Origin: Filifactoraceae bacterium
GTDB taxonomy: Bacteria; Bacillota; Clostridia; Peptostreptococcales; Filifactoraceae
Direction: 5' to 3'
NCBI GenBank assembly: GCA_041784625.1
Contig: JBHBDS010000036.1
Coordinates: forward strand, 1-43,117
Length of the DNA: 43,117 bases
The position numbers and the translations under genes are program-made. Position 1 is the first letter of the stretch, and each line of letters begins with the position of its first letter. Below, in pieces: positions 1 through 43,117 of the stretch. The notes below the pieces were generated by a model, which was not told the origin of the DNA, did no database searches, and worked only from the letters and a program-made list of their open reading frames with translations.

Positions 1-108
1 CGATTGCAAAAATAATAAACAAAAAACCGATTATTGCGACCAAGGAAGAACTTGAACTCAATCCACGGTCGAGAAGCGCAAAACTTCGCTGCGCAAAAAG
101 GATTTAGC

Positions 109-708
109 ATGAGCAATAACAATTCCTATTCAGGCTACAAAAAAAGTCTGCAAGATGGCTCTAGAAAAAAATCGACGCTCAAAGAAAATTCGAGCACAAA
201 ACGAGCGACAACATCTGCAAGAGGAGAGCATTCTGCCTCTACAGGACAGTATTCCTCGGGACAAAAGAAATCTTCTACACCGAGAAAACCTGAGAAAAAG
301 AAAAAAAGAAATGCTCCTTCCAAAAATGTCCCGAGACTTACAAAAGAAGAGCAAAAAAAGCTGCGCACTCAGCAAAAACAAGAGCGAGCAATCGCACGAA
401 AAGAAGCTTGGGTGAGCTTTGCTGCGGCGCTCAAAGAATTTTTTGTGCGGATGGGAATGGTGCTGGCGGTATTGTTTATTATCGGCGGAATCATGGTGAC
501 GATCACGCTTAAATCGGAAATTGACATGCTGAAGTTTAAGAATAATGAGCTGAGCAGTCAGTTGGATCAGAAAAAAGAAGTCATCAAAGAGCTAAACTCA
601 AAAAAAGAGGCGACTTACAAGAGTGAAACAATCGAAAATCTTGCAAGGTATCGCTTAGGCATGGTTTATCCAACCAAAGAGCAGACCGTATATATTTATT
701 TGGATTAG
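109..708 (+). CDS. ftsL: Cell division protein FtsL-like (bitopic, with long basic N-terminal extension)
   Basis: The ORF track gives 34..708 (TTG), with an in-frame ATG at 109 preceded by AAAGGA. There is a single TM segment, GMVLAVLFIIGGIMVTITL, followed by a coiled-coil-like region. The C-terminal LARYRLGMVYPTKEQTVYI is typical of Firmicute FtsL. The gene sits directly upstream of the class B PBP, as in dcw clusters. The start (34 vs 109) is uncertain. Confidence 0.6.
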   Translation: MSNNNSYSGYKKSLQDGSRKKSTLKENSSTKRATTSARGEHSASTGQYSSGQKKSSTPRKPEKKKKRNAPSKNVPRLTKEEQKKLRTQQKQERAIARKEAWVSFAAALKEFFVRMGMVLAVLFIIGGIMVTITLKSEIDMLKFKNNELSSQLDQKKEVIKELNSKKEATYKSETIENLARYRLGMVYPTKEQTVYIYLD

Positions 709-717
709 AGGTGTATT

Positions 718-2859
718 GTGGCGAGTAACAAATTCAAAAAAATGGCTTTCAAACGAGTGCAGATTGTGAGCGCAGTGTACATTGTGCTGATTCTGCTATT
801 GATTGCGAATTTGGGCTATATACAAATTATCAACCCAGAAAAATGGACGGATCATGCGACAAGACAGCAGCAAAAAGACGAGCGTATTTTACCAAAGAGA
901 GGAACGATTCTCGATCGCAATGGCAAAATTCTTGCCGTGAGTATCAAAACCTATGATTTATGGATTGAAAAAATATATGTAAAAGATGCGTCAAAAGCAG
1001 CAGAGCTCCTCAATCGTGTTCTTGGGATTACGGACGAGGAATTTATGAGCAAGTTCAACGATGAGTCCAAGCGATTCGTTATAGCAAAAAATGTTCCGCA
1101 AGAAAAAGTGGACGAGCTCAAAGAAACGGATCCAATTTGGATAAAATATGAAGAAAATGCGCAGAGACTCTATCCTTATGGACAGTTTGCAGCGCATGTG
1201 CTCGGTCATGTGTCCAAAGACAATCATGGGCTCTCGGGAGTTGAAGCATCGCTGGACAGAGAACTGCGTGGAGTTTATGGTCGCAGAATTGTCATCCGTG
1301 ACAAGGCGAATCGAGAAATTCCTGATTCAGAGCTTCGTTTCAATGAGCCGATTGATGGTTACCAAGTCACGCTTACCATCGATGAAGTGATTCAGCGCTA
1401 TGTGGAAAAAGTGACCAATCAAGCGCTTGTCGAAACCAATGCAGTTGGGGTGACATCGATTGTTCTTAATCCAAAAACTGGCGAAATTTTGGCGATGGCA
1501 TCCAAACCCGACTACGATCCGAACCGTCCGAGCGAGGTACTTTTTCCAGAGCAGCAAAAACAATACGAAGAAGCGCAAACGCTTGAAGAAAAATCGGCGA
1601 TTGTCTACAAGCTGTGGCGTAATCCATCGGTGAACGATGTGTATGAGCCGGGTTCAACATTTAAGGTGATTACTGCTGCGACGGCAATTGAACAAAATCT
1701 AGTTCGCAGCGATGAAACTTTTTACGACAGTGGTTCAGTCACCATTCATGACCGCACAATCAAAAACTGGACTTCTGTGCCATATGGGCGAGTCGATTTT
1801 CGAAAGGCAACCGTCGAGTCCATCAATACGGTTTTTGTTGAGGTTGGGAAGCGAATCGGTGGAACAGAATTTTTGAAATATATTAATTCGTTTGGCTTTG
1901 GCAAAAAAACGGGCATCGAGCTTCCTGGTGAAGCAACAGGAATTATTTACAATGAAAAAAACCTGCGACCTGTTGAGCTTGCAACGATGTCATTTGGACA
2001 AGGGATTTCGGTCACGCCAATCCAATTGATTACAGCAGCGTCGGTGATCGCTAACGATGGAAAACTGATCAAACCAACTATCATCAAAGAAATTAGCACG
2101 GCAGATGGAGAAATTGTTCACCGTCACGAAATTGAAGTGGTGCGAAATCCGATTTCGGCCGATACCGCACAAAAAGTGATGGACATCATGGAGTCCGTTG
2201 GTCAAGCTGTCTCAAGAGCTCAGATCGAAGGCTATCGTGTGGCAGGAAAATCTGGAACGGCACAAAAAGTTGTCGATGGAAAATACGGCGCGTATATCGG
2301 ATCATTTGTCGGCATTGTTCCTGTAGAAGATCCGCAGCTCATTGTACTTACTATCGTGGATCAGCCGCGCGCTGGCGTTGCATACGGTGGTACGATTGCT
2401 GCACCAGTGGTAAAAAGCATCATGGAATACTCTCTTCGATACCTAGGAATCAACCCAGGCGGTATCGATGCTGCAGAGAATCAAAAAGTAACCATCCCAG
2501 AAATTCGAAATCTTTCTGTGGAGCAAGCGGGCAAATTGCTGGATGAAAAAAATCTTAGATATCGCTCGGCGACGGCATCCATTCCAGTGGAACCACAACA
2601 AATTGTCGTGAACTGTTTCCCAGCTCCAGGTGAAAAAATTGCACAAGGCTCTGAAATTATTCTCTACCTCAAAAACGAGGGCGAGGAAGTGGTGATTCCA
2701 GATATCAAAGGGAAGACGCTTGACGAGGCGAGTGTGATTCTGGAAGGATTGGGGCTAAAGCCGACATTCAACGGCGTTGGACTTGTAAAGGGACAGAGTC
2801 CAGCGGCAGGCACAAAAGTAAAAATTGGAACGATTGTAAGCTTGGATTTGGCAGAATAA
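718..2859 (+). CDS. ftsI: Class B penicillin-binding protein (PBP2B/FtsI/SpoVD type) with two C-terminal PASTA domains
   Basis: Transpeptidase motifs are present: SxxK (GSTFKV), SxN (ESINTV) and KSG (GKSGTA). An N-terminal TM anchor is present. Two PASTA-like repeats are seen (IPEIRNLSVEQAGKLLDEKNL... and IPDIKGKTLDEASVILEGLGL...). The start is GTG, preceded by GAGGTG. Confidence 0.92.
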   Translation: MASNKFKKMAFKRVQIVSAVYIVLILLLIANLGYIQIINPEKWTDHATRQQQKDERILPKRGTILDRNGKILAVSIKTYDLWIEKIYVKDASKAAELLNRVLGITDEEFMSKFNDESKRFVIAKNVPQEKVDELKETDPIWIKYEENAQRLYPYGQFAAHVLGHVSKDNHGLSGVEASLDRELRGVYGRRIVIRDKANREIPDSELRFNEPIDGYQVTLTIDEVIQRYVEKVTNQALVETNAVGVTSIVLNPKTGEILAMASKPDYDPNRPSEVLFPEQQKQYEEAQTLEEKSAIVYKLWRNPSVNDVYEPGSTFKVITAATAIEQNLVRSDETFYDSGSVTIHDRTIKNWTSVPYGRVDFRKATVESINTVFVEVGKRIGGTEFLKYINSFGFGKKTGIELPGEATGIIYNEKNLRPVELATMSFGQGISVTPIQLITAASVIANDGKLIKPTIIKEISTADGEIVHRHEIEVVRNPISADTAQKVMDIMESVGQAVSRAQIEGYRVAGKSGTAQKVVDGKYGAYIGSFVGIVPVEDPQLIVLTIVDQPRAGVAYGGTIAAPVVKSIMEYSLRYLGINPGGIDAAENQKVTIPEIRNLSVEQAGKLLDEKNLRYRSATASIPVEPQQIVVNCFPAPGEKIAQGSEIILYLKNEGEEVVIPDIKGKTLDEASVILEGLGLKPTFNGVGLVKGQSPAAGTKVKIGTIVSLDLAE

Positions 2860-2980
2860 TTTTTGGTAGAATAGCTTTTGGTAGAATAGCTTTTGGTAGA
2901 ATAGCTTTTGGTAGAATAGCTTTTGGTAGAATAGCTTTTGGTAGAATAATTCTTAGCAGAATAGTTTTTGGAAATTCACC
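2846..2980. repeat. 15-bp tandem repeat array (unit TTTTGGTAGAATAGC; 5 perfect plus about 4 degenerate copies)
   Basis: Five perfect head-to-tail copies span 2861-2935. Degenerate copies lie at 2846-2860 (overlapping the last PBP codons and the stop), 2936-2950, 2951-2965 and 2966-2980. There are no spacers between units. Confidence 0.95.
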
Positions 2981-3109
2981 CGATATTCTAGAATGTGTTC
3001 AAAAATATTCTCGAAAATAGTTCGCAAGATATAACCTATAGAATGTTCTTTTGAAAACAAATATTTGCTACAAAAATTGATGAGAAATCAGTGAAATTCG
3101 TGGAGAAAA

Positions 3110-4465
3110 ATGGAAAATATTACGATACAAGATTTAGTAGATTATACCAAAGGAAAGTTGTTATGCAATCTCGATGGCAACACGAAGATCGAGTTCATCG
3201 CAAATGACAGCCGTACACAGGGAAAAAACTGGGCATATCTCGCACTCCGAGGAGAACGTCTCGACGGACATGAGTTTGTTGAAGGAGCAAAAACAAACGG
3301 AGCCATTCTTTCGATTGTCGAAAAAGAAGGATTTGAAGATGGCCTCGTGGTGGAAGATAGTTATCTTGCGCTCAAAAATATTGCAACGGAATATCGCAAA
3401 CGATTTGATATTCCGACGGTGGCGATTACAGGAAGCTCTGGAAAAACGACAACCAAGGATATGGTGTATTTTGCGCTCAATGAATCGGAAAAGTCACTCC
3501 GAAACATCGGAAATCTGAACAGTGAGATTGGACTTCCGATGACCGTGCTCAACTTGGACAAGAGTCATAAGATCGGGATTTTTGAGATGGGGATGTATCA
3601 TCTCGGCGAGATCGATTATTTGGCAGAAATTGTCAAGCCCAATATTGGGATCATCACTAATGTTGGGACAGCGCACATTTTGAATCTAAAAACGAGAGAA
3701 AATATTCTCAAGGCAAAACTGGAAATTGCAAACTATATGTGTAAATCGGATCACCTGCTGATCAACGGGGATAATGATTTACTCCAAAGTGTAAAACAAG
3801 AAAATCTTGAGCCGAAACTATACAAATTTGGCTTGAACAATACGAATGATATTTACGCAAAAAAATATGTTTTTTTGGATGGTAGAACAAAAATCTGCGC
3901 CAAAATTTTGGATGAAGAAATTGAATTTACCATTCCAGCGATTGGCGAGCACAATATTCTCAATGCACTTAGTGCGTTAGGCGTTGCAAAAATTTTGGGA
4001 CATAATCTCATAGTCGCAGCAAATGGTCTTGCGAAATATCAAGCATCAAAATATCGAATGGAAAAAAGTGAAGTGGGCGAAAAAACCATCATCAATGACA
4101 GCTACAATGCGAATCCTGATTCGATGCGTGCGGCATTGTCCACGCTGAATTATCTATCGGCAAAGCGCAGAGTGGCAATTCTTGCGGATATGCTTGAACT
4201 TGGAGACGAGTCGCCAAAATATCATACCGAAATTGGAAAATTTGCAGCAGAGAGTATAGATTTTCTGATTGCAATCGGAAATGAAGCAAGATACTTCATC
4301 GATGGCGCAAAGGAAGCGGGAATGGATGAATCTTGCTTGCAATATTTTGAGAATAACGAGCAGGCGATGGAACATATCAATTCGCTGCTCAAGGAGGGCG
4401 ACGGCATTTTGATCAAAGGCTCTCGAGGGATGAAACTAGAGGAGGTTGCAGAGAAAATCTGCTAA
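3110..4465 (+). CDS. murF: UDP-N-acetylmuramoyl-tripeptide--D-alanyl-D-alanine ligase
   Basis: Carries the Mur ligase P-loop ITGSSGKTTTKDM and the MurF-type NDSYNANPDSMRAAL motif. It lies in a dcw cluster directly upstream of mraY. Confidence 0.9.
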   Translation: MENITIQDLVDYTKGKLLCNLDGNTKIEFIANDSRTQGKNWAYLALRGERLDGHEFVEGAKTNGAILSIVEKEGFEDGLVVEDSYLALKNIATEYRKRFDIPTVAITGSSGKTTTKDMVYFALNESEKSLRNIGNLNSEIGLPMTVLNLDKSHKIGIFEMGMYHLGEIDYLAEIVKPNIGIITNVGTAHILNLKTRENILKAKLEIANYMCKSDHLLINGDNDLLQSVKQENLEPKLYKFGLNNTNDIYAKKYVFLDGRTKICAKILDEEIEFTIPAIGEHNILNALSALGVAKILGHNLIVAANGLAKYQASKYRMEKSEVGEKTIINDSYNANPDSMRAALSTLNYLSAKRRVAILADMLELGDESPKYHTEIGKFAAESIDFLIAIGNEARYFIDGAKEAGMDESCLQYFENNEQAMEHINSLLKEGDGILIKGSRGMKLEEVAEKIC

Positions 4466-4469
4466 TACG

Positions 4470-5426
4470 ATGAAAAATATTATTATTGTTGGAATCATTT
4501 CGCTTGCAATTGCACTATTCATTGGCCCAATTGTGCTGCCGATACTGAAAAAACTCAAATTCGGGCAGACGGTTCGTGACGATGGTCCTCAGTCGCATCT
4601 TCAAAAAAATGGAACACCGACGATGGGTGGATTCATTTTTATCATTGCAATTACCATTGCATCTTGCGCGGCAATTTTTCTTGGATTTGCGCCGCTGGAG
4701 ATTAGCGTGGGCGTTTTGTCGATGTTGCTGTTCGGCTTGGTAGGGTTTGTCGATGATTATATCAAGGTGATTCGCAAACAATCGCTGGGACTCCGAGCAA
4801 AGCAAAAAATCGTAATGCAATTTGTTTTTTCTCTCATTATTGCGTTGATCCAGTTCAAAATTTCCGAAAATGGTTCATCGATCTACGTTCCTTTTATCAA
4901 AACTTATTGGAACATCGGGATTTTGTATATTCCTTTCATTATGTTTGTCATTATCGCCGTAGTGAACTCCGTCAATCTTACCGACGGGCTCGACGGATTG
5001 GCAAGCTCGGTGACGATTTTTGTGGCGGCAGGTTTTGGGGTGATCGCTTATCGACTGGCACATTATCCATTGCTTGCATTTTTGGCGGCGGTAATTGGCG
5101 GCTGTATCGGATTCTTGCGATTCAACAAATATCCTGCAAAAGTCTTTATGGGAGATACGGGCTCGATGGCGCTGGGTGGAGCAATCGCTGCTGCAGCAGT
5201 GTTGATGAATATGGAGCTAATTGTTCCGATTCTTTGTATTGTCTACTTTATGGAAAGCGTGTCGGTGATTATTCAGGTCACTTATTTCAAGCGAACTGGA
5301 AAGAGATTTTTTAAGATGGCACCAATTCACCATCATTTTGAAAAAATGGGCTGGCATGAGACAAAAGTTGTCGCAGTTTTTGTAATGATTACAATCGTCA
5401 TGAGCATTATTGGGATTCTCATTTAG
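4470..5426 (+). CDS. mraY: Phospho-N-acetylmuramoyl-pentapeptide transferase
   Basis: Polytopic membrane protein with MraY motifs (NSVNLTDGLDGLA, MGDTGSMALGG, APIHHHFE). The ORF track starts at TTG 4446, and the in-frame ATG at 4470 (MKNIIIVG...) is preferred. The start is uncertain. Confidence 0.9.
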   Translation: MKNIIIVGIISLAIALFIGPIVLPILKKLKFGQTVRDDGPQSHLQKNGTPTMGGFIFIIAITIASCAAIFLGFAPLEISVGVLSMLLFGLVGFVDDYIKVIRKQSLGLRAKQKIVMQFVFSLIIALIQFKISENGSSIYVPFIKTYWNIGILYIPFIMFVIIAVVNSVNLTDGLDGLASSVTIFVAAGFGVIAYRLAHYPLLAFLAAVIGGCIGFLRFNKYPAKVFMGDTGSMALGGAIAAAAVLMNMELIVPILCIVYFMESVSVIIQVTYFKRTGKRFFKMAPIHHHFEKMGWHETKVVAVFVMITIVMSIIGILI

Positions 5427-5437
5427 CTGGAGGAGCT

Positions 5438-6802
5438 ATGGATTTATCAAGTAAAAAAGTTTTGGTCATCGGACTTGGCAAAAGTGGGACGGGACTCGTA
5501 GAATTTTTGAATCGTCATGCAAAAAGCGTGATTGCATTTGATTCCAACGAATCAGTGAAAGAGCATTATTCAATCGACAACTATTCGAATGTAGAATTTT
5601 TCTTTGGGAAAAATCCAAGCGGAGAAGAATTGGTTGATTTGGTGGTCATTTCGCCTGGAATTCCGCTCGATTTACCTTTTGTACAAAGGTTCTATGATCG
5701 AAAAGTCAAAGTGATTGGCGAGGTGGAGCTTGCATATCAATCAGCAAAAGGGAGATTCGTCGGCATCACGGGAACCAATGGCAAAACCACGACGACAGCG
5801 CTTACGGGAGAAATTTTCAAAAATGCTGGACACGATACGAGAGTGGTTGGGAATATCGGCAATCCGATCATTTCAGAAGTAGAAAGTTCGACTGACGAAA
5901 CGGTTTTTGTTGCAGAGCTCAGCAGTTTTCAGCTGGAGACGATTGATCAGCTGCATTGTCATTCGGCAGTTATTATCAACCTCACCCCAGACCATCTCAA
6001 TCGTCACAAAACGATGGAGAACTATGTTGATGCCAAACTGAGAATTTTTGAAAACCAGGACAAAAATGATTTCTCCATCATCAACTTGGATGATCCGTAC
6101 TGTGATGAGATTGAGGAAAAGACAACAGCGGAAAAAATATTTTTCTCCTCCAATGAAGATCTTTCCACTAGTCATTTGGAAAAAACTCTGTCCATCAGCG
6201 ATGATGTGATCATCTATAAGGATGCAACCGATCTACATAAAGTAGTGGAGCTCAAAGATATTTTTCTAAAAGGAAAGCACAATTACGAAAACATTTTGGT
6301 TGCGTCGGCGCTTGCGATTTCATTTGGAATCGATGTAGAAACGATTGCTGAAACCGTGAGAGAATTCAAGGGAGTAGAACATCGTTTAGAATTTGTTCGT
6401 GAGCTTGGCGGCGTAAAATACTACAATGACTCCAAAGGTACGAATCCCGATGCATCCATCAAAGCGATTGAGGCACTGGAGAAGAATATTATATTAATCG
6501 CAGGAGGAATGGACAAGAAGTCTGAATTTGATTCCTTCGTCAGTTTGTTCCCTCAAAGTGTAAAATATGTTCTTCTTTTGGGAGAAACAAGACAAATAAT
6601 AGCGGATAGCTTGGATAAAATTGGATTTACAAAATATTCTTTCGTCAATAATATGGATGAGGCAGTGAGGAAGGCGAATGAAATGGCATCAGCGGGAGAC
6701 CAAGTGCTATTGTCACCAGCTTGTGCTTCGTGGGATATGTATTCCTGTTTTGAAGAAAGAGGAGATCATTTCAAAGGTTTAGTGAATAGATTGGAAGAAT
6801 AA
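5438..6802 (+). CDS. murD: UDP-N-acetylmuramoylalanine--D-glutamate ligase
   Basis: Has an N-terminal Rossmann-like VLVIGLGKSG and the Mur ligase P-loop GITGTNGKTTTT. It holds the canonical position between mraY and ftsW. The RBS is GGAGGAG. Confidence 0.9.
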   Translation: MDLSSKKVLVIGLGKSGTGLVEFLNRHAKSVIAFDSNESVKEHYSIDNYSNVEFFFGKNPSGEELVDLVVISPGIPLDLPFVQRFYDRKVKVIGEVELAYQSAKGRFVGITGTNGKTTTTALTGEIFKNAGHDTRVVGNIGNPIISEVESSTDETVFVAELSSFQLETIDQLHCHSAVIINLTPDHLNRHKTMENYVDAKLRIFENQDKNDFSIINLDDPYCDEIEEKTTAEKIFFSSNEDLSTSHLEKTLSISDDVIIYKDATDLHKVVELKDIFLKGKHNYENILVASALAISFGIDVETIAETVREFKGVEHRLEFVRELGGVKYYNDSKGTNPDASIKAIEALEKNIILIAGGMDKKSEFDSFVSLFPQSVKYVLLLGETRQIIADSLDKIGFTKYSFVNNMDEAVRKANEMASAGDQVLLSPACASWDMYSCFEERGDHFKGLVNRLEE

Positions 6803-6803
6803 A

Positions 6804-7988
6804 ATGCGTGGTAGATTTTTTGTGAAAGGGCAATGGGATTGGAGACTCGCAACTGCCGTATTTTTGATGGCGATCTTTGGTCTTGTCATGGTATATAGCT
6901 CGAGCTATTTTATCATGGGTTACGAATACGGCGATCCGCAACGATTGATGATCAAGGAAACGGCATTTATTCTCATCGGACTTGGAGTGATGTGGGCGGC
7001 AAGTCACATTGACCATCGGCTGATTCGAAGATGGGCGGTTCCAATTAACATCATGGCGGTCATCTTATATTTTTTGCTGCTTACTCCGCTGGGCGTGGCT
7101 CACAAAGGAGGATTGCGCTGGGTAGCAATTCTTAAATGGGCAGGGATCGACTCTTTGACGATCATGCCATCCGAAGTCGCAAAATACGCTGGAATCATTG
7201 CACTGGCAACGGTGCTTACGGCAAAAGGACACGAAAGATTTTCGAAAGCTTGGTGGTTTTTGGTGATCTGTCCGCCAATTTATATCGTTGCAACGCTTTT
7301 GCAGCCCGATCTATCAACAGCGATTGTAATTGTAGTGGCGTATGTTTCGACATTATTCTTCGCTGGACTCAATATGATGTATATTTTTGCAGCAGGTGGA
7401 GCAGGAGTTTTTGCGGTAATCGGACTGATCTTGACGCAGGGCTATCGTATGCGAAGGATTCAAGCCTTTATCGATCCGTTTTCCGATCCGTTGGATAAAG
7501 GATATCAAACGCTCCAATCACTTTTTGCGGTGGCATCGGGAGGACTGTCAGGTGTGGGTCTTGCAAATGGGAGACAAAAAATGCTTTATCTTCCGCTCTC
7601 CTACAACGACTATATTTTTTCGATCATTGCAGAGGAACTTGGATTTATCGGCTGTCTTGCATTGGTATTTATTTTGTCCTTGCTTGTGCTGAGCGGCTAT
7701 AAAGTGACAGCGAATGCGCCAGATAAGTTTTCTACTTTCCTTGCGGGCGGAATCATTTCGCAAATTGCCGTGCAATCGATTATGAATATGTATGTATCGG
7801 TGAATATGGTGCCAAGTACAGGCATTCCTTTCCCGATCATTAGCTACGGAGGAACATCATTGGTTCTAACACTAACCGCTTTGGGATTGGTGCTCGGGAT
7901 TTCGCGTCATGAGAACAAACAAAAACCAAAAGCATATGCGAATGTGGAACAAAAAAATTACCACTCATTAGAAAGGGCAAAAAGATAA
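6804..7988 (+). CDS. ftsW: SEDS-family peptidoglycan glycosyltransferase FtsW/SpoVE
   Basis: Membrane protein with about 10 TM segments and SEDS motifs (PSEVAKY, GLANGRQK, LPLSYNDYIFS, PFPIISYGGTS). It lies between murD and murG. Confidence 0.88.
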   Translation: MRGRFFVKGQWDWRLATAVFLMAIFGLVMVYSSSYFIMGYEYGDPQRLMIKETAFILIGLGVMWAASHIDHRLIRRWAVPINIMAVILYFLLLTPLGVAHKGGLRWVAILKWAGIDSLTIMPSEVAKYAGIIALATVLTAKGHERFSKAWWFLVICPPIYIVATLLQPDLSTAIVIVVAYVSTLFFAGLNMMYIFAAGGAGVFAVIGLILTQGYRMRRIQAFIDPFSDPLDKGYQTLQSLFAVASGGLSGVGLANGRQKMLYLPLSYNDYIFSIIAEELGFIGCLALVFILSLLVLSGYKVTANAPDKFSTFLAGGIISQIAVQSIMNMYVSVNMVPSTGIPFPIISYGGTSLVLTLTALGLVLGISRHENKQKPKAYANVEQKNYHSLERAKR

Positions 7989-9082
7989 TGCGAGTTATTG
8001 TAACAGGCGGAGGAACGGGAGGACATATCTATCCTGCGCTGGCAATTGCCGATAAATTTGTTGAGAAATATTCGGATGCAAAGATACTTTATATTGGAAC
8101 GCCGAATAGTCTGGAAGAAAAAATTGTCACTCGATATGGTTATGACTTTAAGTCTATTGTGGTGAAGGGTTTTCAGCGAAGATTGAGTGTCGAAAATGTC
8201 AAGCGAGTTTTTATGGCGAGCAAAGCGATTTCGGATGCAAAAAAAATCATCGACGAATTCAAACCTGATGTAGTGATCGGAACGGGAGGATATGTTTCTG
8301 GACCCGTCGTTTATGCAGCGAGTCGAATGAGGGTGAAAACTTTTATTCACGAGCAAAATGCTTATCCAGGGATCACGAATCGCATCCTTTCCAAACGAGT
8401 GGATAAAATATTTCTCGGATTTGATGGTGCGAGAAATCATTTTAAGACCAAGGTAGAACTTCGTACGGTAGGAAATCCTGTTCGAGAAGGGATACTCAAT
8501 CCAAACACTAGAGAAAAGGCGCGAGAAATATTAAATCTTGCACAGGATCAAAAATTTGTGCTCGTATCGGGAGGCTCTTCGGGATCAAGCGCAATCAATC
8601 AGGTGTTTGCTCAGACCATTCCAACACTCGTGAGCCATGATATTGGATTTATTTTTTCTACAGGCAAAGCGCATTATGAAAAAATGATGGAACAAATCGG
8701 TCATTTAGCAAAAGAAAATAAATTTATGATCGTAGATTATATTGAAGATATGTCCAACTACATTGCTGCGAGTGATGCTTGTGTGATTTCGGCGGGAGCG
8801 ATGACCATTGCGGAAATCAATGCGGTAGGAAGAGCAAGTATTATCATTCCAAAAGCATATTCCACCGAGAATCATCAAGAAGTCAATGCAAAAAATATCC
8901 AAGATAATGGCGCCGGATATTATATTCGAGAAAATGATTTGAAACAAGAAAATCTCTGGGGACTTTTGCAGGAAATTTTGTACAAAGAAGAGTTTCGATT
9001 GGGAATGGAAAAGAAGAGTAAGGATTTGTACAACATTGATCCATGCGAGGCGATTGTCACTGAAATTCAAAGGATGTTGTAA
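7988..9082 (+). CDS. murG: Undecaprenyldiphospho-muramoylpentapeptide beta-N-acetylglucosaminyltransferase
   Basis: Carries the N-terminal GGTGGHIYPALA motif and the C-terminal GAMTIAE motif. Its start overlaps the ftsW stop (TAATG). Confidence 0.9.
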   Translation: MRVIVTGGGTGGHIYPALAIADKFVEKYSDAKILYIGTPNSLEEKIVTRYGYDFKSIVVKGFQRRLSVENVKRVFMASKAISDAKKIIDEFKPDVVIGTGGYVSGPVVYAASRMRVKTFIHEQNAYPGITNRILSKRVDKIFLGFDGARNHFKTKVELRTVGNPVREGILNPNTREKAREILNLAQDQKFVLVSGGSSGSSAINQVFAQTIPTLVSHDIGFIFSTGKAHYEKMMEQIGHLAKENKFMIVDYIEDMSNYIAASDACVISAGAMTIAEINAVGRASIIIPKAYSTENHQEVNAKNIQDNGAGYYIRENDLKQENLWGLLQEILYKEEFRLGMEKKSKDLYNIDPCEAIVTEIQRML

Positions 9083-9090
9083 GAACTAGA

Positions 9091-9122
9091 AGTAAAAGTA
9101 AAAGTAAAAGTAAAAGTAAAAG
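9091..9122. repeat. Hexanucleotide microsatellite (AGTAAA)x5
   Basis: Five perfect head-to-tail AGTAAA units begin 9 nt after the murG stop, in the 190-bp murG-ftsQ spacer. Confidence 0.9.
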
Positions 9123-9283
9123 GCTTATCCTTTGCGATAGAAGAAAAAATACGTTTTTTGAAGCGATAGAAGAATATTATTGTTCCATTAGTGTGGACGT
9201 GATTTCTTCTATTGGTCAATAAATTGTGGCAATAATCTTCATGCAAAAGGCTGGAACAATTTTTTGTATGTATGGGAGTAAAG

Positions 9284-10018
9284 ATGGAAAAGTTCGAATT
9301 GAAATTTACCAAAAAACATATTTTGCTTGCGGTATTACTGGGAATCTCGATTGTATTGGGATACCTCTTTTTGCCATATTTTCATGCAAAAAATATTGTT
9401 GTCTTAGGGAATTCCACGATTCGAGCGGAAAGTTTGCCATTATACACGAATGTTTCGCTCAAAAAAAATGTTTTTTTGATCGACAAGAAGCAAATCAAGC
9501 AAGACTTTACTGACAACCCTTACATCAAAAGTGTGGAGCTCAAAGCAAAATTTCCATGGACGCTCATCATTAATATCACGGAGCGAAAAGCGGTTGCAAC
9601 CGTCAAATTTGCGGGTGGATTTATTATAATCGACGACAAAGGAGTAGTGCTGGAGACAACGCAGGACATAAACCGAATCGTACGGCCGACCATCAGCGGG
9701 ATCACGCCAAAAGATATTGTGGTGGGCGAAGTGCTTGGCGTAGAGAGCGACAACTTGGCGCTGGGGATCGAAATTATCTCAAACATCAAAAGTGCGAAGT
9801 TGTTGCAAAATATTTCGCTCATCGATATTAGTGATCTCAAAAATATTAATCTGATTACGCCACAAGGAATCCATGTGCTGATTGGCGAAGGATCGGACCT
9901 CAATGAAAAAATGCTTGTGCTCAACAAAATTTTGATCAATCTGTTTGAAAGAAATATCCAGTGGGGCGTAGTGGATATGCGCTATGATGCGGATCCAGTA
10001 TATAGGAGCAAGAAATAG
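9284..10018 (+). CDS. ftsQ: Cell division protein FtsQ/DivIB (POTRA domain)
   Basis: Short N-terminus, one TM segment (ILLAVLLGISIVLGYLFL), then a POTRA-like IVVLGNSTIRAESL...VFLIDKKQIKQDF...PYIKSVELKAKFPWTLIINITERK. The position after murG is canonical. ATG 9284 has a GGGAG RBS, while the ORF track begins at ATG 9272. Confidence 0.8.
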   Translation: MEKFELKFTKKHILLAVLLGISIVLGYLFLPYFHAKNIVVLGNSTIRAESLPLYTNVSLKKNVFLIDKKQIKQDFTDNPYIKSVELKAKFPWTLIINITERKAVATVKFAGGFIIIDDKGVVLETTQDINRIVRPTISGITPKDIVVGEVLGVESDNLALGIEIISNIKSAKLLQNISLIDISDLKNINLITPQGIHVLIGEGSDLNEKMLVLNKILINLFERNIQWGVVDMRYDADPVYRSKK

Positions 10019-10720
10019 ATGAAAAAGTCAAAACATATTGCAAAACTCGTATTTTTCACGCTGAGTTTTATCATCGGGATCGGACTTTCGATGCAGCTCA
10101 AAGTCAATGCGCCAAGACAATCCATTTCAGAGACGGCAGCGCACCTACAGGTAGAGCTGACCAATATCCGTGAGCAAAAAGATAAAGCGCAAAAAGAAAT
10201 CACGGAGCTTGAAGAGAAAATAAAACGCATCAAAGACTCTCAGCTCGAAAATGATGAAATCTATCAAAGTTTGGTATCGGAGCTAAATCTATACGAACTT
10301 CAAGCAGGAATGACCAAGGCGGTTGGGCCAGGCGTTATTGTGGATTTTCAACTGGAAGAAAATGATAAGTATGAAACTTTGATGGTGAACTTTGATCTGA
10401 TTCTGTCGGTTATCAACAAACTCAATGCAGCAGGAGCAGAGGGAATTTGTATCAACGAAGAACGCATCGTGTTTTCGACCGATCTTCGGTATGAGCAGGG
10501 AAATCTGCTCGTGAACAACAATCCCGTAGGAAGAACCATTCAAATTCGAGCGATCGGCGATGTAAATACGCTCGAGGCGGCGCTCAATATGAAGTACGGC
10601 ATTCTTTGGGAGATCAAAAACAACTTTGGGATTTTGGCAAAAGTAGAAAAATCAGAAAGAGTTGAACTCCCAAGATACACGCAAGAAATACAATTCAAAT
10701 TCGCAGCGATTCAAGAGTAG
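10019..10720 (+). CDS. DUF881-family division/cell-wall cluster protein (YlxW/YlxX-like)
   Basis: N-terminal TM segment, a coiled-coil, and a C-terminal VGPGVIV...DLILSVINKLNAAGAEGICINEERIV...IRAIGD pattern typical of DUF881. The position after divIB matches B. subtilis ylxW/ylxX. Confidence 0.7.
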   Translation: MKKSKHIAKLVFFTLSFIIGIGLSMQLKVNAPRQSISETAAHLQVELTNIREQKDKAQKEITELEEKIKRIKDSQLENDEIYQSLVSELNLYELQAGMTKAVGPGVIVDFQLEENDKYETLMVNFDLILSVINKLNAAGAEGICINEERIVFSTDLRYEQGNLLVNNNPVGRTIQIRAIGDVNTLEAALNMKYGILWEIKNNFGILAKVEKSERVELPRYTQEIQFKFAAIQE

Positions 10721-10973
10721 TTGACCAATGGATGATGAAAACTTTATGCTAACAACAGCGATTGATATGCGGTGACAAGTCAAAGAAGGAGCTTTTTTGT
10801 TCCCGACGATAGCATCGTAGAAAAATATTTTTCTGAATGTCGAATCGGAAGTGTAGGGCGAAGAAGTTCTTGCTGAAACAAAAGTGCTTTTAGGCAGGTG
10901 GATTTATTTTATATGCTTGCGAAAGAAGGCAGATAATCACTACAAGCAAATGATATGAAAAGAAAGGAGAAGT

Positions 10974-11696
10974 ATGGGCAAGCAAAATAAAACACGAAAT
11001 ATTCTTCTCCTGATTGGAGTTGTGGTAGGCTTTGTCGTAACGCTTCAATACAAATCGCTTCAGAACAGCACGATTTTTTTTAACACAGCAACACTTCGAG
11101 AGCTGGAGCTTCAGATTGAGATGGAAGCGAACGAGGTTCAGCGCCTCAACGAATACCAAGAGAGAAAACAAATGGAATTAGAAGAACTCAGTCAAGCAGA
11201 GAGCAAGGGGAATATTTTGGAGCTGCTTGAAAAACAAAGAATCCATGCGAAAGCGCTGCTGGGGCGAACGAGCTTTTATGGCTCGGGAGTGAAAGTAAAG
11301 GTGCAGGATTCGGATCAAGATATTTTGCCGACGCAAAATCCAAATGATTTTTTGGTGCATGACCAAGATATTTTGCGAATTGTTAATGACCTCAAAGTGG
11401 CAGGTGCAGAAGTGATTTCCATCAACGATCAGATTTACAAGAGAGACTCCGAGATCAAATGTTCTGGACCAACGATTACGATTAACGGAAAAACTTTTGG
11501 ACAGCCATTTATTATTCGAGCGATTGGTGATGCAGATACATTGGAAGCGGCGATCAAATCCAAAGATTCTTATTCGTATATGCTCACGTCCTTGTTTGGT
11601 ATTCGAATTGAGTCGGAAAAGGAAGAGTCGATCGTAATTTATAGTTCGAAGAGATATAGCAAGATTACATATATGGAGGAGGTAGTTGAATCATGA
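10974..11696 (+). CDS. DUF881-family protein, second paralog
   Basis: Same architecture as the previous gene (TM, coiled-coil, GSGVKVKV...DILRIVNDLKVAGAEVISINDQI...IRAIGD). The RBS is AGGAGAAG. Confidence 0.7.
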   Translation: MGKQNKTRNILLLIGVVVGFVVTLQYKSLQNSTIFFNTATLRELELQIEMEANEVQRLNEYQERKQMELEELSQAESKGNILELLEKQRIHAKALLGRTSFYGSGVKVKVQDSDQDILPTQNPNDFLVHDQDILRIVNDLKVAGAEVISINDQIYKRDSEIKCSGPTITINGKTFGQPFIIRAIGDADTLEAAIKSKDSYSYMLTSLFGIRIESEKEESIVIYSSKRYSKITYMEEVVES

Positions 11697-12019
11697 TTTG
11701 GGCGATCATTGGGCTGGCACTGGGTGCGATTATTGGTGGCTTTTTGCCATTTACTTATCCGACGAGCTATTCGCTGTATGTTTCCATTGCAATGCTTGCG
11801 GCGTTTGACTCGCTGCTCGGTGCAATTCGTGCGAGCGTGGAAAATAAATATAACAATGCATTGTTTATCTCAGGATTTTTTAGCAATGCACTTTTGGCAG
11901 CGCTACTCTCCTATTTTGGCGATCGACTGGGCGTACCATTTTTCTATGCGCCGATTATTGTCTTTGGCGGTAGATTGTTCCAAAACATCGCCATCATTCG
12001 CCGTCATTTGCTTCGATAA
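11693..12019 (+). CDS. sbp: Small basic protein Sbp (DUF1290), membrane protein
   Basis: A 108-aa protein with three hydrophobic segments. Its ATGA overlaps the preceding DUF881 stop. The position DUF881-DUF881-sbp upstream of ftsZ matches B. subtilis ylxW-ylxX-sbp. Confidence 0.6.
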   Translation: MIWAIIGLALGAIIGGFLPFTYPTSYSLYVSIAMLAAFDSLLGAIRASVENKYNNALFISGFFSNALLAALLSYFGDRLGVPFFYAPIIVFGGRLFQNIAIIRRHLLR

Positions 12020-12052
12020 GTCCTGCGATTTCATCAAAATTATTGAAAACTC

Positions 12053-12082
12053 TTGACACACGGAAGTAATATTGGGTACACT
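12053..12082 (+). promoter_or_regulatory. Candidate sigma-A promoter for ftsZ (TTGACA-18-TACACT)
   Basis: TTGACA lies at 12053-12058 and TACACT at 12077-12082, about 65 nt upstream of the ftsZ start. Confidence 0.4.
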
Positions 12083-12148
12083 ATAAGATGATATAACGAC
12101 AAACATAATCAAATTAATTTGTACGATAAATAATTGTTGGAGGATGCT

Positions 12149-13255
12149 ATGTTTGAATTGGATGTAAACGTAAACAGCACGATTAAACCAGAAGTAATAA
12201 AAGTGATCGGAGTCGGTGGCGGCGGAGGAAATGCGGTCAACCGAATGATTGGCTCAGGCTCTGGCGGAGTGGAGTATATCGTGATGAACACAGATGCTCA
12301 AGCGCTAAGACAATCCGAAGCGCCAGTAAAAATGCAGTTAGGACCAGAATCTACAAAAGGTAGAGGAGTAGGCGGAAGACCAGAAGAAGGAAAAGTGGCT
12401 GCGGAAGAAAGCAAAGAAGAAATCAAACGAATTCTTGAAGGATCTGAAATGGTTTTTATCACTGCTGGAATGGGCGGCGGAACAGGAACAGGTGCAGCTC
12501 CTGTGGTAGCACAAATTTCAAAAAGCATGGGCATTCTTACTGTTGCGGTTGTAACAAAACCGTTTTCGCTGGAGGGCACATGGAAAATGAAATTGGCAAA
12601 TCAAGGGATTGATGAGCTTAGAAAACATGTTGACACATTGATTGTTATTCCAAACGATCGAATTTTTGATATTACCGAAAAAGGCACGACGCTTTCGCAA
12701 GCGTTTGAAAAAGCAAACCAAGTGCTCAAGCAAGGGGTTAATGGCATCACGGATATGGTGGAAAGACCAGGCTTGGTCAACGTGGACTTTGCAGACGTTC
12801 GTGCGACAATGGAGAACCAAGGCGTAGGACATCTTGGAATCGGAAGTGCATCGGGCGAAAATCGTGCGATCATCGCTGCGGAAGAAGCAATCAACTCACC
12901 ACTTCTTGAAACAACGGTTGAGGGAGCAGCAAGCGTTCTTGTTTCGATTTCTGCAACGAGCGAAAGTCTGACAATGCAAGAATTCCAAGAAAGTATGGAT
13001 TATATCCAAAGCTCTGTTCGAAATGAAGATGTTCGTATGATTTTTGGAGTTGCGGAAGTTCCAGAGCTTGGCGACGAAATGCGAATCACCGTGGTTGCAA
13101 CTGGATTCAAAGAAGGCGAAGAGTTCAAAGCAAAACCAACCAAAGCGCCTGGCGTAGCACAAGAACCAGAAAAAGAGGAAGAAAAAGAAGAACAAATTTC
13201 CGATACCGAATTCCAAATTCCAGACTGGATGAACTTTGGGAAGAAAAAGAGATAA
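12149..13255 (+). CDS. ftsZ: Cell division GTPase FtsZ
   Basis: Carries GVGGGGGNAVNRM and the tubulin signature GGGTGTGAAPVVA. An acidic linker and the C-terminal peptide EFQIPDWMNFGKKKR follow. ATG 12149 is preceded by GGAGGA, while the ORF track begins at TTG 12134. Confidence 0.95.
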   Translation: MFELDVNVNSTIKPEVIKVIGVGGGGGNAVNRMIGSGSGGVEYIVMNTDAQALRQSEAPVKMQLGPESTKGRGVGGRPEEGKVAAEESKEEIKRILEGSEMVFITAGMGGGTGTGAAPVVAQISKSMGILTVAVVTKPFSLEGTWKMKLANQGIDELRKHVDTLIVIPNDRIFDITEKGTTLSQAFEKANQVLKQGVNGITDMVERPGLVNVDFADVRATMENQGVGHLGIGSASGENRAIIAAEEAINSPLLETTVEGAASVLVSISATSESLTMQEFQESMDYIQSSVRNEDVRMIFGVAEVPELGDEMRITVVATGFKEGEEFKAKPTKAPGVAQEPEKEEEKEEQISDTEFQIPDWMNFGKKKR

Positions 13256-13261
13256 TTGGTG

Positions 13262-13292
13262 AAAAAAGAGAATCGTTGTATTCTCTTTTTTT
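13262..13292 (+). terminator. Rho-independent terminator after ftsZ
   Basis: Stem AAAGAGAAT / ATTCTCTTT with loop CGTTGT, followed by a T-run (13287-13292). Confidence 0.7.
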
Positions 13293-13487
13293 GAACCTTG
13301 CATTATAATAGAAGTGTAGGAAAGTTGTAACAACAAAACCAACATGTAGAAAAATAAATAAGAGGAAGGTGCTTTAATGTATTTATGCAAGAGAGATGAT
13401 AACATTGAGCAACAATAAAAATAAATAACTGAAACGATAGCAATAAGTAACTACAAATTTTGTCGGATTGAAATAAAGGAGAAAATC

Positions 13488-13946
13488 ATGAAATGTCAGT
13501 TTTGTGGCTCGAGTGAGTCGAAAGTCGTGGATTCCAGACAAGCAGAAGAGGGAAACAGTATCCGAAGACGTCGTGAGTGCGAGGAATGCGGCAAGCGCTT
13601 CACTACCTATGAGCGAATTGAGCAAACAAGTATCATGGTAATCAAAAAGGATAAGTCGAGGGAATATTTTGATCGAGAGAAGATACTCAAAGGAATTATC
13701 AAATCCTGCGAAAAAAGACATATTACGCTGGAGCAAATGGAGCAGATTGTTGATTCGATTGAACGGGATCTGCTCAACTCGATGACAAGGGAAGTCAGCA
13801 GCATTCGAATTGGCGAGATGGTGATGTCTGAGCTAAAAAATCTTGACGAGGTAAGCTATGTTCGATTTGCATCCGTGTATCGTGAGTTTAAGGATATCGA
13901 CAGCTTTATGGAGGAGCTAAAATCAATTATTTCTGAAAAGAAATAG
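13488..13946 (+). CDS. nrdR: Transcriptional repressor NrdR (zinc ribbon plus ATP-cone)
   Basis: The N-terminus [18 protein letters not shown]...[20 protein letters not shown] is the NrdR zinc-ribbon signature. An ATP-cone follows. Confidence 0.93.
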
Positions 13947-13968
13947 AAAAATTTCTGGGAAGGAGTCG

Positions 13969-15687
13969 ATGATGGTACAAGTAAATTCAAATATCGAAGC
14001 AATCAAGGAAAAACGTTCAGAAAAACTTTTTATGGATTTGATGAAGGATCGTAAAGGACTTTGTATCTCAAAAATTGCGCCGTTCAACGGGCAATACTTT
14101 GACTTATTATATATCGAAAATGATTCTGCTGCCCTGTTTAAATTTATGGATACCAATGACGAAACCTTTTCGATTTTGGCACAAGAAATTGTCGAGGTGA
14201 TCGAAGAGGAGTATGCATCCGCAAGAGAACTTATTTCCGATAAACTCGATGACTTGCAGATCAATTATTATTTTGTGATGCCATTTGTTTCGCTGGCGGA
14301 TTATGGACTGTCTTCGGGCGTTATTTTGGACAAAGATTCGATTAATAAACTCAACGATATTAATTTTTCAGATCTTTTGTCCGATATAAATGGTATGAGG
14401 AATCGTGTTTTGTATCGCTTGAGCAAAGAGTATTTTGTATTCCAAAAAGAATCTAGCATCGGAGAATTTTCCATCGAAATTGATTATGGCAAAAACAAAA
14501 TCAAAGCGAGTCTGATGGAAGAGGATCAGATGGAACATATCAACAACTTCTATTACGGAACGACGCTGCTAGAAGGTGCAACGGGCACGGGAAAAACAAG
14601 CGTGATGTTGGCAAAAATCATCAAAATTGCTCGAATTTATCCAAAAGAAAAATTCCTCTATATTACATTTGACAAACAACTCAGCATTGAAATCGGAAAT
14701 TTGCTGCGTTTCTACCATAGTGACATCAGCAATATCCGAGTAATCAACTTTCATCAATTTGTGCTACAGCTTGGGAAAAAATACAATTTGAAATTAAACA
14801 AGCAGAGCAAGCAGAGCTTTAACAAGGAATTTGAAAAAGTCTTTGAAAAAATTTCGAAAATATACAAAGGCAAGAGATACTATAAAGGGATATTTGTCGA
14901 TGAATCGGAAAATTTTAGCACAGAGGAAATTCATTTTTTGCGAGATATTTCCTATTTGACAAAGAATATCCTGTATCTTTCGTTTGACGAAGCAAAACAG
15001 ATGACGCCGATTCGTGCAAAAGAAAGAAATGCCAATCAATATCCATGGGATCAATACATTCGATTAATGCAAAATTATCGTGCTTCCAAGGAAATCGGAC
15101 GCTTCAATCTTGACTTTCAAAATGATCTAAACGCATTTTCAGCGCTGGAGATTGATCGTCTCGGAGACTATTTTCTTCCGTTTATTACGGAAAAAACGGA
15201 AATTGGGAATGCAAAAGTTTTAGAGTATGAGAACACCGATGCAATGATCCAGATGCTGTTAGATCAATTGAATGCTCTTGTACAAAAAGGATATAAGGAG
15301 TCGGATATTTGTATTATCTATCCTTTCAATGAAAAAGGAATCGGAAACAAGTCGGTTAACTCAAAACAAATTTTGAAAGATGCATTGTCGGAACATGGAT
15401 TCAAAACCCATTTTGCAGATGATGAAGCCAGTAATCTGAGTGCTAGCGACGGAATTTGTTTGAGTAATATTTACAATTCAACCAATTTGGAATGGAAAGT
15501 GGTGCTCGTTTGTCAGCTCGATTTGCTCTACCCAAATTACGAAACGATGACCGAAAAAGAAACGCAAAAGATGCTGAACATTATTTACACTGCCTCGGGG
15601 AGAGCGTGTGAAGAACTATATTTACTGATTAATCAAAACGAAAACAGACCAGGGATTATCGATTTATTAAGTCAAAAGCAGGTTTAG
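13969..15687 (+). CDS. SF1 (UvrD/Rep-like) helicase-type ATPase with uncharacterised ~190-aa N-terminal domain
   Basis: Motif I is GATGTGKTS and Ia is LYITFDKQL. Motif II is FVDESENF and IV is QNYRASKEI. Motif V is IYNSTNLEWKVVLV and VI is IYTASGRACEELYLL. The RBS is GGAAGGAG. It lies 22 nt after nrdR and 2 nt before the PilB-like gene. Confidence 0.65.
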   Translation: MMVQVNSNIEAIKEKRSEKLFMDLMKDRKGLCISKIAPFNGQYFDLLYIENDSAALFKFMDTNDETFSILAQEIVEVIEEEYASARELISDKLDDLQINYYFVMPFVSLADYGLSSGVILDKDSINKLNDINFSDLLSDINGMRNRVLYRLSKEYFVFQKESSIGEFSIEIDYGKNKIKASLMEEDQMEHINNFYYGTTLLEGATGTGKTSVMLAKIIKIARIYPKEKFLYITFDKQLSIEIGNLLRFYHSDISNIRVINFHQFVLQLGKKYNLKLNKQSKQSFNKEFEKVFEKISKIYKGKRYYKGIFVDESENFSTEEIHFLRDISYLTKNILYLSFDEAKQMTPIRAKERNANQYPWDQYIRLMQNYRASKEIGRFNLDFQNDLNAFSALEIDRLGDYFLPFITEKTEIGNAKVLEYENTDAMIQMLLDQLNALVQKGYKESDICIIYPFNEKGIGNKSVNSKQILKDALSEHGFKTHFADDEASNLSASDGICLSNIYNSTNLEWKVVLVCQLDLLYPNYETMTEKETQKMLNIIYTASGRACEELYLLINQNENRPGIIDLLSQKQV

Positions 15688-15689
15688 GT

Positions 15690-17057
15690 ATGACATACGG
15701 GGTTCACTTGATTTTTGGGGAAGATTTTGCATCACAAAATTTTTGTTTTGCGCTGAAGTATGTGGGCGCTTCTCTTGAAGTCGGAATTGCGGAGGGCATT
15801 TCCGATACTCAGGAGATTATCAAAGAGGCAAGAAAAATGGGGGTTCAAGAGGTTGTACTGAGACCTCTCTCTTTGAATGAAATCAAAAGGCTGATAAACA
15901 GCTATTATTCTATAGAGTTAAAAGAAAAAGAGATTTTCGAGCGCATTCGTCTCTACATCAGAGAAGAACGCTTTGAGGATCTTTTTTTGTACATTATGGA
16001 GAATGCATCGGATCTTTCGGCAAGTGATGTGCATATTTTTGCGGAAGAGCCGTATTTGATGATTCGGTTACGAATTCGTGGGAGGCTGGTAACTTTTTGT
16101 GTGCTGGATTCAAAATTGTTGCCGACACTTGGGAGAATCATTAAGGTTCGAGGGAATGTAGATATTTCCCGTAGTCTGCGTCCAATCGATGGCAGAATGG
16201 AATTGATGACGAATCAATCGCTGGACATCCGTTTTTCTATCGTCAACACGATACATGGTGAAAAGTATTCGCTTCGACTATTGGACAATGAAAACATTCC
16301 ACGTTCTGTGAATGAGCTTGGAATTTCGGAAGAAGAAATAAATCAGATTCGCAACATGCTTTTGAGAGAATCGGGAACGCTGCTTGTGACCGGACCAACA
16401 GGAAGTGGAAAATCGACAACCGTGCGATGTTTTTTGGATGAGATCAATGATGGAAACAGACATATTATTTCCATTGAAGATCCGATTGAGTACACCATGC
16501 CGGGCGTTACTCAAATTCAGGTGGATGATCGAACGCACAACGGATTCGAAGAAGGCGTGCGATCCATTTTGAGACAAGATCCAGACATTATTTTTATCGG
16601 AGAAATTCGAGATGAAGTCAGCGCAGAAGTTGCAATGAAAGCGAGTATTACGGGACATCTTGTGTTCAGCACATTGCACACCAAGACAGCGGAATTGGCG
16701 ATTGAACGACTTGAGAATCTCGGGCAAGAAAAGTCACTCATCTATGAAGCGATCTCCATGATAATAAATCAACGCCTTGTAGGCGAGAGTTGCGAGCATT
16801 GCAAGAGGAGGATTTCTTATATTGGGGAGGAAATCCTGCCGCTCAGTGTAAAAAACGGAGATATGATTTTTGAGTCCAAGGGCTGCGAACATTGTAATTA
16901 CAGTGGGATTCAACGTCGTGTTCCTGTGATGGCAATTGTTGAAATAAAAAACCGAAAACTCGAGCATTGTTTCGAGGATCAGTCAATCCAGCAAAAAATT
17001 ATTCGACGATTTCATGAGGGAAAAATATCATTGGAGGAGGCGAGACGTTTTCTATGA
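15690..17057 (+). CDS. Type IV pilus / type II secretion assembly ATPase (PilB/GspE family)
   Basis: Walker A is VTGPTGSGKSTT and Walker B/Asp box is ILRQDPDIIFIGEIRD. The His box is GHLVFSTLHT. A tetracysteine motif CEHC...CEHC is present. Confidence 0.88.
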   Translation: MTYGVHLIFGEDFASQNFCFALKYVGASLEVGIAEGISDTQEIIKEARKMGVQEVVLRPLSLNEIKRLINSYYSIELKEKEIFERIRLYIREERFEDLFLYIMENASDLSASDVHIFAEEPYLMIRLRIRGRLVTFCVLDSKLLPTLGRIIKVRGNVDISRSLRPIDGRMELMTNQSLDIRFSIVNTIHGEKYSLRLLDNENIPRSVNELGISEEEINQIRNMLLRESGTLLVTGPTGSGKSTTVRCFLDEINDGNRHIISIEDPIEYTMPGVTQIQVDDRTHNGFEEGVRSILRQDPDIIFIGEIRDEVSAEVAMKASITGHLVFSTLHTKTAELAIERLENLGQEKSLIYEAISMIINQRLVGESCEHCKRRISYIGEEILPLSVKNGDMIFESKGCEHCNYSGIQRRVPVMAIVEIKNRKLEHCFEDQSIQQKIIRRFHEGKISLEEARRFL

Positions 17058-18178
17058 GCAGAGAAAGAGTCATCGACTGGAAGAAAATACAGAATATTGA
17101 GTGGAAAAATTTCTATTCAGCTTCCTTTGTGCGGATAAAAAACAGAATACTTTATCGGAATATTTCTGCGAGTAAAAAAAGAAATTTCTATTATATGTTG
17201 GCATTTTATTTGGAAAGCAAAATGCCACTGGAAGAGGCGCTTCGGTTGCTGCTCGAGGACCTCAAGTTACCAGCGATATTGTCGATTAAAAAGCAGATTC
17301 AAAACGGAAGATGTCTTGCGGATGTGCTTAGAGAATATGATTTGGCAGATGAATTTATGTATTCTTGCCTGATGCTTGGCGAAAATACGGGCGACTATAT
17401 CAAGTCGTTCAAGCAGATTGTAGAATATCTGAATCAAAAAGAGGAAAATCAGAAATTTTTTGTACGAGTGAGCAGTTATCCGATATTGCTTTTTGTGTTG
17501 ATGTTTGCGTTGCTCGGATTCATTATTTTTGTCCTCACGCCGCAGATTTATCATACGATTGACAGCGTGGGTGCGCATATTCCATGGTCCTTACAGATTT
17601 TTTATCGCATGAACAGGTTTTTTATGCAAAATAGTGCAATGATTGGATTTCTGGCATTATTTATTTTCGGTGCGCTTTGGATATACAAAGACAAAGTGAG
17701 TCGGTTTGTGACAGTGCGTTTTCTAAAAATGAGTTGGATGCAGTCGATTTCTCGAACTTTTTTGGCAAGAAGTATTCTCTGGCAGATGGAAGTGCTCTAT
17801 GGTGCTGGACTTAGCATGACCGAGGTGATCGACATCGTAATAAGTAATACAAAATTCGCTGGGACACGCACATTGCTTGAGGAAATATTACTATCCATAC
17901 GCCAAGGTGTTGCACTTCACCATGCGATGGATCGCAGCGGATTATTTCCATCTGCGGTCATATCTTATGTTCGTCTGGGAGAAGAAACTGATAGTTTACC
18001 AGAAAATCTGCATTCTGCTTTGATGTTCTTAAACATTAAAACAAATGATATTGCAGAAAATTTGAAACGGATCATTCAGCCGACACTCGTCATCATTGCA
18101 GGAGGAATGATTTCGCTCATTTTGGCGATGGTTCTGCCAATCATCAACTCGATTACATACCTAGGAGGGCTATCGTGA
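17054..18178 (+). CDS. Type IV pilus / T2SS inner-membrane platform protein (PilC/GspF family)
   Basis: Two T2SSF-like repeats are separated by TM segments. The length (374 aa) and position after the ATPase fit the family. Its ATGA overlaps the upstream stop. Confidence 0.8.
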   Translation: MSRERVIDWKKIQNIEWKNFYSASFVRIKNRILYRNISASKKRNFYYMLAFYLESKMPLEEALRLLLEDLKLPAILSIKKQIQNGRCLADVLREYDLADEFMYSCLMLGENTGDYIKSFKQIVEYLNQKEENQKFFVRVSSYPILLFVLMFALLGFIIFVLTPQIYHTIDSVGAHIPWSLQIFYRMNRFFMQNSAMIGFLALFIFGALWIYKDKVSRFVTVRFLKMSWMQSISRTFLARSILWQMEVLYGAGLSMTEVIDIVISNTKFAGTRTLLEEILLSIRQGVALHHAMDRSGLFPSAVISYVRLGEETDSLPENLHSALMFLNIKTNDIAENLKRIIQPTLVIIAGGMISLILAMVLPIINSITYLGGLS

Positions 18179-18609
18179 AAATTTTTCAATACAATGCAAT
18201 CACTCAAGAAATTTCCTCGTGCAAACCTCAGGGAAAAATTGATTTGAGCAAAGGGAATCAAGTTATTGTCATGAAAATAAATTCGAATACGAAAACCCAA
18301 AATGTTGTGGAAATTACTTTCGGAAAATCGGAAATAGATTCATTAATACTAACAAAAAAAGAAGCGCAAAAACTAATTCAATACTGTGGATACAACAATC
18401 TTCAGATGCAAAAAGTGTTCGTATATACACCAAAATTATTTTTGCTGGGGCAAATGGAGGAGAATCGAAAAAATGTTTTTCTGAAACTTGGAGAATCCTA
18501 TTTTGTCGGAGAAAATAATCAAGTTCGAGAATTATCTCAAGTGGACACGTTATTAAAGTATGGAAAATATTTTGAGCCTGAAAATATTTTGGTATGGGAG
18601 GAGCGATGA
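18175..18609 (+). CDS. Hypothetical soluble protein in the pilus-like operon (PilM slot, no recognisable motif)
   Basis: GTG start with an AGGAGGG RBS, and GTGA overlap with the platform gene. No TM segment or nucleotide-binding motif is visible. It is coding by context only. Confidence 0.45.
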   Translation: MKIFQYNAITQEISSCKPQGKIDLSKGNQVIVMKINSNTKTQNVVEITFGKSEIDSLILTKKEAQKLIQYCGYNNLQMQKVFVYTPKLFLLGQMEENRKNVFLKLGESYFVGENNQVRELSQVDTLLKYGKYFEPENILVWEER

Positions 18610-19055
18610 AAGCAAGCAAGTACAGTCTAAATCATGAACTTCTGCAATTTGCGAATCGAGAACGTAAAGTGGAACTGCTTCTTTTGCTCGTTCTGGTTTT
18701 GTTTATCGGATTTAATTTATTCTTGTTTTTGCAAGAGGAAAAATATTCTCAATTGCACACTCTGCACGCTGAACAGGAGTATGATGCGCAAGAAGCAGAG
18801 TATCACTCATTTTTGCGTTCGACGGCATTTTTGAACGCATCTTTGCTGAGCGATCAAATGAAAAAACTGGAGATGCTTCATGCAAATCATATTCGACTAG
18901 AACAAAACCGAATTTTGTTGCATTACGAAGAATCATCACTGGAGTCAATCGAGCCAGATATTGTACTTCTTCGAGAAAATTTTGGGGAAGTAAAAATTCT
19001 TCAGCAGGAACAACAACTGGGCGAAAGTCGTATCATCATCGAGGTGAGCCTATGA
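18606..19055 (+). CDS. PilN-like bitopic pilus assembly protein (architecture only)
   Basis: Short cytoplasmic N-terminus, a single TM segment (VELLLLLVLVLFIGFNLFLFL), then a coiled-coil and a small C-terminal domain. ATG 18606 follows GGAGGAG and overlaps the upstream stop (ATGA). Confidence 0.45.
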   Translation: MKASKYSLNHELLQFANRERKVELLLLLVLVLFIGFNLFLFLQEEKYSQLHTLHAEQEYDAQEAEYHSFLRSTAFLNASLLSDQMKKLEMLHANHIRLEQNRILLHYEESSLESIEPDIVLLRENFGEVKILQQEQQLGESRIIIEVSL

Positions 19056-19486
19056 AGAATATCATCAAACTGAGCATTCTTTTTATGTCGCTGCTCTTAG
19101 TGTTTTTCACAATCCCGTCAATCAATAAAATTCAGCGATACAAAAATTCACTGCCGAAGCTGGCGATTAATGCAAAAGGGGAGATGCCCAAAATTGACAG
19201 CTACATTCTCAGTCAGCAAATTGAAAATCTGATTGAGAAATCGGATGTGCAAAAGAAAAAATATTCTTCGCAATTTCAGGATAGTGAGATGCTCGATATC
19301 TGTGTCTATGAGATGGAGCTGAAAGGAAAATGGGACAATCTTTCGAAACTATTTGATGAAATCATCCGAATTGAAGGAGCAAAACTGCGTCTTGTCGAGT
19401 GGACAAAAGACGATAATAGCGCTCACAATGTCTCGGGCTCCGATGGAATATTGCGCTTGCAGATTCTTTTTGCTGGAGGGAAATAG
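19052..19486 (+). CDS. PilO-like bitopic pilus assembly protein (architecture only)
   Basis: N-terminal TM segment (LSILFMSLLLVFFTI). The C-terminal pattern ICVYEMELKGKWDNLSKLFDEIIRIEGAKLRLVEW...GILRLQILF resembles the PilO ferredoxin-like domain. ATGA overlaps the upstream gene. Confidence 0.5.
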   Translation: MKNIIKLSILFMSLLLVFFTIPSINKIQRYKNSLPKLAINAKGEMPKIDSYILSQQIENLIEKSDVQKKKYSSQFQDSEMLDICVYEMELKGKWDNLSKLFDEIIRIEGAKLRLVEWTKDDNSAHNVSGSDGILRLQILFAGGK

Positions 19487-19487
19487 G

Positions 19488-19832
19488 ATGAAACAAGTTC
19501 AGAGTGGATTTGCTTTTGTGGATGTCATTATTTCGATTGCTATCGTGTCAATGATGGCACTCCTAATTGCAATTTCGAGCAATTCATATCATAAAAATCT
19601 GGTTACTCTTCGCTCTCTCGACCAAGTCGAAACCATCGTACAAAATGAGTTAATGCTGCTCTCAGAGACCAAACACAACGAGAATAAACACTACGATCAG
19701 ATTAATGTAACTTATCAAGTGCTGGAGGAAATTCGAGTTGGAGAAGCAAATATTCTTCGATTGAGAATGCTTGTGGAGGATTTGGAAAATGACACAAAAA
19801 AAGAATGCGAAGTTCTCTGTCAAGTCTCGTAA
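19488..19832 (+). CDS. Prepilin-type N-terminal cleavage/methylation protein (minor pseudopilin, Asp at +5)
   Basis: MKQVQSG|FAFVDVIISIAIVSMMALLIAI is a class III signal with Gly-1/Phe+1 followed by a hydrophobic helix. ATG 19488 lies 7 nt after GGAGGG. The ORF-track entry 19353..19832 is an upstream extension in the same frame. Confidence 0.7.
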   Translation: MKQVQSGFAFVDVIISIAIVSMMALLIAISSNSYHKNLVTLRSLDQVETIVQNELMLLSETKHNENKHYDQINVTYQVLEEIRVGEANILRLRMLVEDLENDTKKECEVLCQVS

Positions 19833-20802
19833 TGGATTTAGCACGATTCAGACCATCTTGATATTATCCGTGCTGATCACATTGATTGGTTCGACAGCGA
19901 GAATTTTTTCTATTAACATCAAGAATGCCAAGGCGGTGCAGAACAAATCGGAAATTAGTATTGCGATGCATAATGTGAATGTAATCGTCGATGCGGCAGT
20001 AGAGAGCGAAATCCACAGAATATTCGACCAAGCTAAGGCAAAAGCGGAAAAGGAGAGCGCGCAGAAAATAAAATCGGAAAATTCTTTGGGAGGAACTTCT
20101 TCGAACGAGCAAGAAAAATCTGCCGCAAGTGAAAATAGTGCATCGACAATTGTCAATCACAACACGGTGGACAACTTCAGCGATAATAAAGATGCAGCAA
20201 CTACCGAAAAAAGTACTGAGTCTAGCAACGAAGAATTAGAAGATAAAACCAGCGATTCGAAAAAAGATATTGCAAAAATTGCGAATGAAGATTCTAACAA
20301 CCAAGCGAAATCTGAAGTAATTGGTGAACCAGAAAAAGAGAAAAAGCGGAAGGCATTTATTGATCATATTATCGATGAGCTGAGGGTTAATCATTCCGCA
20401 GCAATCAAAAAAATCGACTACAACATTCAATCGATAATTGCAGAACAGGAAAATTTATTACGTGATCTTGGTATCAAAGTAGCGGTAAAACGATCCACTG
20501 GTACTGCTAAAATTCAGTTTGCACAACTCAAGAGACCCGATGGGAAATTACCAAGCATGGACGATGTATACCATTTGAAATTTTCCGATCTAACAGACAT
20601 TGCCCTTATTGAAAAAAGCAAAGTGCGTAGCTCTCGTGATCTGATGCTGCAAGTACCAATTCAAATCATTATCGAAGACAAAACTTTTTACATCACAAGA
20701 AATTACTATTTGGATTTTGATGAGGCGATATTAAAAGATGAAAATTTTGATTCCAAAATCCATCTGATTGTCGGAGAGACCAATTATGCGAGACTCAAAT
20801 AA
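19789..20802 (+). CDS. Large prepilin-like protein (PilK/GspK/ComGG-like, Gln at +5) with acidic low-complexity insert
   Basis: MTQKKNAKFSVKSRNG|FSTIQTILILSVLITLIG has a Gly-Phe junction and a hydrophobic helix but no Glu at +5. ATG 19789 follows GGAGGA and overlaps the previous gene by 44 nt. The start is uncertain (track: 19771). Confidence 0.55.
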   Translation: MTQKKNAKFSVKSRNGFSTIQTILILSVLITLIGSTARIFSINIKNAKAVQNKSEISIAMHNVNVIVDAAVESEIHRIFDQAKAKAEKESAQKIKSENSLGGTSSNEQEKSAASENSASTIVNHNTVDNFSDNKDAATTEKSTESSNEELEDKTSDSKKDIAKIANEDSNNQAKSEVIGEPEKEKKRKAFIDHIIDELRVNHSAAIKKIDYNIQSIIAEQENLLRDLGIKVAVKRSTGTAKIQFAQLKRPDGKLPSMDDVYHLKFSDLTDIALIEKSKVRSSRDLMLQVPIQIIIEDKTFYITRNYYLDFDEAILKDENFDSKIHLIVGETNYARLK

Positions 20803-21331
20803 GAAACGAATATCTGCACAAAAAGGATTTACGCTGATCGAGCTCATCCTCGTTATCACGATCTTGTTATCTTTTGCATTTTTTGCGCTGCTAAAGGTGA
20901 GTCACCGGCCGATTGTTTTAGAGAACACGGCGAATGAACTGGTATCCGCATTGCGATATGCCAGAGCTTGCTATGAGGCGGGCGACAGTAATGTCAAATT
21001 TTCGATAGAGCTTGTCGATGGGCAAAATCATATTCGGATTCGAGAACGAGTCACAGAACATTTGAACGCCGAAATCACGGTGGACATTCCGATCGATCCG
21101 TCCATACGAATCATGAGCAAGAATATTCACGCTGAAACAACAAAGGATGAGAATGAAAAATCGCTTGATGGGTATTCGCAGCTTTTCACCAATAGCATTG
21201 AAATCACCTACTCAGGAAAAACAACCACTGGAAAAACTTTCGTTCTAATGAGCGACAAAGAAAAATATTACTACAAAATCACCATCGTTCCAACGACATC
21301 GAGAGTGCATTTATATAAACTCGAAAAATAA
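20786..21331 (+). CDS. Prepilin-type protein, GspH/FimT/ComGD-like minor pseudopilin
   Basis: MRDSNKKRISAQKG|FTLIELILVITILL is a canonical prepilin motif with Glu+5. It is followed by LENTANELVSALRYARACY, which resembles GspH/FimT. ATG 20786 is preferred (track: 20768). Confidence 0.75.
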   Translation: MRDSNKKRISAQKGFTLIELILVITILLSFAFFALLKVSHRPIVLENTANELVSALRYARACYEAGDSNVKFSIELVDGQNHIRIRERVTEHLNAEITVDIPIDPSIRIMSKNIHAETTKDENEKSLDGYSQLFTNSIEITYSGKTTTGKTFVLMSDKEKYYYKITIVPTTSRVHLYKLEK

Positions 21332-21457
21332 TTTTTTGCTCTTTACGCAATCGATTATTTATGCTATTATTACTAAGTATGAAATTTTCCTGTCGCTAGG
21401 ATTCTCGACACTCCGACGAAAGTCTTGGGGCCAGGGCATTGAAAATTAGGAGGAACT

Positions 21458-21721
21458 ATGACAAAGCAACAAAAAGAGCAAATCATCAAAGATTATGCTG
21501 TACACGAAGGAGACACTGGGTCTGCTGAAGTGCAAATCGCACTACTAACTTTTAGAATCAACGAACTGAACGAGCATCTTAAAACGCACAAAAAAGACCA
21601 CCACTCAAGAAGAGGTCTATTTAAGATGGTTGGAACAAGAAGAAATCTTCAAAGATATTTGAAAGAAAAAGATCTTGATAGATACCATGCACTTATTCAA
21701 AGACTTGGACTTAGAAAGTAA
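21458..21721 (+). CDS. rpsO: 30S ribosomal protein S15
   Basis: An 87-aa protein carrying [37 protein letters not shown], the S15 signature. The RBS is AGGAGG. Confidence 0.95.
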
Positions 21722-21731
21722 GACAATCAAG

Positions 21732-21755
21732 AGAGCGGAGCGTTCCGCTCTTTTT
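21732..21755 (+). terminator. rpsO terminator/attenuator hairpin ahead of pnp
   Basis: An 8-bp stem AGAGCGGA/TCCGCTCT with loop GCGT and then TTTT. It sits in the 55-nt rpsO-pnp spacer. Confidence 0.7.
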
Positions 21756-21776
21756 GTGTAAATATTGGAGGTATTG

Positions 21777-23900
21777 ATGATACAAAAATTTGAAATGCAA
21801 CTAGGCAACAACACGCTAGAAGTTGAAATCGGAAAAGTTGCGGAACTTGCAAATGGAGCGTGTTTGGTACGCTGCAAGGACACGATGGTCCTTGTTACAG
21901 CAACCAATTCAAAAGAGCCAAGAGAAGGAATTGATTTTTTTCCGCTGAGCGTAGATTTTGAAGAAAGACTTTATTCAGTTGGAAAAATTCCAGGCGGCTT
22001 TATCAAAAGAGAGGGAAGACCTTCCGAAAAGGCGATTCTTACATCCCGCTTGATTGACCGTCCAATCCGCCCGCTATTTCCAAAAGGATATCGCAACGAT
22101 GTTCAAGTGGTTGCGACCGTGCTATCCGTTGATCCAGAAGTGAATCCAGATACAATCGCAATGATCGGATCGTCGGTGGCGCTATCGATTTCTTCGATTC
22201 CATTCAATGGACCAACAGGATCCGTATCCGTTGGACTAATTGACGGAGAATATATTCTAAACCCAGACCTTGCGCAAAGAGCGGCATCGGATATGTATCT
22301 CGTTGTTTCGGGAACCAAAGATGCTATCATGATGGTAGAGGCAGGGGCAAACGAAGTCTCCGAAGATGTAATGCTCGGCGCAATTCTATTTGCTCATGAG
22401 CAAATCAAAAAAATCGTCGCTTTTGTTGAAACAATTCAAGCTGCGGTTGGAAAAGAAAAAGCAGAATATAAGGTGTTTGCTGTTTCTGAAGAAATCGAGC
22501 AAGCAGTAACAGAATATGCAAAAGATAAGATGAAATCCGCAATCCTTACCAAGGACAAAACGGAGCGAATCGAAAATATGGATAAAGTAAAAGCAGAGAC
22601 GATGGAATATTTTGCAGAAATTTATCCAGAGCAAATGAAGGAAGTAGACGAAGTAATCTACAAGCTGACAAAAAATGGTGTGCGAGAGCTCATTCTTGTT
22701 GACCGCATTCGACCAGACAATCGAAAAATGGAAGAAATTCGTCCAATCTGGACAGAAGTTGGTACGCTTCCAAGAACGCATGGTAGCGGGATTTTCACAA
22801 GAGGACAAACGCAGGTTCTTTCTGTAACGACACTCAGCTCACTCGGCGATGCACAAACCATCGATGGACTCGGCGAAGAAGTCGAAAAACGTTACATGCA
22901 CCATTACAACTTCCCAGCGTACTCCGTTGGTGAAGCGAGACCATCTCGAGGACCAGGAAGACGTGAAATTGGTCACGGTGCGCTTGCAGAAAGAGCACTC
23001 GAGCCAATGATTCCAAGCAAAGAAGAATTCCCATACGCAATTCGTGTCGTATCGGAAGTTGTTTCATCCAACGGCTCCACATCGCAAGCATCCGTATGCG
23101 GAAGTACCTTGTCACTTCTTGACGCAGGAGTTCCACTCAAAGATATGGTCGCAGGAATTGCTATGGGACTCATCAAAGAAGAAGACAAAGTAGCAATCCT
23201 ATCCGACATTCAAGGAATGGAAGACTTCCTCGGCGATATGGACTTCAAAGTTGCTGGAACAAAAAATGGTATCACAGCAATCCAAATGGACATCAAAATT
23301 TCTGGAATCGACGAAGCAATCCTACGCCAGGCACTCGCACAAGCAAAAGAAGGACGTTTCCATATTTTGGCAGAGATGCAAAAAACAATCTCTGAGCCAA
23401 GACCAGAAATTTCGCAATATGCACCAGCGGTAATCACAATGCAAATCCACCCAGACAAAATCCGAGACGTAATTGGAACTGGCGGAAAAGTCATCAACAA
23501 AATCATCGAAGAAACAGGCGTCAAAATCGACATCGAACAAGATGGAACGGTATTCATTCTTGCGGTACAGCGAGACATGGGTAAAAAAGCGAAAGAAATT
23601 ATCGAAGGAATTGTCGAAGAGCCAGAAGTTGGGAAAACCTATAGCGCAAAAGTTACACGTATGATGGCATTCGGCGCATTTGTCGAAATTCTTCCAGGCA
23701 AAGAAGGATTGCTCCACGTTTCGCAATACGATCACAAACGCATCGAAAAAATCGACGACGTGCTCAAAGTAGGCGACGAAGTTCAAGTAAAATTGACTGA
23801 AATCGATGGACAAGGCAGACTGAACCTTTCGAGAAAAGCCTTGCTGCCAAAACCAGAGAGAACGGATCGCCCAGAGCGCAAAGAAAACAAACCAGAATAA
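21777..23900 (+). CDS. pnp: Polyribonucleotide nucleotidyltransferase (PNPase)
   Basis: Two RNase PH domains, a KH domain ([15 protein letters not shown]) and an S1 domain ([31 protein letters not shown]). ATG 21777 lies 5 nt after GGAGG (track: TTG 21765). Confidence 0.95.
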
Positions 23901-23947
23901 ATGTCTCGAATGATAAATAAGTAAGAATCAATAGGCGACAAATGCTA

Positions 23948-23981
23948 AGCGACCATAGAATGCTTATTTCTACTGGTCGCT
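23948..23981 (+). terminator. Weak hairpin downstream of pnp
   Basis: An 8-bp stem AGCGACCA/TGGTCGCT with an 18-nt loop and no clear T-tract. It is only a possible terminator. Confidence 0.25.
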
Positions 23982-24027
23982 ATATTGTATTCTGAACGAA
24001 ATAAATGCGTGGAATAGGGGGGACGAT

Positions 24028-25011
24028 ATGGAATGGCTTAGAGAGTCTGAATATCTTTTGAATATACCAAAAACAAAAAGAGGCTGGGCAACGCTGGAGC
24101 GCATTTGTGAGGCAGCGGAGCGTGAATTTTCGGAAAAAGGATTTAGTAATACGTCGGTCGTAGATATCACAAAGAGCGCAGATGTTGGTGCAGGAACTTT
24201 CTATCTGTATTTTGACAGCAAATTGGATATATATAAATACCTGTTAAAATCATACCACCACGATATCCGAAAAAATATTCGTGAACATGTCAAGGATTTG
24301 CCAACGCGCGAAGAGCAGGAGCGGGCAGGGTTGCGCTACTGGTTTGACTACGTTGACAAGAATCGATTTGTATTCAACATCGCATGGGAGTCCTTCTTCA
24401 TCGACAAAGCAATTTTTGATGAATACTACTCAACTTTTGGGGAGTCCTACGCACGCAATCTTGAAGTTGCTCAGGAAAACGGCGAAGTGCTAGACATGGA
24501 TTTGGAGGTACTGAGCTTTATCTTAATGGCGATTACCAACTTCCTGGCGGTTCACTGGGTTGTATTTAAGAAAAAGAACCACTATGATTTTATTACTGAC
24601 GAAACGATGAAGCTCCTTCGACATGGGATGTTCACAAGTTATGGGCTCGTTGAGGAAGATGCAGACCAAAGTGAAAAACATCATAACCTAACTACGAAGG
24701 CTATAGAATCTACAACGAAAAAATCTGCGCCATCAAAGGAATCGTCTGTGAAAAAGCTGAAGACTGCAACAAAGACATCAGAGCAAATAAAGAAAGAAAA
24801 AGCTTCAAACATAACGACAAAAAAATCGACCCCAAAAGGAGAAAAGGTCGTTCCAGCTCAAAAATCAAAACCTTCTACAAGTTCAACAAAATCAACGAAA
24901 GAGACTAATTCGACAAAATCACCAGAGAAGCCAGCAACGAAAAAGGCTTCCTCGGTGTCGGGCAAAAATATTAAGTCAGCACCAAGGAAAAAACTATCCC
25001 TAAAAAAATAA
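24028..25011 (+). CDS. TetR/AcrR-family transcriptional regulator with ~120-aa Lys/Ser/Thr/Pro-rich C-terminal tail
   Basis: The N-terminal HTH is ERICEAAEREFSEKGFSNTSVVDITKSADVGAGTFYLYFDSK, followed by a ~200-aa TetR core. Residues ~209-327 are low-complexity and basic (TTKKSAPSKESSVKKLK...KSTKETNSTKSPEKPATKK...). Confidence 0.85.
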   Translation: MEWLRESEYLLNIPKTKRGWATLERICEAAEREFSEKGFSNTSVVDITKSADVGAGTFYLYFDSKLDIYKYLLKSYHHDIRKNIREHVKDLPTREEQERAGLRYWFDYVDKNRFVFNIAWESFFIDKAIFDEYYSTFGESYARNLEVAQENGEVLDMDLEVLSFILMAITNFLAVHWVVFKKKNHYDFITDETMKLLRHGMFTSYGLVEEDADQSEKHHNLTTKAIESTTKKSAPSKESSVKKLKTATKTSEQIKKEKASNITTKKSTPKGEKVVPAQKSKPSTSSTKSTKETNSTKSPEKPATKKASSVSGKNIKSAPRKKLSLKK

Positions 25012-25028
25012 AGATTGCATAAAATACC

Positions 25029-25063
25029 AAAAATCCCACAGCTTTAGAACGCGTGGGATTTTT
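25029..25063. terminator. Bidirectional terminator between the convergent TetR and flavoprotein genes
   Basis: An 11-bp stem AAAAATCCCAC/GTGGGATTTTT with a 13-nt loop. It is flanked by an A-run on one side and a T-run on the other. Confidence 0.75.
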
Positions 25064-25124
25064 GGTTTGTACACAGGGACAAAAATTTTTACAATGAATT
25101 TATGGAGTGTTTATGGAAACATGA

Positions 25125-25742
25125 TTATTTTCTAAGCTGAGCGAGGAGATTCGCAATACGTAATCCAAGGTTTTCCATGATGTTTACGCCCTCTGGATCT
25201 TCATCGATGCCGATTGAACCACCTTTGCCAGCAATCGCCATATTCCAATATGTATTTCCGACGATAAGACAATCATTTGCACTTGCCCAAAGCAATAGCT
25301 CAGCAATTGCAAAATTTTGTCCTGCTCGGCGTGCAACCGTAATTGGAGCAACCACTTTTCCGCTGAGTGGAGATGTGCCCCAAGAGTAGGACTCGCTTTT
25401 ACTTTTCATTTCTGCTTGTTGCCAGCGAGAAGAAAATCCTGCACGGTCCAAAACGGATTTGAGATAAGGTGTAATGCAAGAATGATATACAGGAGAGGCA
25501 AGGATTATAGCATCTGCTCCAATGATTTTCGCATAGACCTCGTGAAAATCATCGTTAATGACGCATCGCTTTGCTTCGATACAGCCGTAACAGCCTGTGC
25601 AGGGAGAAATTGTTTTTTCGGCAAGAGAAATCACTTCCTTTTCAAAGTCGCCGTTTTTTTGTGCGCTGTCCAAAACCTTTTCAATCAACAGCGTTGTATT
25701 GCCCTTAAGCCGTGGGCTTCCATTTAGTGCAAGAATTTTCAT
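25125..25742 (-). CDS. Iron-sulfur flavoprotein-like / NADPH-dependent FMN reductase-fold protein
   Basis: MKILALNGSPRLKGNTT is a flavodoxin-like FMN reductase N-terminus. A compact cysteine motif CTGCYGCIEAKRC (CX2CX2CX5C) is present. ATG 25742 is preceded by GGAGG. The ORF-track entry extends to 25904 through implausible AT-rich sequence. Confidence 0.75.
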   Translation of the reverse strand: MKILALNGSPRLKGNTTLLIEKVLDSAQKNGDFEKEVISLAEKTISPCTGCYGCIEAKRCVINDDFHEVYAKIIGADAIILASPVYHSCITPYLKSVLDRAGFSSRWQQAEMKSKSESYSWGTSPLSGKVVAPITVARRAGQNFAIAELLLWASANDCLIVGNTYWNMAIAGKGGSIGIDEDPEGVNIMENLGLRIANLLAQLRK

Positions 25743-25853
25743 AGGAGCCTCCAAACAAAACATGAAAATCGGTTCATATTTTGGATTATACAGGAAGAAT
25801 TTTGAAAAGAAAAGAGTTTTTTGAAATTTTCGCATAAAAATTAGAAAAAAGTA

Positions 25854-25882
25854 TTGACCTGAATCATATTTCATATTATATT
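25854..25882 (+). promoter_or_regulatory. Candidate sigma-A promoter of the acyl-CoA synthetase cassette (TTGACC-17-TATATT)
   Basis: TTGACC lies at 25854-25859 and TATATT at 25877-25882, about 70 nt upstream of ATG 25953. Confidence 0.55.
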
Positions 25883-25910
25883 CTAGATATGAAGAGTAAT
25901 TCATATTATA
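25870..25910 (+). promoter_or_regulatory. Two 11-bp direct repeats TTCATATTATA spaced exactly 30 bp (candidate operator pair)
   Basis: Copies lie at 25870-25880 (overlapping the -10) and 25900-25910 (early transcribed region). A partial third copy, TCATATT, lies at 25864-25870. Confidence 0.4.
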
Positions 25911-25952
25911 CGTGCGGCAGAAAACGTTTTTTAAAGTCGAAAGGAGGTTGCT

Positions 25953-27521
25953 ATGTCAAATGATTGGATTGGGAACTATTTGAGTTCAAGAGCAAAAATT
26001 AGCCCAAATAAGGTTGCGATTGTCGATTTGGATAACAAACTAAACTTTACTTATTCTGAATTGGAGCAGCGTGCTAACAGATTGGCTAAAGTTTTAAAAG
26101 AGGATATCTGCATTGAGTCACAGGATCGAGTGGCTTTTATCTCTAGAAATCGTATTGAGCTCATTGATGCCTATTATGCAACTGGGAAAATTAACGCAAT
26201 ACTTGTTCCGTACAACGCAAGACTTTCTGCAAAGGAATTGGGTCAGTTAATCGACAAGGAAACGCCAAAGGTGGTTTTTTATGAAGACATCTTCGGAGAA
26301 ATGCTCCGTCCAGTGTTTGATGAACGACCACAGCTTGAGAAAGTGGTTTTGATTAATCCTGAAGGAGAAAATACGCTGGGAGCAAGAGAATACAGTTCAT
26401 TGCTTGACTCAAAGGACGGCGAAGCAGTTTCTTATTCTGAGTCAAATTTGGAGGATATTCACCTAATTATTCATACGGGTGGAACGACTGGACTACCAAA
26501 GGGCGGATTGATTTCGCATCGCAGTGAGCTGTTTAATTCGTTCAACGAAATCTGCACCTGGGGACTCAACCATGAGGATAGTGCGCTGATTTTGCTTCCA
26601 ATGTTTCATACAGGTGGCTGGAATTTGTTGACGCTACCACTGTTGCATGTGGGTGGAACGATTTACATCAACCGCCAGTTTGATCCTTCACTGTCGCTCA
26701 AGGTGATTGAGGAAGAAAAAACCACGCTATTATTCGGCGCTGCAACGATTTTCCGAATGATGACAGAAGCGCCTGAATTTGAAAAAGCAGACCTTTCTAG
26801 CCTGAAGTGGATAATGGCAGGTGCAGCTCCAACGCCGATCAATATCATGCAAAAGTTCTGGGATAAAGGTATCAAGTTTGTCCTTGGCTATGGCATGACC
26901 GAGGCTGGACCGAATAATATCTCTGCACCAGCGCAATTCATGGATATGGAGACAATCAAGGCGAAGTATGAGTCGGTTGGTAAGCCAATGTATCTCACTA
27001 TGGTCAAAATTATCGACGACGATGGAAATGAAATCACAGAACCAAATGTTGCAGGCGAGCTGATTTGGGCAGGACCACAGATTTTTTCGGGCTACTGGGG
27101 CAATGAGGAAGCAACCAAGGAAACGCTTGTTGACGGATGGGTATATACGGGCGACATGGCGATTCGTGACGAAGATGATTTTTATTATATCGTGGGAAGA
27201 AAGAAAAATATGTTTATCTCAGGAGGAGAGAATGTGTTCCCGCCTGAGGTTGAAACTGCACTATATGAAATTCCAGAAATCAACGAAGTTTGTGTATTTG
27301 GTGTACCTGATGAGCATTGGGGAGAGGTCGGAAAGGCCATTGTTTCACTTAAAGCAGGGCAATTGATTGCCAAAGACGAAATTCTTGAAAAACTCAAGGG
27401 CCGCCTTGCAAAATACAAAATCCCAAAATACATCACCTTTGTTGACGATGTGCCAAAAAACAATGTTGGGAAAATTGTTGTGAAACAGGTTGTAGAGCTT
27501 TATGGAGAGGCACACGATTAA
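25953..27521 (+). CDS. AMP-dependent acyl-CoA synthetase/ligase (ANL superfamily)
   Basis: Carries the motifs IIHTGGTTGLPKGG, GYGMTEAG, YTGDMAIRDEDDFYYIVGRKKNMFISGGENVFP and PKNNVGKI. The RBS is AAGGAGG. Confidence 0.88.
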   Translation: MSNDWIGNYLSSRAKISPNKVAIVDLDNKLNFTYSELEQRANRLAKVLKEDICIESQDRVAFISRNRIELIDAYYATGKINAILVPYNARLSAKELGQLIDKETPKVVFYEDIFGEMLRPVFDERPQLEKVVLINPEGENTLGAREYSSLLDSKDGEAVSYSESNLEDIHLIIHTGGTTGLPKGGLISHRSELFNSFNEICTWGLNHEDSALILLPMFHTGGWNLLTLPLLHVGGTIYINRQFDPSLSLKVIEEEKTTLLFGAATIFRMMTEAPEFEKADLSSLKWIMAGAAPTPINIMQKFWDKGIKFVLGYGMTEAGPNNISAPAQFMDMETIKAKYESVGKPMYLTMVKIIDDDGNEITEPNVAGELIWAGPQIFSGYWGNEEATKETLVDGWVYTGDMAIRDEDDFYYIVGRKKNMFISGGENVFPPEVETALYEIPEINEVCVFGVPDEHWGEVGKAIVSLKAGQLIAKDEILEKLKGRLAKYKIPKYITFVDDVPKNNVGKIVVKQVVELYGEAHD

Positions 27522-27535
27522 AAGGAGTTGATTGG

Positions 27536-28555
27536 ATGCAAAAAAATGTAATAGGAATAAAAAATATTGGAACCTACATTCCTGAAGGGGTGCGTGACAG
27601 CAAGTACATTAGCGAGAAGTCTGGCATTCCAGAGGATGTTGTTATAGAAAAATTTGGGATTAAGCAGGTGCGCAGGGCAAGAGAGGATGAAACCGTGTCC
27701 TATATGGGCACGATGGCGGCACTTGATGCACTTGGGGATACTGATCCATTGTCGATTGACTTGGTGGTCTATTGCGGAAGCGAGTACAAGGATTATTATC
27801 TTCTCAACTGTGCAGCCAAAATTCAGGACAAGATTGGGGCAAAAAATGCGGCTTCGTTTGAAATTCACAGTCTTTGCTCTGCAGGGGTCTATAGCCTGAA
27901 AATTGTTAAAAGCATGATGTTGAGCGATGACTCTATCAACCGAGCGATAATCGTTTCATCGTCAAAGGAAGGTGATTTAATCAACTACAGCGATTTGGAT
28001 TCGCGCTTTATGTTCAACTTCGGGGACGGGGCGGCGGCGGTGCTTCTTGAGAAGAACTACCGCAGAAATGTAATCCTCGAAAGCCATATGATAAGCGACG
28101 GGCGATTTGCAGAAGATGTCCTTATCAAGGGAATTGGCTGTGCAAACTTCGAGCGATTTGACGAAATGGATCCAAATGATAAATATTTGAGCGTTACGAA
28201 TCTTAAGTCGATGAAGGAGCGATTAGACCCAATCACGATGGATAATTTTATGGGAGCTATGAAGGGAGCGCTTCAAAAAAGTAATCTAACCATGGAAGAT
28301 GTCGGCTATCTTGCGCCGATTTTTATGAAAAAATCCATGCTGGACGGTCTGACGCAAAGCATGGGGCTACGTGAAGATCAATCCTTCCTGCTAGAGGATT
28401 ACGGACATTGTCAATCGGCGGACTGCTTTATTTCGCTTAAGGAAGGAGAAAGGCTTGATCGTCTAAAGGACGGCGATATTGCGGTGCTACTTTCTGCGGG
28501 AACGGGCTATACCTGGGCTTCCACGATTGTGAAGTGGGGTGATTATGACAAGTAG
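27536..28555 (+). CDS. KAS-III (FabH)-like thiolase-fold enzyme with non-canonical catalytic motifs
   Basis: The active-site Cys context FEIHSLCSAGVYSL and GDGAAAVLL are typical of FabH-like enzymes. The usual HQAN and GNTSAAS motifs are not recognisable (LAPIFMKKS and YGHCQSADCF instead). The RBS is AAGGAG. Confidence 0.7.
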   Translation: MQKNVIGIKNIGTYIPEGVRDSKYISEKSGIPEDVVIEKFGIKQVRRAREDETVSYMGTMAALDALGDTDPLSIDLVVYCGSEYKDYYLLNCAAKIQDKIGAKNAASFEIHSLCSAGVYSLKIVKSMMLSDDSINRAIIVSSSKEGDLINYSDLDSRFMFNFGDGAAAVLLEKNYRRNVILESHMISDGRFAEDVLIKGIGCANFERFDEMDPNDKYLSVTNLKSMKERLDPITMDNFMGAMKGALQKSNLTMEDVGYLAPIFMKKSMLDGLTQSMGLREDQSFLLEDYGHCQSADCFISLKEGERLDRLKDGDIAVLLSAGTGYTWASTIVKWGDYDK

Positions 28556-28982
28556 ATTTTGTATCCCTTTTGAGGAGCTAGAGGTTGGGCAGTCGGTTGA
28601 AAAGATTTTTTCGATTAAAAGAGAGGATATCCTATCATTCTCCGATGAAATCGGAGACCTTCACTCCTTTCATGTTCTGCAATCCGCAGCGCATGAGGTG
28701 GGCTTTGAGGATATTATCGTGCACGGAGTTCACCTGCTTGCCTTTGTTTCTCGCGTGATTGGAGAAAATCTCCCTGGTTTCGGGACGCTGTATCTTTCGC
28801 AGGAGGTCAAATTCCTTCAAAGTGTAGAGCCAGATTCAGAAATTCTCGTACGAATTGAGGTGCTAGAGAAGAGAGAAAAAAGACGCGTGCTCCTACGAAC
28901 TGACATTTATGATTCGCAGAAAAAAACTGTATTATGGAAGGCGTGGGTGTCGTCAAAACACTTCGCTAATGGGCAAATTTAA
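28545..28982 (+). CDS. MaoC-like (R)-specific enoyl-CoA hydratase, hot-dog fold
   Basis: FSDEIGDLHSFH...IVHGVHLLAFVSRVIG matches the hydratase-2 motif (D-x4-H ... HG). It overlaps the KAS-III-like gene's 3' end. The start is ATG 28545 or GTG 28539. Confidence 0.7.
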   Translation: MTSRFCIPFEELEVGQSVEKIFSIKREDILSFSDEIGDLHSFHVLQSAAHEVGFEDIIVHGVHLLAFVSRVIGENLPGFGTLYLSQEVKFLQSVEPDSEILVRIEVLEKREKRRVLLRTDIYDSQKKTVLWKAWVSSKHFANGQI

Positions 28983-28992
28983 GGAGGGTCAA

Positions 28993-29433
28993 ATGAATAT
29001 TAAAGGAAAAAGAGATGCTCTTATGGTACTTATGGCCTGCTTGTGGCTTGTGATTATGGTTCTTGGGTGGATGAACAAATTTGTCATTGGAATGGTTCTT
29101 TCGGTTGTACTAATGCTGGTGCATATGATTCTTGGTGCGTCCAAGCAAGAGGAGTTGTCAGCAAAATTTCTTCGCTATCCACTACTTGTTTGGGCGGCGA
29201 TGTGGAGTGCAAGCTTTATTCTATCGGACTTTTTTGCAAAGAAATTTGCGGGCATGATGCCAAGCTTCACCGTTGGCGGATTTCACCCGTCCTTTGCACC
29301 AACTTTTTTCTTGTATTATATCGGCGGTATGCTAACACTATCCGTGGGGCTTGCGCTGTTTAAGGACGAATGGCTTTCGGAAAAAGACTGGAATGATTTT
29401 ATTGAAAGAGTAAATAAAAATAAGGAGGCATAG
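28993..29433 (+). CDS. Small polytopic membrane protein, unknown family (symporter-associated)
   Basis: ATG 28993 follows AAGGAGGG. There are about 4 hydrophobic segments. Its stop lies 1 nt before the symporter start, and the symporter's RBS lies inside its last codons. Confidence 0.55.
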   Translation: MNIKGKRDALMVLMACLWLVIMVLGWMNKFVIGMVLSVVLMLVHMILGASKQEELSAKFLRYPLLVWAAMWSASFILSDFFAKKFAGMMPSFTVGGFHPSFAPTFFLYYIGGMLTLSVGLALFKDEWLSEKDWNDFIERVNKNKEA

Positions 29434-29434
29434 C

Positions 29435-30934
29435 ATGGATAAGAGCACAGTAACGCTAATATTGGGCTTCTCTGGAGCTATCGTAGTATTCTCGCTTTTG
29501 ATTGGCCTTTGGGCAAAGAAAAAGGTTACTACTGCACAAGCATTTTTTGGCGGAACAGGAATGTTTGGGCCAGTGACAGTTGGTCTGGCAAGTATGTCAG
29601 GTATCGCATCTGCATTTGCTGTCGTCGGGGTTCCTGGAATCATCTATAGCACAGGACATGCGATGACCTTCTGGATGCTTTCGGGTGCGGCGTTTGCAAT
29701 GTCGTATATCATTTTGGGAAAAAGAATTCGCGGTATGGCGGAAATCGCACCAATCTCAAGCTTGGGAGATATCTGCGACGTACGCTTTAACAACAATCGT
29801 GCGATCAAGGGGATTATGTCCTTGGTAATTTGCCTCGGCTGTATCAGCTATCTGGCAGCACAAATTTCGGCAGGATCGGCGATGTTCTCACATTTGCTTG
29901 GACTACCGCCTATCGTAACTGGTTTCATTATTTTCGGTATTTTGACAGTCTACACCGCAATCTCAGGAGAGGTTGGAGGAATACTTACACAGGCATTCCA
30001 AGGACTGATTATGGTTCTTGCAAGTATCGCAATGTTGATTGCTTTTGCGATGATTACGGGTGGATTTGGCAATGTTCTGACTGCGGTGAGCTCCGTTTCT
30101 GAGGTGGCGAGTGCTGACGGAAGCATTGTTAAGACGCTTGGTCCAGATTTCCTCAACGCATGGGGCGTGTTCCCAGGAAATATCAGTATGGCTTGGATGC
30201 TAATCCCGATTCTTGGATGCGTGGGACAGCCGCAAGTGCTAACAAGAATTTATGCAGTAAAAAGCCCTCGTGACCTTCCAAAGGCTGGTATCGTTACAGC
30301 AATTTCGCATACTATCGTAGGATTTGTTGCGGTAACGACAGCTTATGGAGCACTTTATCTTGTGGCAACTGGCGCAGTGGAGCCATTTGTAAAGGGCGAC
30401 ACAGCATTTTATGTATTCTCAGACTACGCAGGCGTGACCATTCAGCTTCTGGGATATGCAGCGGTACTTGCAGCGGCGATGTCCTCTGCATCGATGTTCT
30501 TGACATCGACTTCGACGCTACTTTCCAAGGATTTACCAAATGCACTTGGTATCAAAATTGATCCTGAGAAGCAGGTAAATATTTCTAGAACCTTCATGGT
30601 GGTGCTGGGTCTTGTAGCAATCGTGGTATCGATTTATAGCTCAGAGATGGTTGCGATCCTAGGAACCTTTGGTTGGGGAACTTTGGTATCTGGAACCTTC
30701 CCAGTGTTTATCATCGGTTTACTCTGGGAGAGAGCGAACGAAAAGGGGGTTCTTGTTGGGGTAACAACATCCTTTATACTCAACATTCTTTCGCTTTTGA
30801 AATTCAGATGGCCAGGTGGATTGCCAGGCTACGTAAGCATCACTGCAATTGCGGTTGCGCTCACAATTTTCGTGTCGCTGATGACTAAGGAGCAAGAGCT
30901 AAGCGAAAACATGAAAGAGGTTATTAGACTATAA
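29435..30934 (+). CDS. Sodium:solute symporter (SSS) family transporter
   Basis: A 499-aa protein with ~13 hydrophobic segments. The N-terminal pattern ...AQAFFGGTGMFGPVTVGLASMSGIASAFAVVGVPGIIYSTG is typical of PutP/PanF-type SSS proteins. Confidence 0.8.
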   Translation: MDKSTVTLILGFSGAIVVFSLLIGLWAKKKVTTAQAFFGGTGMFGPVTVGLASMSGIASAFAVVGVPGIIYSTGHAMTFWMLSGAAFAMSYIILGKRIRGMAEIAPISSLGDICDVRFNNNRAIKGIMSLVICLGCISYLAAQISAGSAMFSHLLGLPPIVTGFIIFGILTVYTAISGEVGGILTQAFQGLIMVLASIAMLIAFAMITGGFGNVLTAVSSVSEVASADGSIVKTLGPDFLNAWGVFPGNISMAWMLIPILGCVGQPQVLTRIYAVKSPRDLPKAGIVTAISHTIVGFVAVTTAYGALYLVATGAVEPFVKGDTAFYVFSDYAGVTIQLLGYAAVLAAAMSSASMFLTSTSTLLSKDLPNALGIKIDPEKQVNISRTFMVVLGLVAIVVSIYSSEMVAILGTFGWGTLVSGTFPVFIIGLLWERANEKGVLVGVTTSFILNILSLLKFRWPGGLPGYVSITAIAVALTIFVSLMTKEQELSENMKEVIRL

Positions 30935-30937
30935 TAA

Positions 30938-30960
30938 TTAGGGCAGCATGACTGCCCTAA
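30938..30960 (+). terminator. Hairpin after the symporter gene
   Basis: A 9-bp stem TTAGGGCAG/CTGCCCTAA with loop CATGA. The downstream T-tract is weak. Confidence 0.5.
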
Positions 30961-30992
30961 AACACTTTTGGTGTTGAGACGAGGGGGGTATT

Positions 30993-32840
30993 ATGTATAA
31001 AAAAGTATTAGTATTATTTTTGATAGTTTTGCTCGTAATGCCAGATTACTTTGGCAATGCGCATGCTGATTATGATTTTGAGTATCTTATGAGCATTTCA
31101 AGCGAACAAGAAGGAAATTCATTTGTTCTTCAAACGCCAACTTCGATTGACAGAGATGAACAAGGGAATTACTATGTAGCAGATCTTGCAAACGATCGAA
31201 TTGTAATACTTAATTCGCAGATGCAAAAAATAGGGCAGATTTCGGAGCTCGATATGCCGATAACTGTATATATTGATAACCAACAAAATATTATTATTTG
31301 TGAGTTGGGCAGTCACAAAGTCATAAAATACAATCAGGAACTGCAAAGAGTAACTGAGTGGGGTGGAGCAGGAACAGAAGAAGGGAAATTCAATATTCCT
31401 CGCTCAGTTGTTCAGGACAGTCAAGGAAACTATTTTGTCAGTGATGAATTAAATCATAGGATTCAAAAATTTGATATCAATGGTTCACATATTTCAACTT
31501 ACGGAAATTATGGAACACAAAATGGACAGTTTAGAGTTCAACAAGGACTATCGATTGATTCTAACGATAGACTTTATGTTGCAGACACATACAACAATCG
31601 AATTCAAATTTTTGAGACATACCCCGAGTGGAACTTTGTTTCAGCTTTTGGACAATATGGTGTGTATCAACCTTTTAACTACTTTAGCTTTCAACCAAAT
31701 ATTTTTAACCATCCACGAAATGTTTATGTAAACAAAGAAACTGGGCGTATTCTGGTTACGGACAGCTTGAATGGACGGGTAATGCTATATAGTAGCTATG
31801 AAGAAGGGATTTCGTTTAGGCAATCTCAAAACGGATTTTTGACAATGAATCTGCCAACAGATGCGATAGTCGATCGTTTTGATAAAATAGTTGCGCTTGA
31901 TTCTTACAATCGAATCATAAAATATAGCACTTCGCTGAGCAATTCTAATTTGTACGCTGAGTACGGGCTGGGGAGCTCAAATGTAAATAGATTTTGTGGG
32001 ACGCAAAGTGTAGCAATTGACCCTATCACGAAAGATGTTTATGTTACGGATTCTTTCAATCACCGAATAAAAAAATACAACGATAATTGTACGTTCATTA
32101 CATCATATGGAGGAATTGGTGGTACGTGGGGGATAGGGACTTTACTGAATTACTTTGCTTTTCCGAAACAAATTACTGTTGATGATAATCAAAAACTCTA
32201 TGTTGCGGACTTTGGAAATAAAAGAATTGTTAGTAAAGCAAATAATAGCAACCAGTTTCGGTTGGAAGTTGGTTCGCTAAACCTTGAAATGCCTTGGGGT
32301 GTTGCAGTGGACAGTAGTGGAAAAATATTTGTTTCAGATTGGGGAGATCATAAAATAAAAGTTTTTGAAAATGGAAGGATGATTAATAGTTGGGGAGGAA
32401 GCGGGAGCCAAATTGGACAACTAAGCCGACCGAGTGAGCTGAGGATTGGTTATTACAATGACAATGAAGTTCTTGCAGTAGCCGATACGCTAAACAATAG
32501 AGTGCAAATTTTTGACTTGTCGGGAGAAGTTATTTCTGTAATTGGAAGTCCTACGAACGATCCATTGCTAAATTACAAAGATGAATATTTGGAGGGAAAT
32601 TTACTACTGCCGTATAGCATGGATTTTGACTCTGAAAACAATCTTATTGTAATGGATACCTCGCATAAATGCATCAGAGTGTATGATTTCAACGGAGAGT
32701 TAATCAAAACATATGGTGAAATGTCAAATTCTGATGGAAACTTTTTTTCTCCAATTGGATGTGACTATGGCGCAGATGGTACTTTGTGGGTGACAGACAG
32801 TGTGCTGCAAAGAGTGAGCAAATTTAATATCATTCCATAG
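30993..32840 (+). CDS. Secreted NHL-repeat protein (about 12 repeats, two predicted six-bladed propellers)
   Basis: The signal peptide is MYKKVLVLFLIVLLVMPDYFGNAHA. There are twelve D-x-x-N-x-R-I-x-x-F/Y-like repeats (DLANDRIVILN, DELNHRIQKFD, DTYNNRIQIFE, DSFNHRIKKYN, DTLNNRVQIFD ...). Confidence 0.8.
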   Translation: MYKKVLVLFLIVLLVMPDYFGNAHADYDFEYLMSISSEQEGNSFVLQTPTSIDRDEQGNYYVADLANDRIVILNSQMQKIGQISELDMPITVYIDNQQNIIICELGSHKVIKYNQELQRVTEWGGAGTEEGKFNIPRSVVQDSQGNYFVSDELNHRIQKFDINGSHISTYGNYGTQNGQFRVQQGLSIDSNDRLYVADTYNNRIQIFETYPEWNFVSAFGQYGVYQPFNYFSFQPNIFNHPRNVYVNKETGRILVTDSLNGRVMLYSSYEEGISFRQSQNGFLTMNLPTDAIVDRFDKIVALDSYNRIIKYSTSLSNSNLYAEYGLGSSNVNRFCGTQSVAIDPITKDVYVTDSFNHRIKKYNDNCTFITSYGGIGGTWGIGTLLNYFAFPKQITVDDNQKLYVADFGNKRIVSKANNSNQFRLEVGSLNLEMPWGVAVDSSGKIFVSDWGDHKIKVFENGRMINSWGGSGSQIGQLSRPSELRIGYYNDNEVLAVADTLNNRVQIFDLSGEVISVIGSPTNDPLLNYKDEYLEGNLLLPYSMDFDSENNLIVMDTSHKCIRVYDFNGELIKTYGEMSNSDGNFFSPIGCDYGADGTLWVTDSVLQRVSKFNIIP

Positions 32841-32850
32841 GAGAACAGAT

Positions 32851-32967
32851 ATGGCAAAAAATTTAAATGATGATGAGGTTTATTCATCAGACCAGATACT
32901 ATTGTCTCAAAAAGAAAAGAATATAGATTCTCTAGCGCATGTGAGGGATGTTTATTTCCAGTTCTAA
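32851..32967 (+). CDS. Possible 38-codon small ORF downstream of the NHL gene
   Basis: ATG 32851 lies 6 nt after AGGAGA and 10 nt after the NHL stop. The peptide is MAKNLNDDEVYSSDQILLSQKEKNIDSLAHVRDVYFQF. It is followed by the terminator at 33001-33035. It is below the ORF-track length cut-off and I recognise no homologous family for it. Confidence 0.3.
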   Translation: MAKNLNDDEVYSSDQILLSQKEKNIDSLAHVRDVYFQF

Positions 32968-33000
32968 GTTTTTTTGAAAAGGAAATCGTAGTAAGATTAA

Positions 33001-33035
33001 AGACTTTCTGAAATAATTTCAGGAGGTCTTTTTTG
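33001..33035 (+). terminator. Rho-independent terminator of the NHL transcription unit
   Basis: A ~13-bp stem (AGACTTTCTGAAA / TTTCAGGAGGTCT, with G-U pairs) and a 3-nt loop, then TTTTT. Confidence 0.7.
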
Positions 33036-33049
33036 TTGAACAATTGCTA

Positions 33050-33078
33050 TTGACATTCGACATGGTATTGGGTACAAT
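33050..33078 (+). promoter_or_regulatory. Near-consensus sigma-A promoter (TTGACA-17-TACAAT) for the first DUF5684 gene
   Basis: TTGACA lies at 33050-33055 and TACAAT at 33073-33078. The ORF-track TTG start at 33044 lies just upstream of the -35 box and is therefore unlikely. Confidence 0.7.
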
Positions 33079-33106
33079 TTGGGAAATATTATCAGAGGAG
33101 GAGTCT

Positions 33107-33532
33107 ATGCACACGGAGGAAGAGCTGCTTAATCTCGTGGTTCATGTTGCGATAACTGCATCGCTATTTGCAAATTATCTCGTGTTTTTTGGGGTAGCGA
33201 TGTGGAAAATTTTTCGCAAAGCAGGGTATCAAGGATGGGAATTCTTCGTTCCTTTCTATGGGCAGTATTGCTTGACAAAAATGATTTTTGGAAAAGGCTG
33301 GATGTGGGTTTTTCTTTTTATTCCAGGAATAAATACTTTTTTGTTGATGATTTGGTTCTATCATCTTGCGCGAGTATTTGGTAAGGAAGTTGGATTTTCG
33401 ATCGCAACTGCATTTTTTTGGCCTGTAATGATTTTGATCATCGCATTTGGAGAGTCGGAGTTTATCACAAACAAAAACCATTTTGATTTTGTGGTGGAAT
33501 CGGGAAGATTTATTGAGGAATTTCGCAGGTGA
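33107..33532 (+). CDS. DUF5684-family membrane protein (paralog 1)
   Basis: ATG 33107 follows AGGAGGAG. The core MWKIFRKAGYQGWEFFVPFYGQYCLTKMIFGKGWMW...YHLARVFGKEVGFSIATAFFWPVMILIIAFG matches the WK(I/V)F.KAG..GW..(I/V)P.Y pattern of DUF5684. Confidence 0.65.
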   Translation: MHTEEELLNLVVHVAITASLFANYLVFFGVAMWKIFRKAGYQGWEFFVPFYGQYCLTKMIFGKGWMWVFLFIPGINTFLLMIWFYHLARVFGKEVGFSIATAFFWPVMILIIAFGESEFITNKNHFDFVVESGRFIEEFRR

Positions 33533-33544
33533 TTTTGTTTTATC

Positions 33545-33573
33545 TTGACGTTGTACTACTGGTTTGGTACAAT
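33545..33573 (+). promoter_or_regulatory. Near-consensus sigma-A promoter (TTGACG-17-TACAAT, TGg extended -10) for the second DUF5684 gene
   Basis: TTGACG lies at 33545-33550 and TGGTACAAT ends at 33573. The ORF-track TTG start at 33545 is the -35 hexamer itself. Confidence 0.7.
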
Positions 33574-33619
33574 TGTTGTGTGGAAAAATTTTAGTGAATT
33601 TTACAAGAGGGAGAAAATT

Positions 33620-34003
33620 ATGGATTACGAAGCATCAAGATTAATTGGGCAAGTGCTTTCAGGCACGGTTGGCACAATGTATCTCATTTTTATTTTGTTT
33701 GTTATCGCAGCACAGTGGAAAGTGTTTGTCAAAGCTGGGCTAGCTGGTTGGAAATGTCTTGTACCGTTTTATGGTCAATACTGTCTTTCTAAAATTGTTT
33801 TTGGGAAAGGTTGGTATTTCCTGGCGATGTTTGTTCCGCTACTCAATATAATTTTCGGGTTGGCACTTTTATACAATTTGGCAAAAGTATTTGGAAAAGG
33901 TTTTGGATTCTTCCTTGGGCTTTTGTTCTTGAACCCGATCTTCATGCTGATTCTTGGATTTAGTGACGCAGAGTATCAAGGACCAATCGACGTAGTGCTA
34001 TAG
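33620..34003 (+). CDS. DUF5684-family membrane protein (paralog 2)
   Basis: ATG 33620 follows GAGGGAG. The core QWKVFVKAGLAGWKCLVPFYGQYCLSKIVFGKGWYF...YNLAKVFGKGFGFFLGLLFLNPIFMLILGF is clearly paralogous to the upstream gene. Confidence 0.65.
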   Translation: MDYEASRLIGQVLSGTVGTMYLIFILFVIAAQWKVFVKAGLAGWKCLVPFYGQYCLSKIVFGKGWYFLAMFVPLLNIIFGLALLYNLAKVFGKGFGFFLGLLFLNPIFMLILGFSDAEYQGPIDVVL

Positions 34004-34016
34004 CAAAAAATATTCT

Positions 34017-34050
34017 AAGCTCCTTTGAGATTTTTCGAGGGAGCTTTTCT
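34017..34050 (+). terminator. Terminator after the DUF5684 pair
   Basis: Stem AAGCTCCTTT / GAGGGAGCTT, followed by a T-rich run. Confidence 0.6.
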
Positions 34051-34269
34051 TTGTCTATGCGTGACTTTGCCCTCTGTTTGTGGTATTCTAATAGTGGAAT
34101 TATGAGGTGGAAAAAATTTCACTTTGTCCTAGATGAAATTTTTGAATAAAAATATTTGGGCACAAGAGGGAAGCATATTCGTTTCATTGCCAAAATTATT
34201 TTTTCTAAATGATATTGGTGATGAATGATATAGACGTAATAATAGATGAAAAAATAAGAGGTTTTGTAT

Positions 34270-34512
34270 ATGAGATTAGATAAATTTTTGAAAGTATCGA
34301 GAATCATCAAAAGACGTACCGTGGCAAAGGACGCTTCGGATTCTGGGGTGGTTTTGATTAATGGAAAAGAGGCGAAGGCTTCATCAAAGGTTAAGGTTGG
34401 AGACATTTTGGAGATCACTTTTGGCAATCGCATCGTGAAGGTGCGTGTTGAGCAGCTATTGGAGAGCACAAAGAAAGAAGATGCTGAGCTGATGTATACG
34501 ATGCTTGATTAA
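34270..34512 (+). CDS. S4-domain RNA-binding protein (YabO/RqcP/Hsp15-like)
   Basis: MRLDKFLKVSRIIKRRTVAKDASDSGVVLINGKEAKASSKVKVGDILEI is an S4 alpha-L motif. The size and position upstream of divIC match B. subtilis yabO. Confidence 0.75.
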   Translation: MRLDKFLKVSRIIKRRTVAKDASDSGVVLINGKEAKASSKVKVGDILEITFGNRIVKVRVEQLLESTKKEDAELMYTMLD

Positions 34513-34519
34513 TGAGGGG

Positions 34520-34882
34520 ATGATGGAGAATAAGTTTTTGGAAGAGAGAAAGTCGATAATTGCTGATGAGCAATCGGAAGTGGAATCGCTGAAAGATCGA
34601 AAAAAATCTTTTCAGTGGTCTAAAAGAAGGATCGTTGCGCTCATCATGGCTTTTTTGTTTGTGTATCTGAGCACAGTATTAATTTCAAATTTTGTGACGA
34701 TTCGTCGATTCGAAAAAGAAAATCAGCTGTTGGAAGAGCAACTTGCCGCAGCGGAGGCGGAGATCAAGGAGCTTAGCTCAATCATCGAAAATGCAGAGGA
34801 TCCTGCTTTTATTGAGAAGATGGCGAGAGAAAAACTCAAAATGGTTCGACCAGATGAGACAGTATATTTTGTGGTGAAGTAG
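34520..34882 (+). CDS. divIC: Septum formation initiator DivIC/FtsB
   Basis: One TM segment (IVALIMAFLFVYLSTVLISNFV), a leucine-zipper-like coiled-coil, and the C-terminal IEKMAREKLKMVRPDETVY motif typical of DivIC/FtsB. The start is ATG 34520 or 34523 (track: 34505). Confidence 0.8.
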   Translation: MMENKFLEERKSIIADEQSEVESLKDRKKSFQWSKRRIVALIMAFLFVYLSTVLISNFVTIRRFEKENQLLEEQLAAAEAEIKELSSIIENAEDPAFIEKMAREKLKMVRPDETVYFVVK

Positions 34883-34890
34883 GAGGAAAA

Positions 34891-35805
34891 ATGAAGGTTG
34901 CAGGAATTGACATTGGAACAAATTCGATGAGACTGCTTCTTGCGGATTATTCGGCGAAAGAAGATGGCTACAGTGATTTTGGGAATCGGCAAAAAGAAAC
35001 CAAAATCACGAGAATGGGTCGAGGAGTCGATGCAAATCGAATGATTGAACCAGAAACCTTTGCGTACAACTTGGATTCTTTCGAGCATTTTGTGAATCAA
35101 GCAAAGGAAAAAGAAGCAGAAAAGATTTTTGCAATCGGAACTTCTGCACTTCGGGATGCAAAAAATGGCGATATATTTGTTGAAGAGGCGGAGAAGCATA
35201 CGGGAATAAAAATTGACATTATCTCTGGAGCGCTGGAGGCAGAGCTTGGGTTCTACGGTGTGTCGCAAGGCGTTCGTGAAAATGGCCGAATTCTTATCAT
35301 CGACATCGGTGGCGGATCGACAGAATTTGTTGTCGGCTCACAGATCGAGGGAATTATTTTCAAGAAAAGTGTCGATGTGGGTGCCGTGCGAATGACGGAT
35401 CAGTTTGGCGAGGATCTTGGCAAAATGCGTCAGTATGTTTTTGAGCAGATTCAGACGATGCATGATTTGGTCGAGCGTTTTTCGGTAAAAAAAATTGTCG
35501 GTATCGGTGGTACGATCAGTACGGTATCCGCAATCAATCTTTGCTTGGCTCGATATGATTCCGACAAGGTGCACAACAGCCAAGTGTCCATTCAGCAGGC
35601 GGATTGCATTTTGAAATCGCTCTGTAGTCTCAGTCTTGATGAGCGAAAAAAAGTCGTCGGACTACAGCCAGAGCGTGCGGATATTATTGTTGCGGGCGTA
35701 AATATTTTGCTCGAGATTATGGACAAACTCCATTTTTCGGAAATAACCGTGAGTGAATATGACAATTTGGAGGGACTGATTTACTACTATCTAAAGGATG
35801 AATAG
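34891..35805 (+). CDS. Ppx/GppA-family phosphatase (exopolyphosphatase / pppGpp phosphohydrolase type)
   Basis: ASKHA-fold motifs are present: GIDIGTNSMRLLLA, IIDIGGGSTEF and GIGGTISTV. The RBS is AGGAGGA. Confidence 0.8.
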   Translation: MKVAGIDIGTNSMRLLLADYSAKEDGYSDFGNRQKETKITRMGRGVDANRMIEPETFAYNLDSFEHFVNQAKEKEAEKIFAIGTSALRDAKNGDIFVEEAEKHTGIKIDIISGALEAELGFYGVSQGVRENGRILIIDIGGGSTEFVVGSQIEGIIFKKSVDVGAVRMTDQFGEDLGKMRQYVFEQIQTMHDLVERFSVKKIVGIGGTISTVSAINLCLARYDSDKVHNSQVSIQQADCILKSLCSLSLDERKKVVGLQPERADIIVAGVNILLEIMDKLHFSEITVSEYDNLEGLIYYYLKDE

Positions 35806-35976
35806 ATAAAATGCAGCTGATAATGCAAATGCGTGATATGGCTCGAGAATTAACTGGAACTCAAAAATAGAAAAAACATTAATAGAGATGTATTTTTGTA
35901 TAAACTCGAGTGATGCATAATTTTGCTCGAGCGAAAAGAAATATTGCTAAACTAAAAAACAAACACAGGACAAATT

Positions 35977-37209
35977 ATGAACAATAATTTTGATGTAATC
36001 GTCGTGGGCGGCGGACCAGCGGGGATGATTGCAGCGATTCAATCTGCAAATTTTGGCGCAAAAGTGGCGCTGATGGAGAAGAACGGCTCACTCGGCAAAA
36101 AGCTTGCGATCACAGCTGGTGGTCGCTGCAATTTGACGAGCAAAATTCCAATAGAAGATTTTTTTGACAAGATTCCATGCAATGCAAAATTCCTCTATAA
36201 ATCCTTTCGAAAGTTTTCGAATGAGGATTTGGTGGAATTTTTTCGCATCCAAGGAATAAAGTTTCATGCAGAAGGAGATAAAATTTATCCATCGACCAAT
36301 GATTCCAAAACAATCATCAGCGCACTGGAAAGAATGCTCACACAAAAGAACGTAGCGATCATCCATCACTGCGAGATGAATGCACTGGATGGCTCGGTCG
36401 AAAATGGCTTTTTTCTTCGAACTAATCGAGGAAGCTATTCGGCGCAAAGAATCATTCTTGCTACTGGCGGCTATAGTTTTCCATCAACAGGGTCGGATGG
36501 CAGCGTGCAAGAGTTTTTGTCCAGCAGAGCAATTGAGGTCAAAAAACCTCTGCCATCGCTGGTGAGAATCCATTCCAACGCAAAATGGATTACGGAGTCT
36601 TCGGGAATATCGCTTGATAATGCGGTGCTGACATTATTTGTATCAGAAAAGAAGAAAAAATCGTTGCAAGGGCAACTTTTATTCACCCATTCTGGCGTGA
36701 GTGGGCCTGTTGCGATGAATTTGACGGCATATTTTACAGAAGAAAAGTTATCTGATGTTCGTATTGTTGCAGATTTTGTGCCAGAGCTAAGCGAGGAGGA
36801 AATTGCAAAAATTCTTCGAGAATCACCGAGCAAAGGGATTGAAAACAAACTTTCGAGATATTTGCCGAAGAATTTGCTTAAGAATATTTTTGCGGATATT
36901 GGCGCAGTCGATTTTCATAATATCAAAAAGGGTGAGCTCTCTCAGCTGATTAAGCGACTCAAGGAAGTGAGTATTCCGATCACAGGTATCGGCGGTATCA
37001 AAGAAGCGATAGTCACAAGAGGTGGAGTTTCGATCAAGGAAATCAACCCAGCGACGATGGAGCTCAGAAAACTCGCAGGAGTGTATGTAGCAGGCGAGAT
37101 GATCGATGTGGATGCGCAGACGGGCGGATATAATTTGCAGATTGCATTTTCAACAGGATTTTTATCAGGAGAAATGGCAGCAAAAAGTCTAGCGGAAACC
37201 TTGAATTAA
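35977..37209 (+). CDS. NAD(P)/FAD-dependent oxidoreductase, HI0933/YhiN (BaiN-like) family
   Basis: Carries DVIVVGGGPAGMIAA, a dinucleotide-binding motif. It also has ITAGGRCNLT and the C-terminal GVYVAGEMIDVDAQTGGYNLQIAFSTG, typical of the HI0933-like family. Confidence 0.8.
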   Translation: MNNNFDVIVVGGGPAGMIAAIQSANFGAKVALMEKNGSLGKKLAITAGGRCNLTSKIPIEDFFDKIPCNAKFLYKSFRKFSNEDLVEFFRIQGIKFHAEGDKIYPSTNDSKTIISALERMLTQKNVAIIHHCEMNALDGSVENGFFLRTNRGSYSAQRIILATGGYSFPSTGSDGSVQEFLSSRAIEVKKPLPSLVRIHSNAKWITESSGISLDNAVLTLFVSEKKKKSLQGQLLFTHSGVSGPVAMNLTAYFTEEKLSDVRIVADFVPELSEEEIAKILRESPSKGIENKLSRYLPKNLLKNIFADIGAVDFHNIKKGELSQLIKRLKEVSIPITGIGGIKEAIVTRGGVSIKEINPATMELRKLAGVYVAGEMIDVDAQTGGYNLQIAFSTGFLSGEMAAKSLAETLN

Positions 37210-37257
37210 TCGACGATCGAATAAAACGGACTTGACAAACGAATCCAACAAAAATAG

Positions 37258-37286
37258 TTGACATTTTGGAAGAATAAACGTAAAAT
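37258..37286 (+). promoter_or_regulatory. Candidate sigma-A promoter for potABCD (TTGACA-17-TAAAAT)
   Basis: TTGACA lies at 37258-37263 and TAAAAT at 37281-37286. This leaves a ~165-nt leader before potA. Confidence 0.55.
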
Positions 37287-37456
37287 AAAGTTTTGTAAGC
37301 ATAAAAATTTTTCTTGCGATTCATTTCGGAATTGCAAAAAAATTTTTGTCTTTTGAACCCTGTATTTGCAATGGGTTTCTAAATACGTGATGTTTTGTAC
37401 CGCGTTTTGTTTAATCGCAGGGGCGATTAAAATTTTTAGGAAGAAGTCGGAGGAAA

Positions 37457-38527
37457 ATGATGGACAAAACCCTGATTGAGTTGATCAATGTGAATAAGAT
37501 TTTTGAAGATGATGGGAAACAGGTTTTAGATAATATTAATCTTGAGATTAAGGAAAAAGAATTTGTTACATTACTCGGCCCGTCTGGTTGCGGAAAAACC
37601 ACGACATTGAGATTGATTGGGGGATTTACGAATCATACATCTGGAGAAGTTCTCTTTGATGGAGAGGACATCAGTAAACTTCCGCCGTACAAAAGACAAA
37701 TCAATACCGTTTTTCAGAAATATGCATTGTTTCCACATTTGAATGTTTATGAAAATATTGCATTTGGACTTCGTATCAAAAAGATGGACGAAGAGACGAT
37801 CAAGCAAAAGGTCAAGAAAATGCTCAAACTAGTGAACCTCTCGGGCTTTGAAAGCAGAGGCGTACAGTCATTATCGGGAGGACAACAACAGCGAATCGCC
37901 ATCGCAAGAGCGGTTATCAATGAGCCGAAGGTACTTTTGCTGGACGAACCACTCGGTGCATTGGACCTTAAGCTTCGCAAGGATATGCAATATGAGCTCA
38001 AGACGATGCAGCAGGAGCTTGGCATTACATTTATTTATGTAACGCATGACCAAGAAGAGGCGCTGACGATGTCGGATCGTATCGTCGTAATGAATGAAGG
38101 ACGAATCCAACAAATTGGCAGTCCAGTTGATATTTACAACGAGCCAATCAACCGTTTTGTTGCCGATTTTATCGGAGAAAGCAATATTTTTTCTGGCGTG
38201 ATGATTGACGACTATCGCTCGCTCATCAACGATGTGGAATTTGAGTGTGTGGACAAAGGCTTTGACAAAAATGAGCAAGTGGACATTGTCATTCGACCAG
38301 AGGATGTGGTGATCATCCCAGCGGAGGGTGCAAAAATCAAAGGCCTTGTCACCGATGTCATGTTCAAAGGGGTGCATTATGAAATTATTGTCGTCGATGA
38401 GTATGACAATAAAGAATGGATGATTCATTCTATCAATGATGCCAAAGTAGACACGGTTGTGGGACTCACCTTTGAGCCAGAAGCAATTCATATTATGAAA
38501 AAGGGGGACACCTCTATTGAACAATAA
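37457..38527 (+). CDS. potA: Spermidine/putrescine ABC transporter ATP-binding protein
   Basis: Walker A is GPSGCGKTT, the signature is LSGGQQQR, and Walker B is LLLDEP. A C-terminal TOBE-like domain is present. ATG 37457 or 37460 follows GGAGG. Confidence 0.88.
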
Positions 38528-39362
38528 GAAAAATCGTTTAGCGATTCCATATATTCTTTGGTCCATCATTTTTACTGTTGTGCCATTGATTATCATTTTG
38601 ATTTACTCTTTTACAAAAAGAGATGCTTTTGGAAATATTGTCTACGAATTTACGACGGACAATTACAAAAATTTCTTCACGCCGATTTATCTCAACGTAC
38701 TATGGCGTTCGGTGAAGTTGTCGGTTTACAGTACGGTTTTGTGCCTTTTGATCGGCTATCCGATGGCGTTTATCATTTCTCGAGCAAAAGGGATAAAGCA
38801 AAGCTTGATGGCGATGCTCTTTGTCGTCCCGCTTTGGACCAATTTTTTGCTCCGAACTTATGCGTGGATGGGACTATTGCGCGATCAGGGGATCATCAAC
38901 GAAGTGCTCATCAAATTAGGAATCATTGCTGAGCCAATCCAGATGCTCTACACCAACGGAGCAGTCATTCTCGGGATGGTCTACAACTTCTTGCCATTCA
39001 TGGTGCTTCCGATTTATTCGGTGCTCGTGAAGATGGACAAAAGTTTGATCGAAGCAGCGAGAGACCTCGGCGCAAATGAATTCAAAGTATTCAAGAATGT
39101 GATTTTTCCGCTGAGTTTTCCTGGCGTTGCAACAGGAATCATCATGGTGTTTATGCCTGCGGTCTCGACCTTTGTTATTTCAGACTTGCTCGGAGGCGGA
39201 CAGACGATTTTGCTCGGCAACCTCATTCAGAATCAATTCATCGGAGCGAGAAACTGGCAGTTTGGTTCTGCGGTGTCCGTGCTGATGATGATTATGCTCA
39301 TCGTGTCGATGACTTACTTTGCGAAAAATAGTTCCAAAGAAGGAGGTGGCAAGCTGTGGTAA
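38517..39362 (+). CDS. potB: Spermidine/putrescine ABC transporter permease PotB
   Basis: Six-TM permease with an EAA-like loop ([21 protein letters not shown]). Its TTG start overlaps the potA 3' end. Confidence 0.8.
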
Positions 39363-40171
39363 AATTCAAAAAGTCACTTTCTCTCATTTATAGTTTCTTG
39401 ATTTATGCTTTTTTGTATGTGCCAATCGTTGTGCTGATTGTATTTTCGTTCAACGATTCCAAATATCGAGGAAACTGGAATGGATTTACTTTTCGATGGT
39501 ATCAGGATTTGTTTTCGGATCCAGAAATCCTAATGGTTATTAACACGACGTTGATTGTGGCATTTGTTTCGTCGCTGCTTGCTACGATTATTGGGACTAT
39601 CACCGCCATTGGAATCGATAAGCTCAAGCCAAAATACAAGGCGCTATTCATCAACCTGAGCTACATTCCAATGATTAGCCCAGACATCGTAATCGGGATT
39701 TCGCTGCTTACGCTCTTTGTAATGGTGAAATTGCCGCAAGGGATGCTGACGCTCGTGTTGGCGCATATTACGTTTAACATTCCATATGTAATCTTTGCAG
39801 TCCTGCCAAAACTTCAGCAGCTTGATCCGCATTTGGAAGAGGCAGCGCTGGATCTTGGCGCAACACCATCGCAGGCGTTTTGGAAAATTATTTTTCCAGA
39901 GATTATCCCAGGGATTTTGACAGGGGCATTGCTTGCATTTACCATGTCACTCGATGATTTTATCGTCAGCTTCTTTACGACTGGCTCGGGAGTGACGACA
40001 TTGTCTATCAAAATTTACTCGATGACTAAGCGTGGAGTCAGCCCGATGATCAATGCGCTGTCGAGCATCTTATTTTTGGTATCAATCGCCATTGTTTTGG
40101 GGATTCAATACAAGCAGTATCGTGAGGACGAAAAGAAAAAAGAAGAGCTTCGTCTATTGCGAAACGAATAA
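39356..40171 (+). CDS. potC: Spermidine/putrescine ABC transporter permease PotC
   Basis: Six-TM permease with an EAA loop (EEAALDLGATPSQAFWKIIFP). Its GTG start overlaps the potB stop. Confidence 0.8.
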   Translation: MVKFKKSLSLIYSFLIYAFLYVPIVVLIVFSFNDSKYRGNWNGFTFRWYQDLFSDPEILMVINTTLIVAFVSSLLATIIGTITAIGIDKLKPKYKALFINLSYIPMISPDIVIGISLLTLFVMVKLPQGMLTLVLAHITFNIPYVIFAVLPKLQQLDPHLEEAALDLGATPSQAFWKIIFPEIIPGILTGALLAFTMSLDDFIVSFFTTGSGVTTLSIKIYSMTKRGVSPMINALSSILFLVSIAIVLGIQYKQYREDEKKKEELRLLRNE

Positions 40172-40200
40172 TTTTTTTGGAGAAAAGGAGAATTGGAGAA

Positions 40201-41238
40201 TTGAAAAAAATCATTACAGGTGTTCTTTTGATGTGTCTTGTGTTTTTGCTTGCGGGTTGCGGAAGCTCCTCTGGAAAAACCGTCTTAAATGTGTATAATT
40301 GGGGAGATTACATTGAAGAATCCGTGATTCGTGAATTCGAGAAAGAATTTGATGTAAAAGTGAATTACGAAGAGTATGCAAACAACGAAGAAATGCTTGC
40401 AAAAATCAAAACTGGCGGAACCGCATACGATATTATTTTCCCATCGGAATATATGATTGAGTATATGATTGCAGCGGATATGTTAAATGAACTGGATTAT
40501 TCCAAACTGCCAAACTACTCAAATATTGACGAGCGTTTCAAAAATCTTGCGTACGATCCAGATAACAAGCATTCCGTGCCATATATGTGGGGAACGATGG
40601 GAATCGTGTACAATAAAAATATGGTGACAGAAACCGTGGATTCGTGGGATATGCTATGGAATGAAAAATATGCTGGAAAAATTCTGATGCTCGATTCATC
40701 GAGAGATTCTCTAGTGCCTGCGCTAAAAAAATTGGGATATTCCATCAATACACAAAATATTGATGAACTCAATGCAGCAAGAGATGAGCTCATTGCGCAA
40801 AAACCGCTGGTAAGAGCGTACGAAGTCGACACATACAAAGATCAAATGATCGCAGAAGAAGGGGCGATGGCGCTCACTTGGGCAGGCGATGCTTATCTAC
40901 TCATATCAGAGAATGAAAATCTTGATTTTGCGATTCCAAAAGAAGGAACGAATCTTTTCTTTGATGGGATTGCAATTCCAAAAACTTCTCAAAATGTCGA
41001 TCTTGCACACGAATTTATCAACTTTATGATGAGAGCGGAAATTGCAGCGGCAAACTCGGATTATATTAAATACTCTTCACCAAATGCAGAAGCGGTGAAA
41101 TTGCTTCCAGAAGAGGATCGCAATAACCAAGGGATGTATCCACAAGGAGACATTATGTCGCTTGGCGAAGTGTTCCTTGATATGGGCGAGTTTACGGTAG
41201 AATACGATCGAGTATGGACAGAGATCAAAGCGTCTTAG
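40201..41238 (+). CDS. potD: Spermidine/putrescine-binding lipoprotein PotD
   Basis: The lipobox LLAGC follows a signal peptide (KKIITGVLLMCLVFLLAGCGSSSG). The PotD-like motifs NVYNWGDYI and VPYMWGTMGIVYN are present. The start is TTG 40201 (after AAGGAG) or TTG 40177 (track). Confidence 0.82.
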   Translation: MKKIITGVLLMCLVFLLAGCGSSSGKTVLNVYNWGDYIEESVIREFEKEFDVKVNYEEYANNEEMLAKIKTGGTAYDIIFPSEYMIEYMIAADMLNELDYSKLPNYSNIDERFKNLAYDPDNKHSVPYMWGTMGIVYNKNMVTETVDSWDMLWNEKYAGKILMLDSSRDSLVPALKKLGYSINTQNIDELNAARDELIAQKPLVRAYEVDTYKDQMIAEEGAMALTWAGDAYLLISENENLDFAIPKEGTNLFFDGIAIPKTSQNVDLAHEFINFMMRAEIAAANSDYIKYSSPNAEAVKLLPEEDRNNQGMYPQGDIMSLGEVFLDMGEFTVEYDRVWTEIKAS

Positions 41239-41351
41239 TTAGAGGAATTTTGCGTAAAAAATTTCTGTGTTGAAAAAAACGACACAAATGTTGTTTGATT
41301 TTATAGGACAAACAAATCATTTGAGGAAATATTCCTTCGAATAATATAAAG

Positions 41352-41412
41352 AAAAGCTAGATTTTCAAAAAAGATTGCTGAATTATTGCGATCTTTCGAG
41401 AATCTAGCTTTT
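41352..41412. terminator. Long nested inverted repeat (15-bp outer plus 9-bp inner stem) between convergent potD and the SLH gene; probable bidirectional terminator
   Basis: The outer arms are 41352-41366 and 41398-41412 (AAAAGCTAGATTTTC / GAGAATCTAGCTTTT, with one G-U pair). The inner stem is 41370-41378 / 41388-41396. T-rich sequence follows. Confidence 0.6.
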
Positions 41413-41556
41413 GTTTGATCTAAAGTTTGCCCTATGAATAGTATTCGAAATTTTTTATGTGAAATGAAGCGATGTCATCACAAATTCAGACAGAGTAATT
41501 TTTGTTTTTTGAAAAAATCTCGAATCTTGATTTACCAAGTTTGAACTTTTTTGGAA

Positions 41557-43117
41557 TTACATTATTTTTTTGACCAATCGATGGAGCATCGCAGCAAATT
41601 CTGCTCGAGTTGCTCTGCCGCTTGGGTCGAGAAGATGATTTGATTTACCGCCGATGATTCCGTTGCCAACTGCCCACTGAACCGCTTCCAGATTTTGCGC
41701 TGAGATTTTGTTTTTGTCACGGAATTGGGACAAATCACTTGCTACATTGCTATATCCTTTGAGCGTCGCATATCGATACAATATGCTGGCGATTTGTTCT
41801 CGAGACAGTGTTGCATAGAGATCGATTTTTTCACTTGAGCTGCCAAGAATCTTATTATCCACCATCCATTCGACGGCATCGATGTACCATAGCTCAGTTT
41901 CCTTTTTTAGGATAAGAATATTGCTTTGTGAAGCTGGAAGATTGTTTAGCTGTAGCAATGCGCCCGCAACGGTAGCATAAGTCGTCGATCCTTGTGGGTC
42001 AAAGGAATTTTCTTTTGTTGGAGCGATCAAACTATTTTCATATGCAAAATACACATCGTAGAAATACCAACGACTTGCATTCACATCGACCAGATCGATG
42101 TTAGAAAGCGGGGTTTTCTCGTCGCGAATCATTTCGCTGTTTGTTGGTCTGACAGAACTTGGTGAGTATTGATTGCTAGAGCCCGACAAGCCAGAATTGT
42201 TTGAGCCAGAGTTATTGTTTCCACTGTTCGAACCCGAATTGCCTCCGCCGCCCTGTGATGGATTGTCATTTGGGTTCGATGAATTGGATTCTGGAAGCGC
42301 CACTGCGACTGGAGACAGCGAGTCCAGGGTGAAAAACACTTTGCCATCTTCTACGAGTAGAGGAATGGTTTCGAGCTCTCCGTCTTTACAATGGAGAACC
42401 GAAACATTTTGTCCGTTATACTTCGGGTCAATTGGAATCGCTACCGTAATTTTTCCTGTGAAATTTCCTTTTCGGACATGGATTCCGTGAAGTGATAATA
42501 ACAATTCTTTTCCCATGGAAGAATGAATTGCGTCGCATGCTTTGCAAGTTCCTTTTGGGTGGATAGAGCCTTCAATTGCTTCGATTTCTGCATCTGGAGT
42601 AATTTGTCCTTGGATCGAAATATTGGTGACGGAATCGATTAAACTTCGCTGGATATGACCGCTATCTGCAACAAAAGAACTTTCTTTGTTCAATGACATC
42701 TCATTTCCTGCAAGGTCTTTGAATTTTGAAACTTCGACCAAATAAAATCGACCAGGCACAAGATTGGAATAGGCTAGATTTAATATTTTGTTATCGTCTT
42801 CCCATCTTGCGGATTGGAGAGAGAGATCAATATCGCCATCTTTATGTAGAAAACGAACCGAGCCAGCATTTTCTCCAGCTGAAATATCGATTGGCTCGCT
42901 AAAGTCAATTGTTGCATCACCACTTAGTGGGACATTTTCTCCAGCGGGCTCTCTTACGCTCGCTGTTGGCGCAGTAACATCAGCAGCAGGGTTATGTGCT
43001 CGATCGCCAATCCATGAATGAGTGGCTATATCGATCCCCATTGGGAGTTTCGTTTCGACTGTTTTTTGGATTGAAACTACTATTGCATTTTCGAAATCCG
43101 CTGCACCGATATTATCA
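41557..43117 (-). CDS. Cell-wall-anchored surface protein with three C-terminal SLH domains (5' end outside the window)
   Basis: The frame stays open from 43041 to the window edge (DNIGAADFENAIVVSIQKTVETKLPMGID...). The N-terminal part looks Ig-like. A Gly/Ser/Asn-rich linker is present (NPSQGGGGNSGSNSGNNNSGSNNSGLSGSS). There are three SLH-like repeats (LVDVNASRWYFYDV..., ...WYIDAVEWMVDNKIL...SREQIASILYRYA, FRDKNKIS...AVQWAVGNGIIGG...RATRAEFAAMLHRLV). Confidence 0.75.
   Translation of the reverse strand, partial: DNIGAADFENAIVVSIQKTVETKLPMGIDIATHSWIGDRAHNPAADVTAPTASVREPAGENVPLSGDATIDFSEPIDISAGENAGSVRFLHKDGDIDLSLQSARWEDDNKILNLAYSNLVPGRFYLVEVSKFKDLAGNEMSLNKESSFVADSGHIQRSLIDSVTNISIQGQITPDAEIEAIEGSIHPKGTCKACDAIHSSMGKELLLSLHGIHVRKGNFTGKITVAIPIDPKYNGQNVSVLHCKDGELETIPLLVEDGKVFFTLDSLSPVAVALPESNSSNPNDNPSQGGGGNSGSNSGNNNSGSNNSGLSGSSNQYSPSSVRPTNSEMIRDEKTPLSNIDLVDVNASRWYFYDVYFAYENSLIAPTKENSFDPQGSTTYATVAGALLQLNNLPASQSNILILKKETELWYIDAVEWMVDNKILGSSSEKIDLYATLSREQIASILYRYATLKGYSNVASDLSQFRDKNKISAQNLEAVQWAVGNGIIGGKSNHLLDPSGRATRAEFAAMLHRLVKKIM

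Follow-up and report, generated by a model that had tools for sequence, protein, structure and literature searches.

A putative reduced type IV pilus module next to a lineage-specific UvrD-like ATPase gene in a Filifactoraceae bacterium

Among the described systems, the type IV pilus clusters of clostridia, such as the pilB2-pilC2-pilin-pilM-N-O cluster of C. difficile and Romboutsia and the loci of C. perfringens, resemble the locus considered here in encoding a PilB/GspE ATPase and PilC, followed on the same strand by small bitopic and pilin-like genes. The cytoplasmic PilM, which resembles actin, binds to the N-terminus of PilN. The ComG operons of Bacillus and Streptococcus, which have no bitopic pair, likewise combine overlapping genes for an ATPase, a platform protein, and a number of small proteins that resemble pilins. 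DNA uptake also needs ComFA, an SF2 DEAD-box protein encoded together with ComFC in its own operon. Helicases of the UvrD/Rep/PcrA type (SF1A, about 650-720 aa) carry seven motifs, including motif III (GDxxQ) and motifs V/VI, and a compact UvrD-like core is joined to an N-terminal nuclease-related fold in the NERD+UvrD proteins of defence islands (PADLOC C3a187) and in GajB of Gabija. Defence genes are typically patchy in their distribution.

Here, we describe a locus from a stretch of 43,117 nucleotides of a Filifactoraceae bacterium (from now on, the window), where a gene encoding a NERD/UvrD-like protein, here called hel, precedes a set of pilus genes. Contrary to the clostridial type IV pilus clusters, this one is headed by nrdR and hel, lacks PilM, a pilin gene right after pilC, the peptidase, and PilT, and adds an orphan cytoplasmic gene (o144). 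It also differs from ComG operons, since it has two bitopic proteins and no ComGC-type major pilin.

Anatomy of the transcription unit

Nine ORFs on the plus strand occupy positions 13969-21331, with a spacing of -44 to +2 nt (Table 1). An earlier note on this DNA had described nine overlap-coupled genes, and the ORFs and every junction were indeed found in the sequence as it described them. The hel stop (TAG, 15687) and the pilB start (ATG, 15690) are separated by 2 nt, followed by overlaps of the form ATGA (pilB/pilC), GTGA (pilC/o144), and ATGA again at both ends of the gene in the PilN position. The gene in the PilO position ends with a TAG at 19486, and pp1 starts with an ATG at 19488. 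Given a pp2 start at the ATG in 19789, which has a GGAGG 5' of it, pp1 and pp2 overlap by 44 nt, and given a pp3 start at the ATG in 20786, pp2 and pp3 overlap by 17 nt.

Table 1. Genes of the proposed transcription unit.
Gene or product	Coordinates	Strand	Description
nrdR	13488..13946	+	Typical NrdR translation
hel	13969..15687	+	572 aa; NERD-like (PD-(D/E)xK-fold) N-domain (~1-185) and compact, divergent UvrD-like SF1 ATPase core
PilB/GspE-family assembly ATPase	15690..17057	+	455 aa, short N-terminal domain; Pfam T2SSE
PilC/GspF-family platform protein	17054..18178	+	Pfam T2SSF in two stretches; three predicted hydrophobic segments
o144	18175..18609	+	Small soluble cytoplasmic protein, 144 aa, orphan
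Bitopic protein, PilN position	18606..19055	+	One N-terminal transmembrane segment
Bitopic protein, PilO position	19052..19486	+	Hydrophobic N-terminus, syntenic orthologues
pp1	19488..19832	+	Small, minor-pilin-like; signal SGFAFVD, Asp at +5
pp2	19789..20802	+	Large, pilin-like; NGFSTIQ (Gln at +5); N-terminal hydrophobic helix; position conserved
pp3	20786..21331	+	Canonical prepilin KGFTLIE; resembles GspH/ComGD minor pilins

The gap of 22 nt between the nrdR stop (TAG, 13946) and the hel start (ATG, 13969) has no terminator-like site, just as had been claimed, and contains the ribosome-binding site GGAAGGAG. Since the nrdR stop is only 22 nt 5' of hel, the transcription unit most likely starts at nrdR and would comprise ten genes, so that the packing of the nine genes stands, but probably not the proposal that the unit starts at hel. 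The nrdR of the window is 63-88% identical to the nrdR found directly 5' of hel at 15 related loci. The scan for terminators of the plus strand from 13256 to 21730 returned nothing except one weak intragenic match at 18814, and the first convincing terminator (21737-21751) is located 3' of rpsO.

As in C. perfringens, where pilT-ftsA-ftsZ is an example of pilus genes amid division and housekeeping genes (PMC6958937), the pilus genes of the window are found among housekeeping genes. The GC3 of the pilus/hel block (0.30-0.48) lies between the extremes of the genes around it (0.28-0.56) and gives no compositional island signature, in agreement with the core-genome setting proposed earlier.

The pilus genes

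The two assembly proteins are the clearest members of the set. PilB reaches 301 bits against T2SSE (cut-off 24.9; 1.2e-89; residues 98-437), which places it in this family, and its translation shows the P-loop GPTGSGKST and the Zn-binding cysteines of CEHC...CEHC (CxxC). It stays below the cut-offs of the NCBIfam equivalogs TIGR02538 (PilB, 285 vs. 675 bits) and TIGR02533 (GspE, 307 vs. 630), as well as that of the ComGA model NF041000 (213 vs. 300). PilC likewise belongs to its family (T2SSF, 95.9 bits, cut-off 25.2, 2.2e-27), with about 117 bits against each of the ComGB, GspF, and HofC models, all below the cut-off (240 for ComGB). PilB orthologues with 44-71% identity are found only in Filifactoraceae-type genomes. 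Outside the family, the full-length PilB proteins that come closest (about 460 aa, sharing about 35% identity) are those of the Romboutsia pilB2 type, whose cluster has no hel-type gene; this is one of the observations that speak against hel as a dedicated pilus motor.

The gene content had been described correctly, even though the labels "PilN-like" and "PilO-like" reflect only position and bitopic topology, to which both proteins do fit. None of the window proteins matches the PilM_2, PilN, or PilO models, and the two bitopic proteins have no detectable similarity to Pfam PilN or PilO. The protein in the PilN position has syntenic orthologues in all related clusters, no Pfam match, and a non-significant hhalign score against the Romboutsia protein (E 0.073). 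For the protein in the PilO position, which matches no family itself, one out of ten orthologues matches Pfam PilO (1.4e-3), and hhalign gives a weak collinear match to the Romboutsia protein over 102 columns (E 0.016). Regarding o144, it has no significant family match and no transmembrane segment, its comparison with a PilM by hhalign yielded a probability of 0.1% (E 0.43 against the Romboutsia protein), and its orthologues, encoded in the same position, appear only in the clade of the window and in Proteocatella, with none in the clusters of Filifactor or Acetoanaerobium.

Class III prepilin signals consist of a short basic leader, Gly at -1, Glu at +5, and a hydrophobic helix. The three prepilin-like proteins of the earlier description hold up in full for pp3 alone, which carries the sole canonical motif of a six-frame scan of the window, scores above the cut-offs of Pfam N_methyl (24.5 vs. 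21.2 bits) and TIGR02532 (26.3 vs. 16.3), and weakly matches the ComGD and GspH models. Both pp1 and pp2 have the helix without the canonical motif, and thus qualify only as pilin-like. In the case of pp1, there are weak matches to ComGF, ComGC, and ComGE (0.003-0.03), and its orthologues carry the signals RGFGFVD, KGFGFID, and KGFLILD. The larger pp2 has a long low-complexity insert, matches no family in Pfam or NCBIfam, and has orthologues of 204-256 aa with 25-31% identity (tblastn); by analogy, its lack of Glu at +5 may be compared to that of GspK/PilX.

The search for prepilin motifs, a tblastn comparison of PilB with the 43-kb window, and a comparison of its remaining ORFs with family models turned up no pilA, pilD, pilT, or pilM gene there, which bears out the reported absence of major pilin, prepilin peptidase, PilM, and PilT. 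The set of a complete type IV pilus locus, with a major pilin and a prepilin peptidase, often with PilT, is not present in these 43 kb. ComEA and ComEC genes are also missing from the window, and no comFC-like gene adjoins hel.

The hel protein and its family

From its sequence and predicted structure, hel is a member of the SF1 UvrD-like superfamily. It matches Pfam UvrD-helicase (35.5 bits, cut-off 23, 1.2e-8), with sub-threshold scores for UvrD_C_2 (15.7 bits, cut-off 27.4) and DEAD (19.4 bits, cut-off 26). Its AF2 model (pLDDT 90) retrieves, by Foldseek, the SLFN11 helicase domain and UvrD/PcrA/Rep at 1e-15 (TM about 0.5), sharing with the latter the RecA-like 1A/2A core, where Walker A, Walker B, and motif IV (NYR) align. 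However, the hel core has only about 390 aa and 10-13% identity to these helicases, from which it also differs by the additional NERD-like N-domain and the degenerate motifs III and V. No NCBIfam equivalog matched hel, which sets it outside the well-characterised housekeeping families. Walker A (GxxGxGKT), the DExE of Walker B, and NYR are conserved within the family, whereas motif III (GDxxQ) is degenerate or lost and the KGLEF signature of motif V is lost. The protein would probably still bind and hydrolyse ATP.

The N-domain is predicted to adopt an alpha-beta-beta-beta-alpha-beta topology, and its top Foldseek matches are all PD-(D/E)xK nucleases, even though weak ones (E >= 0.026); Pfam NERD does not match. 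D45 is invariant and K58 nearly invariant, with Leu or Phe in the place of the (D/E)xK acidic residue. The PADLOC "NERD+UvrD" model matches residues 68-554 (8e-17), and therefore spans only the C-terminal part of the N-domain, and GajB models match at 1e-11. A profile search connects the family to defence-type NERD+UvrD relatives at 1e-30 to 1e-53. These keep DExQ, GDxxQ, and KGLDF, in whose place the hel family shows DE[SA]EN and SNIYNxxNLE, with motif III degenerate.

Each of 80 Peptostreptococcales species has a single member of the hel family in its genome, and the family is sharply bounded: among 1.84 billion representatives scanned, scores of at least 480 bits are followed by scores of 200 bits or less, and in a word-indexed search they fall from 621 to 66 bits. 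Its tree follows taxonomy and has three clades, where the pilus cluster appears in 20 of 22 members (nrdR context), in two of three (Acetoanaerobium, rny context), and in none of about 55 (Peptostreptococcaceae and Tepidibacter, recA-rny context). Only 16 of the 80 species, all of them Filifactoraceae-type, have pilB/pilC adjoining hel, and the other 64, mostly with hel downstream of recA-rny, lack pilus genes up to a distance of 10 kb from it. Altogether, this distribution and tree argue that hel is a single-copy, vertically inherited core gene of the order.

Within the related genomes that do have this pilus cluster, hel and pilB adjoin in 16 of 16, down to about 33% hel identity, which makes the linkage seen in the window more than an isolated case. 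The adjacency is found after nrdR and after rny. Counted from the stop codon of hel, the first start codon available to pilB lies at -40 to +87 nt in 15 genomes of the nrdR context, and three of the related genomes show a 4-nt overlap instead of the 2-nt gap of the window. In two genomes, pilA lies between hel and pilB; a pilA placed between hel and the pilus block is seen in Acetoanaerobium pronyense.

Interpretations of the hel-pilus linkage

The explanation that we favour, and consider probable, is that of an ordinary pilus module co-transcribed, in one family, with a lineage-specific nucleic-acid ATPase. In this Filifactoraceae-type bacterium (order Peptostreptococcales), a core-genome transcription unit would start at nrdR and continue with hel, a NERD-like plus UvrD-like SF1 ATPase that no longer has the canonical coupling motifs of a helicase. 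The eight downstream genes would make up a reduced version of a Gram-positive type IV pilus module, with the PilB extension ATPase, PilC, o144 as a small cytoplasmic accessory, two alignment-type bitopic proteins, and pp1-pp3 as a three-protein minor-pilin set priming filament assembly, while the major pilin and prepilin peptidase would be encoded elsewhere. Within the Filifactoraceae-type family, hel and the pilus genes would share a promoter and be translationally coupled because the pilus cluster lies directly 3' of an old, stable gene.

A second, unlikely reading would make hel a true pilus accessory, that is, a nucleic-acid motor or a nuclease-like adaptor for DNA passing through PilB/PilC, with a ComFA-like logic and an action in trans where unlinked. 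Some observations speak for it and against the explanation that we favour: the tight hel-pilB adjacency, with translational coupling in 15 genomes, persists over deep divergence (about 33-100% hel identity); it is kept in two chromosomal contexts, as would also be expected were the pairing selected; the cluster has no PilM, so that a cytoplasmic partner could be missing; and Peptostreptococcaceae with an unlinked hel can still have a pilus cluster elsewhere in the genome, as seen in one case, which would allow an action in trans. The position of recA two genes upstream of hel in the rny-context genomes also favours it. However, hel is not pilus-specific: in three close relatives without the pilus cluster at that site, an intact hel still occupies its usual position, and the conservation of its motifs does not differ between clades with and without linkage to pilus genes. 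Neighbours moved in one rearrangement are expected to remain adjacent by chance, the degenerate motif III argues against a motor, and helicases go unmentioned in two broad surveys of the loci that encode type IV filaments. The analogy with ComFA fails as well, since hel is an SF1 protein with a NERD-like domain, ComFA was absent among its NCBIfam matches at E up to 1, and no comFC or ComEA/ComEC genes accompany it. Nor is the earlier idea sustained that a pseudopilus would handle DNA with an SF1 motor dedicated to it; a dedicated DNA-pumping pilus is unlikely because hel is an order-wide core gene, usually far from pilus genes.

It is also improbable that the pilus genes are the remains of a decaying module, with which a filament is no longer built. 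The absence of pilA, pilD, pilM, and pilT from the window, the low-complexity insert of pp2, and the loss of the cluster next to hel in three relatives would be in line with decay. Against this, the eight ORFs appear to be under purifying selection, because they are intact and have syntenic orthologues with 25-59% identity in many genomes; PilB matches the full T2SSE model with visible Walker A and CxxC; and the Acetoanaerobium version of the cluster does have pilA. In Clostridia, moreover, pilin, peptidase, and PilT genes are commonly found apart from the assembly genes (PMC6958937).

A pilus-linked defence or surveillance module, with hel as a NERD/UvrD-type anti-phage effector perhaps sensing the DNA that enters through the pilus, is very improbable: despite the PADLOC and GajB matches and the DISARM-like cassettes in which its nearest relatives outside the family (about 640 aa) adjoin DrmA, DrmB, and GHKL-ATPase-like genes, pilB or pilC occurs in none of 80 such loci, nor do these adjoin nrdR or rny, the window has no GajA, DrmA/B/C, or methylase gene and no compositional island, the (D/E)xK signature is incomplete, and hel is single-copy and syntenic across 80 species of the order, as opposed to the partner genes and patchy distribution of Gabija and DISARM-like systems.

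Returning to the ordinary pilus module that we favour, hel is not an ATPase specific to the pilus, and we infer that its primary job would be to act on nucleic acids independently of the pilus, for instance in the remodelling of DNA or RNA, in repair, or in surveillance. Should the Filifactoraceae instead have recruited a domesticated NERD/UvrD-type ATPase as a cytoplasmic part of a PilM-less Gram-positive type IV pilus, coupling PilB/PilC to the uptake or export of DNA or to the inspection of incoming DNA, which seems unlikely to us, hel would be the first case of an SF1 motor with a genetic link to a type IV filament.

Architecture and setting of the block

The packed run of nine plus-strand genes described in the earlier note was borne out by the ORF listing and by reading every junction from the sequence (see the table). 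Its first gene, here called hel, encodes a NERD-like N-terminal domain joined to a UvrD-like SF1 ATPase, and is followed by pilB, pilC, an ORF designated o144, two genes in the PilN and PilO positions (N-like and O-like), and three pilin-like genes (pp1 to pp3). On the plus strand, a consensus scan of the stretch from nrdR to pp3 turned up no credible terminator, and the earliest good candidate sits downstream of rpsO. The transcription unit therefore most likely begins with nrdR and may extend into rpsO.

Features of the window, with junctions and neighbouring genes
Feature	Position	Strand	Remarks
DUF881 genes	10019-10720; 10974-11696		dcw cluster, just upstream of ftsZ-nrdR-hel-pilB
nine-gene block	13969-21331	+	hel to pp3
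nrdR/hel junction	TAG end 13946; ATG 13969	+	22-nt gap holding GGAAGGAG ribosome-binding site
hel	13969-15687	+	572 aa, directly after nrdR
hel/pilB junction	TAG 15687; ATG 15690	+	read from sequence
pilB	15690-17057	+	Pfam T2SSE, 301 bits
pilC	17054-18178	+	Pfam T2SSF match
pilB/pilC, pilC/o144, o144/N-like, N-like/O-like junctions		+	four 4-nt overlaps, ATGA or GTGA
o144	18175-18609	+	GC3 0.30, lowest in block; expected PilM position
N-like	18606-19055	+	
O-like	19052-19486	+	
O-like/pp1 junction	TAG 19486; ATG 19488	+	read from sequence
pp1	19488-19832	+	signal SGFAFVD
pp1/pp2 junction		+	44-nt overlap, given pp2 start at ATG 19789
pp2	19789-20802	+	signal NGFSTIQ
pp2/pp3 junction		+	17-nt overlap, given pp3 start at ATG 20786
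pp3	20786-21331	+	signal KGFTLIE
first good terminator	21737-21751	+	after rpsO
NHL-repeat protein gene	30993-32840		615 aa, resembles ScyF; GC low (0.365)
DUF5684 genes	33044-34003		two, in tandem
surface protein gene	41557-43041	-	SLH plus Big_5

Both flanks consist of housekeeping genes: upstream lies the dcw cluster (PBP, Mur ligases, MraY, FtsW, MurG, FtsQ, the two DUF881 genes and ftsZ), and downstream are rpsO, pnp, lipid-metabolism genes and potABCD. Annotation of these flanks agrees with the earlier statement that no pilin, prepilin peptidase, PilT or PilM is encoded among them. With a GC3 of 0.30-0.48, the block does not stand out from its neighbours (0.28-0.56) and forms no compositional island; this neighbour-like GC3, together with conserved synteny, led us to reject a recent horizontal acquisition. 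Clostridial pili are controlled by c-di-GMP riboswitches; an Rfam scan of the 43-kb window, covering also the sequences that precede rpsO and the pilus genes, returned no family at gathering score, and no tRNA was found in the window. Promoter and terminator scans around rny-hel and hel-pilA in two related loci (L054 and L018) performed no better than shuffles.

A reduced pilus module

PilB and PilC fall far short of the scores that the NCBIfam equivalogs PilB, GspE, ComGA and ComGB require; they belong to the type IV filament superfamily in a generic sense and not to a Com system. The window holds no PilB paralogue. A six-frame motif scan of the window found just one canonical prepilin signal, that of pp3, whose product exceeds the cut-offs of both N_methyl and TIGR02532 and resembles GspH/ComGD minor pilins. 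The signals of pp1 and pp2 are pilin-like and devoid of the conserved Glu at +5. The pp2 product (337-343 aa) exceeds its orthologues (204-256 aa) by some 100 aa, owing to a low-complexity insert around residues 95-195 in which Ser, Glu, Lys and Asn abound.

The N-like and O-like proteins are bitopic, of 144-149 aa, and encoded after o144. A Pfam scan of the window's two proteins gave no match, and the scan of all orthologues gave one weak PilO match (1.4e-3) in a single orthologue. The o144 product is soluble and received no family assignment in the Pfam scans of all orthologues, which occur only in the window's clade and Proteocatella. Alignment with hhalign of these three proteins against Romboutsia PilM, N and O yielded nothing significant.

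In the orthologous cluster of A. pronyense (L018) and of a related MAG (L013), a typical pilA lies between hel and pilB, and four pilin-like genes are also present. The major-pilin genes (L018:4034-4444, L013:2940-3392) match N_methyl and carry signals such as KKRLGFTLIEF; both clusters follow recA-rny-hel, not nrdR-hel. The major pilin for the window's version is presumably encoded elsewhere, and the module belongs to an already known kind of Gram-positive type IV pilus.

A sharply bounded ATPase family

The hel family has sharp limits: among 1.84 billion representatives searched by profile, about 13 clusters lie at or above 480 bits, followed by a gap down to at most 200 bits; in a word-indexed search, scores likewise fall from 621 to 66 bits. 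Scanning species-representative genomes turned up 87 relatives, and the 80 loci kept are all from Peptostreptococcales, with a single locus per genome. A neighbour-joining tree of hel, combined with tblastn on the loci (the window's proteins, recA, rny, bacA, xer and purB), defines three clades. The Filifactoraceae-type clade (the window, Filifactor alocis, F. villosus and Proteocatella) has nrdR upstream of hel and the pilus cluster downstream in 20 of 22 cases, the cluster being missing in loci L016 and L076. Acetoanaerobium has recA-rny upstream, and two of three carry the pilus cluster, hel and pilB being separated there by pilA; the cluster is missing in L015. The third clade comprises Peptostreptococcaceae proper plus Tepidibacter, about 55 species in all (Romboutsia, Clostridioides/Metaclostridioides, Terrisporobacter, Paraclostridium, Intestinibacter, Peptostreptococcus), with the order recA-rny, hel, (bacA), xer-like, purB and no pilus cluster within 10 kb.

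In Proteocatella and in L016, a Filifactoraceae MAG, genes for a response regulator and histidine kinase intervene between nrdR and hel, which suggests that expression of the hel(-pilus) unit is regulated in these organisms. These genes are packed as tightly as the rest (L014:7994-9984; also L004, L005, L007 and L016). Among named strains, Filifactor alocis ATCC 35896 and Proteocatella sphenisci DSM 23131 have the order nrdR-(RR-HK)-hel-pilB.

By Pfam, hel matches the N-terminal domain of UvrD-helicase (1.2e-8), with UvrD_C_2 below threshold. It stands outside the well-characterised housekeeping families, in which membership would have spoken against the earlier proposal: with NCBIfam equivalog matches absent, PcrA, RecD2, HelD, AddA and ComFA were ruled out. 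AlphaFold2, given 27 homologues, yields a confident model (pLDDT 90, pTM 0.91) that predicts a compact SF1 core at residues ~190-572; in Foldseek this core comes closest to the SLFN11/14 helicase domain and UvrD/PcrA/Rep (E ~1e-15, TM ~0.5). Modelled separately, residues 1-185 (pLDDT 88) adopt an alpha-beta-beta-beta-alpha-beta topology with weak, yet consistent, matches to PD-(D/E)xK nucleases (NucS/EndoMS, Bax1, the R2 endonuclease domain, the AddA nuclease, Can2, Hjc). The PADLOC 'NERD+UvrD' model matches residues 68-554 at 8e-17.

The family as a whole keeps Walker A (GxxGxGKT), DExE and the motif IV NYR. It has other residues in place of motif III (GDxxQ) and of the motif V signature KGLEF, and the nuclease (D/E)xK triad misses its acidic residue. 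From these motifs we infer that hel would bind and hydrolyse ATP; canonical unwinding and nuclease activities are doubtful.

Relation of the ATPase to the pilus

The earlier note proposed a DNA-handling pseudopilus with a dedicated SF1 motor, or a pilus-linked defence module. The neighbourhood comparison upholds the adjacency of hel and pilB, with 16 of the 80 related loci pilus-linked. The genes are tightly coupled (hel stop to first possible pilB start, -40 to +87 nt in 15 nrdR-context genomes, window included), and their adjacency persists over deep divergence and in two upstream contexts, all of which favours a functional link. The functional inference of the note is only partly supported. 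Against a link, hel is intact and equally conserved in the four-fifths of species without neighbouring pilus genes, and it keeps its position in genomes that have no pilus cluster there.

Pilus clusters at other sites, moreover, do without hel. The window's PilB clade (full length, at least 44% identity) is confined to the same Filifactoraceae-type genomes, and the next full-length relatives (~35% identity, ~460 aa) include a Romboutsia protein. Its locus, tig-clpP-clpX-lon-engB-(P-loop NTPase)-DUF881-pilB-pilC-pilin-PilM-two small genes, is without hel, so Peptostreptococcaceae carry pilus clusters and hel at separate sites. One rearrangement is expected to keep two adjoining blocks together, interacting or not, and the pilT-ftsA-ftsZ operon of C. 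perfringens is a clostridial precedent for pilus genes within a housekeeping and division operon (PMC6958937). In Romboutsia the DUF881 gene (L081:9325-10008) overlaps the start of a pilB2-type gene; the DUF881 placements and pilT-ftsA-ftsZ hint that clostridial pilus and division genes are recurrently linked.

Thus, hel is probably a lineage-specific nucleic-acid ATPase that works independently of the pilus and only incidentally shares a transcript with a reduced module for pilus assembly and minor pilins, and a true pilus accessory or DNA motor is unlikely. The pilA of the A. pronyense and L013 clusters marks the window's block as a real pilus system, and it is quite improbable that the module is a decaying remnant.

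The 120-200-bit tier of relatives consists of ~640-aa proteins (e.g. from Ureibacillus and Psychrilyobacter) that retain canonical UvrD motifs and match PADLOC 'NERD+UvrD' at 1e-43. In 80 metagenome loci (L084-L163), none has pilB, pilC, nrdR, recA or rny nearby. The conserved order is instead a GHKL-ATPase-like gene (510 aa), NERD/UvrD, a FapA-like 366-aa protein, DrmA and DrmB, an order that resembles DISARM-like defence loci and includes unusual partner genes. A second NERD-helicase is sometimes present (cassette examples: L086:1184-2716, L112:9327-10427, L145:9933-13364, L096:9832-11739). With canonical relatives in such cassettes, the hel family itself seems to have branched off from defence-type NERD+UvrD helicases, diverged and become fixed in the chromosome; that hel and the pilus together form a defence module is very unlikely.

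Literature searches returned nothing relevant on a helicase-pilus link, Filifactor pili or the C. difficile hel orthologue (the last sought by guessed locus tags), and helicases go unmentioned in two broad surveys of type IV filaments. On a modest scale, the analysis delimits an uncharacterised NERD-like/SF1 ATPase family that constitutes a single-copy Peptostreptococcales core gene, including in Clostridioides, Romboutsia and Peptostreptococcus species, and describes a reduced, PilM-less pilus assembly and minor-pilin operon predicted to share a transcript with housekeeping genes beside the division cluster. The family is worth a note, and the pilus membership of hel is conjectural. If the coupling were functional, a nucleic-acid motor would join the parts list of type IV filaments, and DNA transactions in oral and gut Peptostreptococcales, Filifactor alocis included, would become more accessible to study.
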